DNA of 63,967 nucleotides, taken from Terrimicrobiaceae bacterium (GTDB lineage: Bacteria > Verrucomicrobiota > Verrucomicrobiia > Chthoniobacterales > Terrimicrobiaceae). The position numbers were made by a program, and so were the translations under genes. A model generated the notes under the pieces. That model did no database searches and was not told the origin of the DNA. It saw only the letters and a program-made list of their open reading frames with translations. The DNA is taken from contig JBGTAT010000289.1 in the NCBI GenBank assembly GCA_041749755.1, positions 1-63,967 of the forward strand, written 5' to 3'. Of this stretch, positions 1 through 63,967 are shown in pieces (the stretch's first letter is position 1; each line of letters begins with the position of its first letter).

Positions 1-1
1 C

Positions 2-601
2 CACCACCGGAGCGCGAGCGCGGCGCGGGTCGGGCGCGAGCGGCGGGCTGCGAACCCGAACCACACCGGCGAGGAGGATTACAACTGGTTCCTCTGCGTT
101 CTCTTCCCGGCCGACCAGCTCCAGATCCTCCCGTATAACCGGGTGGTCAGCGACCTCAACGGCCACTCGCCGGAGGATTTTCTCAGCAAGGTCCGCGAGG
201 TTTTTGAGGTTTCCGACCCGGCCCCGGCCGCACCTGCTGCGGTCGGCCAGGTCAGCATGTTCTTCGGCGGACGGTGGCTCAGGCTCTCCTGGAAGCCCGA
301 CGCCGATGCCGATCCGGCTTCGCGCCTGGATGTGAGCGTCCTCCAGGACCGCCTGCTCGCCCCGGTGCTGGGGATCGATGATCCCCGGACGAGCAAGCGC
401 ATTGATTTTGTGGGCGGAATCCGGGGTACGCAGGAGCTCGAAGACCGGGTTCTGAGCGGAAAGGCGGCGGTCGCGTTTTCTATGTTCCCGGTCACCTGCG
501 ACCAGCTCATGGACATCGCCGATGCCGGGCAAATCATGCCGCCGAAAAGCACCTGGTTCGAACCGAAGCTTCGCTCAGGCCTGTTCATCCATACGTTTTA
601 A
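2..601 (+). CDS. DUF1015 family protein, 5' end cut by window edge
   Basis: The frame of ORF 143..601 stays open back to nt 2 (...EEDYNWFLCVLFPADQLQILPYNRVVSDLNG...). The C-terminal PPKSTWFEPKLRSGL is the typical DUF1015 tail. Confidence 0.8.
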   Translation, partial: HHRSASAARVGRERRAANPNHTGEEDYNWFLCVLFPADQLQILPYNRVVSDLNGHSPEDFLSKVREVFEVSDPAPAAPAAVGQVSMFFGGRWLRLSWKPDADADPASRLDVSVLQDRLLAPVLGIDDPRTSKRIDFVGGIRGTQELEDRVLSGKAAVAFSMFPVTCDQLMDIADAGQIMPPKSTWFEPKLRSGLFIHTF

Positions 602-644
602 CGGGAGCCGCGTGTTCGGCGGATGACACCCGGGAGAGATTGGC

Positions 645-1391
645 TCAGCGCTTTTTGTGGGCCGGCTTCTCCGACGGATGGATGTCGAGCGCCTCGTGGA
701 TCTTGAGTGCGGCGAAGGCATCGTTGGCGGCGTAGCTGAGCTGCTTTGGGGTGAGCTCGGCGGCCGCCCAGTTGCTGGTCGTGATGGATTTTGATTTTGG
801 GAATCCCTTCTTTAGGACCGCCCCCATGGCGGCGCGCACGCCGATCTCGCGGGGGTAGCCGCGCTTGCGAAAAACATGGTCCAGGTCGAGGACCGCGTTT
901 GCCTTCACCCCGAGGCGGTCCCGGATCTGCCCGTGGTCGTTCCTGAGCCCGAACCCGACTTTGAGAACGCGCTCGGATTCCAGGAGGCTGGCGACCACCT
1001 TCGAGCAATCGCGGTGGTGGAGCTGGAAAATGTAGGCTTTGTCGGTAAGAGCGAACTGGACGACGTGCGGGCCGCCGCTTTTTTCGCCCGGCCGGAACGT
1101 CGGCTTCGCCTCGGTATCAAACCCAGCCACCCCGGCCGCCAAAATCTCTTTTTGTGCGGCGGCGCATTCGGCCTTTGTTCTCGGGACATGGATGCGTTCC
1201 GGGGGAAGCCCGGGGAACGGCTCCAGTAGCGCGGTCTCCGCCTTGGTGGGAGCGACCTTGGATTTTCGCGAATGCGTGGGCGGAGGAGGAGTTTTTGCAG
1301 ACTTGGAGAAAAGCCCCGCGACTTTGCGGATGACCCAGGATGTTGCCGAGCGGCGTGCTTTTGGACGGGGGGACGGAGAGGATTTTTTCAT
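645..1391 (-). CDS. 3'-5' exonuclease domain protein (DEDDy, RNase D/WRN-exonuclease-like)
   Basis: Exo motifs GFDTE, LRNDHGQI and YAANDAFAALKI are present. The N-terminal tail is Lys/Arg/Pro-rich. Confidence 0.85.
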   Translation of the reverse strand: MKKSSPSPRPKARRSATSWVIRKVAGLFSKSAKTPPPPTHSRKSKVAPTKAETALLEPFPGLPPERIHVPRTKAECAAAQKEILAAGVAGFDTEAKPTFRPGEKSGGPHVVQFALTDKAYIFQLHHRDCSKVVASLLESERVLKVGFGLRNDHGQIRDRLGVKANAVLDLDHVFRKRGYPREIGVRAAMGAVLKKGFPKSKSITTSNWAAAELTPKQLSYAANDAFAALKIHEALDIHPSEKPAHKKR

Positions 1392-1453
1392 CTTTCTGGG
1401 AATGAGGGTCCCATCATGAGGATCCCCCCGCCAGGAATCAATCCTCGCCTACA

Positions 1454-2092
1454 CTACGTTCCCGGGAGGCTTTTGAGGCGGTCGTCGAGGTGGTCGCGGT
1501 TTGCCATGGTTTTGAGGAGCGGGCCGTGAGCGCCGAACTCGACGACCGACACCGACCCGACCGGGCACGCGAGCCGGTAGCGGAACCGGCCGACATCGAT
1601 GCCGAGGAGCGAGCACATCAGGATCCGGATCGTCGCCTTATGCGAGACGATCAGGACATTCCCCTCCTCATAAACTTTTTGGATCTCCTCGACGACCTGG
1701 AGCGAGCGGTGGGCGATCGAGACCGCCGGCTCGCCGTCGGTGGGCGGGTACCACGCAGGGTCGGCCGTCCACTTCAGGTAGTCATCATGGAATTCCGATT
1801 CGACCTCCTCGACCGTTTTCCCCTCCCACTGGCCGTAGCCGATTTCCTTCAGCCCATCGCGCACCTGCGGGGACATCCCGGTGACGTTGCAGATCGGGTG
1901 GGCGGTTTCGAGCGTCCGCTTCAGCGGGCTCGTAAAGATCGCCTGCCAAGGGGTTTCCCCATAGGCCGTCGCAAAGTTCTGCGCCATCTGGTGGCCATCC
2001 TCGGTCAGGTCGGGATTGAGGGCTGCGCCGCAGAAGGCGTTTGCCCGGCTGAACGAAGTTTGTCCGTGGCGCAGGAGGTAGAGTGTCAGCAT
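1454..2092 (-). CDS. histidine phosphatase family protein (phosphoglycerate-mutase-like)
   Basis: N-terminal LYLLRHGQT (RHG catalytic motif). Start moved to ATG at 2092 (MLTLYLLRHG); the ORF-track start at 2167 would abut the upstream stop. Confidence 0.8.
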   Translation of the reverse strand: MLTLYLLRHGQTSFSRANAFCGAALNPDLTEDGHQMAQNFATAYGETPWQAIFTSPLKRTLETAHPICNVTGMSPQVRDGLKEIGYGQWEGKTVEEVESEFHDDYLKWTADPAWYPPTDGEPAVSIAHRSLQVVEEIQKVYEEGNVLIVSHKATIRILMCSLLGIDVGRFRYRLACPVGSVSVVEFGAHGPLLKTMANRDHLDDRLKSLPGT

Positions 2093-2167
2093 GCGGGTTT
2101 CTATAGTCCACCCGCGAGCTGCCCGCCAGCGATTTCCGCCAGGCATGTCGTGCCCAGGCCTGCGCAA

Positions 2168-3652
2168 TTAGAAAGAATTTGCGGCGGGCAGCATGATCCC
2201 GGGCGGGCTGGTCGGGACCCGGGTAAACCTCGCGCGCAAGGACGCAAGCAGCGGAAGCTTGAGGAAGTAAGGCAGGAATCGCATGTGCGGAGGAGCGACA
2301 CCAAGCTTTCGCAGGGCGGCATAAAACAGGCGCTCAGCGGGCGAGCCGGATTCCTCTCCGCCATGGACGATGGCCGGGCAGCGGACGAGGCTTTGGTGGA
2401 TGCGGTCGAGCACCCAGCGCTCCTTAAGGTGCGGAGAAAAATAGAATGTCGGCCGGGTGAGGTCGCGGTCGGCGGAGAGCTCGCCGCTGCGGACCAACGA
2501 GAGCGCCAGGGGGGTTCCGGGCAGGATCCGAATGCCGGTCATCACGATCGGGAGTATTTTCCGACTGTTCAGGCGGGTCTCGATAAAGGCGAGCGTCTCG
2601 TCCACTGTCTGCTCGGTCTCACCGGGGCCGCCGAGAAGAAAAAACCAGGTGCTCGGGATCCCGGATTGCTTCACGAGAACGGCCGCCCGCTCGACGTCCC
2701 GGAGGCAAAATCCTTTCTGGAGGTTTTTGAGCATCGCATCGTTTCCGGCATCGGCGGAGATGACGATCGAACGGAAGCCGGCCCGCTTCATCAGGGCCAG
2801 GAAATCCGCCGTGAGGCCGGCCGGGTTCACGCCGACGGCGGACAGGTTGACCCTCAGGTTGCGGCGCAGGATCTCCTCGCAAATCTCCTCCGCGTGGCGG
2901 GAAGGCAGGTTGAAGGTGGTGTCGGTAAATTCAAATGTTCGCGGACCCACCTCGGCGTGTACCCGTTCGATCTCATCGACGACGTCGGCGGCCTCGCGGC
3001 AGCGAAATTCCCGCCCCTCCATCGCCGGATAGTTGCAGTAGATGCAGTGCCGCGGGCATCCGCGTTTCGTGTGGATCGCAAACGTACCGCCCACCTTTTC
3101 GTAGTCCGCCCAGCGGACCCAGCCCTCCATCCCCGAGGGACCGAAATTCCTACTCCGTATGGAGTCGTTTAGAAAAACCTTCTCCCCTACCCGGTAACAA
3201 AGTCCCTCGATGGCGGAAACATCCTCGCCGTTCTCGAGGGCATCCAGCAGCTTGGGAAACGCGGCCTCCCCCTCGCCGATGATGGCAAAGTCGCCATCGA
3301 GGCGCTCGAGCGCTGCGGCCTGGATCACCGAAATGGCAGACCCGCCCAGGACGATGACCCGCTCGCCACTTTGGCGGATCCTGCCAATCAGGGCCCCGGC
3401 CTCCCCGAGCTGCCAGGAAAGGTTCTGCGGGATGACCGTGTCGATGTTCCGGACCGAGATCCCAACGACCTCGGGATCAAACCCGTCCAGTGCCGCCTGC
3501 AGGTCGCGATCAGGATCGTGGCTGACCATGAAATCCAGAAACCGGACGTCATGGCCGGCCGCGCGGGCCGCCGTGGCCACGTAGCTCAGGCCGATCGGGG
3601 GCACCGGCTCAATAATCCTGCTTCGGTTCGAGTAAATCAGCAGGACGCGCAT
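2168..3652 (-). CDS. B12-binding domain radical SAM protein
   Basis: N-terminal cobalamin-binding-like region (MRVLLIYSN...GHDVRFLDF) followed by the CPRHCIYC (CxxxCxxC) 4Fe-4S motif. Confidence 0.85.
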   Translation of the reverse strand: MRVLLIYSNRSRIIEPVPPIGLSYVATAARAAGHDVRFLDFMVSHDPDRDLQAALDGFDPEVVGISVRNIDTVIPQNLSWQLGEAGALIGRIRQSGERVIVLGGSAISVIQAAALERLDGDFAIIGEGEAAFPKLLDALENGEDVSAIEGLCYRVGEKVFLNDSIRSRNFGPSGMEGWVRWADYEKVGGTFAIHTKRGCPRHCIYCNYPAMEGREFRCREAADVVDEIERVHAEVGPRTFEFTDTTFNLPSRHAEEICEEILRRNLRVNLSAVGVNPAGLTADFLALMKRAGFRSIVISADAGNDAMLKNLQKGFCLRDVERAAVLVKQSGIPSTWFFLLGGPGETEQTVDETLAFIETRLNSRKILPIVMTGIRILPGTPLALSLVRSGELSADRDLTRPTFYFSPHLKERWVLDRIHQSLVRCPAIVHGGEESGSPAERLFYAALRKLGVAPPHMRFLPYFLKLPLLASLRARFTRVPTSPPGIMLPAANSF

Positions 3653-3709
3653 GTCGGGGCATCATTCCCGACCCCTCCGTGAATGACAAACCGAAATCAA
3701 AAAAGCAAC

Positions 3710-3899
3710 GGGTGACAGGGCGCATCTTCGAAAGTTGCACGTCTGTCAGGCGGAGGACTTCTGGGTTCGGAGTTCCGCCTTTAGGCGGTGCCTTTTGGGC
3801 TGCCCCCTCACTCGCCAGCCGCCTAAAGGCGGAACTCCAAACAAGATTCCTCAAGGCGCAGCACTTTTTGCAACTTTCGGAGATGCGCCCCGGGTGACA
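3710..3899. mobile_element. MITE-like palindromic element, copy A (173-bp core 3718..3890 plus flanking 8-bp direct repeats)
   Basis: TIRs are GGGCGCATCTTCGAAAGTTGCA (3718-3739) and TGCAACTTTCGGAGATGCGCCC (3869-3890), 21/22 complementary. An inner 24-nt inverted pair lies at 3765-3788 and 3819-3842 (23/24). GGGTGACA occurs at 3710-3717 and 3892-3899. Confidence 0.75.
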
Positions 3900-3938
3900 T
3901 GGCTCACCGAATCATTGTAGGTTCGGGACTTGTGTGGC

Positions 3939-5360
3939 TTACGCGCGGTTGATCACGAGGCTTCGCAGCTCGGTCATCTCCTCCATCGCGTAGCGGACGC
4001 CCTCGCGTCCGAACCCGCTGTCTTTGACGCCGCCGTAGGGCATATTTTCCACGCGGAAGGTCGGGACCTGGTTGATCATGACCCCGCCGACCTCGAGCTC
4101 TTCGAATGCGAGCAGCGCCTTGCGCACATCGGTCGTAAACACGCCGGCCTGAAGCCCGTAGGCGGAGTCGTTCACCAGGGCGAGCGCCTCGGCAAACGTC
4201 CCGAAGCTTTGAAGAACCGCCAGCGGAGCGAACGCCTCCTCGCAGAGAGCCGGGCAGGACGCCGGGACATTTTCCAGCAGCACCGGGCCGAGCAGCGAGC
4301 GCTCGCCGACATGCAGGGGGGTCAATAACTCTGCTCCGGCGGCCTGCGCGTCGCGGATCCAGCCCAGAATTTTTTCCCGTTCCTCCGGGTTGATCATCGG
4401 GCCGACAACCGTCCTCCGCTCGGAAGGATCTCCCGCCACAACCTTCTCCCGGACGTGATTCAGGAACGCCTCGCGAAACTCCGCAAGGATCGACTCATGG
4501 ACCAGGATCCGCTGGACGCTGATGCACGACTGCCCGGCATAGCCGTACGCGCCGGAGGCAATTTTTGGAATGGCGGCGCACCAGTCGGAGTCCGGCTCGA
4601 CGACGACGGCAGCGTTCCCGCCGAGTTCGAGGGCGACCTTCATCTTGACCGCCTGGGATTTGAGCCGCCAGCCGACCGCCGCGCTCCCGGTGAAGCTGAC
4701 CATCCGGATCCGGGGGTCGGTAAGAAGCGGGGTGATGTGCTCGTGGCGAAACGGGACCGTGTTGACTTGGCCAGGCGGCATGCCGGCGGCATCCAGAACC
4801 TCCGCCAGAAGCAGGCTCGAAAGCGGGGTTTTCAGCGCCGGCTTGAGGACCATCGTATTTCCGGTCGCCAGGCAGGGGGCGACTTTGTGCGCGACCAGGT
4901 TCAGGGGGAAATTAAACGGCGTGATGCCGAGGATGACGCCGATCGGAAATCGCTTCACCATCCCAAAATGTCCGGCCCCGGGCGCGCTGGCATCCATCGC
5001 CATCCCGTGTCCCTCGTCAGAAAGCGCCAGCGCTGCCGCGAACCGGAAGGTGAGCCTCGCCCGCTCGACCTCCGCCTCCGCGAAGGCCACCGGCTTCCCG
5101 GCCTCCGCCACGATGGTCGAAACAAAATCTGCGCGCCGCTCACCGATCAGGGCGCTGATATTTTCAAGCACGGTTGCCCGCGCATCGGCGGACATCTTTC
5201 TTGTCGTTTGAAAGGCGGCGTGTGCGCTGGCAACCGCATCCTCGACCTGGACTGCATCGGCGACCCCGACATCCGCCAGATGGTCGCCGCTCCATGGGTT
5301 GTGGACCGGGTGGGTGCTCTCCGGGCGCACATGGCCGCCGTTGATATGAAGGGGCTTCAT
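3939..5360 (-). CDS. NAD(P)-dependent aldehyde dehydrogenase family protein
   Basis: ALDH motifs ELGGNA and catalytic-Cys GQSCIS. Start set at ATG 5360 (MKPLHINGG), 1 nt from the upstream gene stop. Confidence 0.9.
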   Translation of the reverse strand: MKPLHINGGHVRPESTHPVHNPWSGDHLADVGVADAVQVEDAVASAHAAFQTTRKMSADARATVLENISALIGERRADFVSTIVAEAGKPVAFAEAEVERARLTFRFAAALALSDEGHGMAMDASAPGAGHFGMVKRFPIGVILGITPFNFPLNLVAHKVAPCLATGNTMVLKPALKTPLSSLLLAEVLDAAGMPPGQVNTVPFRHEHITPLLTDPRIRMVSFTGSAAVGWRLKSQAVKMKVALELGGNAAVVVEPDSDWCAAIPKIASGAYGYAGQSCISVQRILVHESILAEFREAFLNHVREKVVAGDPSERRTVVGPMINPEEREKILGWIRDAQAAGAELLTPLHVGERSLLGPVLLENVPASCPALCEEAFAPLAVLQSFGTFAEALALVNDSAYGLQAGVFTTDVRKALLAFEELEVGGVMINQVPTFRVENMPYGGVKDSGFGREGVRYAMEEMTELRSLVINRA

Positions 5361-5361
5361 C

Positions 5362-6588
5362 TCAGATCCTTTCGATTTCCCGCTTTTCCACAAAGATCGG
5401 GAGCCCCTCGCGGGTGAAGCTGCTCATCAGCTCCTCCGGGTCCAAGGCCTCGGGCATCATCACCCCGCGCTCCGGGATTTTCCCCGTCGCGAGCAGCTTG
5501 GCCGTGATGGCCGGCGGAATCCCGGTCTGCACGAGGGTGAGCGAGTAACCGTACCTTTCATACGTGTCCCGGTGGCTGTCCATCGAGTAAACAAAATATT
5601 CGACCCGCTTGCGGTCCTTTGTCCCGCGGACCTCTGTGCCCACGCAGGAATATCCATCCACCGTGGCGCCGAGCTGGGCCGGCTTCGGCAGGTGGGCGGT
5701 CGCCACCCGCACCGGCGCAACCTCGACCCCGTCGACGCGGACTTTTTTCCAGGTATCCAGGTTCAAAAGCTGCAGCGACTTAGAGATATTCACGACCTTG
5801 TCGGGGACGCTATATTTGAAGACCGAATACCGGACGCCCTTTTCGACAAACGGCGGATAGATCCCGAGGCTGACCCCCTCCTCGTGAGCGACCGCGTAAG
5901 TTTTTTGGAGCCCGATCGGGTCCGGAAACCTGACCCACTCGACCTCGGTCTCCAGCGGCTTCCCGCTCACGACCCGGCCATCCTTGACATAATACGGTGC
6001 CGCCCCGAGCTCCTCAAAAAACGTCTCCGGCGAAAACAGGACAGCGAACCGGTACCCGCGAACCTCCGCGTTGTCGGCATCCAGCACCCGGATGCTCGAG
6101 GCCGTATCCAGCCGGTCGATCGCCCATCGCGCAAAAACATTCACCGCCCCCGGATCCATCCCCATGCAAAGGATCCCCGCGAGCCCGCGGTCGAGGAACG
6201 GCTGGTCGAACTTCTCGATCTCCGCCTCAAACGAGTTTTTGCCCGGTCGCTTCACGCCTGGGGCCGAGTAGATATCTGCCGCCATGTCGAGGTAGTGCGA
6301 ACCGGCGCGCAGGCATGCCTCGAGAACCGAATGGTTCGTCTGGCAGACGCAGGCATTGCACGTCACCGTGACGGCGTGTTTCTTCATCAGGGCCGCGAGC
6401 CCGTCGATGTCCATCGCGTTCGCCTGGACGACAATAAACCTGCTTTTCGGAGTCTTCGCCGCCAGCTGCTGCGCAAAAACCGGGTCGACATCAGCAAGCA
6501 CAATCCGATCAAAACAATCGTATTCGTGCAGCTTCTGCCCAATCACGGAACCAACTCCGCCAATTCCAATTACCATTGCATTTGCCAT
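5362..6588 (-). CDS. saccharopine dehydrogenase family oxidoreductase
   Basis: N-terminal Rossmann VIGIGGVGSVIGQKL and a saccharopine-DH-like C-terminal half. Start set at ATG 6588 (MANAMVIGIGG). Confidence 0.85.
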   Translation of the reverse strand: MANAMVIGIGGVGSVIGQKLHEYDCFDRIVLADVDPVFAQQLAAKTPKSRFIVVQANAMDIDGLAALMKKHAVTVTCNACVCQTNHSVLEACLRAGSHYLDMAADIYSAPGVKRPGKNSFEAEIEKFDQPFLDRGLAGILCMGMDPGAVNVFARWAIDRLDTASSIRVLDADNAEVRGYRFAVLFSPETFFEELGAAPYYVKDGRVVSGKPLETEVEWVRFPDPIGLQKTYAVAHEEGVSLGIYPPFVEKGVRYSVFKYSVPDKVVNISKSLQLLNLDTWKKVRVDGVEVAPVRVATAHLPKPAQLGATVDGYSCVGTEVRGTKDRKRVEYFVYSMDSHRDTYERYGYSLTLVQTGIPPAITAKLLATGKIPERGVMMPEALDPEELMSSFTREGLPIFVEKREIERI

Positions 6589-6663
6589 AATATCGCCCCC
6601 TTCGGGCATCCCCACCCTACCCCATGCCCCTAAAAGCCGCAAGTTTGGCCAGATCCCTTCGAA

Positions 6664-6745
6664 AAAACTGAGGCAAGCAACTTGCCAGAGTCGCTGCGGC
6701 GTCCCGCCGCAGGTCCCCTTCTGAAACTGAGGCAGGATGCCTCAG
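6664..6745. repeat. cluster of three GC-rich short hairpins with duplicated AAACTGAGGCA
   Basis: Hairpins are GGCAAG-caa-CTTGCC (6672-6686), CTGCGGCG-tcc-CGCCGCAG (6694-6712) and CTGAGGCA-gga-TGCCTCAG (6727-6745). The cluster lies just downstream of the blc stop (minus strand). Confidence 0.7.
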
Positions 6746-6766
6746 CGACTTTTTGTCCTCCGGAAA

Positions 6767-7300
6767 CTACTTCGAGGACGGGGCCCTCTGGGGAACCCGA
6801 ACAATGGACCTCGGATCGAATCCCATCCCGGCGAGCTTTGTGAGGGTACCGGCGTAATCGGTTTCGGGGATCGTGGGCTGGCGGCTCATGATCCAGACAA
6901 GCTTGCGCGACGGGTGGCCGATGACGGTCTGCTGGTAGTCAGGGCTGAGGTCGATGACGAGGTACGGGGCCTGGAAGGGCCAGATGAATTGGACCGCCCA
7001 TTCGGCGTTCGATTTGGTGTTAACGACGCGGCCGACGGCCTTCCATTCCTGGCGGGGCGCGTCGAGCGACTTCTTGTGGAAGACGTAGCGGATGTCAATT
7101 TTCCCGTCCTTGCGGGGCTCGTAGATATCCATCGTTCCGACGTTATTTTTTTCGACGACCCACGGGATCGTCCCGACGACGTACCAAGCGCCCATGAAAC
7201 GGTCGAGGTCGACATGTTCGACGGTTTTGAGGGGGATGGATGAGCAGGAGGAGAGCAGTGCGGAGATCACGGCGAGGAGGAGGGTGGTGGCAGGTTTCAT
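6767..7300 (-). CDS. blc: lipocalin family outer-membrane lipoprotein (Blc-like)
   Basis: Signal peptide with lipobox LLSSC. Lipocalin signature FMGAWYVVG. Start set at ATG 7300 (MKPATTLLLAV). Confidence 0.85.
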   Translation of the reverse strand: MKPATTLLLAVISALLSSCSSIPLKTVEHVDLDRFMGAWYVVGTIPWVVEKNNVGTMDIYEPRKDGKIDIRYVFHKKSLDAPRQEWKAVGRVVNTKSNAEWAVQFIWPFQAPYLVIDLSPDYQQTVIGHPSRKLVWIMSRQPTIPETDYAGTLTKLAGMGFDPRSIVRVPQRAPSSK

Positions 7301-7361
7301 AAAGAATGTACGAAGGGATCGCCCGGTTGGGCTGGTAAAATTGTCACCTCCCGGCGGAGGC

Positions 7362-7501
7362 GGGCGCATGCCCGTTTCCTGCAAATCGACAAACATGCTC
7401 CACTGGACCGTGGCATGGGCATCTTGCCCATGCGAAAAACAATCCAGTAAGACATGGGCAGGATGCCCATGCCACGGTTTGCAACTATCGGAGATGCGCC
7501 C
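7362..7501. mobile_element. MITE-like palindromic element, copy B
   Basis: The right end TGCAACTATCGGAGATGCGCCC (7480-7501) matches the copy A and C termini. The left end GGGCGCATGCCCGTTTCCTGCA (7362-7383) is degenerate. An inner 23-nt inverted pair lies at 7410-7432 and 7453-7475 (22/23). Confidence 0.65.
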
Positions 7502-7519
7502 GCTCTGCCGAGGCGGTGG

Positions 7520-8305
7520 TTACTGCTCGTGGTACGGTACCGGTTCGACGGTGAGAGAGCCCTTGAGCTTGGCGCGGTCCGGCGGGCCGATCCGGTTGGG
7601 AAATTTTCCAAGGCGCTTCGGGCCGGACGCCTTGTTGTACGGAATGGCCCCGCGCTGGTAGAGGAATTCCGAGAGCGCGGAGTTGATTTCGCGGGTGGTC
7701 CTGATCGTGTCGAACGTGATGCCGGAGCGGATGCCATCGACGACGTTGAAGAGCGAGGTGAGCGCGCTCGGACCGGAGATGAAGAACGTGGCGACGCCGC
7801 CGATGCCCGGCGAGATATTCGATCCGCCGGTGGTGACGATGCGCAGGAACGGGCGCGGGATCGGGCCGGAGAGGTCGTAGATGATGACCGTGGTATCCAT
7901 GAGGGTGGCGCCGGCTCCGAGGCCGACGACCGAACGCAGAAACCGGCTGCCCTGGTAGACGCGGTCGAAGTTCCCGCGGATGAGCCAATAATTTCCGCGC
8001 GGCAGCGGCGCATTTTCGGCCACCGCGACTGCCGGAGCGACATATTTTGGCAGGCGGAGGACGAGGTTGCGGGTCATGAGCTCCTTGAGGTTGAACTGGA
8101 GGTTTGCGAGGGCGGCGCCCTCGCGGTCCACGCGAACCTCTTTAGGGGAGAATGAGAACGGCGCGACAAAGACCTTATCGGGAAGGCGGGATGGCGGATT
8201 CGGTTCGAGCCGCGCGACATCCTTCACGCTGACCGAGGCGCAGGAGGTAAGGAAGATCGCCCCGAGGGCCATGAGGCGGAGAAATGAGGACTGAAGAGCA
8301 GGCAT
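7520..8305 (-). CDS. lipoprotein of unknown function
   Basis: Signal peptide plus lipobox (AIFLTSC). No catalytic motif recognised; Gly-rich central region (VVGLGAGATL, TTGGSNISPGIGG). Confidence 0.7.
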   Translation of the reverse strand: MPALQSSFLRLMALGAIFLTSCASVSVKDVARLEPNPPSRLPDKVFVAPFSFSPKEVRVDREGAALANLQFNLKELMTRNLVLRLPKYVAPAVAVAENAPLPRGNYWLIRGNFDRVYQGSRFLRSVVGLGAGATLMDTTVIIYDLSGPIPRPFLRIVTTGGSNISPGIGGVATFFISGPSALTSLFNVVDGIRSGITFDTIRTTREINSALSEFLYQRGAIPYNKASGPKRLGKFPNRIGPPDRAKLKGSLTVEPVPYHEQ

Positions 8306-8356
8306 GCGGGGCTTTGTTCTTGATGAGTCTCCGCTTCCTGTCCATTAAAAAGCAAC

Positions 8357-9673
8357 ATGTTTACGCTACTCGCATCCGGGGCCGGTGCGGTTGAAGAGGT
8401 CAACCCCTGGATGATTCTCCCGTTTGCGGCGCTTCTTCTGCTGATCGCCATTGGTCCGCTGCTACTTGGCGACTGGTGGCACCACCACTACCCGAAAGTT
8501 GCCGTCGGCCTCGGCGCGATCACGTTCGGCTACTATTTTTTCGGCCTCCACCATCCGGGGCGCTACCAGATTGTCGCCCACGAATACGTCAGTTTTCTGG
8601 TGCTGATCGGGTCATTGTTTGTCGCCGCCGGCGGAATCCACATCAACGTGAAGGGGGAGGCGCGGCCGGTGGAAAATGTCCTCTTTCTGCTTTTGGGTGC
8701 GGTGATCGCAAACGTCATCGGGACGACCGGAGCGTCGATGCTGCTGATTCGGCCCTGGATCCGGATGAACCGGTACCGGATCACCACCTTCCACATCGTC
8801 ATCTTCATCTTCATCGTGAGCAACGTCTCCGGGTGCCTCACCCCAATCGGAGATCCTCCGCTTTTTCTCGGCTATCTGAAGGGGGTCCCTTTCTGGTGGA
8901 CGCTCGAGCATGCCTGGCCGGCCTGGCTGATCGTCGTCGGATGCCTCCTGGGCATTTTTTTCGTGGCGGACAGCATCAACATCCGAAAGGCCCCGCGAGA
9001 GGTCATGGAAAAGCAGACGGCCCGGGAGGAGTGGAAATTTGACGGCCTGCAGAACCTGGTGTTTATCGCGGTCATCCTGGCGGCCGTGCTCTACAACGGA
9101 TCCCTGCCGTTTCTTGTGCCCGAGCTGATCATGGTTCTTGCGGCGGCGGGGTCATACTTCCTGACCGCGCGCGACGTGCACGCGGCCAATGACTTCACGT
9201 TCGCCCCGATCAAGGAAGTTGCATGGTTGTTCCTCGGGATTTTTGCGACGATGGTCCCCGCGCTCGACTTCCTGGGGAAACACGCCGCCGACATCGGGAT
9301 CACGTCGCCGATGCAATTTTATTTTGCGACCGGGCTCCTCTCGTCGTTCTTGGATAACGCGCCGACGTATCTGACGTTCCTCACCGCCCAGATGGGGCTG
9401 CATCACATGGACATCGACAGCCGGGCGGATGTTTTGAAGGTCGTGACCGGTTTCCCGCGCGAGATCCTGGCGATTTCCCTCGGGGCAGTGTTTTTCGGGG
9501 CGATGACATATATCGGGAACGGACCGAACCTGATGGTGAAATCGATCGCCGATCACGCGAGAGTCCATACCCCGACATTTTTCGGATACATCTTCCGGTT
9601 TGCGATCCCGATCCTCCTGCCGATCCTGGTACTGATCAGCATCCTCTTCTTTTCTCCGTGGAGGGTTTTTTGA
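8357..9673 (+). CDS. ArsB/NhaD-superfamily permease (usually annotated sodium:proton antiporter)
   Basis: 438 aa, about 11-12 hydrophobic segments, with family-typical N-terminus (NPWMILPFAALLLLIAIGPLL) and internal repeat architecture. Confidence 0.7.
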   Translation: MFTLLASGAGAVEEVNPWMILPFAALLLLIAIGPLLLGDWWHHHYPKVAVGLGAITFGYYFFGLHHPGRYQIVAHEYVSFLVLIGSLFVAAGGIHINVKGEARPVENVLFLLLGAVIANVIGTTGASMLLIRPWIRMNRYRITTFHIVIFIFIVSNVSGCLTPIGDPPLFLGYLKGVPFWWTLEHAWPAWLIVVGCLLGIFFVADSINIRKAPREVMEKQTAREEWKFDGLQNLVFIAVILAAVLYNGSLPFLVPELIMVLAAAGSYFLTARDVHAANDFTFAPIKEVAWLFLGIFATMVPALDFLGKHAADIGITSPMQFYFATGLLSSFLDNAPTYLTFLTAQMGLHHMDIDSRADVLKVVTGFPREILAISLGAVFFGAMTYIGNGPNLMVKSIADHARVHTPTFFGYIFRFAIPILLPILVLISILFFSPWRVF

Positions 9674-9674
9674 G

Positions 9675-10754
9675 ATGCCAACAATTTACAAGAAACCGAC
9701 GGTTCCGGTTCAGCCCGGTCTGAGGGAATATCTCGGGCGTTACAACCGGGAGCTTCCGCTGCCGCTGTCGTACTCGGACCTCTTTTATTTCACGGTGAGC
9801 GGCCCGCTGCTTGATAAGAGCGGGAGGGATACCCTCTGGCAGACGGTTGGCTATCATTCCTTCGAGATGCCGAGGATCTTCGGGGCGCTGAAGGAAATCT
9901 ACGCCCTGCTCAAAAGCGGGGGCGACCGCTCGGCCCTCGAGCACCTCTATGTGGATCGCGTTGATTACTGCTCATTCGGCAACACCCAGCCGTTCCGGAT
10001 CCGCATCGTCAATTCGTACAACGACAACCAGGATTACTTTTACATCAAGAAGGCCGACGCCTCGCGGATCTACGGGCTGGAGCTCGAGCATCTTCTCTCT
10101 CCCTACCGGATGCACTACCTGACCTGTGGCGCGACTCTTGTGGAGGAGCATGTCGCCGGAATCCCGGGCGACCTCTTCATCAAAGACTGGCTTTACAATC
10201 CTCAGGTCAAAATCATCCGCCTGGCGAAGGAGCTTGTGAAGTTCAACGAGCGGAGCTTTGTGCGGCTGCTCGGCGACATGCGCGCGTGCAACTTCGTGAT
10301 GGATATGACCCCGGATGTCGAGGAGGTGCAGATCCGGATCCGGGCGATGGACTTTGACCAGCAGAGCCACAACGAGCGCAAGCGGTTCTACCTTCCCCAG
10401 TTTTTTAAGGACAACCGACCGCTTGTTTTGTACTGCATGAAACATCTGAACCCGCAGACGGCGATGCAGTACCAGAGGGAGGAGCAGGCGCTGATTGTGC
10501 GCCGGATGCAGACGATTCACGACCGTCTCGGCCTCCTCCTCGAGCGCATGGTTCGCGATGATCTGGCGCCGGAGCGGAACGTCCACCACCTCCGCGCCGA
10601 GCTGGCCGACCATTACAAAGACTCGAGATTTGATTCTTGCACGACCATGGGCGAGCTCGTGCGCGCGAGCTTGGAATCGTTAATCGACCGCTATGGGCAT
10701 CCCGAGACGCTGCGCCTGCGCCCGGTGGAATTCGGGTCCGACCTTTTTGTATGA
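9675..10754 (+). CDS. uncharacterised protein with protein-kinase-like motif pattern
   Basis: Ordered motifs are YFYIKK (beta3 Lys), LELEH, hinge-like EEHVAGIPG, GDMRACNF (D-x4-N catalytic-loop spacing) and MDFDQ (DFG-like). Starts 2 nt after the upstream stop; its stop overlaps the next ATG. Confidence 0.55.
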   Translation: MPTIYKKPTVPVQPGLREYLGRYNRELPLPLSYSDLFYFTVSGPLLDKSGRDTLWQTVGYHSFEMPRIFGALKEIYALLKSGGDRSALEHLYVDRVDYCSFGNTQPFRIRIVNSYNDNQDYFYIKKADASRIYGLELEHLLSPYRMHYLTCGATLVEEHVAGIPGDLFIKDWLYNPQVKIIRLAKELVKFNERSFVRLLGDMRACNFVMDMTPDVEEVQIRIRAMDFDQQSHNERKRFYLPQFFKDNRPLVLYCMKHLNPQTAMQYQREEQALIVRRMQTIHDRLGLLLERMVRDDLAPERNVHHLRAELADHYKDSRFDSCTTMGELVRASLESLIDRYGHPETLRLRPVEFGSDLFV

Positions 10755-11665
10755 TCCATATCCTGGCCCCGGTGATCCTGCTCGTCGGACTGGGATTTTT
10801 TTTGGCTCGTCTGAGATTTCTCGGGCGCGGATTCATGGACGACCTCAACAAGCTGGTTTTCTGGATCACCCTTCCTGCACTGCTTTTTCGGTCGGTCGTG
10901 CATGCGGATCGTCCCGGTCCTGCGACGTTTTCGCTTGTCGCGCTTCTTGTGTGTGCCACGCTGGCGGCGGCGCTCGGCGGGTGGGTTTTTGCCCGGCTGA
11001 TCCAGTTGCCCCGGTCGAGCTGGGGGACGTTTTCCCAGTCCTGCTTTCGCGGGAATCTCGCCTACATTGGAATCCCGGTTTTAGCCTACGCGTTTGAGGG
11101 AAGCGACCCCTCAAATTTCTCGACGGCGGTCATTGTGATGGCCTTCCTGATGGCCGTTTTTAATATCCTCGCCGTCCTCGTCCTCCAGTCCGGCCACAGC
11201 TCGGGCGGATCCTGGCGATTGATGCTGCGGTCGATTTTTACGAACCCGCTTCTTCTGGCAGGCCTGTCAGGCATTCCGTTCGCTTACCTTCACATCACGC
11301 TTCCCCTTTTTTTGGATCGGACCTTGGAAGCTTTAGGCGGGGCTGCGGTTCCGATCGCCCTGCTTTGTATTGGCGGATCATTGGCTCATGCCCGGCGGTT
11401 TGAGAGAATCGGTGCCATATTTGGCGCGGCTCTGATCAAGACCTTTTGCGTACCCCTTTTCGTCTGGCTCGTTGCCGGGGCCTTTGGAATCTCCGGGGCC
11501 GACCTGCGGATCGCGCTGGTGCTTGCCGCGTGCCCGACCGCTGCCGCGTCCTACATCATGGCCAAACAGATGAATGGCGATGAGGTTTTAGCTGGTGGCT
11601 CCATTGTTATGAGCACATTGCTCTCCGGGCTCTCGATTCCGCTGGTTCTCCTTATCGCGCGATAG
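10751..11665 (+). CDS. AEC (auxin efflux carrier) family transporter
   Basis: MIHILAPVILLVGLGFFLARL..., about 10 TM segments typical of AEC permeases. ATG 10751 overlaps the upstream TGA (ATGA); the ORF-track extension to 10637 is rejected. Confidence 0.8.
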   Translation: MIHILAPVILLVGLGFFLARLRFLGRGFMDDLNKLVFWITLPALLFRSVVHADRPGPATFSLVALLVCATLAAALGGWVFARLIQLPRSSWGTFSQSCFRGNLAYIGIPVLAYAFEGSDPSNFSTAVIVMAFLMAVFNILAVLVLQSGHSSGGSWRLMLRSIFTNPLLLAGLSGIPFAYLHITLPLFLDRTLEALGGAAVPIALLCIGGSLAHARRFERIGAIFGAALIKTFCVPLFVWLVAGAFGISGADLRIALVLAACPTAAASYIMAKQMNGDEVLAGGSIVMSTLLSGLSIPLVLLIAR

Positions 11666-11834
11666 GAATTGCGCACGGGTTGTGAGCAACTTGTGAGCGG
11701 ACCCGGGATTTTTCGAAGAACTCCCCCAAATGCCGTTCTTATTGGTGTCCTGAACGTCGGTTTTCAAATTTGTTCACCGCGACAATTCCTTGTGGAACAC
11801 CGACGGGAAGCGCGAGGAACAGCATTTTCAATGT

Positions 11835-11903
11835 TTGTTCACATCGTTAATATGAAGAGAGGGTCTGTCTAAAAATTCTCTTTCTTAATCTAGATGTGAA
11901 CAA
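11835..11903. repeat. inverted repeat (11-bp perfect arms) abutting the pyrF stop in a low-GC convergent intergenic region
   Basis: TTGTTCACATC (11835-11845) and GATGTGAACAA (11893-11903), with further imperfect pairing inside. No U-tract, so not called a canonical terminator. Confidence 0.6.
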
Positions 11904-11904
11904 G

Positions 11905-12609
11905 TCAGCTGGCAGCCTCAATTTCCTCTGCAATTTTCAGGAAGGCTTCCTTCGGCTTTGCTGCGGACGTGATCGGGCGTCCGATGACCAGGTAGTCCGC
12001 GCCGCAGCGAATGGCTTCGCCAGGTGTCATGACGCGCCGCTGATCGCCGACATCGCTTCCAGCTGGACGGACTCCGGGAGTGACGATGATGAGACCGTGG
12101 CCAAACTCTTCGCGGAGCACTGTGATCTCATGCGGGCTGGCAACGACCCCACGGAGGCCGCAGTTTGCCCCCATGTCTGCCAGATGAAGGACCTGGTCTC
12201 CTGCAGGCCTGGGAATCCCGACGATGTCGAGGGTTTCATCATCCATGCTGGTGAGCACGGTGACGCCAAGGACCAGTGTTCCTGATCCTTCTGCTGCGCG
12301 GACCGACTCCGATACCATGGCCGGCCCGCCGACAAGATGGATGGTCGTCATGGCAACCTTCAGATCGACGGCCGAGCGAACCGCTTCTTTCGCTGTATTC
12401 GGAATGTCGTGGAATTTCAGGTCGAGGAAAACTTTTGCGCCAGCTTCTTGGATTTCGCTGACGATCGAGGGCCCGATCGCCGTGAAGAGCTGCAGGCCAA
12501 TTTTGAAGATGCAACCCTCTTCGAGCAGCGGTTCGATGAGCGAGAGGGCGGAAGTTTTATCGGGGGCGTCGATGGCGACGATGATTTTTTCTTTGGCGGG
12601 AACGGTCAT
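11905..12609 (-). CDS. pyrF: orotidine 5'-phosphate decarboxylase
   Basis: KIIVAID and FLDLKFHDIPNT motifs. Start set at ATG 12609 (MTVPAKEKIIVAID). Confidence 0.92.
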   Translation of the reverse strand: MTVPAKEKIIVAIDAPDKTSALSLIEPLLEEGCIFKIGLQLFTAIGPSIVSEIQEAGAKVFLDLKFHDIPNTAKEAVRSAVDLKVAMTTIHLVGGPAMVSESVRAAEGSGTLVLGVTVLTSMDDETLDIVGIPRPAGDQVLHLADMGANCGLRGVVASPHEITVLREEFGHGLIIVTPGVRPAGSDVGDQRRVMTPGEAIRCGADYLVIGRPITSAAKPKEAFLKIAEEIEAAS

Positions 12610-12629
12610 TGTCAGATGATGTTGGTTCC

Positions 12630-13442
12630 ATGACAATTCAGGCTCACGCTAAAGTCAACCTCGTGCTCCGCGTTCTCGGGAAGCGGGACGACGGATTCCA
12701 TGAGATCGAGACCCTCATGGCACCGATTTCCTTATGCGATGAGCTGCAGATTACTGTGGCAGAGGGAGGCGGCGTGCAAATCGACTGCGACGAGCCGGGG
12801 GTTCCGACTGGTCCTGAAAATTTGATTGCTCAGGCAGCGGAGGTGTTTTTCGACGCTATTGGAAGGAAAATATATTTGCATGTTGTTCTGCGAAAACGAA
12901 TTCCACATGGCGCTGGCCTCGGTGGAGGGAGTAGCGATGCCGCGGCAGCTCTCCGTGCCCTCAATGCCCTCTGCGGAACAGGTCTTTCGAATGATGAACT
13001 GATCATCCTGGCAGCCCGGATTGGATCGGATGTCCCGTTCTTTATTCCTCAGACCGCCGCGTGGTGCCGCGGACGTGGGGAACGCATGCAGCCGGCCAAG
13101 CCCTTAGATCCACTTCAACTCCTGCTGATTAAACCGCCGTTTCCGGTCTCAACGGCCGAGGCCTACAAAGGTTGGACATCAAATGTCCAACCAGTCGAAT
13201 CTTTACTGCGTGGGATTCCGTTGCGAAATGACCTGGAAGAACCGGTCTTTAAAAGGCACCTTTTGCTCCCCGTGATGAAATCCTGGCTCCTCGAGCAACC
13301 GGAAGTGGAAACTGCGCTTATGACCGGATCGGGATCGACCCTATTTGCGGTGCTTCGCACACCGGCAACCGACCTCCCGCAGCGGATTCGTGAAGAGTTT
13401 GGAGAAACAATCTGGACCCATCCCTGCGAGACTTTGGGATAA
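12630..13442 (+). CDS. ispE: 4-(cytidine 5'-diphospho)-2-C-methyl-D-erythritol kinase
   Basis: N-terminal AHAKVNLVLRVLGKRDDGFH and GHMP-kinase loop PHGAGLGGGSSDAAAAL. ATG 12630 preferred over TTG 12609. Confidence 0.9.
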   Translation: MTIQAHAKVNLVLRVLGKRDDGFHEIETLMAPISLCDELQITVAEGGGVQIDCDEPGVPTGPENLIAQAAEVFFDAIGRKIYLHVVLRKRIPHGAGLGGGSSDAAAALRALNALCGTGLSNDELIILAARIGSDVPFFIPQTAAWCRGRGERMQPAKPLDPLQLLLIKPPFPVSTAEAYKGWTSNVQPVESLLRGIPLRNDLEEPVFKRHLLLPVMKSWLLEQPEVETALMTGSGSTLFAVLRTPATDLPQRIREEFGETIWTHPCETLG

Positions 13443-13463
13443 ACCGGACAGGATCTACCCCGC

Positions 13464-14234
13464 CTACGGACGCTTCTCGATCAAGGCGTAGGCGTTGTGG
13501 TTATGGATGGATTCGAAGTTCTCGGCCTCGACCCGGTACCAGAGAATATTTCCGTCACTCTCGCATCGGACAGCGACATTCCGCACAAGATCCTCAACAA
13601 AGACCGGGTTTTCGTAAGCACGTTCTGTGACCGCTTTTTCATCCGGCCGCTTCAGGAGACTGAAGAGCTCACTGCTGGCACAATCTTCCACCAGGCGAAT
13701 CATATCTTCGATCCACATCGGCTTCCCGCATCTCACCGCCAAGGTGACGTGGCCGCGTTGGTTGTGCGCCCCCGCCTTGCTGATCGCTTTTGAACACGGA
13801 CAGAGGGTCGTCACAGGAACCACGACCACCACCACAAAATCCATTTTTCCCTTCTCCAGCGTGGCCTGAAAGGTCGCTGCGTAATCGATCAAGCCAGCCG
13901 CTTGGGTCACGGGGGCCTTTTTTTCCAAGAAAAACGGGAAGGCAAATTCCAGGTGCGCACAGTCGCTTTCGAGACGCTTGGTGAGTTGCTCGAGAATATC
14001 CCGGATATTGTCAACGTGGATGACCGGACCGTGCGAGCTGAGAACCTCGATAAAACGGCTCATGTGGGTCCCCTTAAAATGGTGCGGGAGATCCACGGTC
14101 AGCTGCACGGTCGCAACCGTGCTCTGAACGGCATGATCCTTGTCCCGTACTTGGACCGGATACCGGAGCGCTTTGACCCCCACCCGGTCGATCGCCATCT
14201 GGCGATTGTCCGGCTCGTTTTGTGTGTCCTTCAT
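13464..14234 (-). CDS. folE2: GTP cyclohydrolase FolE2 (type IB)
   Basis: Family-typical IDRVGVKALRYPV...HMSRF...TLCPCSK...AHNQRGH. Start uncertain: ATG 14234 (MKDTQ) preferred over GTG 14291, which sits inside a palindrome. Confidence 0.85.
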   Translation of the reverse strand: MKDTQNEPDNRQMAIDRVGVKALRYPVQVRDKDHAVQSTVATVQLTVDLPHHFKGTHMSRFIEVLSSHGPVIHVDNIRDILEQLTKRLESDCAHLEFAFPFFLEKKAPVTQAAGLIDYAATFQATLEKGKMDFVVVVVVPVTTLCPCSKAISKAGAHNQRGHVTLAVRCGKPMWIEDMIRLVEDCASSELFSLLKRPDEKAVTERAYENPVFVEDLVRNVAVRCESDGNILWYRVEAENFESIHNHNAYALIEKRP

Positions 14235-14284
14235 CCCCCGACTATACGTGCTGTTCTGCTCTGTGGAATTCAAAAAGTCGTGTT

Positions 14285-14298
14285 GTTCCACGTGGAAC
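14285..14298. promoter_or_regulatory. perfect 14-bp palindrome GTTCCACGTGGAAC (candidate operator, site 1)
   Basis: Read directly from the sequence. Lies about 50 bp upstream of the preferred folE2 start. Confidence 0.5.
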
Positions 14299-14382
14299 GG
14301 ACACCCCCCGCATGTTGCTCACGGCACAGCCAGAGATTTCCCTCCGCCAAACCCGGAGACGCCAGTTCTGGATGGGGAAATA

Positions 14383-14400
14383 TTGTTCCACGTGGAACAA
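14383..14400. promoter_or_regulatory. perfect 18-bp palindrome TTGTTCCACGTGGAACAA (candidate operator, site 2)
   Basis: Same 14-bp core as site 1, centre-to-centre distance exactly 100 bp. Lies about 60 bp upstream of the PEP-CTERM gene ATG (14460). Confidence 0.5.
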
Positions 14401-14459
14401 AGGCGCTGCAAAAGATAAATATTGCGTTCTAAAAGCCGCCGTCTATAAGGCGTATTGTT

Positions 14460-15230
14460 ATGAAAAACACACTTAAAACAATCGGGTCTATGCTGGTGTT
14501 CTGTTCAACGTGGGCCGGGGCAACCCCGCTCGTTCAGGAGCCATTCGGTTTGGATGGGGCGCTGGTGGGGACGGCTCCTGGCACAGGTGGGGCCTGGCAA
14601 AGTTTGTCGGGGACGGCGGGAACGCTCCTTGTTTCGGGCGGACGTCTCCAAATTCAGGATGACAACACGGAGGATGCGGAGTCGGACTTTTCGTTGGCCC
14701 AACTCGGGGATGTTTATGTCGGATTTACCCTGAACATGTCGGCTGCTGATTTGCCATCGGTGGGGGGAGACTACTTTGCTTCGTTTCGGGAGGGAACCGG
14801 GAACGACGGGCGGATCTTTTCCTATCGGCCGGCAGGAACGGCGGTTGGCAAATTTCGGCTGGGACTCTCGAATGGGGAGGCCACCGCTACGGTGGGTTGG
14901 GCGGAGGATTTAGAGACGGGAGTCGATTACCGGGTGGTTGCCAAGTTCACCCAGAACGGGGCGAATGACTTCATGACGCTCTGGATCGGGCCGACCAGCG
15001 AGGGCAGCCCATCGATTTCGACAACCGGCACGGCCCTGAGCGCCAGTCTTTCGGCCTTTGCCTTCCGTCAGACCAGCGTCACCGGAGATATGAGCATCGA
15101 CAACCTGATCGTCGCGACGACCTTTGCGGAGGCGATTCCGGAGCCGTCCACCGTCCTGCTCAGCTGCCTGGGCTGCCTGCTGGCAGCGTGGGCTGTGCGC
15201 CGCCGGGCGAAATCAGACGTCAACCGATGA
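14460..15230 (+). CDS. PEP-CTERM sorting domain-containing secreted protein
   Basis: N-terminal signal peptide. C-terminal IPEPSTVLLSCLGCLLAAWAVRRRAK gives the PEP motif, a TM helix and a basic tail. Confidence 0.9.
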   Translation: MKNTLKTIGSMLVFCSTWAGATPLVQEPFGLDGALVGTAPGTGGAWQSLSGTAGTLLVSGGRLQIQDDNTEDAESDFSLAQLGDVYVGFTLNMSAADLPSVGGDYFASFREGTGNDGRIFSYRPAGTAVGKFRLGLSNGEATATVGWAEDLETGVDYRVVAKFTQNGANDFMTLWIGPTSEGSPSISTTGTALSASLSAFAFRQTSVTGDMSIDNLIVATTFAEAIPEPSTVLLSCLGCLLAAWAVRRRAKSDVNR

Positions 15231-16157
15231 GTTTTTGCGCCGAATCAGGGCGTGGAGCTCGTTGTGGTATCGGAGTTGGGTTTCCAAAATGAGGGCGACG
15301 CAGAGAAACAGGGCAGACAAAATTCCCAAACCGGTCGCGAGGAGTGCGAGCGGAACGTGATAGACATAGCGGAAGCACCAGTAGTCTATGATTGCGGGTA
15401 TCCCCGCGATGAAGCTCAAGAGAGCCAAGGTCAAGGAGCTAATCCCGAAGAAGAGCCCCGGACGGTAGTCGCGGCAGATCGCGGCAAATGCGGTCAGGAC
15501 GAGGAGTCCATCCCGGTAGGTGTTCAGCTTAGAGTGACTGCCTTCCGGGCGCGCTCCGTAAGGGACATCCATTTCGCCAACTTTGTACTTTTTGGAAAGC
15601 GCTTGAAGGGTCATCTCGACTTCAATTTGAAATCCTGCGGAATGAAGTGGGACGGTCTTGACGAAGTTCCGGCTAAAAACCCGGTATCCACTGAAGACGT
15701 CTTCGATCGGACTTCCGAAAGCGGTTCGGATCAGCCAGCAGACGAGGCGGTTCCCCCACTGATGAAGCGGACGATAGGCGGCGTGGAGTTCGGATTCCGG
15801 GGTGCAGCGTTTTCCAGAGAACATGTCTGCGCTGGACGCAATGGCCCGGCGAAGGAGTTCCGGGGCGGCAGAAGCAGGGTAGGTGGCATCGCCATCAACC
15901 ATTATATACCATTCAGCATCAATGGTTTCAAACATATGTTGAACCACATTTCCCTTGCCTGGTTCCGGCGAAAAGACAACATGAGCACCTGCGCGCTCGG
16001 CCTCGGCCGTCGTTTTATCGGTGCTGGCATTATCGAAGACAAAGATCTGGGCGCTGGGGAGGGCTTCCCGGAAGTCAGCCACGACGCGGGCCACTGTGAG
16101 CTCCTCGTTGAAGCACGGAATGAGCACGGCGACTTTTGGGGAGGGTTCAGTAGGCAC
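15213..16157 (-). CDS. family 2 glycosyltransferase, polyprenyl-phosphate glycosyltransferase type (GtrB/ArnC/DPM1-like)
   Basis: VAVLIPCFNEE...VFDNASTD...MVDGDATY GT-A motifs plus two C-terminal TM helices. Its 3' end overlaps the convergent PEP-CTERM gene by 18 bp. Confidence 0.8.
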   Translation of the reverse strand: MPTEPSPKVAVLIPCFNEELTVARVVADFREALPSAQIFVFDNASTDKTTAEAERAGAHVVFSPEPGKGNVVQHMFETIDAEWYIMVDGDATYPASAAPELLRRAIASSADMFSGKRCTPESELHAAYRPLHQWGNRLVCWLIRTAFGSPIEDVFSGYRVFSRNFVKTVPLHSAGFQIEVEMTLQALSKKYKVGEMDVPYGARPEGSHSKLNTYRDGLLVLTAFAAICRDYRPGLFFGISSLTLALLSFIAGIPAIIDYWCFRYVYHVPLALLATGLGILSALFLCVALILETQLRYHNELHALIRRKNSSVDV

Positions 16158-16160
16158 GGG

Positions 16161-17750
16161 TTATTTTGGACAGGAAGATTTTGAGGTGAGCCACGCCACC
16201 AGCACATACGTGAGCATCGCGGCGAGGGCGAGAGAGAAAAAGACGCCATAGGTTTGGCGGTAGCGGTCGATGTCAAGGGCATGAATGACGCTAACCGTGA
16301 GCGCATTCCCAAACGGGGCCGAGTAAAAAAGGAGGGCGACAAATCCCGGGAGCAGCAGCTCCCGGCGTCCGCGGAAAAGAAATGTGATCAGGAAGAGGGC
16401 TGTGACGGGAAGGGCTAGGACGGCGGTAGCGGAGGCTGCGGGCCGGAGCCAGTTGGGAGCGCGGAGAACATGGGCTTTGGAGCCTGCCACCCGGGCTGCC
16501 TCGATGTGGGCTTGGAGCAGCTCTGAAGCAGGGCCGGGCTCTGTCATGGTCGCCTTCTCGGCGATAGGGGCCGAGCGGGCGTACGCGGTGACAAAATCTT
16601 TTTTGTTGGTGAGGAACGTGTCGTGATCCGGGACGATGAACGTGGTGAGCTGGAAGAGGATTTTTCGAACCATCCCTGCAGGATTGCTAAGCCAGGCATC
16701 CCGGTAGGAGCGGTAGTAAAAGCGTTCGATATCCTTGCCGCTCAGGCCTGCTTCCAGGAGGGGCATGCCGAGAGAGCTGCGATACATCAGGTAGTCGGGA
16801 TCGAAGCCAAGGACGGTATACGTGCCCGGGTTGGAGCGCGCGATGGCCAGCTCGGATTCCAAATTGTCGCGGAAGGATTTTTTCCATGGATACTCGTCCG
16901 TCGAGCCGGCCATCTGGGCGGCGATGAGGTCCGCGTGAATGGTAAATAGAGTCGTAGGGAGGAAGCGCGTCGATGCGGAGTCCGGGACCATCCAGGATTT
17001 GTAGGCGGCGGACATCCCCGCGATGGCGAGGAATCCCAGGGCCGCTGCGGCAAGCGCCTCCTTGCGGCGCGATTTGGAAAACACGATGGCTGCAGCGACC
17101 GGAAGCGAGGTGAACATCATCGCAAACGCCCAGCTGGGTTTGAGGCGGAAGCAGCAGAACGCGAGTAATAAAGAGAGCGCGCCGGCGGCGATGAAGAATG
17201 CCCGGGAGCGTGATGGATCAAAAGCTCCCCGGAGGAAAACGACCGCGCAAGCAAGCTGGGCGAGCCCGAAAACCGCGAAGATGCTCTCCGGCCGCAAGGA
17301 GAGCTCGTAAAACACTGTCGAGGGATTCCACGAGTACAAAGCCAAGGCGATCAGGCCGGGCCAGGGAACAACGACATCGCGAACTCGGCTGGACGGCAGC
17401 AGGTTCCACCAAAGCAGCCAAATCCCCCAAAAGAGAAGAGCGGACAGCACGCCCAGCAGCTGCTGCGCGTAGGCGATGCCGGCGAACCCCTGACCCTGAA
17501 AAAGCGGGAGCAGCAAAAACGAGGGATACAACACCTGCCGTCCGTCGGTCTGCTGAAACGCCTGGCCGTTAAACCACGAGAGGGCCGGATTCAGATAGCC
17601 CCACGTGTCGGGATCCCACAGCGGGCACGGCGGGAGTCCCGCCCGCATCGGCCACCCGGACGCGATGATCAGCAGCGCGCCAAGCGAGGCCCCAAGCATG
17701 ATAAAAAAAGTCGCTCGCCTGGGAAAAGGTGTGCTGAAAGCCAGATTCAT
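16161..17750 (-). CDS. large polytopic membrane protein, GT-C/ArnT-like candidate
   Basis: About 530 aa with at least 10 hydrophobic segments and a soluble loop/domain in the C-terminal third. Sits 3 nt downstream of the GT2 gene start side (operon partner). Start at ATG 17750 or upstream 17795. Confidence 0.55.
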   Translation of the reverse strand: MNLAFSTPFPRRATFFIMLGASLGALLIIASGWPMRAGLPPCPLWDPDTWGYLNPALSWFNGQAFQQTDGRQVLYPSFLLLPLFQGQGFAGIAYAQQLLGVLSALLFWGIWLLWWNLLPSSRVRDVVVPWPGLIALALYSWNPSTVFYELSLRPESIFAVFGLAQLACAVVFLRGAFDPSRSRAFFIAAGALSLLLAFCCFRLKPSWAFAMMFTSLPVAAAIVFSKSRRKEALAAAALGFLAIAGMSAAYKSWMVPDSASTRFLPTTLFTIHADLIAAQMAGSTDEYPWKKSFRDNLESELAIARSNPGTYTVLGFDPDYLMYRSSLGMPLLEAGLSGKDIERFYYRSYRDAWLSNPAGMVRKILFQLTTFIVPDHDTFLTNKKDFVTAYARSAPIAEKATMTEPGPASELLQAHIEAARVAGSKAHVLRAPNWLRPAASATAVLALPVTALFLITFLFRGRRELLLPGFVALLFYSAPFGNALTVSVIHALDIDRYRQTYGVFFSLALAAMLTYVLVAWLTSKSSCPK

Positions 17751-17860
17751 TCCGAAAAGTCGCCAAGGGATAGGTGAACCCGCCCGCAAAAGCAATGCCC
17801 GCGGCCGCCTTCATTTTTTATTGAAAGATTTGAATTCATCCTCCACCTTCGTGGGGTCCG

Positions 17861-18364
17861 ATGAATCCCGTGCTTCCAGATCAGAAATCCGAGCGGCTGT
17901 CGCGCCTGGATATAGAGGCTATTGAGATGTTCATCAGTTTTCTGAAGCTGATCGGGCTGCCGAAGTCGGTGGGGGAGATTTACGGGCTGCTTTTTGTGGC
18001 GACGAAGCCTCTGTCGATGGACGACCTGATTGATCGGCTGCAGATCAGCCTGGGGGCGGCGAGCCAGGGGCTGAAGCTGCTGCGCTCGGTGGGCGCGGTG
18101 AAGGTGGTCTACACGCCCGGCGAGCGGCGGGACCATTATGTGGCCGATCTGGAGCTGAGCAAATTTGCCACGGCGTTTATCAAGGAGGAACTGAACCCGC
18201 GGATGCAGCGGGCGATCGAGCGGATCGAGCGGATGGAGGCCGAGGCGCGCGGGATGGATTCCGAGGAGCAGAAGATCGCATTTCAGCGGATCGAGCGGCT
18301 CAAGCATTGGATGGAGCGCGGGCAGAAGATGATGCCTTGGATTTTAAGATTTTTGGTGAACTGA
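17861..18364 (+). CDS. GbsR/MarR-family winged-helix transcriptional regulator
   Basis: IEMFISFLKLIGLPKSVGEIYGLLFVATKPLSMDDLIDRLQISLGAASQGLKLLRSVGAV matches the GbsR-type HTH pattern. Confidence 0.8.
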   Translation: MNPVLPDQKSERLSRLDIEAIEMFISFLKLIGLPKSVGEIYGLLFVATKPLSMDDLIDRLQISLGAASQGLKLLRSVGAVKVVYTPGERRDHYVADLELSKFATAFIKEELNPRMQRAIERIERMEAEARGMDSEEQKIAFQRIERLKHWMERGQKMMPWILRFLVN

Positions 18365-18494
18365 GGTGCCGGACAGGCACCGCCCTGTGAAAAGCGGGCC
18401 AACAACGGGAAAAATTGCATGGACCAGTGGCAAAAAGCCGCTGATGACCAAAGGCGGCAGCTTGCCCGCAAAGTCTCCCCACTAGAAATTTTTC

Positions 18495-19349
18495 ATGCCA
18501 CCTGCACCCGATCAGACCTGGACGGCCATCGTCACGCCGAAGAAGCCGCTCTTTGACATCCCGTTCCGGGAGATCTGGCGGTACCGCGATCTGGTTTACC
18601 AGTTCGTGAGGAGGGATCTGGTGACCCAGCACAAGCAGACGGTGCTCGGCCCGCTCTGGTTTTTCATCCAGCCGATCGTCTCGAGCGTGGTGATGACGAT
18701 CGTCTTCGGCCGGATCGCGAACCTCCCGACGAACGAGACGCCGAAATTTCTTTTTTACCTGAGCGGGGTGACGATCTGGTACTATTTTTCGGCGGTGCTG
18801 AGCCGGACGTCGAACACGTTCAGCGGGAACGCGCACCTCTTCACGAAGATCTATTTCCCGCGGCTGGCGGTGCCGATCGCGCAGTCGATCGTGGCGATGT
18901 GGCACTTCTGCATCCAGTTCCTGATTTTTCTGGGGTTCTATTTTTATTTCCTGTTTGCCGGCTACCCGATCGAGGCGAGCTACCGGGTGATCATCATTCC
19001 GTTTCTGGTGTTGCAGGCGGCGATGCTGGGGATGGGTTGCGGGTGCCTGATCTCGGCGCTGACCACCCGTTTCCGCGACCTGCAGCTGGCCGTGCCTCCG
19101 GGGATCCAGCTCTGGATGTATGCGAGCTGCGTCTTCTTTCCCCGCTCGATGGTGCCGCCCGACTACCAATGGGTGATGGTGCTCAACCCGGTCGTCGCGA
19201 TCGTCGAGGCATTCCGGTTTGCCATGATGGGCAAGGGGGAGGTCGAGATCTGGCAGTGGCTGGTGAGCGTCGGGATCACGCTCGCCATCTTCTTCATCGG
19301 CCTGATCGAGTTCGGCCGGGCGGAAAAGAATTTTGCGGACACGATTTGA
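18495..19349 (+). CDS. wzm: ABC-2 type polysaccharide export permease (Wzm/TagG-like)
   Basis: [31 protein letters not shown] signature followed by 6 TM segments. Confidence 0.88.
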
Positions 19350-19357
19350 GTCCCGGC

Positions 19358-20251
19358 ATGAACCACCTGAAGCAACTCGAGTCCGAGAGCATCCACATCC
19401 TGCGCGAGGTGGTCGCCGAGACCGCCCATCCGGTGATGATGTACTCGGTGGGCAAGGACAGCGCCGTGATGCTCCACTTGGCGCGCAAGGCCTTCTATCC
19501 GGCCCGCCCCCCCTTCCCTCTCCTGCACGTGGATACCCGGTGGAAGTTCCGGGACATGTATGAGCTCCGGGACCGGATGGCCGCCGAATCCGGCATGGAC
19601 CTGATCGTGCACATCAACCCCGAGGGCGTGGAGAAGGACATCAACCCGTTCACGCATGGCTCGGAGATCCACACGCACATCATGAAGACGGAGGGCCTCA
19701 AGCAGGCGCTCGAGGAGCACGGCTTCGATGCAGCTTTTGGCGGGGCTCGGAGGGACGAGGAAAAATCCCGCGCCAAGGAGAGGATCTTTTCCTTTCGCTC
19801 CGCCCAGCACCGGTGGGACCCGAAGAACCAGCGGCCCGAGCTCTGGCAGCTTTATAACGCGCGGAAGCGCGCCGGGGAATCGATCCGGGTCTTCCCGCTC
19901 TCAAACTGGACCGAGCTGGATATCTGGCAGTACATCTACCTCGAAAACATTCCGGTGGTGCCGCTCTATTTTGCGGCCCGGCGCCCGGTCGTCGAGCGCG
20001 ACGGCACGCTGATCATGGTCGATGACGAGCGGTTCCCGCTCCAGCCCGGAGAGGTGCCCATGGAAAAAACCGTGCGCTTTCGCACGCTCGGATGTTACCC
20101 GCTCACCGGCGCGGTCGAGTCCGGGGCGGCCACGCTTCCGGCGATCATCCAGGAGATGCTCGTGGCCAGGACGTCCGAGCGCCAGGGTCGGGTGATCGAT
20201 CAGGATGCGCAGGCTTCGATGGAAAAGAAAAAGCAGGAGGGGTATTTCTGA
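19358..20251 (+). CDS. cysD: sulfate adenylyltransferase subunit 2
   Basis: [18 protein letters not shown]..., PP-loop [12 protein letters not shown] is 8 nt after the wzm stop; the ORF-track extension to 18899 is rejected. Confidence 0.93.
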
Positions 20252-22188
20252 TGGCATCCGAATTTCTCGATATCGAGCAGTACCTCGACACCCACCTGCA
20301 GAAGCAGCAGCTTCGGTTCATCACCTGCGGGAGCGTGGACGATGGGAAAAGCACGCTGATCGGGCGACTGCTCTTCGAGTCGCACATGCTCTTTGAGGAC
20401 CAGCTGGCCGCCGTCGAGGCCGACTCAAAAAAGTTCGGAACCCAGGGGGACGATATCGACTTTGCGCTTCTGGTCGACGGCCTCTCCGCCGAGCGCGAGC
20501 AGGGGATCACGATCGACGTCGCGTACCGGTTTTTCTCGACCGAGAAGCGAAAGTTTATCGTGGCCGACACGCCCGGCCACGAGCAGCACACGCGGAATAT
20601 GGTCACCGGGGCCTCGACCGCCGACGCCGCGATCCTTCTGGTGGACGCCCGCAAGGGGATCCTCACGCAGACCCGCAGGCATAGCTTTCTGGCCTCGCTC
20701 CTTGGGATCCGGAACATTGTCGTCGCGGTCAATAAGATGGACCTTATCGGATTCCAGGAATCCCGCTTCCTCGAAATCTGCGGGGATTTCCGCGAGTTCG
20801 CCGGGCGGATCGGCTTGGAGAACGTGACGTTTATTCCGATCTCCGCCCTGCGCGGGGACAACATCGTTGAGCCGAGCCAGGAGATGCCGTGGTTCCATGG
20901 CCCGACGCTGCTCGCCTATCTCGAGACAGTCGAGATCGACGAGGTCCGGCTCCGCAGCGCTCCGTTCCGCCTCCCCGTCCAATGGGTCAACCGCCCGGAC
21001 CTCGCGTTCCGCGGGTTTGCCGGAATGATCGCCGGCGGCCACATCGCTCCCGGCGACAGGATCCGCGTCCAGCCGTCCGGAAAGATGAGCCGCGTAGCGC
21101 GGATCGTCACGTCCGGGGGAGACCTTCCCGAGGCCGTGGCCGGCCAGTCGGTCACGCTGACCTTGCAGGATGAGATCGACATCTCGCGCGGCGACGTCAT
21201 CTCGGCCGCCGACGAACCCGCCGAGGTCGCCGACCAATTTGAGGTAGCGCTCGTGTGGATGCAGGAGGAGCCGATGCTCCCGGGGCGGTCGTACCTCATG
21301 AAGGTCGGGACCATGATGGCCGCAGCCTCGGTGACGGAGATCAAATACGAGGCCCAGGTCAACACGCTCGAACACGTCGCATCGAAAAAGCTCGAGCTTA
21401 ACGCCATCGGCATCTGCAACATCACGGTCGACCGCCCGATCGCCTTTGATGCCTACTCAACGAACCGGCAGACCGGCGGGTTCATCCTCATCGACCGCTT
21501 CACCAACAATACCGTCGGGGCCGGGATGATCCACTTTGCCCTGCGCCGCTCGCACAACATCCACCTCCAGCACATCGATGTGGACAAGGCGGCCCGGGCC
21601 GCGATCAAAAATCAAAGCCCGTGCGTCCTCTGGTTCACCGGGCTCTCCGGCTCCGGAAAATCCACCATCGCCAACCTCGTCGAAAAGCGACTGCACGCGC
21701 TCGGCCGCCACACCTACCTCCTCGACGGCGACAACGTGCGCCACGGGCTCAACCGGAACCTCGGGTTCACCCCGGAGGACCGCGTGGAAAACATCCGGCG
21801 CGTCGGCGAGGTTGCGAAGCTCATGGTCGACGCCGGGCTCATCGTCCTCACCGCGTTCATCTCGCCGTTCCGCGCGGAGCGGCGGATCGCCCGCGACCTC
21901 GTCGCTGCAAACGAATTTATCGAGATCTTCGTGGACACCCCGCTCGAGGTCGCCGAGCAGCGGGATCCCAAGGGGCTCTACAAAAAAGCGAGGTCCGGGG
22001 AGCTCAAAAACTTCACCGGCATCGACTCCCCGTACGAGCGCCCGGAGGCCCCGGAAATCCGCCTCGAAAGCGGCTCCTGCACCGCCGAACAAGCCGCCGA
22101 CCAGGTCTTCGAATTTCTAAAGGCCAACCATTACATCACGCAGACGGATTTGACGCAGGCTGTGCGCTGTGTTACACAGAGCACATGA
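20251..22188 (+). CDS. cysNC: bifunctional sulfate adenylyltransferase subunit 1 / adenylylsulfate kinase
   Basis: GTPase motifs [16 protein letters not shown] and NKMD. C-terminal APS kinase P-loop [14 protein letters not shown]. The ATG shares 1 nt with the cysD TGA. Confidence 0.93.
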
Positions 22189-22409
22189 AAACAATTTCGC
22201 TGACCGAGTCGGCCTACCAGCGATTGCTCTCTTGGAAGAACGGACAAACCTTCTCCGAGGTGGTCGAGCGGATGATTCCGAGCAAGGGCACTCTGGGCGC
22301 TGCGCTCGATGCGGCGAAGACCCTGCCCGCTTTCACGGAAGACGAATTTGAGCAGCTTGAACAGGCCATCAACGCCTCGCGCGGGAAGCTCCCTTCCACA
22401 TGGAGCTGA
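22185..22409 (+). CDS. VapB-type antitoxin (putative-antitoxin/DUF217-like)
   Basis: [30 protein letters not shown] is typical of this antitoxin family. The ATG overlaps the cysNC stop (ATGA) and its 3' end overlaps vapC by 10 nt. Confidence 0.75.
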
Positions 22410-22807
22410 TCGCCGATACGACAGTTCTCATCGACCTGTGGCGCTTCCGAAAGCAGCGGAGCCGTATTTCAGATCTGGTAGAAAAAGTTGGAGACTCCTC
22501 CCTCGTCGTTCCCTGGATCACGCAGGCCGAATTTTCACGAGGGGCGGTCTTCAAAGGGGTGCCGCTGACGGAACTGGAAAAATTTTACGAAGGATTCCTC
22601 CACCAGAGGCTGGAGCAAGAGACCATTAATATTTACTGCCGCCTCTGGGCGGAGATGGCACGCCTGGGGAAGGCCCCCGATTACCCGGACCTCTGGATCA
22701 CTGCCTGCGCTATCAACCGCGGAGTCGCTCTGCTCACCAGAAATCCCAACCACTTTAAGCGAATCCCCCGTCTCGACGTCGTGAGCTACCAGCTTTCTTT
22801 ACCCTGA
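22400..22807 (+). CDS. vapC: type II toxin VapC (PIN domain)
   Basis: N-terminal IADTTVLID acidic residue and C-terminal LWITACAINRGVALLTRNPNHF PIN pattern. Confidence 0.85.
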   Translation: MELIADTTVLIDLWRFRKQRSRISDLVEKVGDSSLVVPWITQAEFSRGAVFKGVPLTELEKFYEGFLHQRLEQETINIYCRLWAEMARLGKAPDYPDLWITACAINRGVALLTRNPNHFKRIPRLDVVSYQLSLP

Positions 22808-22864
22808 GGCAGGTGATGAGCCCTAAGGAGCCATCCAGAATTTGACTTAGTCCAGGTTCATTCC

Positions 22865-23118
22865 ATGACCGTTACTGTGCACGAAGCAGAAACCATTTGT
22901 CCCGGATTCTGCACGCCGTGGAAGCTGGGGAGGAGGTTCTCGTGTGCCGCGGGAAGCAGCTTGTTGCAAAGATGATTCCCGTCACGGCGGTCGCCAAAAA
23001 GCATCCGCCTGTCGGGGTCCCGACATCCGCGGGTTTTGAAATTCCTTCGGATGCGTTCGCTCCGATGAGCGAAGAGGAATTGAAGGGATGGGGGCGCATT
23101 TTCGAAAGTTGCAAATAG
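22865..23118 (+). pseudogene. frameshifted Phd/YefM-type antitoxin remnant, 3' end formed by MITE copy C
   Basis: ATG 22865 gives MTVTVHEAET. The expected continuation HLSRILHAVEAGEEVLVCRGKQLVAKMIPV is in the -1 frame from about 22895 (one nt missing in GAAACC-ATTTG). The last codons GRIFESCK-stop lie inside the MITE left terminus. Confidence 0.7.
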
Positions 23119-23245
23119 CAGGGAGAACAGGCGTCTCGCCTGTTTGGAGACTGGCTTTCGCTGACAAATCAACGCCCACACGGGCGGCACGCCCATGCTC
23201 CCTGGGGGTCCTGTCGCTCCGGTTGCAACTCTCGGAGATGCGCCC
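23092..23245. mobile_element. MITE-like palindromic element, copy C
   Basis: Termini are GGGCGCATTTTCGAAAGTTGCA (23092-23113) and TGCAACTCTCGGAGATGCGCCC (23224-23245), 19/22 complementary. Internal hairpin AACAGGCG-tct-CGCCTGTT (23126-23144). Confidence 0.7.
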
Positions 23246-23350
23246 TGGGGATTGTGAGCAGGTTTCTTTTGGACACATTCATTTCGATCGCCATCATCAG
23301 TCCGGACGCGCCATTCAAGAGCTACGGCTGCAAAACAATTTGGTAAAGTT

Positions 23351-23560
23351 GTGAGTCACCAACTCAGGGCCGAAGAGCTTCAAAAGGAGCTGATCAGGAA
23401 AATGACGCCAGGCCAGCGCCTTTCAGCCGCCCAGGCGCTTTACGAGACGGCATGGGAAATTAAGAAGAGCGGGCTCCGGTCATTGCACCCCGATTGGACG
23501 GAGGAGGCGATTCAGGCCAAGACCCGCAAAGTTTTTTTGACAGGATATGCAGGAGATTAA
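23351..23560 (+). CDS. small hypothetical protein, candidate antitoxin partner of the downstream nucleotidyltransferase
   Basis: 69 aa with a GTG start. Overlaps the next gene by 14 nt. No recognised domain. Confidence 0.45.
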   Translation: MSHQLRAEELQKELIRKMTPGQRLSAAQALYETAWEIKKSGLRSLHPDWTEEAIQAKTRKVFLTGYAGD

Positions 23561-24098
23561 CCTCATCACCAATAGGCTGGAATCCGCCCGGATCCCGTAT
23601 TGCATCGTGGGGGGGCTTGCGGCGATCGCCTACGGTCGGCCCCGCTTGACTCTGGATGCCGATCTTGTTCTCGCGCTTGGGCCAGGTCATATCAAAGCCC
23701 TCGTCAGCGCGTTCCCCATCGAAGATTTCTATCTGCCCCCGGAGGAGGTTCTTCATGCGGAAATCCAAAGGGAGTCGCGGGGGCATTTCAATATTATCCA
23801 CCAGCACAGCGCGTTGCGCGCCGACTGTTACCTGCCTGGCAAAAGCCCGCTTGCGCGCTGGGAGCTCGCCAACCGGCGAAAGTTGGAAGGCCCGTTCGGC
23901 GGGGGATGGTTCGCCCCGCCGGAAGCAGTGATCGTCAACAAGCTGCTCTTTTTCCGTGAAGGCAGATCGCAGAAGCACTTGGATGATATCGCGGCGATCC
24001 TGGATGCGGGATCCGTTCCAAACCGTTCGGAGCTTCTCCGTTGGATCAACGAACTCGGCCTTGAACCCGAATGGGAGCTCATCTCCCAAAACCAATAA
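23547..24098 (+). CDS. minimal nucleotidyltransferase-fold protein (AbiEii/MenT/MNT-like candidate)
   Basis: IPYCIVGGLAAIAYGRPRLTLDADLVL gives a GG...DxD pattern typical of Pol-beta-type NTases. 183 aa. Confidence 0.6.
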   Translation: MQEINLITNRLESARIPYCIVGGLAAIAYGRPRLTLDADLVLALGPGHIKALVSAFPIEDFYLPPEEVLHAEIQRESRGHFNIIHQHSALRADCYLPGKSPLARWELANRRKLEGPFGGGWFAPPEAVIVNKLLFFREGRSQKHLDDIAAILDAGSVPNRSELLRWINELGLEPEWELISQNQ

Positions 24099-24121
24099 CG
24101 CCCGGAAATAGAGGAAAGAAC

Positions 24122-24140
24122 TGGACAGTCATTCTGTCCA
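24122..24140. promoter_or_regulatory. inverted repeat TGGACAG-n5-CTGTCCA upstream of yefM (candidate TA operator)
   Basis: Read directly from the sequence, 17 nt upstream of the yefM ATG. YefM-YoeB modules are classically autoregulated at palindromes. Confidence 0.4.
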
Positions 24141-24156
24141 TGTTTAAGATCCGTCC

Positions 24157-24432
24157 ATGAGTTCGATCACCTACACTGAAGCGAGGGAGAATCTGGCGAC
24201 GGTCTGGGATCAAACCGTGGCTACACGCGAGCCGGTTGTCATTTCGCGGCGGGGTTCGGAATCCGTCGTGATGATGCCGGTCGACGAGTGGGAAGGCCTT
24301 GTGGAGACGGCGCACCTGCTCAGGTCGCCGGCGAACGCCAAGCGCCTGCTGGCAGCCCTCCTGCGACTGGAAGCCGGCGAAGGAGATTCCCTCACTCCGA
24401 CCGAGCTGCGCGCCCGTTTGCCGATCACATGA
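24157..24432 (+). CDS. yefM: type II antitoxin Phd/YefM family
   Basis: MSSITYTEARENLATVWDQTVATREPVVISRRGSESVVMMPVDEWEGLVETAHLLRSPANAKRL is a canonical YefM pattern. Confidence 0.9.
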   Translation: MSSITYTEARENLATVWDQTVATREPVVISRRGSESVVMMPVDEWEGLVETAHLLRSPANAKRLLAALLRLEAGEGDSLTPTELRARLPIT

Positions 24433-24686
24433 ATGAGCTGGTCTTCGACCGCGATTTTCTTGAGGACCTGGCCTGGTGGGTCGCGATGGATCGGAAGACA
24501 GCGCTGAAAATCTTCGAGCTCATCGAGGCGATCCGCCGGGATCCGACCTCCGGCTTAGGAAAGCCTGAACCCCTGAAACACCTGGGGAGCGGAGTCTGGT
24601 CCCGTCGGATCACCCAGGAGCACCGGCTGGTGTATCGTGTCGCCGGCAGCCGGATCCTCTTCGCCCAAGCACGCTACCACTACTGA
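24429..24686 (+). CDS. yoeB: Txe/YoeB family toxin
   Basis: GLGKPEPLKHLGSGVWSRRITQEHRLVYRV...ILFAQARYHY. The ATG overlaps the yefM stop (ATGA). Confidence 0.9.
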   Translation: MNELVFDRDFLEDLAWWVAMDRKTALKIFELIEAIRRDPTSGLGKPEPLKHLGSGVWSRRITQEHRLVYRVAGSRILFAQARYHY

Positions 24687-25211
24687 AACTTCTCCCAGTT
24701 TCAGGTCTCAAGTTTCACCCTTGTCCAGCAGAAAAGCGAAAAGCTAAAAGTGAAAAGCTAAAACAAATTCATGGCCAAAACGGAGCTTGAAGACCGGTCC
24801 AAGAAATTTGCGCTCGCGATCATTGATCTTGTGGAAAATCTGCCTCGAAATCGAGCGGGGCAGGTTGTAGGAAATCAGCTTCTGAGATCGGCCACTTCCG
24901 TTGGAGCAAATTATCGTGAGGCCAACCGAGGGGTATCGCGCGACGACTTTATCAACAAGACTGGAATCGCTGCTAAGGAAGCGTCTGAGTCGGAATTCTG
25001 GCTTGAGTTGATATGCGAATCACCCCACCTGAAGACCAGCGGGTCCGCGAACCTTCTTCAAGAATCCCGTGAAATCCTCGCCATCCTGACGACCATCGGG
25101 AAAAACGCGAAAATGAACCGCCCGTAAAGTTTCCGCCCTTCCCCCTTCCCCTTTCCCCTTTCCGCTTTTCGCTTTCCGCCTTCAGCTTTCAAGTTTCCTC
25201 TTTCCCACACC
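24687..25211. repeat. purine-rich / pyrimidine-rich flanks bracketing the four-helix-bundle gene
   Basis: Left flank is purine-rich (GAAAAGCGAAAAGCTAAAAGTGAAAAGC). Right flank is about 80 nt and almost all pyrimidine. A perfect 12-bp inverted pair is AAAGCGAAAAGC (24733-24744) / GCTTTTCGCTTT (25164-25175). The direct 9-mer TCAAGTTTC occurs at 24708 and 25189. Confidence 0.7.
24771..25127 (+). CDS. four-helix-bundle protein (23S rRNA intervening-sequence protein family)
   Basis: FALAIIDLVENLPRNRAGQVVGNQLLRSATSVGANYREANRGVSRDDFINKTGIAAKEASESEFWLELI is the family signature. Confidence 0.88.
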   Translation: MAKTELEDRSKKFALAIIDLVENLPRNRAGQVVGNQLLRSATSVGANYREANRGVSRDDFINKTGIAAKEASESEFWLELICESPHLKTSGSANLLQESREILAILTTIGKNAKMNRP

Positions 25212-26504
25212 GTGCTCTCCATCTCCGTAGAAAACGTTTCGAAGCGATACCATCTTGGTACGATCAACCGGGGTGTGCTCTGGCATGAGGTCGCGGCGAA
25301 GCTTGGGCTGAGGCCGAGCCGCAAGGAAGTTGAGGAGGCGGAGCGCGAGGAGTTCTGGGCGCTGAAGGATATCAACTTCGAGATCAAGCAGGGCGAGACG
25401 GTAGGGATCATCGGGGCGAACGGGGCCGGCAAATCGACGCTGCTCAAAATCCTGTCGCGGACAACGTCGCCGACGACCGGGATGGTGAGGATCAACGGCC
25501 GGGTCGGCAGCCTGCTCGAGGTGGGCACCGGGTTCAATCCCGAGATGACCGGCCGGGAGAACGCGTATCTGAACGGGGCGATCCAGGGGATGAAGCGCCC
25601 GGAGATCGACGCGAAGTTCGACCAGATCGTGTCGTTTGCCGGGGTGGAAAAGTTCATCGATACGCCGGTGAAGCGTTATTCGAGCGGGATGTACGTGCGC
25701 CTGGCCTTTTCGGTGGCGGCGTTTTTGGAGTCCGAGATCCTGATTGTGGACGAGGTCCTCTCGGTCGGCGACCAGCAGTTTCAGAACCGCTGCATCCAGC
25801 GCCTGCAGGACATCATCAAGGAGGGTCGGACAGTCCTTTTTGTTTCGCACGGGGCGGCGCAGGTCCGGAAGCTCTGCACGCGGGCGATCTGCCTGCAGCG
25901 CGGGGAAGTCTTTTGCGACGACATTGCGAGCAAGGCGCTCGAAATATACCAGGCGGCGCAGCTGGCCGGTGGAGGAATGGGAGGGGCCGGGAAGGTGACG
26001 TCTGGGACTTCGGAGGTTGTCTATGCGGAGGGCGAACGTCCGGGGGACGAGGCGGTTCGGATGATCTCCGGCCGGCTGGTGGATGATGCCGGCCAGCTCG
26101 TCGAGCACAGCCTGACCAGCCGCGGGTTCCGGCTTGAATTTGAGTACGAGGTGCTCCAAGGCGGGCTGCCGCTGCGGCCGGCGTGCATCGTGAGCGACGA
26201 GCTGGGGAACATTTTGTTTTGGACCGGCGACGCCTCGCTTGATGCGAGGACCTCCCCCGTTCCCTCCGTGCGGTACCGGACCCGTCTCGAGTTTCCGGGG
26301 CGGCTGTTTTCGCCCGGGAAGCTGCTTTTCAGCTTCGGGGTGGGCGAGGATTCCCTGACCGGGGATTCGCACGCGCTTCTTCCCGACGCGCTCAGCATCA
26401 CGCTGGAAGACGATTTGGGCGACACCGTCATCCGGGGCGCCTACAAGGGGTCGCTGCCGGGATTTGTGCGCCCATCACTGAAGTGGAATACAACAAAAAC
26501 TTAA
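25212..26504 (+). CDS. wzt: polysaccharide ABC exporter ATP-binding protein with extended C-terminal (Wzt_C-like) domain
   Basis: GTG start. Walker A GANGAGKST, signature YSSGMYVRL and Walker B ILIVDE, plus about 180 extra C-terminal residues. Confidence 0.88.
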   Translation: MLSISVENVSKRYHLGTINRGVLWHEVAAKLGLRPSRKEVEEAEREEFWALKDINFEIKQGETVGIIGANGAGKSTLLKILSRTTSPTTGMVRINGRVGSLLEVGTGFNPEMTGRENAYLNGAIQGMKRPEIDAKFDQIVSFAGVEKFIDTPVKRYSSGMYVRLAFSVAAFLESEILIVDEVLSVGDQQFQNRCIQRLQDIIKEGRTVLFVSHGAAQVRKLCTRAICLQRGEVFCDDIASKALEIYQAAQLAGGGMGGAGKVTSGTSEVVYAEGERPGDEAVRMISGRLVDDAGQLVEHSLTSRGFRLEFEYEVLQGGLPLRPACIVSDELGNILFWTGDASLDARTSPVPSVRYRTRLEFPGRLFSPGKLLFSFGVGEDSLTGDSHALLPDALSITLEDDLGDTVIRGAYKGSLPGFVRPSLKWNTTKT

Positions 26505-26506
26505 CC

Positions 26507-27580
26507 ATGACGAATCACTCAACACTCGGGGAAATTTCCCAGGCCCACCAGGGCAAGGTCTCGGACAAGTGGTCCTCGTACCTCGTGGAATACCAGCGCC
26601 TGTTCTGCGAGTACCAGGACCGGCCGGTCTCGCTGCTCGAGATCGGCATTCAGAACGGAGGGTCCTTGGAAATCTGGGGGAAATATTTTGCGAAGGCCCG
26701 GACGATCACCGGGTGCGATATCAACGACCGCTGCGGAGCGCTGAAGTTTGAGGACCCCCGGATTGCGGTGGTCGTCGGCGATGCCAACTCGGACCCGGTC
26801 CAGGGCAAGATCCTCGAGCGGAGCGCGGATTTCGACCTCATCATCGACGACGGTTCGCACACGTCGGGCGATATCGTCAAATCATTTGCCCGGTACTTCC
26901 CGCGGCTGAACGCAGGCGGAATCTTTTTGGCCGAGGACCTGCATTGCAGCTACTGGCGGGACTTCGAGGGCGGGCTCTTCGACCCGCTTTCCAGCATCGC
27001 CTTCTTTAAGGATTTGGCGGATATCGTCAACCACGAGCACTGGGGGATCGCGGAGAAGCGGACGGATCTGTTGGAGCCGTTCCGCGCTGCCTATGGCGTC
27101 GATTTTGCCGAGTCCGATCTCGCGCAGATCCGCTCAGTCGAATTTTTAAATTCGATCTGCGTGGTAAGGAAAAACGAGCCCGGGGCCGGCGGGCTCGGCG
27201 CCCGGCGGCTCGCAGGAACATCGGCCGAAGTTTTCACCCCGTCAGTGCCCGCTTCCGGCACAATGAGTGAGGCTCCCGACGAGACAGGGAACATCTGGTC
27301 GCAATCCGCCAAATTTCACGCGCGCTCGGCGGCTGCCGACACCGCGAAGGAAATTCTGGAGCAACACGCCGCGGTCGTTCAGCTCAAAAAAACGATCGCT
27401 CGAATTGAGGGAGAGCGCGACGAGAACCATGTGAAGGCCGACCGGTTGGCATTCGAGCTCGGTCAGGCCAGCCGGCAGATCGGCAAGCTCAAGCACACGC
27501 TCGACCTGCGCGAGAGCTCGATGTCTTGGAAGCTGACCGCCCCGCTGCGGGCGATCCAGCGCGCGCTTACGCGGCACTGA
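26507..27580 (+). CDS. CmcI-type class I SAM-dependent methyltransferase with C-terminal coiled coil (WbdD-like chain-terminator candidate)
   Basis: LLEIGIQNGGSLEIW and IIDDGSH motifs. C-terminal heptad-like region ends in SWKLTAPLRAIQRAL. ATG is 3 nt after the wzt stop. Confidence 0.75.
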   Translation: MTNHSTLGEISQAHQGKVSDKWSSYLVEYQRLFCEYQDRPVSLLEIGIQNGGSLEIWGKYFAKARTITGCDINDRCGALKFEDPRIAVVVGDANSDPVQGKILERSADFDLIIDDGSHTSGDIVKSFARYFPRLNAGGIFLAEDLHCSYWRDFEGGLFDPLSSIAFFKDLADIVNHEHWGIAEKRTDLLEPFRAAYGVDFAESDLAQIRSVEFLNSICVVRKNEPGAGGLGARRLAGTSAEVFTPSVPASGTMSEAPDETGNIWSQSAKFHARSAAADTAKEILEQHAAVVQLKKTIARIEGERDENHVKADRLAFELGQASRQIGKLKHTLDLRESSMSWKLTAPLRAIQRALTRH

Positions 27581-27650
27581 GACGTGCCGCTGGAAAGCGG
27601 CTCCTTTCACGAACCATCCCACAGTCCAAGTCCGAGGAAAAAGAGAATTC

Positions 27651-27731
27651 ACCATGAAGAACAGGAAGATCTTGAAGGTAAGACAAGGATCACCATTTAG
27701 CCTCCTTCATGCTCTTCATGACCTTCATGGT
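27651..27731. repeat. 28-mer repeat, inverted copy (27651-27678) plus direct copy 1 (27704-27731), upstream of the GxxExxY gene
   Basis: CCTTCATGCTCTTCATGACCTTCATGGT lies at 27704-27731. 27651-27678 is its imperfect reverse complement (23/28). Confidence 0.75.
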
Positions 27732-27790
27732 AATATTTCTTCTGCTTCGTGAATTGGCCCTGGACTTCCCTTAAGGCTTAAACTTCCCGA

Positions 27791-28162
27791 ATGATCTTCT
27801 CCGAGTTGTCCCACCGTGTAATCGGGTGTGCGATTGAGGTTCACCGCACACTCGGTCCCGGCCTGTTAGAATCGACTTATGAACAATGCCTCGCCCATGA
27901 ATTTAAACTCCAAGGCATCGCATTCTTGTTACAACATCCCCTTCCGGTCGAATACAAAGGCCTCCGCTTGGACTGCGGATACCGCGTCGATGTCCTGGTT
28001 GACCAACAAATGATCCTCGAACTCAAAAGTGTGGAGCGCTTGCTTGGCATCCATGAGGCGCAACTGCTCACTTACATGAAACTGGCCGGCGTCCGGAATG
28101 GGTTTCTCATCAATTTCAACGTCAAGCGCCTGAAAGATGGGCTCAAGAGTTTTGTATTGTAG
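27791..28162 (+). CDS. GxxExxY protein (PD-(D/E)XK-like small protein family)
   Basis: VIGCAIEVHRTLGPGLLESTYEQCLAHEF...DVLVDQQMILELKSV...HEAQLLTYMKL is the family signature. Confidence 0.88.
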   Translation: MIFSELSHRVIGCAIEVHRTLGPGLLESTYEQCLAHEFKLQGIAFLLQHPLPVEYKGLRLDCGYRVDVLVDQQMILELKSVERLLGIHEAQLLTYMKLAGVRNGFLINFNVKRLKDGLKSFVL

Positions 28163-28239
28163 TCTCGTTGGAAGAAGCCGCCTCCAACTCACTCAATGGG
28201 TGAGCCACATGCGACGGCATTCCTCTTTGAATTCACTTC

Positions 28240-28267
28240 CCTTCATGCTCTTCATGGCCTTCATGGT
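28240..28267. repeat. 28-mer repeat, direct copy 2, downstream of the GxxExxY gene
   Basis: CCTTCATGCTCTTCATGGCCTTCATGGT, 27/28 identical to 27704-27731. Confidence 0.8.
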
Positions 28268-28299
28268 GAACCCAATTGCCGCCTGATCGTGACTGCAAG

Positions 28300-30789
28300 A
28301 TGACTCCAGAAGAAAAATATATTCAGAAGCTCGAGTGCAAGATCTGGCAGCTCGAAACGTCGAAGTCCTACCGTCTCACCTATCCTCTGCGGAGGGCGGA
28401 GGAGGTTCTTTACTCACTGATGCGCCTCCCCGGCGCCATCAAGAAATATCTCCAACCCGGATTTCGTGAATGCTTCGATGTTGGTGCCTACATGGCCTCA
28501 TCCATGCGCCCATACGGATGGTGGGAAAAGTATCCGGTTTTGCATTTCTGCCTCTTCCATAAGGAAGACCGCTTGGAAAACGGTGAAAAATACGACGTTC
28601 TGGACCCAGCGAAACCGACCGTCATCCTGGTGACCCATTCGGCCTGCCGGACCGGCGCGCCGATCCTTGTCCTCGACCTGGTCGGGCGCTTTTCGCAAAC
28701 CCACAACGTCGTCGTCTTCTCGATTTTGGGAGGGGCGCTAGAAAAAGCCTTTCACAAAAAGGCGACTGTCTTTGTCGGGCCGATCGCGCGATCCAATCTC
28801 GGGTTCGTTCTCGACCAGGAGCTTTCGCAGATCAGGAGACGTGTGCAGCCCGAATTTGCGATCGTCAATTCGATGGAGGCGACCGAGGCGATTCAGAGCC
28901 TTTGGAAGCAGGATATCCCGACCCTCCATCTGGTGCACGAGTTTGCCGCCTACACCCGGCCCGCCCGCCGATTTATCCTCTCGGCTCTTTATTCCGACGC
29001 GATGGTTTTTTCGGCCGAAATCGTGCGGGAAAATGCGATCGACGTCTGCCCGGAGATCCGGAAGTTGCAAAAGATTGTTTTTCCTCAAGGAACCTGCGAG
29101 CTCCCAAAAAGCTCTGCGGATGAGAAGGAAAAAGAGCGCGAGCGCGCGGAGATCCAGGCGACCTTCCGTCCGCCGGGCTGGCCTGAGGATACGATTGTCG
29201 TGTTGGGAGCCGGGACGGTCCAGCTGCGGAAAGGAATCCACCATTTCATCTCCACAGCCAGAAAGGTGGCCGAAAAATATCCGGTGCTGAGGATCCGGTT
29301 TGTTTGGATCGGGTCGGGCTATTTCCCGGTCGATGACCTGAACTATTCGTGCTTCATCGCCGAGCAGATCCGCCGGTCTGGCCTGGGAGACCGCCTCTCG
29401 CTCCTCGATGAGGTGAGCGAGCTTCCCAGCGCGTACGCTGCGGCCGACATCTTTTTCCTCAGCTCCGAGCTCGACCCGCTCCCGTTAGTGGCGCAGGACG
29501 CGCTCTTCAACAGGCTTCCGCTCGTGTGTTTCGAAGGAGCCAGCGGGATCCCCGGGCATATTCGGGCGGACCCCGAAGCCTCGGCGGGCGTTGTCCCGTA
29601 CCTTGATGTTGAGGCCGCCGCAGAAAAAATCGTCGCGTTTGCCCGGGACGAGGGACTTAGGAAATCCGTTGGCGAGGCGGAGCGCCGGCTGGCGGAAAAA
29701 ATCTTCAACCAAGACAGCTATTTCAAAGGTCTGAGCCTGATCGCCGGGCAAGCCGACATGGCTAAGCGCGAGGAGCTCGTTGACCGCGAAGTCATCCGGG
29801 CCTCCGGATTTTTCGATGCCAGGTTTGCCTACCCGCGCCAGGCCGAGGAGGAATCGCTGGCTCTGAAATATTATACGTCTTCGTGGAGGAAGGGCTTTCA
29901 CTGCCGGAAGCCGTTCCCCGGCTTTCACCCTGGCATCTATGCGGACCTCAACCCCGGCATCACCCGCGATCCGCTCGCTCACTTTATAGAAGCCGGACGC
30001 CCCGGGGGGGCATGGCTGAGCGAGGTGATCGGACCCGGCGGCGCCTCCCCGTCGGACCCCCTCCCCGCTCCAGGGAAAACTGCGCTGCACATCCACCTCC
30101 ACTACGCCGATGTAGCTGGAGAAATATTCTCCCGGCTCCAAAAATCCCGCTTCCGGCCGGACCTTTTCATCAGCGTCACCTCCGACGAGGCCCGGTCAGA
30201 CGTCCAGAGCCAGATCGAGAGCGCCGGGCTTCGTGCTCACGTGCTGCGGGTCGTTCCGAATCGCGGGCGCGATATCGGGCCGCTCATCACCGGGTTCCCA
30301 GAAATCTTTGAGGGGGGGTACGAGTTCATCGGTCATGTGCATGGGAAAAAATCTGTGAATGTCGGAGCTGATTTCGCCCGCCAGTGGGCGGAATTTTTGT
30401 ACGAGAACCTTCTCGGTGGAAAATTTCCCATGATGGAAGTCGTCCTGCAAAAATTCCAATCCGACCCGGCACTCGGGATCGTCTTCCCCGACGATCCGAA
30501 TGTCGTGGGATGGGAGGGGAACTGGGAATTTGCCAGTGAGCTCGGCGGGCGGCTCGGGATCCGCCTGTCCTCCGGTCACATCAATTTTCCTGTCGGCACG
30601 ATGTTCTGGGCCAGGACGCAAGCCATCCAGCCGATGGTCAAGCTAGGCCTCGGATGGGACGATTATCCTGCGGAACCGCTGCCCTACGACGGATCGATGC
30701 TCCACGCGATGGAGCGGCTCCTGCCCTCGGTCAGCGAAAGCCAGGGGTTCCGGACCGCCGTCACCCACATCAAGGGTGTCGGACGGTGA
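28300..30789 (+). CDS. bifunctional glycosyltransferase: N-terminal GT4-like domain fused to RgpF (rhamnan synthesis F)-like domain
   Basis: N-terminal coiled segment with SYRLTYPLR. GT-B region (ILVTHSACRTGAPILV...FLSSELDPLPLVAQDA). C-terminal LHIHLHYADV...VPNRGRDIGP...GHVHGKKS is typical of RgpF. Confidence 0.7.
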   Translation: MTPEEKYIQKLECKIWQLETSKSYRLTYPLRRAEEVLYSLMRLPGAIKKYLQPGFRECFDVGAYMASSMRPYGWWEKYPVLHFCLFHKEDRLENGEKYDVLDPAKPTVILVTHSACRTGAPILVLDLVGRFSQTHNVVVFSILGGALEKAFHKKATVFVGPIARSNLGFVLDQELSQIRRRVQPEFAIVNSMEATEAIQSLWKQDIPTLHLVHEFAAYTRPARRFILSALYSDAMVFSAEIVRENAIDVCPEIRKLQKIVFPQGTCELPKSSADEKEKERERAEIQATFRPPGWPEDTIVVLGAGTVQLRKGIHHFISTARKVAEKYPVLRIRFVWIGSGYFPVDDLNYSCFIAEQIRRSGLGDRLSLLDEVSELPSAYAAADIFFLSSELDPLPLVAQDALFNRLPLVCFEGASGIPGHIRADPEASAGVVPYLDVEAAAEKIVAFARDEGLRKSVGEAERRLAEKIFNQDSYFKGLSLIAGQADMAKREELVDREVIRASGFFDARFAYPRQAEEESLALKYYTSSWRKGFHCRKPFPGFHPGIYADLNPGITRDPLAHFIEAGRPGGAWLSEVIGPGGASPSDPLPAPGKTALHIHLHYADVAGEIFSRLQKSRFRPDLFISVTSDEARSDVQSQIESAGLRAHVLRVVPNRGRDIGPLITGFPEIFEGGYEFIGHVHGKKSVNVGADFARQWAEFLYENLLGGKFPMMEVVLQKFQSDPALGIVFPDDPNVVGWEGNWEFASELGGRLGIRLSSGHINFPVGTMFWARTQAIQPMVKLGLGWDDYPAEPLPYDGSMLHAMERLLPSVSESQGFRTAVTHIKGVGR

Positions 30790-30796
30790 TTTGTAA

Positions 30797-32515
30797 ATGA
30801 GCCACCTCAGAAAACTCCTTCATATCCTGCTGCCTGAGCAGCGGAAAAAACTCCCGTTCATTTTTGGGCTCATGGTTGTTGCCATGTTGTTTGAAATGTT
30901 GGGTATCGGTTTGGTAATCCCATTGCTTGCCATATTGGTGCAGCCTGAGCTTTTGTACTCGAATCCCTGGGCAGCACCTCTGCTGAAGGTGATGGGGCAG
31001 CCCGACCAGCGAACAATGCTCCTCTACGGATTTGCCTTTATTGTTGTTCTCTTTTTTACAAAGTCTGCCTTTTTAACATTCCAGGCGGCTCAGCAAACAA
31101 AGTTTATTTTTTCAGTGCACCAGCAATTGTCGCAAAAACTCTTTTCCATCTATTTGCGACAGCCCTATTCCTTTCACCTGCAACGGAATTCAGCCCAGCT
31201 CATCAGAGGAATCACATCCGACACGTGGCTGTTCGCGACAAAATGCATCTCGCCGATTTTAATGTTGCTAACGGATGCCCTTGGCTTTGCCGGGATCATT
31301 ACGCTTCTTCTCATGGTAAATCCCATGGCGACCGTAACTGTTATTATATTGATCGGAGCTCTTACCGGCCTGTTTTTATCAAAAACCCGGAGCATGGTTT
31401 TGGCTTGGGGCAAGGCAAGACAGTACCACGATGGCCAGCGTATCCAGCACGTTCAGCAGGGCTTGAACGGCGTGAAAGAGGTTATGATCCTTGGTCGCCA
31501 AAACCAATTTATCGACCTGTTTTCAGAACACAGCATCCATTTGGAACGAGTAAGTCGAAATGAAATGTTGATGCAGCAATTGCCAAGGCTCTGGATAGAG
31601 TTTTTCGCAATACTCGGCGTCGCCGTCCTGGTTGCGATCATGGCCTCGCAGAGCTCTTCGGTGACAGATATTGTGCCAACGCTCGGACTTTTTGCCGCTG
31701 CCGCATTCCGCATGATGCCCTCGGTGAACCGGATGATCATGTCGCTGCAGGCGACACGTTTTGGCCTCCCCTCTGCCGATTTCTTGGAATCGGAACTGGC
31801 GATAGAGGCAAAACAAACGTCTCACGAAGGCGGCAGCTTGATCGGCGAGCTCAAAGGCAGCATCCAATTTGAATCGGTTGCCTTTTGCTACGAAAATGCA
31901 AGTCAACCGTCGCTGACCGAAGTGGATCTTATAATAAAGAAAGGCGAGACGGTTGGTTTCTCAGGCCCGAGCGGCTCAGGAAAAAGCACGCTCATTGACG
32001 TTCTTCTTGGCCTGCTTACACCTACAGAAGGGAGAGTTCTCGTGGACGGAACCGACATCTCCCGCAGCATGCGGGCATGGCAGAACCAAATCGGATACGT
32101 CCAGCAGAGCATCTACCTGACGGATGATACCTTGCGGCGTAATATTGCCTTCGGTTTGTCAGACGAGCAGATCGACGACAGCGCGATGTGGGGAGCCATT
32201 CGAGCGGCTCAGTTGGAGGAATTTATTCAGGGTCTGCCCGAAAAAATCGAGACCATCGTGGGCGAGAGGGGGGTGAGGCTCTCTGGAGGGCAGAGGCAAA
32301 GAATCGGGATTGCGCGAGCGCTCTACCACAACCCGAATGTCTTGGTCCTAGATGAGGCGACAAGCGCGCTTGACAATGCAACCGAGGCAGAGGTTATGAA
32401 TTCGGTGGATGCGCTTCATGGGAAAAAAACAATTATCATCATCGCCCATCGTATGAGTACACTCGGGGGTTGTGATCGCGTCTATCGTCTAGAGGACGGT
32501 CGAATCTCAAACTAA
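30797..32515 (+). CDS. fused TMD-NBD ABC exporter (MsbA/PglK-like)
   Basis: Six N-terminal TM segments. Walker A GPSGSGKST, LSGGQRQRIGIARAL and Walker B VLVLDEATSALD. Confidence 0.85.
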   Translation: MSHLRKLLHILLPEQRKKLPFIFGLMVVAMLFEMLGIGLVIPLLAILVQPELLYSNPWAAPLLKVMGQPDQRTMLLYGFAFIVVLFFTKSAFLTFQAAQQTKFIFSVHQQLSQKLFSIYLRQPYSFHLQRNSAQLIRGITSDTWLFATKCISPILMLLTDALGFAGIITLLLMVNPMATVTVIILIGALTGLFLSKTRSMVLAWGKARQYHDGQRIQHVQQGLNGVKEVMILGRQNQFIDLFSEHSIHLERVSRNEMLMQQLPRLWIEFFAILGVAVLVAIMASQSSSVTDIVPTLGLFAAAAFRMMPSVNRMIMSLQATRFGLPSADFLESELAIEAKQTSHEGGSLIGELKGSIQFESVAFCYENASQPSLTEVDLIIKKGETVGFSGPSGSGKSTLIDVLLGLLTPTEGRVLVDGTDISRSMRAWQNQIGYVQQSIYLTDDTLRRNIAFGLSDEQIDDSAMWGAIRAAQLEEFIQGLPEKIETIVGERGVRLSGGQRQRIGIARALYHNPNVLVLDEATSALDNATEAEVMNSVDALHGKKTIIIIAHRMSTLGGCDRVYRLEDGRISN

Positions 32516-32527
32516 AATATCAAAAGC

Positions 32528-33526
32528 ATGCTACAAAACAGTTCAATTCTCATTACTGGAGGAACCGGTTCATTTGGAAAAGTTTTTGTCCCGCTGACCC
32601 TCGAAAAGTACAATCCGAAGCGCCTCGTGATTTTTTCAAGGGATGAAATGAAGCAGTGGGAAATGGCCCAGAGCTACGGAAACGACCCCCGGGTCCGCTT
32701 TTTTATCGGGGACGTCCGCGACAAAGATCGCTTGGTGCGCGCATTGGATGGAATTGATTTTGTTGTCCACGCCGCCGCGACAAAAATTGTTCCCACGGCT
32801 GAATACAACCCCTTCGAGTGCGTGAAGACGAATATCAACGGGGCGATGAATGTCGTTGACGCCTGCATTGACCGGGGAATCCAGCGGGTTGTCGCCCTTT
32901 CGACCGACAAGGCCAGCAATCCAGTGAATCTGTACGGCGCAACAAAGCTTGCCTCGGACAAGCTTTTTGTTGCCTCCAACGCCTATGCCGGAACTCACAA
33001 CACGAGGTTCGCCGTCGTACGTTATGGCAATGTGATGGGATCGAGGGGATCGGTCATCCCATTTTTTCTCTCGAGGGCTCACAGCGGAATTCTGCCGATC
33101 ACGGATGCAAAAATGACGAGGTTTATGATTACCTTAGAGCAGGGGGTGGACCTGGTCTGGCGGGCATTTGAAGATATGAGCGGTGGCGAAATCTATGTGA
33201 AGAAGATTCCTTCCATGGGTATTCTGGACATCGCCAAGGCAGTCGCCCCTGATGCCCGGATGGAGTACATTGGAATTAGGCCAGGCGAAAAAATCCATGA
33301 GCAAATGATTGGCGTGGAGGATGCCGCTCATACATTCGAGTATGGGAGCTACTACAAAATTCTGCCTGCCATTTATGGCTGGTCAGCCGATGCGAGCCGC
33401 ATCGGAGATGGGGTGCCCGTTGCGCAGGACTTTGTTTATACGTCCGACAAAAATTCCGACTGGATGTCCACCGAGACGTTGAGACAATGGATTGAGACGA
33501 GGAAGCCGGACTTGTTGGCAACCTGA
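32528..33526 (+). CDS. pseB: UDP-N-acetylglucosamine 4,6-dehydratase (inverting)
   Basis: ILITGGTGSFGK...VIFSRDEMKQ...FFIGDVRD...AEYNPFECVKTNI...STDKA.NPVNLYGATKL...VRYGNVMGSRGSVIPFF. Near-colinear with Helicobacter FlaA1/PseB as I recall it. Confidence 0.88.
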   Translation: MLQNSSILITGGTGSFGKVFVPLTLEKYNPKRLVIFSRDEMKQWEMAQSYGNDPRVRFFIGDVRDKDRLVRALDGIDFVVHAAATKIVPTAEYNPFECVKTNINGAMNVVDACIDRGIQRVVALSTDKASNPVNLYGATKLASDKLFVASNAYAGTHNTRFAVVRYGNVMGSRGSVIPFFLSRAHSGILPITDAKMTRFMITLEQGVDLVWRAFEDMSGGEIYVKKIPSMGILDIAKAVAPDARMEYIGIRPGEKIHEQMIGVEDAAHTFEYGSYYKILPAIYGWSADASRIGDGVPVAQDFVYTSDKNSDWMSTETLRQWIETRKPDLLAT

Positions 33527-33533
33527 TCAAGTC

Positions 33534-34439
33534 TTGAAACAGCGCATACTCATTACAGGTGGCAGTGGACTGCTGGGGTTGATTTGGGCCCAGGAAACCC
33601 GGTCCGAGTTCGATGTATTCCTGGGTTTGCACATTCGGTCAGTCAAAATAGCTGGGACAACGTCGCTGCCAATTCGGTGGGAGGATTCCGGCGCACCAGG
33701 CATCGAACTCGATCGGTTATCCCCCAACCTTGTTGTCCATACAGCCGGCCTGACCAGCGTGGAGCGGTGCGAAACAGATCCCGAACAAGCAAAGGCTCTG
33801 AATACCGATCTGGCGGCCCGGGTTGCTGAGTATTGCGGGAAGAGAAAAATCGGCCTCATCCATATCTCCACCGATCATCTTTTTGATGGATCGGCCCCGC
33901 TTGTTCGGGAAGAACATCCGCTATGCCCGATGAACGTGTATGGTCAAACCAAAGCGGATGGGGAAGCTGCAGTGCTGCAGGCCTGCCCCGAGGCGCTGGT
34001 GGTGCGAACAAATTTTTACGGATGGGGTCCGCCGTACCGGCGCTCGTTCAGCGATTGGATTATCGATTCCTTGAAAGCTGGCCGGGAAATCGGAGTCTTC
34101 GAGGATGTTTTTTACACGCCAATCCTGGCGGCCAAGCTGGTTTCTTCTGCAATGGAGCTCTGGTCCAAGGGAGTTCATGGAGTCATCCATATTGCTGGTC
34201 CAGCGAGGATATCAAAACATGATTTTGCGGTCCGGGTGGCAGCCGAGTTTGATCTGGATCACCACCTGATCCGCCGAGCACAGTTGTCAAACTCCCCGCA
34301 GCTTGTTCGTCGTCCGTTCGACATGAGCCTGAGCAGCGAAAAAGCCTGGTCCATGCTTTCCTCGCAGCCCGACACTTTGGCCGAGCAAATCAAAACGCTG
34401 GCGCGCGAGCAGGAGTCTGGGCTGACATCAACTTTATAA
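33534..34439 (+). CDS. RmlD-family (dTDP-4-dehydrorhamnose reductase-like) sugar-nucleotide 4-reductase
   Basis: ILITGGSGLLG Rossmann and ISTDHLFDG...PMNVYGQTKADGE (YxxxK). Only TTG start candidates exist (33534 preferred, 33492 alternative). Confidence 0.75.
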   Translation: MKQRILITGGSGLLGLIWAQETRSEFDVFLGLHIRSVKIAGTTSLPIRWEDSGAPGIELDRLSPNLVVHTAGLTSVERCETDPEQAKALNTDLAARVAEYCGKRKIGLIHISTDHLFDGSAPLVREEHPLCPMNVYGQTKADGEAAVLQACPEALVVRTNFYGWGPPYRRSFSDWIIDSLKAGREIGVFEDVFYTPILAAKLVSSAMELWSKGVHGVIHIAGPARISKHDFAVRVAAEFDLDHHLIRRAQLSNSPQLVRRPFDMSLSSEKAWSMLSSQPDTLAEQIKTLAREQESGLTSTL

Positions 34440-34442
34440 AAT

Positions 34443-35618
34443 ATGATCCCCTATGGCCGCCATTCCATTGACGAATCAGACATCCAAGCCGTTGTGGATG
34501 TGCTGCGGAGCGGGTTTTTAACCCAAGGCCCGCACATTGATGCCTTTGAAAAGGCCGTTGCTGAATACACCGGGGCGAATTATGCCGTCGCTGTTTCGAG
34601 CGGGACGGCAGGGCTCCATCTTGCCGCCCTCGCCGCCGGAGTCGGTCCCGGCAAATCTCTGGTAACCTCCCCGATCACGTTCGTTGCCAGTGCGAATGCC
34701 GGAATCTATGCCGGAGGGAGCGTCCATTTTGCCGATATCGACCCGGAAACTATCAACATGTCACCGACATGCCTCCGGCAGGTTTTGGAGCGGGAGAAAA
34801 ACGTTCAAGCGGTCGTTCCGGTCCACTTTGCCGGCCTCCCCTGCGACATGACATCGATCCGGTCCATTGCGGATGAATTCGGAGCGATGGTCATCGAAGA
34901 CGCTGCACACGCCCTCGGAGCAACCTACGAGGACGGTTCTCGCGTGGGATGCTGCAGGCACTCAGCCATGACGGTTTTTTCTTTTCATCCGGTGAAGGCC
35001 ATCGCGGCCGGGGAGGGTGGCATGATTACCACCAACGATGAAACTCTCTACCGTAAGCTGCTTCGTCTTCGCAGCCACGGAATTAACAAGGCAGACGATT
35101 GCTTCGTTCTGGAACGGGAGGCTCTCGACGAGGACGGGATTCAAAATCCCTGGTATTACGAGATGCAGGAACTTGGCTTCCATTACCGCATCACTGATAT
35201 CCAATGCGGCCTCGCCCTCTCCCAGTTCAAACGGCTACCCTCATTTATCGCACGGCGACACGAGCTTGCTCTTCAGTACGATCAAGCCCTGGCAAATTGG
35301 AGTTGGCTCCGGCCGGCACAGACGGCTGGGCGTGCGCAAAGCGGCCACCATCTCTATGTGGTCAGGGTGGACTTCCAAAAGCTTGGAAAGACCCGGGGAG
35401 CTGTCATGCGGGAGCTCCGCACAAATGGCATCGTCTGCCAGGTCCACTACATTCCCGTCACCTCGCAACCATTTTACAAAAACCAAGGGTTTCTTTCTTC
35501 AGACTACCCCAACTCCCTGCGGTACTACACGGATGCTCTCAGCATTCCGCTGTACTACACTCTAACAGACAAGGAACAGGAATACATTGTCGAAGCGCTT
35601 CGAAATCTGAGGCAATGA
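34443..35618 (+). CDS. pseC: UDP-4-amino-4,6-dideoxy-N-acetyl-beta-L-altrosamine transaminase (DegT/DnrJ/EryC1 family)
   Basis: MIPYGRHSIDESDIQAVVDVLRSGFLTQGP... and the FSFHPVKAI PLP-Lys region. Confidence 0.85.
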   Translation: MIPYGRHSIDESDIQAVVDVLRSGFLTQGPHIDAFEKAVAEYTGANYAVAVSSGTAGLHLAALAAGVGPGKSLVTSPITFVASANAGIYAGGSVHFADIDPETINMSPTCLRQVLEREKNVQAVVPVHFAGLPCDMTSIRSIADEFGAMVIEDAAHALGATYEDGSRVGCCRHSAMTVFSFHPVKAIAAGEGGMITTNDETLYRKLLRLRSHGINKADDCFVLEREALDEDGIQNPWYYEMQELGFHYRITDIQCGLALSQFKRLPSFIARRHELALQYDQALANWSWLRPAQTAGRAQSGHHLYVVRVDFQKLGKTRGAVMRELRTNGIVCQVHYIPVTSQPFYKNQGFLSSDYPNSLRYYTDALSIPLYYTLTDKEQEYIVEALRNLRQ

Positions 35619-37237
35619 ATGGTGCAACCGCTATGGAAAAAAGCAAAGAAAGAGCAGGCGATCGTTCTGACCAAACCGAACGTTTTAACATGAATGCCAA
35701 ATCCATATTGTTCGCCCTAACTGCTACCTATGTGGTTGCTCTGTTGGGAAAGATGTGGGTTGGCAACACGGCATATTTCGACAACCTAACGTTGTCCCTG
35801 CTGCTGTGCTTGGCGTTGGTTCTCGTCATCTCGCTAAAAACAGCGACAAACAACATTTTTCCAATTATAGCCGGAACGCTTATATATTTCCTGGTATACA
35901 TTTTCCCGCGATCGTTGGAGTACCTCTATATGCCGGGAATGGTCGTTTTCCCACTGATCAGCAGTGCAGATGCTCCCCTAATAAACAGGGGGCTTCTTTA
36001 CTTTGTTGGAGGCACGGCATTTTTCCTTGCGGGAATTCATCTGGCTGGTTCCCTTTTTAAGGACCGACCGGCGCCTGTGCTGATGCCAGCAGAAGCCCGG
36101 CAGGCAGCCCTCCGCGATATCCTGCCCCTCTCGATTGTTTTTGTTTTATCCCTTTTGATAATGATTGTCGGTCAGAAACTCTCCGGAATTAGCGTCATCG
36201 GCCCTGCGGGCGAATCCAAGTATCACATTCTTGTGCAGGTCTCTCTGTTGCTATTTAGCATAGACACAGCATTAATATGTGTTGTCGCAGCCGGTGTTGC
36301 TGCCTGGAAATCACTCAACACGTGCCATTTTCTCTGTGTCGGATCGATTCTGGCGGGCTACCTGGCTGCAACAATGTATTTTGGATCTCGCGTTGGGCTC
36401 CTCCGAATTCTCCTGGCGGCAATCATGGCGTTCTTTGTGGTTTATCGAAACAAGAGCTTTGGCTTATCAAAAAAGATGGCTTTGACCACGCTGGGCGCAT
36501 GCCTATTTGTTGTTTGCATTGCTGTGTTTGGATTTCAAATAGGCTCTGCCTACAGAAACAGACTCGGACTCGAATCGTTGGAACGTCGCCTCGTCGCAGA
36601 GCCTCAAAACGCCATCGTTTTAGGAAGCAGAATTCAGCAAATGAAGGAAGACAAACTCAAGTTGAATAACGTAGCCGTTCTTTGCTCTTCGATATTAAAC
36701 CGCCTGAATACCGTGGACTTTGCCATTTTGACAAGTTCCCTGAACCGGAGCGGGCTGCCCCCCTCGATCTACGGCGACATTTCCTACGCTGCAAAAAGTA
36801 TTGCTAATAGCGTTCCCGGGACACCATTTCCCGAAGCAGACATAAATACGTCTCAGGTGCATGACATCGTGTACTCCGGAAGAGATGCCGGGGAGGTGAA
36901 AGCCGGAGGGTATTTTAGCCGGCCTTGGACAATCTGGGGCCTCGGGACACTCTTTACCTCAACCTGGTGGGGGTATTCCTCTTTCATGATCTTTGCGGGG
37001 TTTATGCTGCAGCTCTTCTATTGGGTCATTGGCAACCTTTCCGGGCATTATGCCCTATATGTCCAAACGGTTTATCTCTCTGTAGTCCTGCAATTAGTGT
37101 ATTTTTCCATGGGGGTAGATCACAGTGTCATTGTGGCCATTGGATGCGCCGCACAGACGGTTGTTATTATAGCATTTCTTGCAGGCGCTAAAAAACTTAT
37201 CTCATTCACCAAGCCAAGCCGCGAAGCCGTCGCTTAG
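35615..37237 (+). CDS. polytopic membrane protein, Wzy/O-antigen-ligase-like candidate
   Basis: About 9 TM segments, a soluble loop of about 110 aa, then 3-4 more TM segments. Lower GC than neighbours. Start at ATG 35615 (ATGA overlap with pseC) or ATG 35690. Confidence 0.5.
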   Translation: MNGATAMEKSKERAGDRSDQTERFNMNAKSILFALTATYVVALLGKMWVGNTAYFDNLTLSLLLCLALVLVISLKTATNNIFPIIAGTLIYFLVYIFPRSLEYLYMPGMVVFPLISSADAPLINRGLLYFVGGTAFFLAGIHLAGSLFKDRPAPVLMPAEARQAALRDILPLSIVFVLSLLIMIVGQKLSGISVIGPAGESKYHILVQVSLLLFSIDTALICVVAAGVAAWKSLNTCHFLCVGSILAGYLAATMYFGSRVGLLRILLAAIMAFFVVYRNKSFGLSKKMALTTLGACLFVVCIAVFGFQIGSAYRNRLGLESLERRLVAEPQNAIVLGSRIQQMKEDKLKLNNVAVLCSSILNRLNTVDFAILTSSLNRSGLPPSIYGDISYAAKSIANSVPGTPFPEADINTSQVHDIVYSGRDAGEVKAGGYFSRPWTIWGLGTLFTSTWWGYSSFMIFAGFMLQLFYWVIGNLSGHYALYVQTVYLSVVLQLVYFSMGVDHSVIVAIGCAAQTVVIIAFLAGAKKLISFTKPSREAVA

Positions 37238-37302
37238 CAGGCGGTTGCCTTTTCCGCCCGACCATGCCAGCAGACCTTGCAGGCAGCAAAAATCTCTTTC
37301 TC

Positions 37303-38196
37303 ATGCAGATTCCCTCGATTGAAAAAATTGCCCTTGGCACTGCACAGTTCGGAGGAGCATACGGCATCAACAACGGGTTTGGCATCCCGCCGGAAGTCCA
37401 GATTCACGGAATATTACGAAAAGCCATAGACGTTGGTATCCGGAGTTTTGACACTGCTGCCGCCTATGGAAACTGCGAACATTTGCTGGGAACGGTGGTG
37501 CAGAAGTTCGTCTCTCCCTCCGAAGTGCGTATCACGACGAAAGGGACAGTCCTTGGCGAGGGGATCGTTTCAACCGTTGAGGCTTCAATGAGCCGGCTCT
37601 GTGTGCCATGCCTTGATTCGTGGTTACTCCACTGCGAAGGAGAGCTGGACAGCTGGGACTCAAAAACATGGGCAGGGGCAAGAAAGCTCACAGAGAGCGG
37701 CAAAGTCCGCTCATTTGGAGTGTCCGCTTACCAGCCAGCCGCAGCGGTGCGGGGCCTTAAAGAAATTGGCTTGGAGACAGTCCAGTTTCCTGGCAGTCCC
37801 ATGGATAGGCGATTTTTCAGGCATCAGGAGCTCTCCGAACTTCTGCGCAATGGCAAGCAGGCGACCGTTCGAAGCATTTACCTCCAGGGTCTCTGTCTCG
37901 TGTCGCAAGATGCCAAGATCGACCACATTCCCTACGCAAGGGAAGCCGTGACAAAACTAGACGGGTTCTGCCGCGCCCATGGTCTTCAGCGGGATGCGTT
38001 CTGTCTGCAGTATGTGTTATGCCGAATTCAAGGCCTGAATGCAAACATCGTGGTGGGGCTTGAAACCATCGACCAATTGGAGCGCAATATTTCCATTTTA
38101 CAGAGCGCTCCACTGCCGGTGGAAATCTGCGATGAATGGGACGCCGTTTGGCCGGACGACCATGAAACGCTTGTCCTGCCCTACCTTTGGAAATGA
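37303..38196 (+). CDS. aldo/keto reductase
   Basis: IALGTAQFGGAYG...SFDTAAAYGNCEHLLG AKR N-terminal pattern. Start at ATG 37303 or 37264. Confidence 0.8.
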   Translation: MQIPSIEKIALGTAQFGGAYGINNGFGIPPEVQIHGILRKAIDVGIRSFDTAAAYGNCEHLLGTVVQKFVSPSEVRITTKGTVLGEGIVSTVEASMSRLCVPCLDSWLLHCEGELDSWDSKTWAGARKLTESGKVRSFGVSAYQPAAAVRGLKEIGLETVQFPGSPMDRRFFRHQELSELLRNGKQATVRSIYLQGLCLVSQDAKIDHIPYAREAVTKLDGFCRAHGLQRDAFCLQYVLCRIQGLNANIVVGLETIDQLERNISILQSAPLPVEICDEWDAVWPDDHETLVLPYLWK

Positions 38197-38295
38197 TTAA
38201 ACCTCCGGGGGCTGCAACGCGGCGATGCACACAAGAACGATCTGGCGGGTTGGAAGTAAGCTTAAGAATAGCAAGTACATTTAAAAGGATAAGAT

Positions 38296-39345
38296 ATGCA
38301 AACAATTCAGATTGGAACTAAGACAATTGGGGATGGCCTTGAACCACTCATGTTCGCTGAGGAGGGCCAAGCGAACCAAGGTGATGCCAAGCTCGCAATG
38401 GCGATGTGCGAAAGGGCGGCCGAGGCGGGGGCCGACGGGATCGAATTTCAGTTTTTTCTAGCAGATGACATGTACATCTCGACTGATCCCGGCCATGCCA
38501 TCTACAAATCGCGTGAATTGTCCTGCAGTGCGATTCGAGAGATTATCGAGTGCGCACACTCCCACGGCCTCCTGCTCCAGGTCGCCGGACTCTCACCCTC
38601 TCTGATTCAGTTTTGTGCGGATGCCGGAGCCGATTCGTTTTGTGTGAATGCGACGGATTTGACGAATCCAGAAATTCTGGATGCGGTCGCACATCTCGGA
38701 CTTCCGTTCTGGCTAGCAACCCTCATGGGTACGATGGAGGAGATAACTTGGTCCATCGACTACTTGCGCACGAAAACGAGCAGGGCATTCGGCCTTCTCC
38801 ATGGGCAACATGTCATGTCAACAGATGCCACCCAAGGAGTGCCTCCTGCCCTACTTCAGTTGGATTGTATATCTTCAATGAAGGAACGTTTTGATCTCGT
38901 TACCGGATTTGTGGACCACACAATAACGCTCTACGTCCCGGCCTTGGCAGCGGCCAAGGGAGCTGCCATCGTTATGAAGCACCTTGCGCCCGAAAAGAAT
39001 TGGAGGGGGCCCGACTGGGTTGTCTGCCTCGACCCGGACGACTGGAAAAAGTCGCGTGATATGCTCAGGGACAGTTTTGCCTCCGGGGGCGATTCCAAAG
39101 AGCTATCAATTGCAGAATTCAAAGACAGAACGCTTCACAGGCGGAGTCTCTATTCGCGCCGAGAATTGAAAGCCGGCACCGTCATAACCAGAGGCGATCT
39201 GGTCGCTCTCCGCCCAGGGCAGGGTGGCATAGACCCCAGATTTCTCGATTCTTATGCCGGTCGCACGGTTCTAAATGACCTCGGAAAGCATCAACAAATA
39301 CAAGCCGCTGATTTTTGCGGTCCTTCTGAAGGGAGAAATACATGA
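38296..39345 (+). CDS. divergent NeuB/SpsE-like sialic-acid-synthase family protein with SAF domain
   Basis: TIM-barrel region plus C-terminal SAF (ITRGDLVALRPGQGGIDP). The N-terminal motif reads FAEEGQANQGD...GIEFQ where the PseI in this window has IAEMSGNHNQS...AIKVQ. Confidence 0.7.
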   Translation: MQTIQIGTKTIGDGLEPLMFAEEGQANQGDAKLAMAMCERAAEAGADGIEFQFFLADDMYISTDPGHAIYKSRELSCSAIREIIECAHSHGLLLQVAGLSPSLIQFCADAGADSFCVNATDLTNPEILDAVAHLGLPFWLATLMGTMEEITWSIDYLRTKTSRAFGLLHGQHVMSTDATQGVPPALLQLDCISSMKERFDLVTGFVDHTITLYVPALAAAKGAAIVMKHLAPEKNWRGPDWVVCLDPDDWKKSRDMLRDSFASGGDSKELSIAEFKDRTLHRRSLYSRRELKAGTVITRGDLVALRPGQGGIDPRFLDSYAGRTVLNDLGKHQQIQAADFCGPSEGRNT

Positions 39346-40133
39346 ACCTCGGGCTAAAAAATAAAGTCGCTGTCGTCCTCGCCTCCGGTGCGGGAATCGG
39401 TCGCGGGATAGCTGCCGTCCTTGCCAAGGAAGGTTGCCAACTTGCCATTTGCTCCCGCAACGAAGCTCACATTTCATCGCTGGGTAAAGAAATCGCACTC
39501 AGCAGCGGGGTAAATGTTGTTGCCAAGCAGGCGGATGTTTCCGATCCGGCGTCACTGGACGGCTTTTTCGATGCTGTTTTTGATGCCTACGGGAAGGTTG
39601 ACATTCTAGTCAACAACTCCGGCGGTCCACCTGCAGGGAAATGCATGGAGCTGAGCGATGAACAATACCAGCAGGCCTTTCAGTTGGTCTTGATGAGTAA
39701 GATCCGGGCTTGCAAGCGAGTCATCCCAGTGATGAAGAAGCAGGGATGGGGGCGCATCATCAATGTCGAGAGCACCAGCGTCAAGAGCCCTCTAGAGAAT
39801 ATGGTTTTGTCGAACACGTTTCGGTCCGCTGCAACCGCATTCGCAAAAACCCTCTCACTGGAGCATGCGCGGGATGGGATCAGGATTCATACGATCCTTT
39901 CAGGCCCGTTTCTCACCAACCGCGTGAATGAGCTAGGAAATGCCGCGGCCTCGCAGAAGGGAATTTCTTTTGAGCAATGGAAATCGGAAGCGATAGCCGG
40001 AAATCCTCTGGGCCGATTCGGTGACCCGCTGGAGTTCGGAGCATTGGTTGCATTTCTGGCGAGCGATCTGGCTGATTTCATGAATGGCACCTGCATAGCC
40101 ATTGATGGAGGAGCGCTTAAAACGACAACATGA
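39342..40133 (+). CDS. SDR family oxidoreductase
   Basis: VVLASGAGIGRGIA Rossmann. ATGA overlap with the upstream gene. Confidence 0.85.
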   Translation: MNLGLKNKVAVVLASGAGIGRGIAAVLAKEGCQLAICSRNEAHISSLGKEIALSSGVNVVAKQADVSDPASLDGFFDAVFDAYGKVDILVNNSGGPPAGKCMELSDEQYQQAFQLVLMSKIRACKRVIPVMKKQGWGRIINVESTSVKSPLENMVLSNTFRSAATAFAKTLSLEHARDGIRIHTILSGPFLTNRVNELGNAAASQKGISFEQWKSEAIAGNPLGRFGDPLEFGALVAFLASDLADFMNGTCIAIDGGALKTTT

Positions 40134-40218
40134 AGCAGATCTCCAAATTAGCAATTTAACACAAAAGACCCCCTATCAACACAGGGGCTGTGTCCCTTCT
40201 TACTAAATTGTAACAATA

Positions 40219-42246
40219 ATGAAAGTAGTTGCACTCATTCAAGCTCGCATGGGATCTAAAAGATTTCCAAACAAAGTTATGCGTCCGATATGCGGGGTCC
40301 CTATGATTGAGCACCTTCTGAATCGTCTTTCGAAAGCGCAAAAAATTGATCAAATAGTATTAGCAACCTCCAGCACAAAAAATAATGAAGTATTAGTGCA
40401 ATATGTTAAAAGCCTTGGCTATGAGGTTTTTCAAGGTAGCGAAGATGACGTGCTAGATCGCTTCTATAATGCCTCAATGATCTATAGTCCAGATGCTGTC
40501 GTGCGCATCACGGGCGACTGTCCGCTGATCGATCCAGCCGTTGTGGACGACGTCGTACGCGCCTTCCAAAACGAGGGGAAGGACTATGTTAGTAATGTGG
40601 AGCCGCCGACATTTCCCGACGGCCTAGACTGCGAGGTCTTTTCGTTTCGTTCGCTCCAGCAGGCCGCCGAGGAGGCTGTCGAGCCTGCACACCGCGAGCA
40701 TGTAACCCCATATCTGCGCGAATCCGGGAAATTTTCCCGTTCGAATGTAGTCGCAGAAATCGACGGGTCCCAGGAACGCTGGACGGTTGACGAGCCCAAG
40801 GACCTCGAGGTCGTTGCTGCCATCTTCGAACACTTTGCCCCGCGCACCGACTTTGGCTGGCGGGAAATTATGGCGTTAAAAGAAACAAACCCAGAGCTTT
40901 TTCAGGCTAACGCCGGGATCCTGCGCAACGAGGGGGCCGCGATCGGAGCGGGCCAAAAGCTTTGGAAGCGGGCGAAGCGGGTTATTCCGGGCGGCAACAT
41001 GCTGCTCTCGAAGCGGGCGGAGATGTTTTTGCCCGACCAGTGGCCGGCCTACTTCAGCAGGGCGAAGGGCTGCAAGGTCTGGGACCTTGACGGCCGGGAA
41101 TTTATCGACATGTCGATCATGGGGATCGGCACCAACATCCTCGGCTACGGGCATCCGGAAGTTGACGCGGCCGTGATGCAGACGGTCCAGGCCGGGAACA
41201 TGTCCACGCTGAACTGCCCGGAGGAAGTTTACCTCGCCGAGAGGCTGGTCGAGCTCCACCCGTGGGCCGACATGGTCCGGTTTGCGCGGTCCGGCGGCGA
41301 GGCCAATGCGATCGCCATCCGCATCGCCCGCGCCGCGTCGGGCAAGGACAAGGTGGCGGTCTGCGGGTACCACGGCTGGCACGACTGGTACCTCTCAGCA
41401 AACCTCGGGGACGATAAAAGCCTGGACGGCCACCTCCTGCCCGGACTCGAACCAAACGGGGTCCCCCGCAGCCTTCGCGGGACGGTTTTCCCGTTCACGT
41501 ACAACAATTTTCCGGAGGTGCAGGAGCTGGTCGAAAGAGAGGACATCGGGGTCATTAAGATGGAGGTCATGCGCAACAAAGGCCCCGAGGACAACTTTTT
41601 GCATAAAGTCCGCCAGCTGGCGACCGACCGCGGGATCGTTCTCATTTTTGACGAATGCACGTCCGGCTTCCGCCAGACATTCGGCGGCCTGCATAAGCTC
41701 TACGGTGTCGAACCGGACATGGCGATGTTTGGCAAGGCACTCGGCAATGGCTATGCGATCACGGCGACGATCGGCAGGCGGGCGGTGATGGAGGCGGCGC
41801 AATCGACGTTTATCAGCAGCACGTTTTGGACCGAGCGCATCGGGCCGACAGCAGCCCTCAAAACCCTCGAGGTCATGGAGCGGGAAAAATCCTGGGAATT
41901 CATTTCACAAACCGGCCTGGGAATTCGTAAACGGTGGCAGGAACTTGCAGACAAACACGGCCTCCATATCGAGCACTGGGGCCTCCCGGCGCTGACTGGA
42001 TTTTCTTTCGAAAGCCCCAACGCCCTGGCTTATAAAACCCTGATCTCCCAGGAGATGCTGGCAAAGGGGTATCTGGCAGGGAACAGTGTGTACGTCTGTA
42101 CCGACCACACGTCCGAAGTGCTTGACTCCTACTTCGATGCGCTCGATCCAATTTTTGCACTCATTCGTGAATGCGAAGACGGCCGTGATGTGATGGGCCT
42201 GCTCCATGGCCCCGTATGCCATGGAGGGTTCACGAGGCTGAATTAA
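40219..42246 (+). CDS. fusion protein: SpsF-like cytidylyltransferase (CTP_transf_3) + class III (glutamate-1-semialdehyde aminomutase-like) aminotransferase
   Basis: N-terminal ALIQARMGSKRFPNKVM. From about aa 250, GGNMLLSKRAEMF...GCKVWDLDGREFIDM...GYGHPEVDAAV...FDECTSGFR...FGKALGNGY (PLP Lys region). Confidence 0.8.
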   Translation: MKVVALIQARMGSKRFPNKVMRPICGVPMIEHLLNRLSKAQKIDQIVLATSSTKNNEVLVQYVKSLGYEVFQGSEDDVLDRFYNASMIYSPDAVVRITGDCPLIDPAVVDDVVRAFQNEGKDYVSNVEPPTFPDGLDCEVFSFRSLQQAAEEAVEPAHREHVTPYLRESGKFSRSNVVAEIDGSQERWTVDEPKDLEVVAAIFEHFAPRTDFGWREIMALKETNPELFQANAGILRNEGAAIGAGQKLWKRAKRVIPGGNMLLSKRAEMFLPDQWPAYFSRAKGCKVWDLDGREFIDMSIMGIGTNILGYGHPEVDAAVMQTVQAGNMSTLNCPEEVYLAERLVELHPWADMVRFARSGGEANAIAIRIARAASGKDKVAVCGYHGWHDWYLSANLGDDKSLDGHLLPGLEPNGVPRSLRGTVFPFTYNNFPEVQELVEREDIGVIKMEVMRNKGPEDNFLHKVRQLATDRGIVLIFDECTSGFRQTFGGLHKLYGVEPDMAMFGKALGNGYAITATIGRRAVMEAAQSTFISSTFWTERIGPTAALKTLEVMEREKSWEFISQTGLGIRKRWQELADKHGLHIEHWGLPALTGFSFESPNALAYKTLISQEMLAKGYLAGNSVYVCTDHTSEVLDSYFDALDPIFALIRECEDGRDVMGLLHGPVCHGGFTRLN

Positions 42247-43769
42247 TGTCCACCCTGCACGTCGCTTTCCGGCTGGATGTTAATCGGCAGATTGGCACCG
42301 GCCACCTCATGCGCTGCCTGACATTGGCTGACGAGCTTAAGCGGCGTGGAGGGATGACCCGTTTCGTGAGCCGGGGAATCCCCAAGCATTTCTGTGAAAT
42401 GTTAGCATCTCACGGGCATGAAGTCAGCGAACTAGGTGGCGATCCAGACGCAGTACCGGACGGGACTTTGGTCGTTGTGCCCACCCCTCCTTGCAGCCAG
42501 CATGAAGACGCGTGCGATACCATTGCCGCGCTTGCCGACAAAAAATGGGATTGGCTCATCGTCGACCATTATGCGCTTGATGTCGTGTGGGAGAATTCCC
42601 TGCGGGGTTCCGCAAAGAAAATTCTGGCTATCGACGATCTGGCCGACCGCACGCACGATTGCGATGTGCTTCTGGACCAAAACTTTTACTGGGATCCAGC
42701 GGCCCGGTATGCCGGGAAAGTTCCCAAAGCCTGTCGGATGCTTCTCGGGCCGAGGTTCGCTCTCCTGCGCGAGGAATTCTGCCAGCGCCGTCCGCTCGTT
42801 CGCCCGCGATCCGCAAACCTGGGAAGGATTCTGATTTTCTTTGGAGGCGTGGATTCCGAAAATCTGACGTCCCAATCCATGGATGCAGTTGCGGGGGCGG
42901 CAGAGCGTGGCATTCGCATCGATGTCGTGGTGGGAATTCTCCATCCGTTCAGGAGGCAAATTGAAGAAGCCTGTCAAGCGCGAGGATTCCGATGCCACGT
43001 TCAGACCGAAAACATTTCGGAATTGATGGCTGAAGCCGATCTTTGCATCGGGGCTGGTGGCACTGCTGTCTGGGAGCGCTGCTGCTTGGGATTGCCGACC
43101 CTTTCGATCTGCACGGCACCGAACCAGGAACGGCAAATCGCCGACGCCTCGTCGGCGGGGCTCCTCTATACAGCCGTTTCCGATGAGGATCTTCCTACAT
43201 ATTTGCCGCGGCATCTCGCTGCGTTCTGCGAAAATCCGGGGGGAAGGCAGGATATCTCGCGCCGGGCGATGGAGATGGTCGACGGTCGCGGGTCCCTTCG
43301 AGTCGCCCAAGCGCTAGGGTTCCATAACATCAGCATTCGTGAGGCCTGCATGGACGATTCAGAGAAACTTTACTCCTGGCGCAACCATCCTTCGATCCGG
43401 AGCACTGCGAGGCACCAGCGACCGATCCCTCGCCAGGAACACGACAATTGGCTGGGGGAGGTTTTGGCGGATACCAGCCGCATGCTTTTGATTGGAGAGC
43501 GCCTTGGAGAGCCCTTGGGAGTCGTTCGATTTGACTGCGGCGGGAAGGAGGCGGCAGAAGTCTCCATCTACTTGGTGCCTGGTTGTACGGAAGTGGGGCT
43601 GGGAGGAGATTTGCTACTCGCTGCCGAACAATGGATGCAATTCAATGCTCCCGAAACGAGAAGGTTCCGGGCTCAGGTGCTGGGGCAAAACACGCGCTCG
43701 GAGAAGATGTTTCTGGGGCAGGGGTATAACATCGCGAGCACGTGGTTCGAAAAATGTGTGAAGGAATAA
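42246..43769 (+). CDS. pseG/pseH: fusion protein: PseG (UDP-2,4-diacetamido-2,4,6-trideoxy-beta-L-altropyranose hydrolase) + PseH-type GNAT N-acetyltransferase
   Basis: N-terminal VAFRLDVNRQIGTGHLMRCLTLADEL (PseG signature). C-terminal DSEKLYSWRNHPSIRS...EHDNWL (PseH signature). Confidence 0.82.
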   Translation: MSTLHVAFRLDVNRQIGTGHLMRCLTLADELKRRGGMTRFVSRGIPKHFCEMLASHGHEVSELGGDPDAVPDGTLVVVPTPPCSQHEDACDTIAALADKKWDWLIVDHYALDVVWENSLRGSAKKILAIDDLADRTHDCDVLLDQNFYWDPAARYAGKVPKACRMLLGPRFALLREEFCQRRPLVRPRSANLGRILIFFGGVDSENLTSQSMDAVAGAAERGIRIDVVVGILHPFRRQIEEACQARGFRCHVQTENISELMAEADLCIGAGGTAVWERCCLGLPTLSICTAPNQERQIADASSAGLLYTAVSDEDLPTYLPRHLAAFCENPGGRQDISRRAMEMVDGRGSLRVAQALGFHNISIREACMDDSEKLYSWRNHPSIRSTARHQRPIPRQEHDNWLGEVLADTSRMLLIGERLGEPLGVVRFDCGGKEAAEVSIYLVPGCTEVGLGGDLLLAAEQWMQFNAPETRRFRAQVLGQNTRSEKMFLGQGYNIASTWFEKCVKE

Positions 43770-44839
43770 ACATCGGCAGCCAAAAAGTCGGTCTAGGGCA
43801 CTCCCCGTTCATCATCGCGGAGATGTCCGGCAACCACAACCAATCGCTTGAGCGGGCGTTGGAGATCGTCGAGGCCGCAGCGGAGGCGGGCGCGCACGCG
43901 ATCAAGGTCCAGACGTACACGGCCGACACGATGACGATCGACCTCGACGAGCGTGAGTTCCGCATCTCCGATCCCGGCAGCCTCTGGGCGGGAGAGTCGC
44001 TCTACAACCTTTACAAGAAGGCCTACACGCCGTGGGAGTGGCACAAGCCGATTTTTGAACGGGCGCGCGCGCTGGGGATCATCCCGTTCAGCTCCCCGTT
44101 CGACGAGACCGCCGTGGCATTCCTGGAGGAGCTCGAGGCTCCGTGCTACAAGATCGCCTCCTTTGAAAATACCGACCTGCCGCTGATCCGGTGTGCGGCG
44201 GCCACCGGGAAGCCCCTCATCATCTCGACGGGGATGGCAAGCATGGCCGAACTGGAGGAGACCGTTGGCGCTGCGCGCGATGCCGGCTGCAAGGATTTGG
44301 TCCTGCTCAAGTGTACCAGCACTTATCCTGCGGAGCCGACGACCACAAATTTGAGGACGATCCCGGATTTGAGGGACATTTTTGGCTGCGAGGTCGGGGT
44401 CTCCGACCACACGATGGGGATCGGGGTTTCTGTCGCGGCCGTTGCACTCGGGGCGACGGTGGTTGAAAAACATTTTACGCTGAGCCGGGCTGACGGGGGC
44501 GTGGACAGCACCTTTTCGATGGAGCCCGCCGAGCTCCGGCAACTTGTCTCAGAGACCAAACGTGCCTGGCAAGCGCTTGGGGGCGTCAGCTACGGGCCAA
44601 CCGAAGGAGAAAAGAAGTCTCTTCAATTCCGGCGTTCGCTGTACGTGGTGGAAGACCTGGAGCCTGGCGACATCTTCACAAAAGAAAACTTGCGGGCGAT
44701 TCGCCCCGGCCTCGGCCTACCACCAAAGTATTTCGATTCGTTTCTTGGAGGCCGCGTGGAAAGGGGAGTAAAGAGAGGTACTCCGTTGAGCTGGGATCAT
44801 ATTGCTCCTGATCAAATCAGGTCACCGAAACCACTATAG
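43754..44839 (+). CDS. pseI: pseudaminic acid synthase
   Basis: FIIAEMSGNHNQSLERALEIVEAAAEAGAHAIKVQTY, plus a C-terminal SAF domain. Start at ATG 43754 (GTG 43742 alternative). Confidence 0.88.
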   Translation: MCEGINIGSQKVGLGHSPFIIAEMSGNHNQSLERALEIVEAAAEAGAHAIKVQTYTADTMTIDLDEREFRISDPGSLWAGESLYNLYKKAYTPWEWHKPIFERARALGIIPFSSPFDETAVAFLEELEAPCYKIASFENTDLPLIRCAAATGKPLIISTGMASMAELEETVGAARDAGCKDLVLLKCTSTYPAEPTTTNLRTIPDLRDIFGCEVGVSDHTMGIGVSVAAVALGATVVEKHFTLSRADGGVDSTFSMEPAELRQLVSETKRAWQALGGVSYGPTEGEKKSLQFRRSLYVVEDLEPGDIFTKENLRAIRPGLGLPPKYFDSFLGGRVERGVKRGTPLSWDHIAPDQIRSPKPL

Positions 44840-45351
44840 TGTTAACAATTTTTACTGAGCGGTTTTTTCTGAGAGAGCTTGTTCCAGAAGATGCGAATGA
44901 AACGTACCTGGGTTGGCTGAATGACAGCGCGATCCAACGGTTTATCACGTCAGCCAATAAAACTCACACACAGGCAGAGCTATCCGCCTACGTGTGCTCG
45001 CGCTTAAACAGAGATGATGTTTTGTTCTTGGGAATTTTTGAAAAGCAATCCGGAAAACATATCGGCAACATCAAATTTGAACCGATTGATACAATCGAGA
45101 GCTATGCGGTTCTGGGAATGCTTATCGGCGATGCAAATTGGCGCGGAAAGGGAGTGGCCAGCGAGGTTATTGATGCGAGCCTCAATACAATTTGTCTGCA
45201 GAGAGGAATTAAAGAAATTATTCTGGGCGTGGAGCTGGACAATAAGCCTGCCATCCGCGCCTATGAGAAAGCAGGATTTCAGATTGAGCCGACAGAGAAA
45301 GTTTCAGTAGATCCGGTGAATGCCATAACCATGATCAAAAAATTCCGGTAA
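44839..45351 (+). CDS. GNAT family N-acetyltransferase
   Basis: FLRELVPEDANETYLGWLND...WRGKGVASEVI...AIRAYEKAGF. The GTG start shares 1 nt with the pseI stop. Confidence 0.8.
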   Translation: MLTIFTERFFLRELVPEDANETYLGWLNDSAIQRFITSANKTHTQAELSAYVCSRLNRDDVLFLGIFEKQSGKHIGNIKFEPIDTIESYAVLGMLIGDANWRGKGVASEVIDASLNTICLQRGIKEIILGVELDNKPAIRAYEKAGFQIEPTEKVSVDPVNAITMIKKFR

Positions 45352-45352
45352 C

Positions 45353-46996
45353 GTGAAGCTGGCCCCGCATTTTTTATTGCCCCACTCAGTCCTGCGTTCC
45401 CGCCTGCGACGAATCATGCGCGGGTACCGCTATCTCAGAAGCACGGGAAGTCTGGGAAAGATAGTGGAAGTTAAGAGTTCTTTGACAACTCAGCCGCTCA
45501 AAGCCCAAGGGAATCCGTCGACATTTGGGCATGAGGCTATTGATTGCTCCAAAGAGAAAATCGTGCGCCAGTATCTCTTGCTCCGCATTGGAGGAGTCAA
45601 CCTGAACCGCGCCTTGTTGTTTTCGCTGGGAAAAAAGGGTGGGACAGTTGCATTTCCGCTGCCGAGAGAGTGGAGGGAGGTCATTGCAAGCCACGGCTTC
45701 AGGGTCGACAACAAGAAGTGCGCCATTCTTTGGTGGGGCTACATCTGTGCACTCTTCCTGTATGGCGTCGCCCAATACATCAAAATTGCTTCGAGCGGAC
45801 TATTTTCGATTTTCAAAGGTTGCCCGGAACCTCGAAGGCACGCCTACTTTGAAAATCTCGGCCTTGAGAACCTTCCGAAGGCTAGCCGAGAGACGGATAG
45901 GGAAAATCTATTTTCATGGTATCTTCATCTGCGGGGGGAACCCGCCGAATTGGATGAAATCCGCCACGGGGTATCGAAGGCAGAACAGGTGTTGGTAGAT
46001 GGGGTTTCGGTGCTGCCCCAACAGGGCCCGTTCCCTTCGAAATGGAGCTTCCATCAGCTTGCCGCATACTGCACTCGTGGCTTCGTTGCGATCTCCGCAG
46101 CAGCCTTCGAGATATTACGAGGCGAGTGGTGGGAAGCTTTGCTCCTCAATCAATCGGCGCTTTTGACGCTGGTGGATGTTTTGCCGAAACACTACCTGGC
46201 TAAGGAATATCTTTTTCACAATTCCACGTGGATGTATCGTCCGCTCTGGACATATGAAGCGGCGCGGCAGGGGGCAAAAATCATCTTTTATTTTTACTCA
46301 ACCAACAGTCAGGGATTTAAGACATCCGCCGGTTACCCCATTTTGAATTATGGGTGGGAAAGCATGACTTGGCCGAACTACCTTGTTTGGGATGAGTATC
46401 AGGCAGACTTTGTCAGGCGTGCGGTTGGTGCATCGGCAAACATTCAAATTGTTGGCCCAATCCCCTTTCAATGCAGTCCCCATCAAATGCCCGAAGTCCA
46501 TGCGGGAGCCGTTGCCATTTTTGACGTTACCCCTCACCGTGATTCTCATTATCAAACTCTCGGGCAGGAAATGGAGTTTTACACGCCGGATGTTTCTCTG
46601 CCCTTCTTGCAGGATATCTGCGACGCTGCAGAAAAGCGCAGGGTAACAATTCTCTGGAAACGCAAACGGAACGTGGGACGGATGGCGCATCCGCGGTATC
46701 GCCACCTGGGGGATCGGCTCGCAGCTAAAAATCATGTCACGATTTTAGATCCGCAAACGTCGGCGGCACAGGTCATAGAGAGGTGTGCGGCCGTCATCTC
46801 GATGCCCTATACCTCAACGGCACTGATTGCCAGGGAACTTGGAAAGCCCACTGCTTACTACGACCCTCTTTCCAGCTTGCAGCGAGATGATCGTGCGGCC
46901 CACGGAATCAAGATTATTCAAGGTCGCCAGGAGTTGGCGAAATGGATGGAAGAGCATTTAAGCTCAGCGAATACCTCAGACCTCATCCATGCTTAA
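45353..46996 (+). CDS. uncharacterised polysaccharide-biosynthesis protein; C-terminal half GT-B-like, motif MPYTSTAL reminiscent of the 'PFTS motif' family
   Basis: 547 aa. No catalytic motif securely recognised. The family assignment is from memory of a named family and was not verified. Start uncertain (GTG 45353 or ATG 45416). Confidence 0.4.
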   Translation: MKLAPHFLLPHSVLRSRLRRIMRGYRYLRSTGSLGKIVEVKSSLTTQPLKAQGNPSTFGHEAIDCSKEKIVRQYLLLRIGGVNLNRALLFSLGKKGGTVAFPLPREWREVIASHGFRVDNKKCAILWWGYICALFLYGVAQYIKIASSGLFSIFKGCPEPRRHAYFENLGLENLPKASRETDRENLFSWYLHLRGEPAELDEIRHGVSKAEQVLVDGVSVLPQQGPFPSKWSFHQLAAYCTRGFVAISAAAFEILRGEWWEALLLNQSALLTLVDVLPKHYLAKEYLFHNSTWMYRPLWTYEAARQGAKIIFYFYSTNSQGFKTSAGYPILNYGWESMTWPNYLVWDEYQADFVRRAVGASANIQIVGPIPFQCSPHQMPEVHAGAVAIFDVTPHRDSHYQTLGQEMEFYTPDVSLPFLQDICDAAEKRRVTILWKRKRNVGRMAHPRYRHLGDRLAAKNHVTILDPQTSAAQVIERCAAVISMPYTSTALIARELGKPTAYYDPLSSLQRDDRAAHGIKIIQGRQELAKWMEEHLSSANTSDLIHA

Positions 46997-47612
46997 CCTT
47001 GTTAGAGAAGAGTGCTTATCCTGGATGGAGGGGGTGATCAGAAATCTTCCCGGACGTGCAGGCCGGTTGGTTCGCAGGGTTTGGTATCAACGTCGGTTTG
47101 CGAGCTGCGGCGAACTTTTTATTGGCGAAGGATGTCGCTTCATCGATCCGGCTTCCATGCGGTTTGAAGGACGCACTCTGATCAACGAGGGGTGCTATTT
47201 TAACGCGCAGGGCGGAATGATTTCGATGGGGGACTTTACCGCAATCAACAATGGGGCCCATATCAATGCTTCCTGTGGAGGTCATATCCGTATTGGATCG
47301 CATTGCCCGATCGGGCCCGGAGTGGTGATGAGAACAGCGAACCACCGCTTCAGTGATGCAGCTGAGTATATTCAGAACCAGGGGCATGACGCTGCAGACA
47401 TCATAATTGAAGATGATTGCTGGCTGGGAGCCAATGTCATTGTTCTTGCCGGGGTTAAGATTGGCCGAGGAGCCGTTGTGGGAGCTGGGGCAGTTGTTTC
47501 GAAGGATGTTCCTGAAATGGCCGTCGTCGTTGGTGTCCCGGCACGTGTTATCAAGTATCGATCAGGAACTTCCGCCCAGGTTGTTCAGAGTCATCCAGAG
47601 TCCTCACGATGA
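46989..47612 (+). CDS. hexapeptide-repeat (LbH) acyltransferase
   Basis: DCWLGANVIVLAGVKIGRGAVVGAGAVVSKDVPEMAVVVGVPARVI. Confidence 0.85.
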   Translation: MLNLVREECLSWMEGVIRNLPGRAGRLVRRVWYQRRFASCGELFIGEGCRFIDPASMRFEGRTLINEGCYFNAQGGMISMGDFTAINNGAHINASCGGHIRIGSHCPIGPGVVMRTANHRFSDAAEYIQNQGHDAADIIIEDDCWLGANVIVLAGVKIGRGAVVGAGAVVSKDVPEMAVVVGVPARVIKYRSGTSAQVVQSHPESSR

Positions 47613-48256
47613 AAAGCTTGGCATCGACGGTTAAAAAAATCTGCTTTCATGCCATGCAGGGGGATCTGAGATATCTCATCTATGAAAAAGCTTCGCTTTT
47701 CATCGGATGGTTGTCCATTTGTCTCAACTGTTGGCTTTACAGGGGCCGGCTCTCAATCTCCTGCCCTTACAAGGTATGGGGCGGCATTCGTTTCCTCATT
47801 TTCGGCCGCGGGTCGATTTCGATAGGAAAGAATTTTCATGCGGTTTCCGACAGGAAAAGATCGTTTTTAACGCTATTTTCTCCGTGCCATCTGACGGTCA
47901 TAGGCGATGGACACATCCTTCTTGGCGAGCATGTAGGCCTCAACGGGACGACGATCGCTGCGCGCGGAACAATAAGTATTGGAGATAATACAATGATCGG
48001 TCCAAATACGATCATTGTGGATCATGACGGCCACCCTTCCTGGCCGCCTGAGGCGCGCTGGTCAACCGGCGGCGCAATAGCTGATATTAAAATCGAGGAA
48101 GATGTTTGGATTGGGATGAACTGCCTCGTCCTTAAAGGAGTTAAAATCGGGAAGGGCTCTGTTATTGCTGCCGGAAGTGTTGTAGTCTCGGATGTTGAGC
48201 CCGCCTGTCTTTATGCAGGCAATCCTGCAAAAAAAATCCGATCGCTTGAAGGGTGA
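47609..48256 (+). CDS. hexapeptide-repeat (LbH) acyltransferase, second copy
   Basis: DVWIGMNCLVLKGVKIGKGSVIAAGSVVVSDVEPACLYAGNPAKKI. N-terminal hydrophobic segment. ATGA overlap with the upstream gene. Confidence 0.85.
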   Translation: MKSLASTVKKICFHAMQGDLRYLIYEKASLFIGWLSICLNCWLYRGRLSISCPYKVWGGIRFLIFGRGSISIGKNFHAVSDRKRSFLTLFSPCHLTVIGDGHILLGEHVGLNGTTIAARGTISIGDNTMIGPNTIIVDHDGHPSWPPEARWSTGGAIADIKIEEDVWIGMNCLVLKGVKIGKGSVIAAGSVVVSDVEPACLYAGNPAKKIRSLEG

Positions 48257-48275
48257 TGGTTTTTCACTTCCCGAC

Positions 48276-49217
48276 ATGGATGCGCCAACCTCCAGTTTAA
48301 AAATGTGCCCCGCGTGCCAGTCGACAAAGGTCAGCTATGCCTCGGACTACCGGTGGGCGCACGATATGTTTTCGGGTCTTGTTCGGCTAGCCTGTGGTTC
48401 ATGCGGGCTTCATTTTGCCGATCCGATGCCCTCATCGCAGGCGTTAGAGGCGTTTAATGCCTCCTACTTTGATAACGCCCACGGTGGGGTAGCGGGCCAC
48501 GCCGAACAGGACGCCTTCTTTTCCGGTCTGGCGGCGCTGCGAGTCGCCCATGTGGAAAGCTATCTTTCCGAGCGCAAGGTTAAGGTGGCGAACATCCTGG
48601 AAATTGGCCCTGGTGCCGGTCATTTCGCTGCCCAGTGGCTCAAGCGGTTTCCAGCCTCAAACTACCGAGCTATCGAAACCGATACAACGTGCCACGCAAA
48701 TTTAAACCGCATGGGTGTACAGCTCCTGGGGGATGGAGAGCAGGCGCTTGATTGTGACTTGGTTATTATATCTCATGTGCTGGAGCACGTGAGTGCCCCC
48801 CAAGACTTCCTCCGCAGCATCCTGCGGAGCCTTCGTCCGGGCGGAGTGATCTTTATTGAAGTTCCCTGCAACGACTGGCAGCACAAGGATCTCGATGAGC
48901 CCCACCTGCTGTTTTTCGATAAAAAGCCGATGGGCCTTCTTCTCGAAAGACTCGGGCTTGTGAACATCCGGCTGTCCTACCACGGCCGGCTGATTTCTGA
49001 TCTGCGGTCGGAAACAACTTTACGGAAGCTCGCCAGAAAAGTTCAGTCCCGTCTCCTGCGGTGGGGGCTGACATTTCCTTTTGCGCACAGCAAGACGGGC
49101 ATGGATGCTTTATCCTCGCCCATGGAACGCGCCATGATCGCCCCGTTCGAGGCGCATGTTGAACAGTCCTCCCCCGCCTGGTGGCTCAGGGCGCTCGCAA
49201 CGAAAAAGAAATTATGA
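48276..49217 (+). CDS. class I SAM-dependent methyltransferase with N-terminal 4-Cys zinc ribbon
   Basis: CPACQ...CGSCG followed by ILEIGPGAGHFAAQW (motif I). Start set at ATG 48276. Confidence 0.8.
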   Translation: MDAPTSSLKMCPACQSTKVSYASDYRWAHDMFSGLVRLACGSCGLHFADPMPSSQALEAFNASYFDNAHGGVAGHAEQDAFFSGLAALRVAHVESYLSERKVKVANILEIGPGAGHFAAQWLKRFPASNYRAIETDTTCHANLNRMGVQLLGDGEQALDCDLVIISHVLEHVSAPQDFLRSILRSLRPGGVIFIEVPCNDWQHKDLDEPHLLFFDKKPMGLLLERLGLVNIRLSYHGRLISDLRSETTLRKLARKVQSRLLRWGLTFPFAHSKTGMDALSSPMERAMIAPFEAHVEQSSPAWWLRALATKKKL

Positions 49218-50005
49218 AAAACATAGATCCTTCCTATCTCGACACTCTTTTTGATCTGCATGGAAAGGTGGTTGTGCTCACCGGGGCGGGCGGTTACCTG
49301 GTTGGTGAGATGGCCCGGGCAGCGGCCTTTGCTGGCATGAAGGTCGTCTGCTGCGACATCCGGATGGATGATGCCAACCGCACGGTTGAAGCCATTTTGT
49401 CCGCAGGGGGCGAGGCTGTTGCCATGGAGTTGGATGTGCGCAAACCAGAGGATTTCCATCGTGCGCTCGCCGAGACGTTAAAAGTGTATGGGCGTCTCGA
49501 TTGTGTGCTTAATGGGGCTGGAAAAAATGCGCCCACACCATTTTTTGAGATTCCGATTGAGGAATGGAATGAGATTCTTGCGATCCAGCTCACCGGGACG
49601 ATGCTGAGCTGCCAGATTTTTGGCCGGCACCTTGTCGAGCAGGGCCATGGTTCGATCGTCAATATCAGCTCCGCTTCGTCCGGGCCTCCGCTCTCCAAGG
49701 CCTTCACCTACTCGGTGGCGAAATCTGGAGTCAAAAACCTCACTCAGAACCTGGCTCGCGAATGGGGGACATGCGGAGTGCGGGTGAATGCTCTGCGCCC
49801 GGGATTTTTCCCAACCGAGTGGTCCCAGCGCAACTTTATTACCCCGGAGCGAGAGGCGGCCATCCTCGGGCATACGGCGATGAAGAGGTACGGGAATCCG
49901 AAGGAGCTCGTTGGGGCGGTGCTCTGGATGTTCTCGAGCGCTGCTTCATTTGTGACGGGAGCGGAGATTGAGGTGGATGGGGGATTTACCGCCATGACGA
50001 TCTGA
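49214..50005 (+). CDS. SDR family oxidoreductase (sugar-acid reductase-like)
   Basis: VVVLTGAGGYLVGEMA, NISSASS and YSVAKSG (YxxxK). ATGA overlap with the upstream gene. Confidence 0.85.
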   Translation: MKNIDPSYLDTLFDLHGKVVVLTGAGGYLVGEMARAAAFAGMKVVCCDIRMDDANRTVEAILSAGGEAVAMELDVRKPEDFHRALAETLKVYGRLDCVLNGAGKNAPTPFFEIPIEEWNEILAIQLTGTMLSCQIFGRHLVEQGHGSIVNISSASSGPPLSKAFTYSVAKSGVKNLTQNLAREWGTCGVRVNALRPGFFPTEWSQRNFITPEREAAILGHTAMKRYGNPKELVGAVLWMFSSAASFVTGAEIEVDGGFTAMTI

Positions 50006-50045
50006 CCCTTCCCAACAAGGCATTTCTTCACACGGCACACGAAAA

Positions 50046-50801
50046 ATGAATTCCAAACCCTGCATCATTATCACCGGAGGCACCCGTGGGATCGGAGCTC
50101 AAATTTCCCGGACGTTCCACGAACAAGGATTCCGGGTCGCCATCGTCGGCAGGAAGGATTCCGGCCTCGCTTCGGATCTGGGTCCGGATGCGAGATTTTG
50201 GGCGACAGACGTCTGCGATGTGGAGCAGGTCGCGCGCATGTGCTCCGAGGTGAACGAGTGGGCAGGCCGGATCGACGGCTTGGTCAACAACGCCGGCATG
50301 TCGGCATGGCGTCCTCTGGAAGCGATCGATGAGGGCTTTTGGCAGGACATGCTGGACACCAACCTCAAGAGCGTTCTCTTCTGCACGCAAAAGGTTGTGC
50401 CCCACCTTTCCGCCGGCGGTTGTGTGATTAATATTTCGAGCCTGGCTGGAAAGCGGGGCAGCGCGAACAATGCGGCCTATTGCGCGGCAAAGTTTGGTGT
50501 CAACGGGATCACGCAAGCGCTGGCCAAAGAGCTCGGTCCCCGGGGCATACGGGTCAATGCAGTCTGCCCGGTTTACATTGAAACAGAGGGGCTGCGCGAG
50601 GCGCTGGCGCAGCCAGAGGCCCCGCCGGCCGGCAAAAATGTCGACGAATACCTGAGGGAATTTGCGGCATCAAATTCCGCCCTGAGAAGGCTTCCGCTGG
50701 CCGAAGAAGTGGCAAAAACCTGCGTTTTTCTTGCATCGGCAGCTGCCTCGGCTATCACCGGTCAGTGCATCAACGTCGATTGTGGAGTTCTCCCCCAGTA
50801 G
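50046..50801 (+). CDS. SDR family oxidoreductase (FabG-like)
   Basis: IIITGGTRGIGAQ, NISSLAG and YCAAKFG. Confidence 0.85.
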   Translation: MNSKPCIIITGGTRGIGAQISRTFHEQGFRVAIVGRKDSGLASDLGPDARFWATDVCDVEQVARMCSEVNEWAGRIDGLVNNAGMSAWRPLEAIDEGFWQDMLDTNLKSVLFCTQKVVPHLSAGGCVINISSLAGKRGSANNAAYCAAKFGVNGITQALAKELGPRGIRVNAVCPVYIETEGLREALAQPEAPPAGKNVDEYLREFAASNSALRRLPLAEEVAKTCVFLASAAASAITGQCINVDCGVLPQ

Positions 50802-50805
50802 GGCC

Positions 50806-51567
50806 ATGGTAAAAATCTCCGTGATCATTCCGGCCCGCATGGCCGCCTCGCGATTCCCCGGGAAACCACTGGTCCAGATTGCCGGCCTGCCGATGATCGA
50901 ACATGTGCGGCGGCGGTCTCTCCTTGCCCCGGGTGTTCACCGGGTTGTCGTCGCGACATGTGACAGGGAGATCATGGATGCTGTCGAGTCTTACGGGGGA
51001 ATCGCCGTCATGACCTCCGACCGCCACGAACGGTGCACCGAGAGGGTGGCTGAAGCAGCAAGGGCTTTTGAATCGGATGTGGTGGTAAACGTTCAGGGCG
51101 ACGAGCCCCTGATGTTTCCGGAGTCCATCACGCAGGCTTCCTCTCCTCTGGTGGAAGCTAGCGGGGTGCATTGCGTGAGCCTGCTTTCGCCGCTCGAGGG
51201 CGATGCGGACCTGCAAAACCCGAATATCGTCAAAGCCGTCTGCCGTCCTCAGGGCGAAGTCCTCTACTTCTCGCGGGCATCTGTCCCGTATTTTCAGAAG
51301 CCCGGAAAAGCACCGGTGTTCCGGGAGACCGGCATCCGGGCGCTGCGGTCAGATTTTCTCCAGCAGTACGCGAGCTTGAGCGAGACCGAGCTCGAGCGGA
51401 TTGAGTCGATCGATATGATGCGGGTGCTCGAGCACGGGTTTAAAATCCTCGGCGTTCCGACCGACTACGCGACAATGGGGGTCGACCATGTCGAAGATGT
51501 GGGCACCGTTGAAAAAATCCTTGCCGGGGACCCGGTGCAGCGGGGTATTTTCGAGTCAATTTTATGA
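50806..51567 (+). CDS. KdsB-like cytidylyltransferase (CMP-ulosonate synthetase family)
   Basis: VIIPARMAASRFPGKPLVQIAGLPMIEHV and NVQGDEPL closely follow the KdsB pattern. Start set at ATG 50806. Confidence 0.8.
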   Translation: MVKISVIIPARMAASRFPGKPLVQIAGLPMIEHVRRRSLLAPGVHRVVVATCDREIMDAVESYGGIAVMTSDRHERCTERVAEAARAFESDVVVNVQGDEPLMFPESITQASSPLVEASGVHCVSLLSPLEGDADLQNPNIVKAVCRPQGEVLYFSRASVPYFQKPGKAPVFRETGIRALRSDFLQQYASLSETELERIESIDMMRVLEHGFKILGVPTDYATMGVDHVEDVGTVEKILAGDPVQRGIFESIL

Positions 51568-52601
51568 TTCGCTCCCTGGTTATCGGCTACGGATACATGG
51601 GGGAAATCCGCGCGCGCGTCGCAGACGAACTCGACGGATTCGAGCTGTCCGGGATCTGTGATCCTGTTGCAACGGCCGAACAAACCGGCCGGCCCTGCCC
51701 TCACTTCACCGACTTCCGCGAGGCCCTAAATGAGGTGCGCCCGGACGTCGCATTTGTCTGCACTCCCAACAACCTCTCTCCTGAGGTTTCCGTGCTCGCG
51801 CTGGATCTCGGATGCCATGTCTTCTGCGAGAAGCCGCCGGGACGGACGGTCGAGGATATCGAACGGATCATCGCGGCCGAGCGCGCTCATCCCGGGCTCA
51901 AGGTGATGTTCGGCTTCAACCACCGCCACCATCCCGCGATCCTTGAAGCGAAGTCGATCGTCCGGGGCGGCCGGCTTGGGAAAATCCTTTGGGTGCGCGG
52001 GGTCTATGGGAAATCCGGCGGTACCGGGCGCGGGTTTGAGCAATCCTGGCGCAACGACCCCTCCGTTTCCGGAGGGGGCATCCTGCTCGACCAAGGGATC
52101 CACATGCTCGACCTTTTCCGGCTTTTTTGCGGAGATTTTGAGTCTGTTCAGGGACTCATGGGAACCACGCACTGGAACGTGCCTGTGGAGGACAACGCCA
52201 TGGTTTTGCTTCGCAGCGAGGAGGGGGTGATGGCGCAGCTGCACTCCTCCGCGACACTTTGGAAGCACACCTTTGAGCTCGAGATCGGTTTGGAGGAGGG
52301 ATACATGGTCGCGCACGGGCTCCTTTCGAAAACCGGAAGTTACGGACGGGAGACGCTCGTGGTCGGACGCCGGGTGAACGAGAGCGATTCCGATCGGGTC
52401 GCCGGCCGGCCGGGCGAAGAAATTTCGTACTTCAACGACGACCTTTCCTGGAGATCTCAGGTCGAGGAGCTTGGGCGCTGCATCCTTGAGAACCAGCCAG
52501 TGCAGGACAGCTCGACAAACGATGCGCTCCAGGTCATGAAGCTGATCGATCAGGTTTACCGCCAATCTGGACGCCAGCTCGGCTCCACCACCACGTCATG
52601 A
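51564..52601 (+). CDS. Gfo/Idh/MocA family oxidoreductase
   Basis: N-terminal Rossmann and the VFCEKPPG (EKP) motif. ATGA overlap. Confidence 0.85.
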   Translation: MIRSLVIGYGYMGEIRARVADELDGFELSGICDPVATAEQTGRPCPHFTDFREALNEVRPDVAFVCTPNNLSPEVSVLALDLGCHVFCEKPPGRTVEDIERIIAAERAHPGLKVMFGFNHRHHPAILEAKSIVRGGRLGKILWVRGVYGKSGGTGRGFEQSWRNDPSVSGGGILLDQGIHMLDLFRLFCGDFESVQGLMGTTHWNVPVEDNAMVLLRSEEGVMAQLHSSATLWKHTFELEIGLEEGYMVAHGLLSKTGSYGRETLVVGRRVNESDSDRVAGRPGEEISYFNDDLSWRSQVEELGRCILENQPVQDSSTNDALQVMKLIDQVYRQSGRQLGSTTTS

Positions 52602-53614
52602 AGACCATCGTATCAGACCAGCACCTCCCGGAGGGGGAGATCAAGCCGTCCCGGCAGGCAGCGGAGTTCCGGGCAATGCTCGACAGCGAATTTCAGCAGT
52701 TCCTGGCCACCGGGGTCCCGCTTGCTGCCATCGCCTGTCCGGGCTGCGGGGGAGATGAACCAGCGCCGGCCTTTGTCAAATCCGGCCTCAGCTATCAGGA
52801 ATGCCGGATCTGCGCCTCGGTCTACGCAAGCCCTCGGCCAGCAAGCCCGGATGTGGAAAGATTTTATCGGACCTCCGAAGCGGTCGCCTACTGGCACAAT
52901 GTGCTGCTTCCTGATACCCGGGCTGCCCGGCTCTCAAAGATCGTCGAGCCCCGTGCCCGATGGGTGCTAGGCACGGCGGATCGCTACCTCCCATCGCTGA
53001 CAAGGATCCTCGACATCGGGCAGCATTCCGGGCTTCTCATCGCTGAGCTTCTGCAATCCCGATCCCAACATTTTAATATCACGGTCGCCGGGCAGCTTGC
53101 GGACCTCGAAGGAGGCTGCCCGGATGGCCTCGCGATCGCGCCCACGCCCCTCGAAAAATTGGGCGAGCTGGGGCCTGTGCAACTCGTGCTCGCCTTCGAC
53201 GCTTTAGATCGCGCGCCCGACTTGGGGGCTCTGATGCGCGCCGCCCACTCTGTGCTCGAGCCCCAAGGACTTCTCCTGGCGGGATCGACGCTGATCAGCG
53301 GGTTTGACCTCCAGACCCTTTGGGACGGCTCCGAGAGCATCTCCCCTCCAGAGCGGCTCAACCTCCTCACCGAGAAGGGGGTTCTTTCTTTATGTGAACG
53401 CCATGGGTTTGAAGTGCTGGAGTTCAGCACCCCAGGAGTATTTGATGTGGAGATCGTCCAGCGTGCGATCCTCGCCCATCCCGAGGAGCCGTGGCCGCGG
53501 TTCCTTCGCTACCTGACGACGCGCTGCGAGCCCGAAGTCCTGGAGGGGTTCCAGGAATTTCTTCAAAAATACCGGCTCAGCTCATTCGCGCGTCTGGCGC
53601 TCAGAAAGCTTTAA
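52598..53614 (+). CDS. class I SAM-dependent methyltransferase with N-terminal 4-Cys zinc ribbon (paralogous architecture to 48276..49217)
   Basis: CPGCGG...CRICAS followed by ILDIGQHSGLLIAEL. ATGA overlap. Confidence 0.75.
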   Translation: MKTIVSDQHLPEGEIKPSRQAAEFRAMLDSEFQQFLATGVPLAAIACPGCGGDEPAPAFVKSGLSYQECRICASVYASPRPASPDVERFYRTSEAVAYWHNVLLPDTRAARLSKIVEPRARWVLGTADRYLPSLTRILDIGQHSGLLIAELLQSRSQHFNITVAGQLADLEGGCPDGLAIAPTPLEKLGELGPVQLVLAFDALDRAPDLGALMRAAHSVLEPQGLLLAGSTLISGFDLQTLWDGSESISPPERLNLLTEKGVLSLCERHGFEVLEFSTPGVFDVEIVQRAILAHPEEPWPRFLRYLTTRCEPEVLEGFQEFLQKYRLSSFARLALRKL

Positions 53615-53618
53615 TCTG

Positions 53619-54413
53619 ATGTTGGCCTCAAAAATCAAATCCAAGCTGCGCTCCGGAGAGGTGACGCTTGGCAGCTGGATGTCGATGGGTCATGTCTCGA
53701 TCGCAGAAATTCTTGCCTCGACCGGCTTCGACTGGGTTGTCATTGAAACCGAGCACACCGCCATCGATGTGAGCGAGGTCCTCCGGCTGATCATGGCGAT
53801 CGAAGGCCGGGGCTGCGTGCCGCTGGTGAGGCTCGCATGGAACGATCCCATTCAGGCGAAGGCCGTGCTCGACTCCGGGGCGGCCGGCGTCATCGTGCCG
53901 ATGGTCAATTCAAAAGCGGATGCCGAACTTGCCGTCAAAGGGGCGAAATACCCGCCGCTGGGGTTTCGCGGCGTCGGGCTTGCCCGCGCTCAGGGCTATG
54001 GGAGAAATTTTGATGCCTATGTCGAGGCCGCCAACAGGGACTCGCTTCTGATCCTCCAGATCGAACACATCGATGCGGTGGAAAATATCGAGGAGATTGT
54101 CTCTGTTGAGGGGATTGACGGCACCTACATCGGACCCTATGACCTCTCGATGTCGATGGGCCTTCCGGGGCAGATCCACCATCCGGATGTCAGGCTGGCG
54201 ATGGACCGCGTGCTCCGCGCGACGCTGGCCCGCGGGCTGGCACCCGGAATCCATCTTGTGCACCCGACGGACGCCTCGCAGAAGCTCGGCGAGTTTGTCG
54301 CGCAAGGCTACCAGTTCATCGCGCTGGGAACCGACATCCTGTTTCTCGGCGACAGCGCGCGCAACCTGTTCCAGACATGCGCGGGAGTGCTCAACGATGC
54401 TGGAAGCCGCTAA
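53619..54413 (+). CDS. HpcH/HpaI family class II (pyruvate-dependent) aldolase
   Basis: LGSWMSMGHVSIAEILASTGFDWVVIETEHTAIDV...VRLAWNDP...IVPMVNS...IQIEH...GPYDLS follows the HpcH/HpaI pattern. Confidence 0.82.
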   Translation: MLASKIKSKLRSGEVTLGSWMSMGHVSIAEILASTGFDWVVIETEHTAIDVSEVLRLIMAIEGRGCVPLVRLAWNDPIQAKAVLDSGAAGVIVPMVNSKADAELAVKGAKYPPLGFRGVGLARAQGYGRNFDAYVEAANRDSLLILQIEHIDAVENIEEIVSVEGIDGTYIGPYDLSMSMGLPGQIHHPDVRLAMDRVLRATLARGLAPGIHLVHPTDASQKLGEFVAQGYQFIALGTDILFLGDSARNLFQTCAGVLNDAGSR

Positions 54414-55041
54414 GGTCATCATCTTCGATTTCGATGGCGTCCTGGTGGAATCGAATGACATCAAGACGGCGGCATTCGAGCATGTTTTCTCCCGCTTTCC
54501 CGGGCATCAGGAAGAAATGATGGCATTTCACCGGGAGCAGGTTTCGGCATCCCGATTCATCAAGTTTGACCGCCTTCTGGCGCTTGCCGGAAGATCAGGC
54601 GATATCAATTTGCGCGCCGAGCTCGCGGAAGAATTTTCTTCCTATGTTGCCGCGAAGATCATCCAGTGCCCGTGGGTTGAAGGTGCTGAGGACCTTCTGG
54701 CCTGGCTGGGAAACCGGATCCCGCTCTACCTGGCATCGGTTACCCCGGAGGCTGAGCTGGAGGGAATCCTGAAAGGAAGGGGGCTCGTAAAGCGGTTTCG
54801 CAAAATCTACGGGTGCCCCCCCTGGAAAAAGCCGGACGCGGTCCGGGATGTATTGGCGAGGGAGTCGATCCAACCCGAGCAGGCGGTGCTCATCGGAGAT
54901 TCCGCCGGGGATCAGCGTGCGGCTGAGGAGACAGGGATCCGATTCATTGCGCGAAATAGCGGGTTGGAATTTGACCGGCCACACCCGCTCACATTTTCCA
55001 ATCTGAACGAAATTAAAAAATTTATGGAATCCATGCTATGA
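54397..55041 (+). CDS. HAD-IA family hydrolase (phosphatase)
   Basis: VIIFDFDGVLVES (DxDG), later LIGDSAGD. Start set at ATG 54397, overlapping the aldolase 3' end by 17 nt. Confidence 0.82.
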   Translation: MLEAAKVIIFDFDGVLVESNDIKTAAFEHVFSRFPGHQEEMMAFHREQVSASRFIKFDRLLALAGRSGDINLRAELAEEFSSYVAAKIIQCPWVEGAEDLLAWLGNRIPLYLASVTPEAELEGILKGRGLVKRFRKIYGCPPWKKPDAVRDVLARESIQPEQAVLIGDSAGDQRAAEETGIRFIARNSGLEFDRPHPLTFSNLNEIKKFMESML

Positions 55042-55991
55042 GCGATCTGGTTTTTGTCGGTCTTTCCACATTTGCAGCTGAATCCAGAGAACCTCTGGAG
55101 CTGCTCGAGCAGTCCGGGTTCCCATTCCGCGTGCATTCAACAGGCAAGCGGATTACCGGCGAGGAACTGGTTGCTGCAGCAAGCGATGCCGCGGTCATCA
55201 TCGCCGGAGTCGAGCCCTACGACGCCGCGCTCCTGGCGCAGCTCCCCCGCCTGAAATGCATCTCACGATGTGGAGTGGGGGTTGATGCCATCGATTTACC
55301 GGACGCGCGCCGCAGGGGGATCGCCGTCGCTAACACGCCGGAGATCCCGGCCCATGCAGTAGCTGAGCTTGCCATCGCCATGTTCCTCTCGCTGAGCAGA
55401 AATTTTCCCCGCCAAATGCATCTGATGGCTGCCAGGCGCTGGGAGCGGGTGCCTTCGCACCTCCTGATGGGGAGGACGGTCGGACTGATCGGGTTTGGGA
55501 GGATCGGCCGTCGGGTTGCCGGTCTCTGCCAGGCATTTGGCTGTCAGGTGCTGGCCGCCGATCCCCAGGTCGAACCATCGACGGCCGAGTCGCTAGGGGT
55601 GCGCCTGGTTTCGACGGAGGACCTATTGGCATCCTCGGACATCGTCTCCATCCACGCCTCAAAGTCGGGGACGGGTGGAGCCCTGATCGGGCCCCGGGAA
55701 ATGGCCGCCATGAAGCCGGGTGCAATCCTGGTCAACCTGTCTCGCGGCGACATGGTCGATGAGGCGGCTCTTTTGGATGCGCTGAATTCCGGGCATCTGT
55801 CCGCCGCCGGGCTGGACGTTTTCCCTTCCGAGCCATACGCCGGCCCCCTCTGTGACTTGCAGCAAGTGCTTCTCACCCCGCACTCTGCAACGCTTCCGCG
55901 GGAAACCCGCGTCGCCATGGAGATGCAATGCGTAACGAACGGCATTGATTTCCTGAGGGGCTCCCTTGACCCTGCCTGCCGGGTCTGTTAA
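55038..55991 (+). CDS. D-isomer-specific 2-hydroxyacid dehydrogenase (phosphoglycerate-dehydrogenase-like)
   Basis: GRTVGLIGFGRIGRRVA, NLSRGDMVDE and LTPHSAT catalytic pattern. ATGA overlap. Confidence 0.85.
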   Translation: MSDLVFVGLSTFAAESREPLELLEQSGFPFRVHSTGKRITGEELVAAASDAAVIIAGVEPYDAALLAQLPRLKCISRCGVGVDAIDLPDARRRGIAVANTPEIPAHAVAELAIAMFLSLSRNFPRQMHLMAARRWERVPSHLLMGRTVGLIGFGRIGRRVAGLCQAFGCQVLAADPQVEPSTAESLGVRLVSTEDLLASSDIVSIHASKSGTGGALIGPREMAAMKPGAILVNLSRGDMVDEAALLDALNSGHLSAAGLDVFPSEPYAGPLCDLQQVLLTPHSATLPRETRVAMEMQCVTNGIDFLRGSLDPACRVC

Positions 55992-56006
55992 AAACACGGC
56001 CCTTCA

Positions 56007-56627
56007 ATGAACTCCACCTCCTCTTCTACGTTTGCCGAGCAATACATTCGCGATGCTCAGGAAATCCTTTCAAAAATCGATACTGCAGCCATTGAAAAAA
56101 TGGCAGTGCTCCTGAGTGAGCTCCGCGAGCGGGGCGGGAGGTTGTTTCTGATCGGGGTGGGCGGCGGCGCCGGCCATGCCGGGCACGCCGTCAATGATTT
56201 CCGCAAGCTCGCGAAGATCGAATCCTACTCGCCGAGCGACAACATCAGCGAGCTGACGGCACGCACAAACGATGAGGGCTGGGAGACGACCTATGCGGCG
56301 TGGCTCGAGGTCAGCCGGCTCAACAAAAATGACATGCTGATGGTCTTTTCTGTCGGCGGAGGAAATTTGGAGCACAACATCAGCCCGAACATCGTGCGAG
56401 CGGTCCAGTACGCCAAGGAGGTCGGCGCCGGGGTGATCGGGATCGTGGGGCGCGATGGGGGATATACCGCCTCCGTAGCGGATGCCTGCGTCATCGTTCC
56501 GACGCTCGACCCGGATTATGTGACCCCTCATACCGAATCGTTCCAGGCGCTCGTCTGGCACCTGCTCGTTTCCGACCCGCGGCTGATGCAGGCCAAGAAC
56601 AAGTGGGAGTCGAGCGCAACCGTCTGA
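56007..56627 (+). CDS. SIS domain sugar-phosphate isomerase (GmhA-like)
   Basis: GGRLFLIGVGGGAGHAGHAVNDF...MVFSVGGG...GIVGRDGG is the phosphoheptose-isomerase-type pattern. No CBS domains. Confidence 0.8.
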   Translation: MNSTSSSTFAEQYIRDAQEILSKIDTAAIEKMAVLLSELRERGGRLFLIGVGGGAGHAGHAVNDFRKLAKIESYSPSDNISELTARTNDEGWETTYAAWLEVSRLNKNDMLMVFSVGGGNLEHNISPNIVRAVQYAKEVGAGVIGIVGRDGGYTASVADACVIVPTLDPDYVTPHTESFQALVWHLLVSDPRLMQAKNKWESSATV

Positions 56628-56637
56628 ATGCCACCCG

Positions 56638-57354
56638 ATGAAAACCGTTAACGATCTCAAGGTAAAATTATTCGCCGATGGCGCCGACCGCCAGACCATG
56701 CTCGACATGGCCGCCAAACCCTTCATCAAGGGCCTGACAACCAATCCCACCCTGATGCGCGTGGCTGGAGTCTCAGACTATCCGGCTTTTGCCAAGGACA
56801 TCCTCCGCTCGATCACGGACAAGCCGATTTCGTTTGAAGTGTTTTCCGATGATTTTGACGAGATGGAAAAGCAGGCGTTGGAGATCGCCTCCTGGGGGGC
56901 AAACGTTTTTGTAAAAATCCCCGTGACAAACACGAAGGGGGAGGAGGCCACAAACCTGATTGCCCGCCTGGCCGGGCAGAGTGTTCAACTCAACGTGACG
57001 GCGATTCTCACCCTCGACCAGGTCAAAAATGTCGTGGCCTCCCTTCGCTCAGAGATCCCAAGTTTTGTGTCCGTATTTGCGGGTCGCATTGCCGATACCG
57101 GCCGGGACCCCGTGCCGATGATGGCCCAGGCGGTCGAGATGCTGAGACCCTTGGAAAAATCCGAACTGATCTGGGCCAGCCCGAGGGAGCTGCTAAACAT
57201 TTTTCAGGCCGATGAGGTCGGCTGCCATGTCATCACCGCCACCAGCGACGTCCTGAAGAAGCTGGAGCTGGTCGGGAAAGATCTGGCCGATTACTCGCTC
57301 GACACGGTAAAAATGTTTTACCGGGACGCTCAGGCGGCTGGTTACCAGCTCTAA
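56638..57354 (+). CDS. transaldolase family protein, short FSA/TalC type
   Basis: LFADGAD...GLTTNPTL...NVFVKIPVT (Schiff-base Lys context). 238 aa. Confidence 0.82.
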   Translation: MKTVNDLKVKLFADGADRQTMLDMAAKPFIKGLTTNPTLMRVAGVSDYPAFAKDILRSITDKPISFEVFSDDFDEMEKQALEIASWGANVFVKIPVTNTKGEEATNLIARLAGQSVQLNVTAILTLDQVKNVVASLRSEIPSFVSVFAGRIADTGRDPVPMMAQAVEMLRPLEKSELIWASPRELLNIFQADEVGCHVITATSDVLKKLELVGKDLADYSLDTVKMFYRDAQAAGYQL

Positions 57355-57395
57355 CAGCGAGCCGGCGGGCACTCTGCAGGGTGCTGTGAAATGCG

Positions 57396-58910
57396 ATGAC
57401 AAAAAATCAGTACCGGATTCTTTGTGACGCATGCGACAGCATCCTGAATAATCAAGACCTGCCTTCTCACGCCAAAGCCGTTTCGTTCCTTCATGTCATC
57501 CGGGAACATCCGGTATTTCTATCGCAGTATGAGCCCCTTTTTGAAGGTTCTGCGAATACTGGAAGAGGGCCCGGCATCAAGGCCCTGGGAAAGCTGCTAT
57601 TTTTCTTCATCCGTTGCGGCATTTGCAATTGGGCTGCAACTCTCAAATCCAGAAGCCTTGTTCCAATAGATGTTTTATTCGTATCCCACCTGGTCGATCG
57701 GGAGCACATAAAAGCTGCTTCCGATTTTTATTTTTCGAACATCCCTCAGTTCCTGTCAAAAAATGACACAACGAGCGCGGTCGCGCTTATTGACCATACG
57801 AAGTCCGTCGTCAGGGCAGAGAAGAGGGTTTTTTCACATGATGGAATTCCAAGGATCATTCTGGGTCCGCATAAAAACCTTTTTAGCGCACTGGCAGAGA
57901 TTCCGCGCCTCTTGCGCGTCCGAAGTCGAATAAGCCGAATGATGCTGAACGGGCCGGCCGGCCTCGCCGGGCGTATCGCTCGCGGAGCGCAGCGGGAAAC
58001 AATTTCTTCGAGCACACTACTAAATCTTGGCGTTGCAGCGCAGGTGCAAACCCTAGTCAAAAAGCTAAGGCCCCGGGCCATCGTCGTCACGTACGAGGGG
58101 CATGCTTGGGAGCGCCTGGTTTTTGCGGCAGCAAAAACGGCAAGATCGGAAATTCTATGTGTCGGCTATCACCACACGAATCCCCTGCCGCTCCAGCATT
58201 CGCTCAACCGGAATTTGGGGTACCCATACGATCCGGACCTGGTGCTCGAATCCGGCGAGGCGGGCTTTGAGTACTGGAAAAATCCGGGAGACGATCGGGT
58301 AAAAAATGTGGTTATCGCCGGTTCCTGCCGAAGGCCCGTGGCGGCGCCCGGGCAAGCGCAGCGGGAGGGGCGAGGGTCATCGGAAAAATTGACGTGTCTC
58401 GTTATGCCGGAGGGAATCGAGACTGAGTGCAGGACCCTGATCGGCTTTGCGAGGGAATGCGCCGCGGCGGCACCGGAAATCCGCTTCGTAATACGGATGC
58501 ATCCGGTCCTTCCGTTTTCAAAATTTTCTTCAGCAAATCCTTCCTACAAAAGTCTTCCTGAGAATGTTTTTCTTTCGGACACCTCATTGCAAAACGATTT
58601 GAATCTTGCCCAATGGGTGCTTTACCGGGGGACGAGCGCCGTGATTCAGGCGGTGCTTTCGGGCGTGCAGCCTTTGTATCTCGACCGTGAAGGGGAAATG
58701 CCAATCGACCCACTCTACGGCCTTTCCGCATGGAAAAAAACCATCGGATCTCCGGAGACGTTTTGCAAGATCATCCGCACCTACAGCAATGCCCGAGACG
58801 ATCAGGAACAGGAAGAGGTTCGGACTGCTCAGGATTTCTGCGAAAAGTATTTCACGCCCATTGATTTCGAGGCCATCAAACGGCACTTGGCCGCAGGGGC
58901 AGCCAGTTGA
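57396..58910 (+). CDS. uncharacterised 504-aa protein, GT-B-like C-terminal half (candidate glycosyl/ulosonate transferase)
   Basis: No motif securely recognised. C-terminal pattern (FVIRMHP...WVLYRGTSAVIQAVLSGVQPLYLD) resembles Rossmann-type sugar-transferase folds. Confidence 0.4.
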   Translation: MTKNQYRILCDACDSILNNQDLPSHAKAVSFLHVIREHPVFLSQYEPLFEGSANTGRGPGIKALGKLLFFFIRCGICNWAATLKSRSLVPIDVLFVSHLVDREHIKAASDFYFSNIPQFLSKNDTTSAVALIDHTKSVVRAEKRVFSHDGIPRIILGPHKNLFSALAEIPRLLRVRSRISRMMLNGPAGLAGRIARGAQRETISSSTLLNLGVAAQVQTLVKKLRPRAIVVTYEGHAWERLVFAAAKTARSEILCVGYHHTNPLPLQHSLNRNLGYPYDPDLVLESGEAGFEYWKNPGDDRVKNVVIAGSCRRPVAAPGQAQREGRGSSEKLTCLVMPEGIETECRTLIGFARECAAAAPEIRFVIRMHPVLPFSKFSSANPSYKSLPENVFLSDTSLQNDLNLAQWVLYRGTSAVIQAVLSGVQPLYLDREGEMPIDPLYGLSAWKKTIGSPETFCKIIRTYSNARDDQEQEEVRTAQDFCEKYFTPIDFEAIKRHLAAGAAS

Positions 58911-58915
58911 TCCAG

Positions 58916-59824
58916 ATGATTTCCGCCATCATTCCGACAAAAAACCGTCCGATCGATCTCGGAAATGCGGTCGCGTCGATCCTTGATCAGACGCGACGCC
59001 CGGAGGAAATAGTCATCGTCGACCAGAGCGATGGGTCGGAGTCGAGGCAGGTTGTCGAAAATCTCTTATCAAAAACGAATCTCCGCTGCCGCTATATCCA
59101 TGACCAGAGCATTGCTGGGCTAGTCGATGCGAAGCGGGTCGGAGTCAAACATGCGACGGGAGAGTTCATATTTTTTCTCGAAGATGACATCATTCTTGAG
59201 GCCGACTATATTGAAAAGCTGCGGGATGGGTTTGACACGCACTCAGAAATGCTCGGCTGCAGCGGAATTATTACAAATCCCCCTCCGGCTTCCGCATTCC
59301 ACGACCTCCTCTTTGAAGTGTTTCATCGATCCATTTTTGCCGACCGCAGGATCGCCATCTATCGCAAATCTAAAGGGCGCGGGAACGCTCTGATTGCGAG
59401 CGCAAAGCTTTCCGGCGGCCTTTCTGCATGGAGGAGGGAGGTCTTTGCGGAGGTGGAATTCGATACGGCAAACGGATTCCACATGTATGAGGACATTGAT
59501 TTTTCCACGCGCGTTGCCCATCACTTTGGAAGCAGGCTGTACATTAATCCAAACGCGCGTCTCGCTCATCATTGCTCTCCGATCAATCGGGATGTTCTTG
59601 GTCCGAGGCAGAAGAGAAAACTTACGGAATGCATCGTTTATTACAGAAAGCGACATGATTGGCCCAGGGCGAAGATCGGCTTGCTCTGGCTACTCGTCGG
59701 CATCGGGTTGGAATCGCTTTTTCAATCCTTTTCCGCCCGTTCGCCCGGGCCTGTGCATGGGTATTTTCAGGGCGTGGCAGCCGGGTTTTCCAAAAATGTT
59801 TTGATGGATGGATCTCAAAGGTAA
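58916..59824 (+). CDS. family 2 glycosyltransferase
   Basis: SAIIPTKNRP...IVIVDQSD...FLEDD (DxD). Start at ATG 58916 or TTG 58907. Confidence 0.85.
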   Translation: MISAIIPTKNRPIDLGNAVASILDQTRRPEEIVIVDQSDGSESRQVVENLLSKTNLRCRYIHDQSIAGLVDAKRVGVKHATGEFIFFLEDDIILEADYIEKLRDGFDTHSEMLGCSGIITNPPPASAFHDLLFEVFHRSIFADRRIAIYRKSKGRGNALIASAKLSGGLSAWRREVFAEVEFDTANGFHMYEDIDFSTRVAHHFGSRLYINPNARLAHHCSPINRDVLGPRQKRKLTECIVYYRKRHDWPRAKIGLLWLLVGIGLESLFQSFSARSPGPVHGYFQGVAAGFSKNVLMDGSQR

Positions 59825-60800
59825 GAAGGTTTTAGTTACCGGAGCGAACGGCTTCATTGGGCGAAAGTTGGTAGAGGCGCTGGACAGAGAGGACGCCCAT
59901 ATCAGGATTCTGGCGAGAAGCCAGGCCGGGTCCCCTACGCCAAGGGCAGAGGTAATCATCGCTGATCTAACATCAGAGGGAAATCCTCTTGAGGATTGTT
60001 TGCGTGATATCGAAGTCGTATTTAACTGCGCAGGGGAACTGCACGATCCCCAACAGATGTACAAGCTCCATGTGGGCGGTACCGAGCGCCTGCTCGTTGC
60101 GGCAAGAAGCGAGACGGTCCGCACGGGAAAACCCATCCACTGGGTTCAAGCGGGCAGTGTTGGGTCGTACGGCCCACCCTGTTGTGGATCCACCGAGGTT
60201 GTTGTAACGGAAACCTCGCCCACGGATCCCCTCGGGCCATATGAAAAGTCAAAAACCTTGGCCGACGATATTGTCGTCCGATTGGCTCAGGATGGCCTGA
60301 TTACGTTCAGCATTGTAAGGATTGCCAATGTTTTTGGCTTAGAGATGACAAATCGTTCCTTATTCGGCCTAATCCGTAGCCTCCATGAGAGGCTTTTCTT
60401 TTTTGTCGGCCCTCCCGGCGCCTCGGCTAACTATATTCACGTTGACAATGTTATAGGAGGCCTGCTGCTAGCCGCTTCGAACCCGCTCGCCAGAGGTAAT
60501 ATCTACAATTTGTCCGATTCCTGTACCATGGAGCATTTGGTGGGCGTAATTTCTGCGGAACTTGGGTGCGCGCATCCAAAGATCCGTCTGCCTTATAAAA
60601 TCGCGCTGATGATATCAGGTCTTTCGAAAATCATTCCTCGCTTTCCCCTGACTCCGACGAGGGTATCAGCCTTGGCCAATCGAACGAGATACCCCATCGA
60701 CAAGATCGCCAGCGAGCTGGGGTATTCCTATTCTTCGCCTTTGGACGAAGGGTTGCGCGAGTTGGTTCAAGCGTACAAAGTGTCTCGTTTGGCGCTGTAA
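59808..60800 (+). CDS. NAD-dependent epimerase/dehydratase family protein
   Basis: VLVTGANGFIGRKL and GPYEKSK (YxxxK). Confidence 0.85.
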   Translation: MDLKGKKVLVTGANGFIGRKLVEALDREDAHIRILARSQAGSPTPRAEVIIADLTSEGNPLEDCLRDIEVVFNCAGELHDPQQMYKLHVGGTERLLVAARSETVRTGKPIHWVQAGSVGSYGPPCCGSTEVVVTETSPTDPLGPYEKSKTLADDIVVRLAQDGLITFSIVRIANVFGLEMTNRSLFGLIRSLHERLFFFVGPPGASANYIHVDNVIGGLLLAASNPLARGNIYNLSDSCTMEHLVGVISAELGCAHPKIRLPYKIALMISGLSKIIPRFPLTPTRVSALANRTRYPIDKIASELGYSYSSPLDEGLRELVQAYKVSRLAL

Positions 60801-60810
60801 AGTCTGAGCG

Positions 60811-61584
60811 ATGTTTTACCTCGCAAAAATCCTGCCGGTCTTTTTGTTGCCTGTAGGAGTGACATTGATCCTGCTTGCCGCCGGGCTGCTCGCCCGTCGG
60901 CGGGTCCTGATCGTTGCGGCGTTCGCGGTGCTCTACATCGGCAGCATCCCGCTGGTTTCGCGGCAGGCGCTCAAGCTCATCGAAGGCGATGCGGTGAGGG
61001 AAGCTCCGCAGGCGGCACCGTCCGCCGACGCGATCGTCGTGCTGAGCGGGGGCCGGGTCCTTGCTCCGGGTTCTGCGAAGGTCAGCGAGTGGTGCGACGC
61101 CGACCGCTTTTTTGGAGGGGTCGAGCTGTATCAGGCCAGAAAAGCCCCGCTCATCGTTTTCACAGGCGGGGCGGCTCCCTGGGAGCCCACTGCGCCGTCC
61201 GAGGGCGAGATGCTGGTCGGATTTGCGCGCGGTTTCGGAGTGCCCGCCGAAGCGGTGGTGACAACAGGGAAAGTTTTTAACACGGCCGACGAGGCCGCCG
61301 CCGTGGCAGCTCTGCTGGCCGGCCGGCCGGCAGCGGGCACTGACAAGAGCCCCCCTGTGGTGCTGCTTGTGACCTCGGCCTTTCATATGCCGCGGGCGAA
61401 GGTTCAATTTGAGGCGGCCGGGCTGCGCGTCGAGCCGTATCCGGTTGACTTCCTGGTCTCCTCCGAAAAGCAGGTCACCATCATGGACTTCCTCCCATCG
61501 GCCGGGGCGCTGAGCCAGACCGAGCTCGCTCTTCGGGAGTTTTACGGACGGGCTTTTTACCGGATTCGCCATGGGAAAAACTGA
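60811..61584 (+). CDS. YdcF/DUF218 family protein (ElyC/SanA-like)
   Basis: N-terminal TM segments, then ADAIVVLSGG...LIVFTGG...LLVTSAFHMPRA is the DUF218 pattern. Confidence 0.8.
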   Translation: MFYLAKILPVFLLPVGVTLILLAAGLLARRRVLIVAAFAVLYIGSIPLVSRQALKLIEGDAVREAPQAAPSADAIVVLSGGRVLAPGSAKVSEWCDADRFFGGVELYQARKAPLIVFTGGAAPWEPTAPSEGEMLVGFARGFGVPAEAVVTTGKVFNTADEAAAVAALLAGRPAAGTDKSPPVVLLVTSAFHMPRAKVQFEAAGLRVEPYPVDFLVSSEKQVTIMDFLPSAGALSQTELALREFYGRAFYRIRHGKN

Positions 61585-62734
61585 GGCTACCAAACCGAAG
61601 GCCTGCGTCGTCGTCTCCTCGCCGATGACGGTCGTGGCGTTCCTGCGCGACCAGCTCCGAGAGCTAGGCAGCCAATACGATCTTTTTGTGGCCGCCAACG
61701 CGCCCGACGGAGGGTTTCTGAACGGGCTTCCAGCGCAGTTTGTGCCGGTCCCGGTCGAGAGGAAAATCCTCCCCTTGGCCGACCTGCGCGCCCTAGTCTG
61801 CCTCTACCGGCTGTTCCGGCGCGAGCGATTCGACATCGTGCAATCGGTGACCCCGAAGGCCGGGCTCCTCGCGATGGCGGCGGCATTTTTTGCGCGCGTC
61901 CCGGTGCGGGTGCACACGTTCACCGGCCAGGTTTGGGCGACAAAGTCCGGGGCGGCGCGAGCGGGGCTCCGCCTTCTCGACACCTTGCTGGCGGGGTTTG
62001 CGACCCATGTGCTGGTGGATAGCTTTTCGCAGAGGCAGTTCCTCATCGAAAACCGTGTGGTCAGCGCGGAGAAGTCGTCCGTGCTCGGGATGGGTTCGAT
62101 CAGCGGCGTGGACACGCTGCGATTTCACCCGGATCCCGACGCGCGGCGCACGCTGCGCGAGAAGTGCGGGATCCCATCCGGGGACGTGGTTTTTGTGTAT
62201 GTCGGCCGCCTGAACCGCGACAAGGGAATCCCGGAGCTGATCGCCGCGTTTGAGCGGGTTGCCGGGCTGGTGCCCGGAACGCGCCTGCTTGTTGTGGGGC
62301 CGGATGAGGAATCGATGGAGGTCCTGATGGACCGCTCGCCTGCGCGCGAGCGCATGGTGAGGGTCGGCTACACCTCGACTCCGGAACAATTTATGGCGGC
62401 GTCGGATATCTTTGTTTTGCCCAGCCACCGCGAAGGGTTCGGCTCCACAGTTATCGAAGCCGCTGCGGCGGGAATCCCCTCGATAGCCTCCCGGATCTAC
62501 GGGCTCACTGATGCCGTCGCCGACGGGCAGACCGGCCTCCTCCACACTTCCGGAAATATCGACGAGCTGTCCGCGGCAATGGTCCGCCTGGCAAGCGACA
62601 CGAACGAACGCCAACGCATGGGCGATGCCGCGCGGGTCCGGGCGGAAACCGAATTTGCCATGCCGAAGGTCACCGCGAATACGATGGCGTTCTACGCTGC
62701 AGCCCTGGCCGCAACCTGGAGCAGAACCTCATAG
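61571..62734 (+). CDS. family 4 glycosyltransferase
   Basis: VYVGRLNRDKG...VLPSHREGFGSTVIEAAAAGIPSIAS (E-x7-E). Confidence 0.85.
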   Translation: MGKTEATKPKACVVVSSPMTVVAFLRDQLRELGSQYDLFVAANAPDGGFLNGLPAQFVPVPVERKILPLADLRALVCLYRLFRRERFDIVQSVTPKAGLLAMAAAFFARVPVRVHTFTGQVWATKSGAARAGLRLLDTLLAGFATHVLVDSFSQRQFLIENRVVSAEKSSVLGMGSISGVDTLRFHPDPDARRTLREKCGIPSGDVVFVYVGRLNRDKGIPELIAAFERVAGLVPGTRLLVVGPDEESMEVLMDRSPARERMVRVGYTSTPEQFMAASDIFVLPSHREGFGSTVIEAAAAGIPSIASRIYGLTDAVADGQTGLLHTSGNIDELSAAMVRLASDTNERQRMGDAARVRAETEFAMPKVTANTMAFYAAALAATWSRTS

Positions 62735-62847
62735 CCGCAGATGAACGCAGATTTTCGCAGATTAGATTTTGGTTCACAGCGGGCGGGATTTTGTGAGGCA
62801 TCGCACGTAGATTCCGCAATCTGTGCAAATCCTTTCCATCTGCGGCT
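62733..62847. repeat. 11-bp perfect inverted repeat pair bracketing a GCAGAT-rich 93-bp spacer
   Basis: AGCCGCAGATG (62733-62743) and CATCTGCGGCT (62837-62847). Lies between the GT4 stop and the sugar-transferase ATG. Confidence 0.65.
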
Positions 62848-62868
62848 AAGCCTTCTGGGGGCTCTTGG

Positions 62869-63468
62869 ATGAAAAGGATTTTTGACGTTCTCATTTCTGC
62901 CGTCCTGCTGCTGGCTCTCTTGCCGGTTTTGCTGGTGATCGCGGTGCTGATCCGCGTTGCGATGGGCCGCCCGATCCTTTTTGTGCAGCCCCGCCCCGGG
63001 ATGGGGGGACGGGTTTTTGACTTGATGAAATTCCGCACGATGTCGACGGCGCTGGAGACGGACCCTCGAACTCCGGATGGCGCGCCCCGGGTGACCGCGC
63101 TCGGCGGGATCCTGCGGCGGACGAGCCTCGACGAGCTGCCCCAGCTTTGGAACGTGCTAAAGGGGGACATGAGCCTCATCGGACCACGTCCGCTGCTGGT
63201 CGAATACCTGCCGCTCTACTCCCGCGAGCAGAACCGTCGGCATGACGTCCGGCCGGGAATCACCGGCTGGGCACAGGTCAACGGGAGGAACGCCATCTCC
63301 TGGGAGGACAAGTTCCGGCTGGACGTGTGGTATGTGGACCATCAGTCTCTCGGGCTGGACTTGAAGATCCTCGCACTCACCTTGGTCAAAGCGATCCTCG
63401 GAAGCGGGGTGAATCAATCGGCGGATGTCACCGCCGAGAAGTTTACGGGCACAAAACATGAGAACTAA
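62869..63468 (+). CDS. small monotopic phosphoglycosyl transferase (PglC/WbaP-C-terminal type bacterial sugar transferase)
   Basis: KRIFDVLISAVLLLALLPVLLV...RPILFVQPRPGMGGRVFDLMKFRTM...SLIGPRP. Confidence 0.88.
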   Translation: MKRIFDVLISAVLLLALLPVLLVIAVLIRVAMGRPILFVQPRPGMGGRVFDLMKFRTMSTALETDPRTPDGAPRVTALGGILRRTSLDELPQLWNVLKGDMSLIGPRPLLVEYLPLYSREQNRRHDVRPGITGWAQVNGRNAISWEDKFRLDVWYVDHQSLGLDLKILALTLVKAILGSGVNQSADVTAEKFTGTKHEN

Positions 63469-63967
63469 GCGGATCGTGATCATTGGGGCAGGCGGGCATG
63501 GCCGGGTGGTGGCCGACCTGTGCGATCTCCTCGGCTCCTGGCAGGAGATCGTTTTCCTCGACGACCGCTTCCCGGCGATGGACGCCTGCGGGGAGTGGCG
63601 GGTGGTCGGAACGATGGCCGACATCCCGGCCGCTGCGGCCGACGGAAGCGAGTTCGCTCTCGGGATCGGATCGAATGCCGTGCGCATGAAATTTTTTGAG
63701 GAAGCCCGGAAATCCGGGGCTGTGTTGCCGCCCCTGATCCATCCGGCCGCCGCGGTGAGCCCGAGATGCGTCCTCGGCGCGGGGGCGGTCGTACTGGCCA
63801 CGGCCGCGGTGAACATCGGTGCGGAAACCGGCGCGGGCGTGATCATCAACACCGGGGCTTCGCTGGACCATGACTGCGTGCTCGGAGACGGCGTCCACAT
63901 TTGCCCGGGTGCGCGCCTGGCGGGCGCGGTGCGGGTGGGGGACCTGGCCATGATTGGGGTTGGCTCC
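63458..63967 (+). CDS. NeuD/PglD/VioB family sugar acetyltransferase, 3' end cut by window edge (absent from the ORF track)
   Basis: My own translation from ATG 63458: MRTKRIVIIGAGGHGRVVADL...IHPAAAVSPRCVLGAGAVVLATAAVNIGAETGAGVIINTGASLDHDCVLGDGVHICPGARLAG... It stays open to nt 63967. Confidence 0.8.
   Translation, partial: MRTKRIVIIGAGGHGRVVADLCDLLGSWQEIVFLDDRFPAMDACGEWRVVGTMADIPAAAADGSEFALGIGSNAVRMKFFEEARKSGAVLPPLIHPAAAVSPRCVLGAGAVVLATAAVNIGAETGAGVIINTGASLDHDCVLGDGVHICPGARLAGAVRVGDLAMIGVGS

Follow-up and report, generated by a model that had tools for sequence, protein, structure and literature searches.

Gene layout of the locus

The window (the whole 63,967-nucleotide stretch of DNA analysed here, from Terrimicrobiaceae bacterium, GCA_041749755.1 JBGTAT010000289.1:1-63967) carries a pseudaminic acid (Pse) locus of overlapping or closely spaced genes, ordered PseB-RmlD-PseC-x-AKR-NBL-SDR-CT::AT3-PseG::PseH-PseI-GNAT-PFTS (Table 1), together with O-antigen/capsule export genes. 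ORF and Pfam calls place an aldo/keto reductase (AKR), a NeuB-like protein (NBL), an SDR-fold protein and a cytidylyltransferase–aminotransferase fusion (CT::AT3) in that order within one operon, and the last 4 bases of the NBL gene are also the first 4 of the SDR gene. The four-gene composition given in a preliminary description of this DNA is thus real, with the AKR beginning at 37264; position 37303, where it had been started, is an internal Met (an alternative start). The same description read the four genes as a second, separate module. They lie between pseC and pseG/pseI, and the CT most likely serves that same locus, so the cassette is better taken as a nested part of the Pse locus. This nesting recurs in 15 loci, drawn from Pseudomonadota, Thermodesulfobacteriota, Lentisphaerota, Chloroflexota, Verrucomicrobiota and Bacteroidota.

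Table 1. Genes and domains of the Pse locus, with positions in the window
Feature	Position	Strand	Supporting match
PseB	32528-33526	+	TIGR03589, 524 bits
RmlD-like reductase	33492-34439	+	rmlD 147 bits, below cut-off
PseC	34443-35618	+	DegT Pfam, 354 bits
Protein between pseC and AKR	35627-37237	+	no Pfam or NCBIfam match
AKR (aldo/keto reductase)	37264-38196	+	Pfam PF00248 Aldo_ket_red, 7.6e-28
NBL (NeuB-like, TIM barrel + SAF)	38296-39345	+	Pfam NeuB 5e-30, SAF 9e-07
SDR-fold protein	39342-40133	+	Pfam adh_short_C2, 1.1e-46, 159.8 bits
CT::AT3 fusion, whole ORF	40219-42246	+	CTP_transf_3 residues 4-172; Aminotran_3 residues 276-602
SpsF-type cytidylyltransferase (CT) domain of fusion	40219-40950	+	PF02348, 2.1e-34
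Class-III (GSA-aminomutase-like) aminotransferase (AT3) domain of fusion	40951-42246	+	PF00202, 4e-39, 134.9 bits
PseG::PseH fusion	42216-43769	+	TIGR03590 PseG 287 bits; PseH 52.8 bits
PseI	43742-44839	+	TIGR03586, 505 bits
GNAT	44839-45351	+	
PFTS-motif protein	45353-46996	+	TIGR04417, 342 bits

Active site of the NeuB-like protein

NBL has the TIM-barrel plus SAF layout previously ascribed to it, with Pfam NeuB and SAF domains at residues 37-266 and 282-340, and an AlphaFold model (pLDDT 86.9) whose top Foldseek matches are PseI (8H2C) and NeuB (2WQP; E 2e-25). It scores far below the equivalog cut-offs for NeuB (TIGR03569, 151.8 bits against 399.65) and PseI (TIGR03586, 123.7 bits against 340.25). 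We set the register with a HMMER alignment to Neisseria meningitidis NeuB (1XUU) and a 32-sequence MAFFT alignment; residue numbers are those of NeuB unless stated. The motifs quoted in the preliminary description are exact (AEEGQANQGD and GIEFQ in NBL; AEMSGNHNQS and AIKVQ in the PseI of the same window), and alignment to characterised NeuB bears out both its by-eye register and the catalytic substitutions: Asn29-His30 becomes Ala-Asn, and Lys53 of the K-x-Q motif becomes Glu. That this lysine contacts PEP, as stated there, agrees with published work on NeuB, in which Lys53 and Lys129 hold the PEP carboxylate while Ser132, Ser154 and Ser213 (and Asn184) are ligands of the phosphate (PMC11339185; numbering there two lower).

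The substitutions extend further than first described, to K129C, S132A, E134D, S154A, N184H, Y186M, S213V and E234M relative to NeuB, plus I26E relative to NeuB, PseI and LegI. All six PEP contacts (Lys53, Lys129, Ser132, Ser154, Asn184 and Ser213) are replaced in the window protein, while the same alignment finds Ser at 132, 154 and 213 retained by 5/5 full-length canonical PseI and by a NeuB-domain protein (L014). At the level of the alignment, this shows loss of the predicted PEP site. Lacking every PEP contact, NBL is therefore predicted not to be a PEP-dependent synthase, and the sialic acid or legionaminate synthase label that pipelines give it is almost certainly wrong. Retained are the metal histidines His215 and His236 (NBL H208 and H229), Glu25 and the sugar contacts Gln55, Asp247 and Arg314. 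Judged by these residues, NBL is a neofunctionalised NeuB/PseI paralogue that would still have its metal site and the half of the pocket that takes the acetamido sugar.

Distribution of the NeuB-like family and its SDR partner

The substitution pattern is invariant in 25 NBL members from six phyla, allowing for variants at positions 129, 154 and 213. Position 53 is Glu in all of them and 129 is Cys, Val, Asn or Thr; at the phosphate-ligand positions 132 is Ala, 154 Ala or Ser, 213 Val or Ile and 184 His; Glu134 becomes Asp and Glu234 a non-acid. Both metal histidines are invariant, as are 18/25 mapped pocket positions, at overall identity down to 31%, and the same polar replacement residues recur in every member (Glu, Glu, Asn, Asp and Gln-His). 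In the tree the members make up one clade with 100% support, whose stem measures 1.91. These changes read as a family signature rather than decay, and the family as a rare, conserved one whose normal substrate site is predicted to be lost.

NBL was not found in 40 relatives searched, and same-genus loci (L179-L181) have AKR-CT::AT3 without NBL or SDR: the NBL and SDR genes are a rare, mobile two-gene insertion between AKR and CT. A canonical NeuB-family synthase is also present in every NBL locus whose recovered DNA reaches far enough. AKR::NBL fusion proteins exist (P0248 and P0251), and NBL is therefore functionally tied to AKR. We set aside P0257, a NeuB::NeuB-variant::CT protein, as Rosetta-stone evidence on NBL: both lysines are present in its middle domain, which is a different variant. 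An ESM Atlas search returned generic NeuB/SAF clusters only, and our literature search found no paper characterising AKR, AT3 or NBL and no assay of any cassette enzyme.

The SDR directly follows NBL in the window and in 10/13 related loci that extend past NBL. It has a Rossmann-fold nucleotide motif with glycines G18 and G20 invariant (n = 11). Ser144 is kept, and the catalytic Tyr and Lys positions are presumably those occupied by Ser157 and Arg161, in a register set by eye against E. coli FabG; S144, S157 and R161 are likewise invariant (n = 11). With the canonical Tyr and Lys absent, a redox role for this protein is uncertain.

The AKR, cytidylyltransferase and aminotransferase

The fusion of a cytidylyltransferase to a class-III aminotransferase, earlier called unusual, proves to be common, with at least 8000 significant matches in a protein search (8000/8000 scored candidates; the best 120 are ~675 aa, at 73-88% identity). 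The aminotransferase occurs in at least 598 genome loci. Pse loci account for 86 of the 100 loci with complete flanks; in these 100, CT lies directly upstream of AT3 in 87 (fused in 27), and an AKR precedes CT in 85, with a GFO instead in 6. In many phyla PseB-PseC-AKR-CT-AT3-PseG-PseI is a standard arrangement. Co-occurrence thus divides the four-gene set: AKR, CT and AT3 are widespread in Pse loci, and NBL with its SDR is a rare add-on to them. Related loci also often carry ATP-grasp, methyltransferase and metallophosphoesterase genes.

All 13 AKR homologues from Pse loci share the catalytic tetrad (D63/Y68/K93/H123), and AT3 has an invariant PLP lysine, within FGKALGNGY, and an invariant GFR motif. 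The nearest solved structures to AT3 are GSA aminomutases, an aminopentol aminotransferase and a C-6' sugar aminotransferase (7LLD, 121 bits), and it falls below the HemL equivalog cut-offs (TIGR00713, 186.4 against 527.3; PRK06209, 240.1 against 486). A CT::AKR fusion is reported in a Vibrio (PMC7371886), and an 8-amino Pse-like sugar in Tenacibaculum maritimum (PMC3210612); our AT3 search in Flavobacteriaceae gave no Tenacibaculum record among the best 80 of 191 matches. The idea that an extra GNAT acylates a third amine loses force, since in most loci the GNAT that follows PseC is probably none other than PseH.

CT matches the PseF model TIGR03584 over residues 4-68 only (34.3 bits; cut-off 205.7), has the N-terminal motif ARMGSKRFPNK, and has as its closest solved relative the uncharacterised 6OEW (125 bits), for which the literature search found no citing paper. 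The source genome (86% complete) yielded three CTP_transf_3 genes only and no PseF, and three complete genomes with the CT::AT3 fusion gave no PseF-like match above 44 bits. In three loci (L004, L006 and L012) the CT slot is filled by canonical PseF (201-220 bits on TIGR03584). The cytidylyltransferase is of SpsF type only in 36 of 39 loci with a Pse core, of PseF type only in 2 and of both types in 1. Because PseF occupies the same slot elsewhere and complete fusion-bearing genomes have no other PseF, CT is most likely the CMP-Pse synthetase of the locus, an SpsF-type enzyme replacing PseF non-orthologously. There is precedent for a non-PseF cytidylyltransferase in a reconstituted Pse pathway, which FlmC completes (PMC7591256); in B. 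subtilis, legionaminic acid transfer requires spsF and its synthesis does not (PMC7439481). A second, KdsB-like cytidylyltransferase in the window (50731-51567) could in principle activate Pse, which counts against the assignment.

Proposed function and alternatives

We favour, as probable overall, a tailoring and activation cassette nested in the Pse locus, the four genes being an add-on rather than an independent pathway. CT would activate Pse to CMP-Pse in place of PseF. AKR and the fused AT3, an accessory pair found very widely in Pse loci, may carry out ketone/alcohol redox and transamination on a Pse-lineage sugar around the activation step, a tentative assignment to which we give slightly under an even chance. 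NBL most likely performs metal-dependent, PEP-independent chemistry, and the step might be an aldol/retro-aldol reaction, an isomerisation or an epimerisation of a hexose or nonulosonate, coupled to AKR. Fusions found here link CT to AT3 and AKR to NBL. What would result is a CMP-activated Pse derivative, to be used by the O-antigen or capsule machinery whose genes lie alongside. Against the AKR/AT3 proposal, AKRs usually reduce and seldom oxidise, and loci with AKR, CT and AT3 alone show no obvious keto-sugar source for the pair. Plain CMP-Pse5Ac7Ac is what Candidatus Accumulibacter produces (bioRxiv 10.64898/2026.04.20.719630); should its locus be of the same type, the final sugar may bear no trace of the pair.

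NBL might instead still be a condensing enzyme whose donor carries no phosphate (pyruvate, oxaloacetate or some other 2-oxo acid) and is held on its metal, so that with AKR, SDR and AT3 it would build a second ulosonic acid, possibly of longer or branched chain, for CT to activate. The retained fold, metal histidines, Glu25, Gln55, Asp247 and Arg314 suit this, as do the new invariant Glu26, Glu53 and His184, which sit where PEP and its phosphate would be and could act as ligands of the metal or of a 2-oxo acid; higher-carbon ulosonic acids linked to CMP, without assigned genes, do exist (bioRxiv 10.64898/2026.04.20.719630). The canonical synthase that accompanies NBL wherever enough DNA was recovered makes this unlikely, as do the single cytidylyltransferase in the cassette of most loci, the two donor-carboxylate lysines left without a basic replacement and the changes at Glu134 and Glu234. 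A skeleton-modified (chain-extended, branched or epimerised) CMP-ulosonic acid could also come from NBL, AKR and the Tyr-less SDR as a new nonulosonate activity, in which the NeuB scaffold would form, break or rearrange C-C bonds in a metal-dependent, PEP-independent way; we think this quite unlikely.

It is very unlikely that NBL and the Tyr-less SDR are non-catalytic, that is, sugar-binding, scaffolding or regulatory subunits of enzyme descent. Six substrate contacts and two catalytic glutamates are gone from NBL, and the SDR has neither catalytic Tyr nor Lys. The non-catalytic option raised for NBL in the preliminary description nevertheless sits poorly with its 18 invariant pocket positions, its uniform polar replacements and its two metal histidines, and the SDR keeps its nucleotide-binding glycines and has Ser144, Ser157 and Arg161 invariant. 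We hold to the same low expectation that the cassette makes a substituent that is not a sugar, such as an amino- or hydroxy-acyl group, later joined to Pse with the sugar skeleton unaltered. Pse bears many N-acyl groups in nature, the ATP-grasp, methyltransferase and metallophosphoesterase genes noted above are frequent in related loci, and beta-keto-acyl and amino-acid enzymes are among the nearest solved aminotransferases; yet NBL retains Arg314 and the SAF domain, binders of the acetamido sugar, an ATP-grasp ligase is missing from the window, and the CT fusions indicate sugar-level chemistry.

Pseudaminic acids occur on the flagella, capsules and O-antigens of many bacteria and shape phage and immune recognition. 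A very large share of Pse loci outside model organisms lacks PseF and has an AKR, an SpsF-type CT and a class-III aminotransferase instead, so a 'Pse5Ac7Ac' product predicted from the genome for such loci could be wrong or incomplete. Evolution of the NeuB fold has yielded, at least once, a conserved paralogue that lacks the PEP site and is paired with an SDR without the catalytic Tyr, a clean case of neofunctionalisation. Were NBL to have the new activity outlined above, its product would resemble the CMP-ulosonic acids now seen by mass spectrometry without assigned genes.

Comparison with known systems

The AKR/CT/AT3 set is common in Pse loci; the insertion of NBL and the Tyr-less SDR is rare. 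NBL shares with NeuB, PseI and LegI (1XUZ, 2WQP and 8H2C) the TIM barrel, the SAF/AFP-like domain, the metal ligands and the nonulosonate-locus setting, and differs in lacking the PEP contacts, in its low equivalog scores and in its separate long-stemmed clade; where enough DNA was recovered it accompanies a canonical synthase and never replaces it. CT has the CTP_transf_3 fold family in common with PseF and B. subtilis SpsF (likened to the latter by fold family), and holds PseF's locus position as sole candidate activator in complete genomes; unlike PseF, it reaches only 34 bits on the model and is fused to a class-III aminotransferase.

The aminotransferases of known nonulosonate pathways are DegT-type enzymes that act on NDP-hexoses, unlike the class-III AT3. 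The alternation of AKR and GFO across loci resembles that of the two families of deoxysugar 3-ketoreductases. The same pairing of an NAD(P) oxidoreductase with a PLP aminotransferase in a sugar locus is seen in WbpB (GFO-type)/WbpE and in the dehydrogenase with class-III C-6' aminotransferase of aminoglycoside pathways (7LLD). Among Aeromonas, A. hydrophila AH-1 bears a still unresolved Pse derivative of 403 Da (PMC4691044), and group I flagellin glycosylation islands read pseB-pseC-AKR-pseF-class III aminotransferase-pseG-pseI (PMC7874193). By that described gene order, an AKR and a class-III aminotransferase flank the cytidylyltransferase as they do here; no NBL or SDR is described there, and the context is flagellar, whereas the present cassette lies with O-antigen/capsule export genes.

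The NeuB-like module lies within a pseudaminic acid operon

Pfam and NCBIfam searches place the module in one long glycan operon on the forward strand, whose genes overlap or lie no more than about 100 bases apart. The four-gene module of the preliminary description, an AKR, a NeuB-like protein (NBL), an SDR and a cytidylyltransferase fused to a class-III aminotransferase (domains CT and AT3), is present as described and nests among genes for pseudaminic acid (Pse) synthesis. In several related loci (L004, L006, L011, L012, L032 and L044) an RmlD-like reductase likewise stands between pseB and pseC; loci L180 and L181, of the same genus as the window, lack it.

Genes of the glycan operon in the window
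Feature	Coordinates	Strand	Basis
PglK-like ABC exporter	30797-32515	+	Pfam/NCBIfam
PseB	32528-33526	+	524 bits, TIGR03589
RmlD-like reductase	33492-34439	+	Pfam/NCBIfam
PseC	34443-35618	+	Pfam/NCBIfam
Protein without family match	about 35627-37237	+	Pfam/NCBIfam searched
AKR	37264-38196	+	Pfam/NCBIfam
NBL (NeuB-like)	38296-39345	+	Pfam/NCBIfam
SDR	39342-40133	+	Pfam/NCBIfam
CTP_transf_3::Aminotran_3 fusion	40219-42246	+	Pfam/NCBIfam
PseG::PseH fusion	42216-43769	+	Pfam/NCBIfam
PseI	43742-44839	+	505 bits, TIGR03586
GNAT	44839-45351	+	Pfam/NCBIfam
PFTS-motif protein	45353-46996	+	Pfam/NCBIfam

NBL keeps the synthase fold and has lost the PEP site

NBL aligns over its full length with Neisseria meningitidis NeuB (PDB code 1XUU, E 1.6e-21, HMMER), its AlphaFold model is confident (pLDDT 86.9) and the top structural matches are PseI (8H2C) and NeuB (2WQP); the fold is therefore intact, and NBL scores well under the NeuB and PseI equivalog cut-offs. 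In NeuB, Lys53 and Lys129 bind the PEP carboxylate (PMC11339185, where residue numbers are lower by two), Ser132, Ser154, Ser213 and Asn184 bind its phosphate, Gln55, Tyr186, Asp247 and Arg314 contact the sugar, and His215 and His236 ligate the metal (PMC11339185; PMC6795526). The active-site motifs first quoted for NBL and PseI match the translated sequences exactly, and their by-eye register holds against both 1XUU and canonical PseI: Lys53 has become Glu and Asn29 Ala, and the K-x-Q lysine that the preliminary description took for a PEP contact is indeed Lys53, which holds the carboxylate (PMC11339185).

We then compared 25 NBL sequences with five full-length canonical PseI proteins, a NeuB-domain protein from locus L014 and a PseI-like ORF from L019, the last of which aligned poorly. 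All 25 retain Glu25, Gln55, Asp214-His215, Lys235-His236, Asp247 and Arg314. All 25 likewise replace Ile26 with Glu, Asn29 with Ala, Lys53 with Glu, Lys129 with a non-basic residue, Gly131-Ser132 with Asn-Ala, Glu134 with Asp, Thr183-Asn184 with Gln-His, Tyr186 with Met, Ser213 with Val or Ile, and Glu234 with a non-acid; the PEP site is lost. Eighteen of the 25 mapped positions are invariant, with overall identity between members down to 31%. In a 142-row tree, the 15 NBL rows group together with 100% support; the stem of this clade measures 1.91 changes per site, and the clade is separate from one of 98 PseI rows. NBL appears to be a neofunctionalised paralogue under strong selection, not a copy in decay and not a synthase that depends on PEP.

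Other divergent members of the family were encountered. A third kind of NeuB/SAF protein (L044:7211-8218 from a Desulfotalea MAG; L158 near 7219; protein P0257) occupies the same slot between AKR and CT; it keeps Lys53 and Lys129 and is changed at Ser132, Ser154, Asn184 and Ser213. In P0257 (963 aa) the variant is fused to a canonical NeuB barrel and to a cytidylyltransferase. The window's own genome holds a third NeuB-family gene on another contig (C405:15078-15779, reverse strand; 258.5 bits on PF03102, 399-aa open frame), which suggests a further nonulosonate pathway elsewhere in the genome.

NBL and a Tyr-less SDR are inserted as a pair

NBL is much rarer than the fusion: it was found in 15 genome loci, and its proteins fall into 229 clusters at 90% identity, with some 13 representatives at the 50% level. 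In the window and in 10 of the 13 related loci that extend past NBL, its immediate downstream neighbour is an SDR of one and the same type. Across 11 sequences this SDR retains the nucleotide-binding glycines and Ser144, and the catalytic Tyr and Lys positions are invariantly Ser157 and Arg161 (register from our own alignment to Escherichia coli FabG). A GFO or AKR oxidoreductase precedes or follows the pair in most NBL loci, and Pse genes surround it in every locus with enough recovered flank. NBL and the Tyr-less SDR form a conserved, rare enzyme pair. Two representative proteins with the NBL signature (P0248 and P0251) are AKR::NBL fusions; through the known fusions AKR, NBL, CT and AT3 are thus tied pairwise.

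NBL was not found in the 40 relatives searched, 16 of them of the same genus. The fusion or its aminotransferase occurs in 4 of those 16. Three same-genus fusion loci read PseB-PseC-AKR-CT::AT3-PseG-(PseH)-PseI with an empty gap between AKR and CT, and one shares an upstream glycosyltransferase with the window (80% identity). NBL and SDR are an insertion into this locus. The locus also looks mosaic in sequence: its PseC, NBL and SDR are 63–73% identical to a Denitromonas-type locus and, against the same-genus copies, the aminotransferase domain is 82–86% identical while the whole CT domain reaches merely 59–68%. GC content falls to 36–40% at 40200-40500, where the fusion gene has its first 300 bases, and is 54–66% on either side. 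The dip is located towards the 5' end of CT, the more divergent of the two domains, and is a possible recombination junction.

Insertions of tailoring genes seem to concentrate in the gap between AKR and AT3. In a Rhodoferax sp. TS-BS-61-7 Pse locus (L032:5382-9000) the genes in this slot encode an HD-domain protein, an SDR of the Tyr-less type seen next to NBL and a kinase resembling APH, in place of NBL and CT; a PseF-type cytidylyltransferase follows PseI. One NBL locus, from a Dehalococcoidia MAG, also encodes a transaldolase/FSA-like protein and a transketolase in split form (L014:11322-13826), adjoining a sulfotransferase and an ATP-grasp ligase.

The CT::AT3 fusion is ordinary in distribution

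With the 675-aa fusion as query, all 8,000 scored proteins were significant; nearly all of the 120 top matches have a length of 675 aa, and they are 73–88% identical and contain both domains. A genome scan with an aminotransferase alignment found at least 598 loci, from Pseudomonadota, Bacteroidota, Cyanobacteriota, Verrucomicrobiota, candidate phyla, Chlamydiota and a Methanoregula. Among 100 surveyed loci flanked by 6 kb or more on each side, PseB or PseC plus PseI was found in 86, an AKR in 85 (a GFO-type oxidoreductase instead in 6) and an SpsF-type cytidylyltransferase in 89; the latter lay immediately upstream of the aminotransferase in 87, in the same reading frame in 27, and in the first 80 loci CT and aminotransferase shared one reading frame in 35. 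The usual order is PseB-PseC-(GNAT)-AKR-CT-AT3-PseG-(PseH)-PseI. The preliminary description, sound on the changed NBL active site, was therefore wrong to call the fusion unusual in the sense of rare. The aminotransferase domain retains its PLP lysine and the AKR its full catalytic tetrad. Aminotransferases 66–72% identical to AT3 are also found in loci that lack Pse genes altogether, with ABC-transporter genes on their flanks (L053-L058, for example Devosia riboflavina and Flavimaricola marinus); the AT3 family is therefore not restricted to Pse loci.

The CT domain as a probable stand-in for PseF

The window's genome (86% complete) encodes three CTP_transf_3 proteins, none of them PseF: one is a KdsB from another contig, one is KdsB-like and belongs to the neighbouring cassette, and the third is the CT::AT3 fusion. 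In three complete fusion-carrying genomes (Njordibacter, Synechococcus MIT S9452 and Polaribacter) no protein exceeds 44 bits on the PseF model. Of 39 loci containing a Pse core, the SpsF type alone occurs in 36, the PseF type alone in two and both types in one; in the NBL loci from Denitromonas, an Oxalobacteraceae genome and a Desulfobacterales MAG the CT slot holds a separate protein scoring 201–220 bits on the PseF model. Bacillus subtilis spsF mutants make legionaminic acid and lose its transfer (PMC7439481), and the Caulobacter Pse pathway was completed in E. coli by a cytidylyltransferase unrelated to PseF (PMC7591256). The best reading is that CT is the predicted CMP-Pse synthetase of this locus, by non-orthologous displacement.

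Proposed roles and relation to known systems

In the pathway that we propose, Pse would be made by PseB, PseC, PseH, PseG and PseI. The AKR (or GFO) and the aminotransferase may work on a carbonyl or alcohol of the Pse-lineage sugar near the activation step, much as paired oxidoreductases and aminotransferases do in amino-sugar pathways. NBL would bind the same acetamido sugar with the half of the pocket that it has kept, together with a metal that its new Glu and His residues may now coordinate, and could run a PEP-independent step coupled to AKR and SDR; CT would produce the CMP derivative.

Tenacibaculum maritimum carries an 8-amino Pse-like sugar (PMC3210612); no Tenacibaculum locus with the aminotransferase occurs among the best 80 of 191 matches in Flavobacteriaceae. 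CMP-linked higher-carbon ulosonic acids are reported from Magnetospirillum with no assigned genes, and Accumulibacter produces plain CMP-Pse5Ac7Ac (both bioRxiv 10.64898/2026.04.20.719630). A Vibrio fusion of an SpsF-like CT to an AKR has been proposed to substitute for NeuA/PseF (PMC7371886). An AKR and a class-III aminotransferase are also present in the LPS locus of Legionella pneumophila Sg6/Sg12 (PMC3694923) and, as in the window, stand on either side of the cytidylyltransferase in the group I islands for flagellin glycosylation of Aeromonas (PMC7874193).

Follow-up and report, generated by a model that had tools for sequence, protein, structure and literature searches.

The window analysed here, a 63,967-nucleotide stretch of DNA from a Terrimicrobiaceae bacterium, carries a cassette of 14 genes (~12 kb, positions 46989-58910) that is common to genomes of more than 10 phyla, with a near-invariant gene order. 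We consider it about an even bet (probability ~0.5) that this cassette is horizontally mobile and that its enzymes make a Kdo-like 2-ulosonic acid, modify it, link it to CMP and transfer it, without a PEP-dependent synthase of the KdsA/NeuB type. The sugar probably joins the ABC-transporter-type, pseudaminic-acid-containing polysaccharide encoded by the rest of the locus.

Extent and gene content of the cassette

ORF calls and Pfam searches confirmed ten co-directional genes on the + strand at 49214-57354, as an earlier note on this DNA had claimed, and profile-HMM annotation upheld the family given there to each of the ten proteins, every Pfam match lying far above the gathering score. The run had also been described as mostly overlapping. 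Only 4 of its 9 junctions overlap, while the remaining 5 are gaps of 4-40 nt, so that tightly packed is the better description. Nor did the proposed ten-gene extent hold: synteny in other genomes indicated a bigger conserved unit, 46989-58910. Its additional genes encode two acetyltransferases, another Zn-ribbon methyltransferase and a GT-B-fold protein of 504 aa. Since this order and content recur in unrelated genomes, the gene run is not a product of chance. The genes of the cassette and its two flanking genes are as follows:

45353..46996, +, PFTS-motif polysaccharide biosynthesis protein (TIGR04417, 342 bits, cut-off 100)
46989..47612, +, Hex1, hexapeptide-repeat O-acetyltransferase (Pfam Hexapep)
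47609..48256, +, Hex2, second hexapeptide-repeat acetyltransferase (profile search)
48192..49217, +, MT23a, Zn-ribbon SAM methyltransferase (Methyltransf_23, 1.5e-15; CPAC and CGSC motifs)
49214..50005, +, SDR1, sugar-acid-type short-chain dehydrogenase (adh_short_C2, 3e-50)
50046..50801, +, SDR2, second short-chain dehydrogenase (adh_short_C2, 1e-57)
50806..51567, +, KdsB-type CMP-ulosonate cytidylyltransferase (CTP_transf_3, 5e-44)
51564..52601, +, Gfo/Idh/MocA NAD(P) sugar oxidoreductase, GFO (GFO_IDH_MocA N-terminal 2e-18, C-terminal 8e-27)
52598..53614, +, MT23b, Zn-ribbon SAM methyltransferase (Methyltransf_23, 7e-8)
53619..54413, +, class II (metal-dependent) HpcH/HpaI-family 2-oxoacid aldolase (HpcH_HpaI, 3e-38)
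54397..55041, +, HAD-IA phosphatase (HAD_2, 9e-17; DxDG and GDxxxD motifs)
55038..55991, +, PGDH-like D-2-hydroxyacid dehydrogenase, 2HADH (2-Hacid_dh_C, 5e-52)
56007..56627, +, GmhA-like SIS_2 sugar-phosphate isomerase, SIS (SIS_2, 6e-12)
56638..57354, +, staph-type transaldolase, TAL (TAL_FSA, 2e-38; TIGR02134, 342 bits, cut-off 282)
57396..58910, +, GT-B-fold protein, 504 aa, candidate CMP-sugar transferase (AlphaFold2 and Foldseek)
58907..59824, +, GT2 glycosyltransferase (Glycos_transf_2, 2e-19)

Related loci occurred in several variants. Where variant A has TAL, SIS, GFO, 2HADH and the HAD phosphatase, variants B and C have a KdsA, KdsC and CBS set, homologues of which were absent from the 64-kb window. 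In variant D, GFO, SIS, phosphatase and 2HADH are contiguous, and an inositol-monophosphatase-family enzyme takes the place of the HAD phosphatase.

The KdsB-like identity proposed for the cytidylyltransferase was confirmed by curated models (NF009905, 275.8, cut-off 255; TIGR00466, 173.9, cut-off 155.2), and every one of its PDB matches was a KdsB. The PseF fusion encoded at 40219 is a separate enzyme. The aldolase is 38.5% identical to E. coli HpaI and scored below the equivalog cut-offs of HpaI, GarL and RhmA. Its assignment to the class II aldolases stood on alignment: H46, R71, E149 and D175 correspond to HpaI H45, R70, E149 and D175, and this His/Arg/Glu/Asp set is kept in all 53 of 53 module homologues. 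For the 2HADH, the top PDB matches were the PGDH entries 1ygy and 3ddn (193 bits). The transaldolase had been called FSA/TalC-type, but it reached only 71 bits against that equivalog (cut-off 246) and belongs instead to the staph type; in most loci of variant A, its gene adjoins that of SIS. The SIS protein (56-83% identical in variant A loci) scored 53 bits against the gmhA model, whose cut-off is 209; aligned to GmhA, it keeps a His...Asp pair equivalent to H61/E65, and the phosphate loop is changed.

Among the putative tailoring enzymes, SDR1 gave as its top NCBIfam matches D-mannonate oxidoreductase, gluconate 5-dehydrogenase and KduD, each below cut-off; its counterparts share 60-77% identity with it in variant A loci and ~61% in variant B. 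SDR2 is always paired with it, upstream of the cytidylyltransferase. The characterised enzymes nearest to the Gfo protein, namely levoglucosan dehydrogenase, inositol dehydrogenase and aldose-aldose oxidoreductase, are all distant. MT23b, with Zn-ribbon motifs CPGC...CRIC at residues 47-72, is syntenic in all variant A loci. MT23a is likewise syntenic across variant A (44-50% identity), and its translation may actually start downstream of 48256. Hex1, which resembles WbbJ/WcaF and falls below both cut-offs, is a conserved cassette member, syntenic in 10 variant A loci; Hex2 occurs in some homologous loci only (seen in L011 and L014). On the flanks, the gene of the PFTS-motif protein often adjoins the cassette upstream (homologues in L003, L009, L020, L072, L135, L142, L150, L151 and L153), and the GT2 gene often comes next after the GT-B gene in related loci (52-58% identity in L072, L074, L112 and L025).

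The GT-B-fold protein belongs to a new family and had no sequence match in Pfam, NCBIfam or PDB. Its AlphaFold2 model (pLDDT 88, pTM 0.90) retrieved GT-B enzymes in Foldseek, a polysialyltransferase among them, and the family has invariant residues at E234-G235-H236 and R367/H369-P370. The protein is a candidate transferase of the CMP-sugar.

Distribution and coupling of the genes

The co-occurrence expected for the block in other genomes was found, and its synteny is near-invariant. Aldolase orthologues with 67-79% identity and shared gene order occurred in 16 species genomes, from Desulfobacterota, Chloroflexota, Thermotogota, Chlorobiota, Gemmatimonadota, Nitrospirota and Bacteroidota as well as Alpha-, Beta- and Gammaproteobacteria. 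Tier-2 loci, in which the aldolase is 44-50% identical, retain KdsB, HpcH, 2HADH and HAD and nothing more. One of them (L027) is a self-contained four-gene operon in the order 2HADH-HpcH-KdsB-HAD, another (L021) consists of five genes, and no NeuB gene was present within 10 kb of the tier-2 operons. The aldolases of variants A and D and of tier 2 form one clade, to which the 2HADH is coupled in all three settings. Four functions were found to be obligatorily coupled: a PGDH-like 2HADH, the HpcH aldolase clade, a sugar-phosphate phosphatase and a KdsB-type cytidylyltransferase.

Since tier-1 and tier-2 loci were collected with the aldolase as query, the only unbiased test of coupling is given by loci anchored on the GT-B protein, which represent few independent lineages. 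In these, wherever the 2HADH was present this aldolase was present each time, and KdsA in none of them. A KdsB-like gene lies beside the GT-B gene in 18 of the 23 loci with a GT-B homologue; 3 of the 5 others have Pse/PFTS genes immediately upstream. In variants B and C a genuine Kdo8P synthase accompanies the GT-B and KdsB-like pair, an independent pointer to a CMP-ulosonic acid. That the same pair occurs with a Kdo8P synthase in place of the aldolase/2HADH set also supports a non-canonical route to a CMP-activated Kdo-like sugar.

Two observations weigh against this preferred explanation. The variant A cytidylyltransferase outscores the KdsA-associated type on canonical KdsB models, and its substrate could therefore be genuinely Kdo-like, i.e. 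3-deoxy. In addition, variant B combines a Kdo8P synthase with an HpcH aldolase and the same SDR pair, indicating that the HpcH enzyme can be accessory there.

Proposed route and competing explanations

Under the preferred explanation, the transaldolase would supply a ketose phosphate, e.g. sedoheptulose-7-P, which the GmhA-like isomerase would convert to an aldose phosphate. We infer that the 2HADH creates the alpha-keto-acid function by oxidizing a 2-hydroxy acid and that the aldolase either makes or re-sets the C3-C4 bond. The phosphatase would then remove the terminal phosphate, the SDR pair, two methyltransferases and acetyltransferases would tailor the product, the KdsB-type enzyme would form the CMP-sugar and the GT-B protein would transfer it. 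Two versions may be envisaged. In version (a), the 2HADH would oxidize glycerate or 3-phosphoglycerate to hydroxypyruvate, which the aldolase would join to the aldose phosphate; hydroxypyruvate is a documented nucleophile for HpcH-family aldolases, with aldoses, erythrose and glyceraldehyde among them, as the partner (PMC7610986). In version (b), Gfo would oxidize the aldose phosphate and the 2HADH would convert the resulting aldonate phosphate to a 2-keto-aldonate phosphate, with C3/C4 then re-set by the aldolase through a retro-aldol and an aldol step. Version (a) reduces Gfo to mere tailoring, while version (b) gives the aldolase an ad hoc editing role. Both predict a product with a 3-hydroxyl, as in Ko, rather than a 3-deoxy sugar.

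The earlier note had drawn a strict analogy with Kdo synthesis, in which the HpcH enzyme condenses the SIS-derived aldose phosphate with pyruvate to a 3-deoxy-2-ulosonate phosphate, HAD dephosphorylates this and the KdsB-like enzyme activates it, leaving Gfo, 2HADH, SDRs and methyltransferases for tailoring only. That scheme is sustained in part by the KdsB cut-offs, the GT-B context and the lack of KdsA from the 64-kb window. Further in its favour, the aldolase is catalytically intact by its residues and pyruvate is the native donor of its family, KdsA and this aldolase clade are complementary among GT-B-anchored loci, the cytidylyltransferase exceeds both the KdsB equivalog cut-off and the score of the KdsA-linked type, and an isomerase and a phosphatase are present (cf. 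KdsD and KdsC). The one-to-one analogy itself was not supported, or is at least incomplete, as 2HADH and Gfo have no role in it. The PGDH-like 2HADH, found wherever the aldolase clade is, including the four-gene operon, is left without natural chemistry, reduction of the 2-keto group would remove the anomeric centre needed by a KdsB-type enzyme, and the contiguous GFO-SIS-phosphatase-2HADH block of variant D goes unexplained. A pyruvate aldolase that replaces KdsA to give a 3-deoxy product is thus possible, if unlikely, and not the best fit. A rather doubtful reading is that of a purely oxidative route, equivalent to version (b) on its own, from ketose phosphate to aldose phosphate (SIS), aldonate phosphate (Gfo), 2-keto-aldonate phosphate (2HADH) and free 2-ulosonic acid (phosphatase), with the aldolase and SDR pair merely re-setting stereocentres. 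It gives each variant A-specific gene (TAL, SIS, GFO, 2HADH, HAD) a natural role, and the 2HADH enzymes PdxB, SerA and KguD work on omega-phospho-aldonates. A precedent for the epimerisation exists in the SDR/reductase pair EpaA/EpaB, which epimerises the penultimate carbon of pseudaminic acid (PMC12053666). The route would also account for variant B, with its aldolase and SDR triad on top of a KdsA route; the variant B aldolase is of a separate lineage, however, and says little on variant A. Moreover, the oxidative route makes dispensable an aldolase that is universal in 2HADH-type cassettes, including minimal operons without SIS and Gfo, and we know of no HpcH enzyme with epimerase action.

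Two further readings were considered. N-glyceroyl and di-O-methylglyceroyl pseudaminic acids are known (PMC5378307; bioRxiv 10.64898/2026.04.20.719630), and the cassette usually lies beside Pse genes (PseI, PseG/H, PFTS protein), which fits the alternative of the earlier note that 2HADH, HAD and methyltransferases make a glyceroyl or other hydroxy-acid substituent for the neighbouring pseudaminic acid, with no second sugar formed. Because the KdsB-type cytidylyltransferase is universal in the cassette and no acyl-activating enzyme (CoA ligase, ACP or ATP-grasp) is conserved with it, we regard this as very improbable; the tier-2 operons, moreover, are free-standing and NeuB-free within 10 kb, and in variants B and C the same position is taken by a genuine Kdo8P synthase. 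There is next to no likelihood that the genes represent either a nucleotide-heptose pathway already known or an operon for sugar-acid catabolism that lies in a glycan locus by accident. A GmhA-like SIS and a HAD phosphatase are present, and both aldolase and SDR1 show similarity to enzymes that degrade glucarate, rhamnonate and KDG; however, the cut-offs of all catabolic equivalogs were missed, and synteny with cytidylyltransferase, methyltransferases and GT-B is invariant in polysaccharide loci of many phyla. The nucleotide-heptose route was rejected, as the module has no heptose kinase, GmhB, NTP_transferase or adenylyl-/guanylyltransferase and its isomerase falls far short of the GmhA cut-off.

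Our literature search returned no description of the module. The cassette is worth experimental work.

The cassette and its surrounding locus

The earlier note had placed a co-directional sugar module of ten genes at 49214-57354, and ten plus-strand ORFs were found there. The genes are tightly packed, although not mostly overlapping as it described: four junctions overlap, and at the other five the genes are 4-40 nt apart. Its family assignments were borne out for all ten genes by Pfam (E 7e-8 to 1e-57), namely two classical SDRs, CTP_transf_3, Gfo/Idh/MocA, Methyltransf_23 (with a CxxC...CxxC motif at the N-terminus), HpcH_HpaI, HAD, D-2-hydroxyacid dehydrogenase (2HADH), SIS_2 and TAL_FSA. 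The block, whose conservation had been proposed as a check, recurs elsewhere in identical order wherever the flank suffices, running hexapeptide acetyltransferase, methyltransferase, (hexapeptide acetyltransferase), SDR1, SDR2, KdsB, Gfo, methyltransferase, HpcH, HAD, 2HADH, SIS, transaldolase and a 504-aa protein. Since the same order is found in other genomes, we take the real unit, here called the cassette, to be 46989-58910.

Features of the locus
32528: PseB-like gene, upstream of the cassette
37264: aldo-keto reductase, upstream of the cassette
38296: second, divergent NeuB-like synthase (NeuB 152 bits, PseI 124 bits, each under cut-off)
39342: SDR, upstream of the cassette
40219: fusion of a PseF-type cytidylyltransferase and a class III aminotransferase
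42216: PseG/PseH fusion, upstream of the cassette
43742: PseI (505 bits)
Between the Pse genes and the ten-gene run: PFTS-motif protein (TIGR04417), two hexapeptide acetyltransferases, second Zn-ribbon methyltransferase
49214-57354, plus strand: ten-gene run
Downstream, in order: 504-aa ORF (57396-58910), GT2, epimerase, DUF218, GT4, initiating sugar transferase
Further upstream of the Pse set: ABC-transporter genes and RgpF-type transferase

The ABC-transporter genes and the RgpF-type transferase identify the setting as an ABC-transporter-type polysaccharide locus. We considered the NeuB-like gene at 38296 as the missing synthase and rejected it, because it does not accompany the cassette in other loci. 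The CTP_transf_3, aldo-keto reductase and SDR set at 37264-42246 resembles EpaA/EpaB, which convert Pse to 8-epi-Pse (PMC12053666), and by analogy these genes may yield a modified nonulosonic acid or a second one. The PFTS-motif protein (TIGR04417, 45353-46996) recurs between Pse genes and the cassette in homologous loci (L003, L009, L020, L072, L135, L142 and L150) and may be a Pse transferase; BLASTP detected no similarity between it and the 504-aa protein. Two sulfate-activation genes (18899-22188) directly precede the polysaccharide locus: one is CysD-like (PAPS_reduct family), the other a CysN/CysC fusion, and together they yield PAPS. The glycan of the locus may be sulfated. Between the sulfate-activation and the ABC-transporter/glycan genes lies a YoeB-like type II toxin gene (24288-24686) with an adjoining small ORF (24771-25127). 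Two large ORFs, 35204-37237 (677 aa) and 1490-3172 (560 aa), have no Pfam match; the former lies inside the glycan locus and has no NCBIfam match either.

Homologues of the aldolase number in the thousands; for the best 120 clusters, identity to the enzyme of the window is 71-85%. Scanning one genome per species, we found orthologues of 67-79% identity in 16 genomes, below which identity drops to 50%. The hosts are Desulfobacterales, Chloroflexota, a betaproteobacterium, Caulobacter, Smithella, Thermotogae and a gammaproteobacterium, together with Chlorobium, Gemmatimonadota, Steroidobacteraceae, Nitrospiraceae, Chitinophagales and Methylobacter. Within 46989-59824 of the window, GC content is 0.59-0.63 in the core (SDR2 to SIS) and 0.49-0.53 in the acetyltransferases, the GT-B gene that encodes the 504-aa protein, and GT2. 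High cross-phylum identity and a core whose GC differs from that of its flanks indicate horizontal spread, and the GC mosaic fits an origin by modular, horizontal assembly. Promoter and terminator scans gave counts no better than chance, and an ARAGORN tRNA-like call on the minus strand at 52740-52832, with a four-base anticodon and lying within the methyltransferase CDS, is almost certainly a false positive.

Cassette variants and enzyme families

A metagenome scan anchored on the GT-B family returned 532 relatives, and 80 loci were kept. Four architectures were distinguished, in each of which the last two genes are a KdsB-like gene and then the GT-B gene.

Architectures of the cassette
Variant A: window type
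Variant B: two proteins without a family, genuine Kdo8P synthase, CBS protein, HpcH aldolase, SDR1, SDR2, KdsB
Variant C: variant B set minus the aldolase and the SDRs
Variant D: HpcH, KdsB, Gfo, (methyltransferase), SIS, 2HADH; inositol-monophosphatase-family phosphatase instead of HAD

Where 6 kb or more of sequence preceded the GT-B gene (26 loci), the counts were 9 of variant B, 9 of A or D, 2 of C, 1 with KdsB only and 5 with none of these; all nine A or D loci carried HpcH and 2HADH and lacked KdsA. Where 8 kb or more preceded it (23 loci), a KdsB-like gene was present in 18, and Pse/PFTS genes lay directly upstream in 3 of the other 5. These neighbours thus tie the GT-B family to gene sets that produce CMP-ulosonates, and the linkage provides independent support for reading the window cassette as a CMP-ulosonic acid pathway. 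Loci of a second tier, with aldolases 44-50% identical to that of the window, retain only KdsB, HpcH, 2HADH and HAD; one (L027) is a self-contained four-gene operon, and another (L021) has an added extended-SDR epimerase. The 2HADH is present wherever the aldolase clade of variants A, D and tier 2 occurs.

In one variant A locus (handles L003 and L004, 12363-14796), a PIG-L deacetylase, an ATP-grasp ligase and an inositol-monophosphatase-family gene are inserted between 2HADH and SIS, which suggests further lineage-specific tailoring. The variant B Kdo8P synthase exceeds both equivalog cut-offs. Sister cassettes with such a paralogous Kdo8P synthase above the equivalog cut-offs are L072 (Chlorobium phaeovibrioides, GCA_003970105.1), L073, L125, L126, L135 and L142, some of them having an inserted HpcH aldolase and SDR pair. 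The cassette-type enzyme bears the motif KDCRSS, where the E. coli enzyme reads KANRSS. Cassette-type KdsA is accompanied by a stand-alone CBS protein and by two conserved proteins of ~277 and ~234 aa; these two matched no family.

Curated NCBIfam cut-offs were passed by the cytidylyltransferase and the transaldolase and missed by the aldolase, 2HADH, isomerase and HAD protein; NCBIfam holds no curated model specific to cassette members. The aldolase scored 131.6 bits against PF03328 and shares 38.5% identity with E. coli HpaI. Its active site, which the earlier note had singled out for alignment, is intact: H46, R71, E149 and D175 align with HpaI H45, R70, E149 and D175, and the catalytic His, Arg, Glu and Asp are invariant in 53/53 cassette aldolases (27 of variant A, 4 of D, 8 of tier 2 and 14 of B). 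The TIM-barrel family, the catalytic His/Arg and the Glu/Asp metal ligands are shared with catabolic HpaI/HpcH, GarL and RhmA (YfaU) and with biocatalytic hydroxyketoacid aldolases. Unlike the catabolic enzymes, however, the cassette clade is coupled to KdsB and 2HADH in biosynthetic glycan loci, and a role in sugar-acid catabolism was rejected since the equivalog cut-offs of HpaI (210 vs 369), GarL (182 vs 407) and RhmA (162 vs 441) were all missed. In a neighbour-joining tree the A, D and tier-2 aldolases formed one clade apart from catabolic HpaI, GarL and RhmA, and the variant B aldolases were a separate lineage that grouped with aldolases of other contexts. No HpcH enzyme is known to us from the biosynthesis of nucleotide sugars.

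The KdsB-like label given to the cytidylyltransferase held at the level of curated sequence models, with scores of 151 bits for PF02348 (cut-off 22.6), 275.8 for NF009905 (cut-off 255) and 173.9 for TIGR00466 (kdsB; cut-off 155.2); all 13 PDB matches were to KdsB, and the PseF model gave E = 4e-5. Within variant A identity was 69%; types B and C shared 59%, A and D 44%, and A and B/C ~36%. On canonical KdsB models, the KdsA-linked B and C types are outscored by those of A, D and tier 2.

The 2HADH scored 238 bits (cut-off 454) against the PGDH (SerA) model TIGR01327, which includes regulatory domains missing in the cassette enzyme. Among PDB entries its best matches are phosphoglycerate dehydrogenases, and glyoxylate/hydroxypyruvate reductases come next. 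SerA, PdxB and KguD are enzymes of this family that convert a phosphorylated 2-hydroxy acid to an alpha-keto acid, and the Epd/PdxB pair offers a precedent for the sequence aldose phosphate, aldonate phosphate, 2-keto acid phosphate. The cassette 2HADH shares their family, reaches no equivalog cut-off, and differs in that it would feed a cytidylyltransferase instead of a transaminase. The isomerase matched only SIS_2/GmhA models, with 53 bits against gmhA (TIGR00441; cut-off 209); aligned to GmhA, its His...acid pair is kept and its phosphate-binding loop is remodelled. The phosphatase is of the HAD-IA type (41 bits against the phosphoglycolate phosphatase model, cut-off 180). The transaldolase, described earlier as FSA/TalC-type, does belong to the TAL_FSA family but fell below the FSA/TalC equivalog (71.3 vs 245.95), scoring instead 341.9 bits with the staph-type model TIGR02134 (cut-off 281.95). 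The nearest named families of SDR1, D-mannonate oxidoreductase, gluconate 5-dehydrogenase and KduD, oxidise sugar acids, acting on the penultimate carbon. Epimerisation of a side-chain carbon may be the task of the SDR pair, for which EpaA/EpaB (PMC12053666) offer a precedent by analogy. For the methyltransferases and acetyltransferases we presume a role in decorating the sugar.

Comparison with characterised pathways and possible routes

Our main reading, to which we assign a probability of about 0.8, is that the cassette makes a CMP-activated Kdo-like acid without KdsA or NeuB. The families, intact catalytic residues, synteny and coupling are established, whereas every substrate named below is one that we infer. 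With the CMP-Kdo pathway (KdsD, KdsA, KdsC, KdsB) the cassette shares a sugar-phosphate isomerase, a phosphatase, a KdsB-model cytidylyltransferase and, at the end, a predicted dedicated transferase; in sister variants B and C this GT-B partner occurs alongside a real Kdo8P synthase. It differs in having a GmhA-type SIS_2 isomerase without CBS, a phosphatase that is HAD-IA (in variant D, inositol monophosphatase) and not KdsC, and, as obligatory extras, a PGDH-like dehydrogenase, a Gfo oxidoreductase and a class II aldolase. As the earlier note had stated, of the canonical set only the KdsB type is present. KdsA, a KdsD-type SIS with CBS and a KdsC-type HAD-IIIA/YrbI are lacking. No KdsA (DAHP_synth_1) was found in the 64-kb window by tblastn with a cassette-type KdsA query, nor in variant A or D loci, and the window has no KdsC or CBS homologues.

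The pathways to Pse, Leg and Neu, with their late epimerases (EpaA/EpaB, AciE), end in a CMP-activated alpha-keto acid sugar, as proposed for the cassette, which adjoins a pseudaminic acid gene set and whose paired oxidoreductases could epimerise as EpaA/EpaB do (PMC12053666). In contrast to these pathways, the cassette has no NeuB-family synthase, aminotransferase or N-acetyltransferase, and its cytidylyltransferase is KdsB-type, not PseF/NeuA-type. The nucleotide-heptose pathway (GmhA, HldE or HddA, GmhB, HddC) likewise has a GmhA-like isomerase, which in the cassette stands next to a transaldolase that could supply sedoheptulose-7-P, and a phosphatase is common to both. A known route of this kind, named earlier as an outcome that would overturn the proposal, was nevertheless rejected: the gmhA score falls far short (53 vs 209), and neither a kinase nor an NDP-forming nucleotidyltransferase (NTP_transferase) is present in the cassette, activation being of the CMP type. 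Judged by sequence, then, the cassette belongs to neither the Kdo nor the nucleotide-heptose pathway and appears to resemble the Kdo and nonulosonate pathways in outline. The earlier statement that the gene combination matches no characterised pathway was upheld, in that the gene set is undescribed in the literature searched by full text. A study of N-glyceroyl-Pse in Tannerella reports the glyceroyl group without named genes (PMC5378307). SugarBase lists unassigned C10 CMP-ulosonic acids in Magnetospirillum (bioRxiv 10.64898/2026.04.20.719630), which are probably not products of the cassette because they are di-N-acetylated.

The earlier note had proposed a strict analogue of the Kdo pathway, a pyruvate aldolase replacing KdsA/NeuB to yield a 3-deoxy product. 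This holds insofar as it provides roles for the isomerase, aldolase, phosphatase and cytidylyltransferase, but it offers nothing sensible for the 2HADH to do, an enzyme that accompanies the A/D/tier-2 aldolase clade wherever this occurs, and reduction of the 2-keto group would destroy the anomeric centre needed by the cytidylyltransferase. We therefore regard the strict analogy as unlikely. Even odds seem appropriate for the proposal that the 2HADH instead creates the alpha-keto acid, which could occur by either of two routes. By the most economical reading of the four-gene core, the 2HADH would oxidise glycerate or 3-PG to hydroxypyruvate, which the aldolase would add to an aldose phosphate made by the isomerase; in favour of this route, HpcH-family members accept hydroxypyruvate with polyhydroxy aldehydes and aldoses (PMC7610986). 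Alternatively, a ketose phosphate would be converted to an aldose phosphate (SIS), an aldonate phosphate (Gfo), a 2-keto-aldonate phosphate (2HADH) and finally the free acid (phosphatase), leaving the aldolase as a C3/C4 editor. The latter route accounts for the contiguous Gfo-SIS-phosphatase-2HADH block of variant D and for the replacement of KdsA, KdsC and CBS by the 2HADH set in variant A. Both routes predict a product with a 3-hydroxyl. In variant B, Kdo8P synthase and HpcH aldolase occur together with the same SDR pair, and the aldolase there must have a role other than skeleton building or build a second acid.

The 504-aa protein and the meaning of the cassette

All homologues of the 504-aa protein are annotated as hypothetical. 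No sequence match was found in Pfam, NCBIfam or a PDB profile search, with nothing at E <= 0.001 in Pfam, the KpsS/KpsC capsule-synthesis family included, and the fold search alone was informative. An AlphaFold2 model built from 36 homologues (pLDDT 88, pTM 0.90) matched GT-B transferases and epimerases in Foldseek at E 1e-9 to 1e-7, with target-normalised TM-scores of ~0.41-0.59 among the matches listed; the matches included glycosyltransferases, UDP-GlcNAc 2-epimerases and MurG, with a polysialyltransferase only at rank 50. The predicted structure is thus a two-Rossmann-domain GT-B fold. Invariant in the family are E234-G235-H236 and R367/H369-P370. Bacterial sialyl- and Kdo-transferases have conserved D/E-D/E-G and HP motifs, and we presume, as a lead, that the invariant residues resemble these two bacterial sialyltransferase motifs. 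By the comparisons with Pfam, NCBIfam and PDB, this would be a transferase of an undescribed GT-B family.

To our knowledge, every pathway to Kdo and to sialic, pseudaminic and legionaminic acids uses a PEP-dependent KdsA/NeuB-type synthase. Tentatively, the cassette may represent a pathway that moves horizontally and occurs in more than 10 phyla, leading to a new class of CMP-activated 3-hydroxy 2-ulosonic acid (hept-, oct- or higher-carbon, O-methylated and O-acetylated), which a class II aldolase would build from hydroxypyruvate and an aldose phosphate without a PEP-dependent synthase, and which new GT-B 'ulosonyl-transferases' would install beside pseudaminic acid. The interest of the cassette rests on its wide spread and strong conservation and on the undescribed sugar and new transferase family that it implies. 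Mass-spectrometric surveys have reported CMP-linked alpha-keto acids without assignment (bioRxiv 10.64898/2026.04.20.719630). If true, this proposal would provide enzymes for chemo-enzymatic ulosonic acid synthesis and a function for the orphan 504-aa GT-B family, possibly for the PFTS-motif protein as well. It would also mean that many environmental bacteria carry an acidic sugar not yet described, and that CMP-ulosonic surface sugars have a third biosynthetic logic, a class II aldolase with a 2HADH, conserved across phyla.
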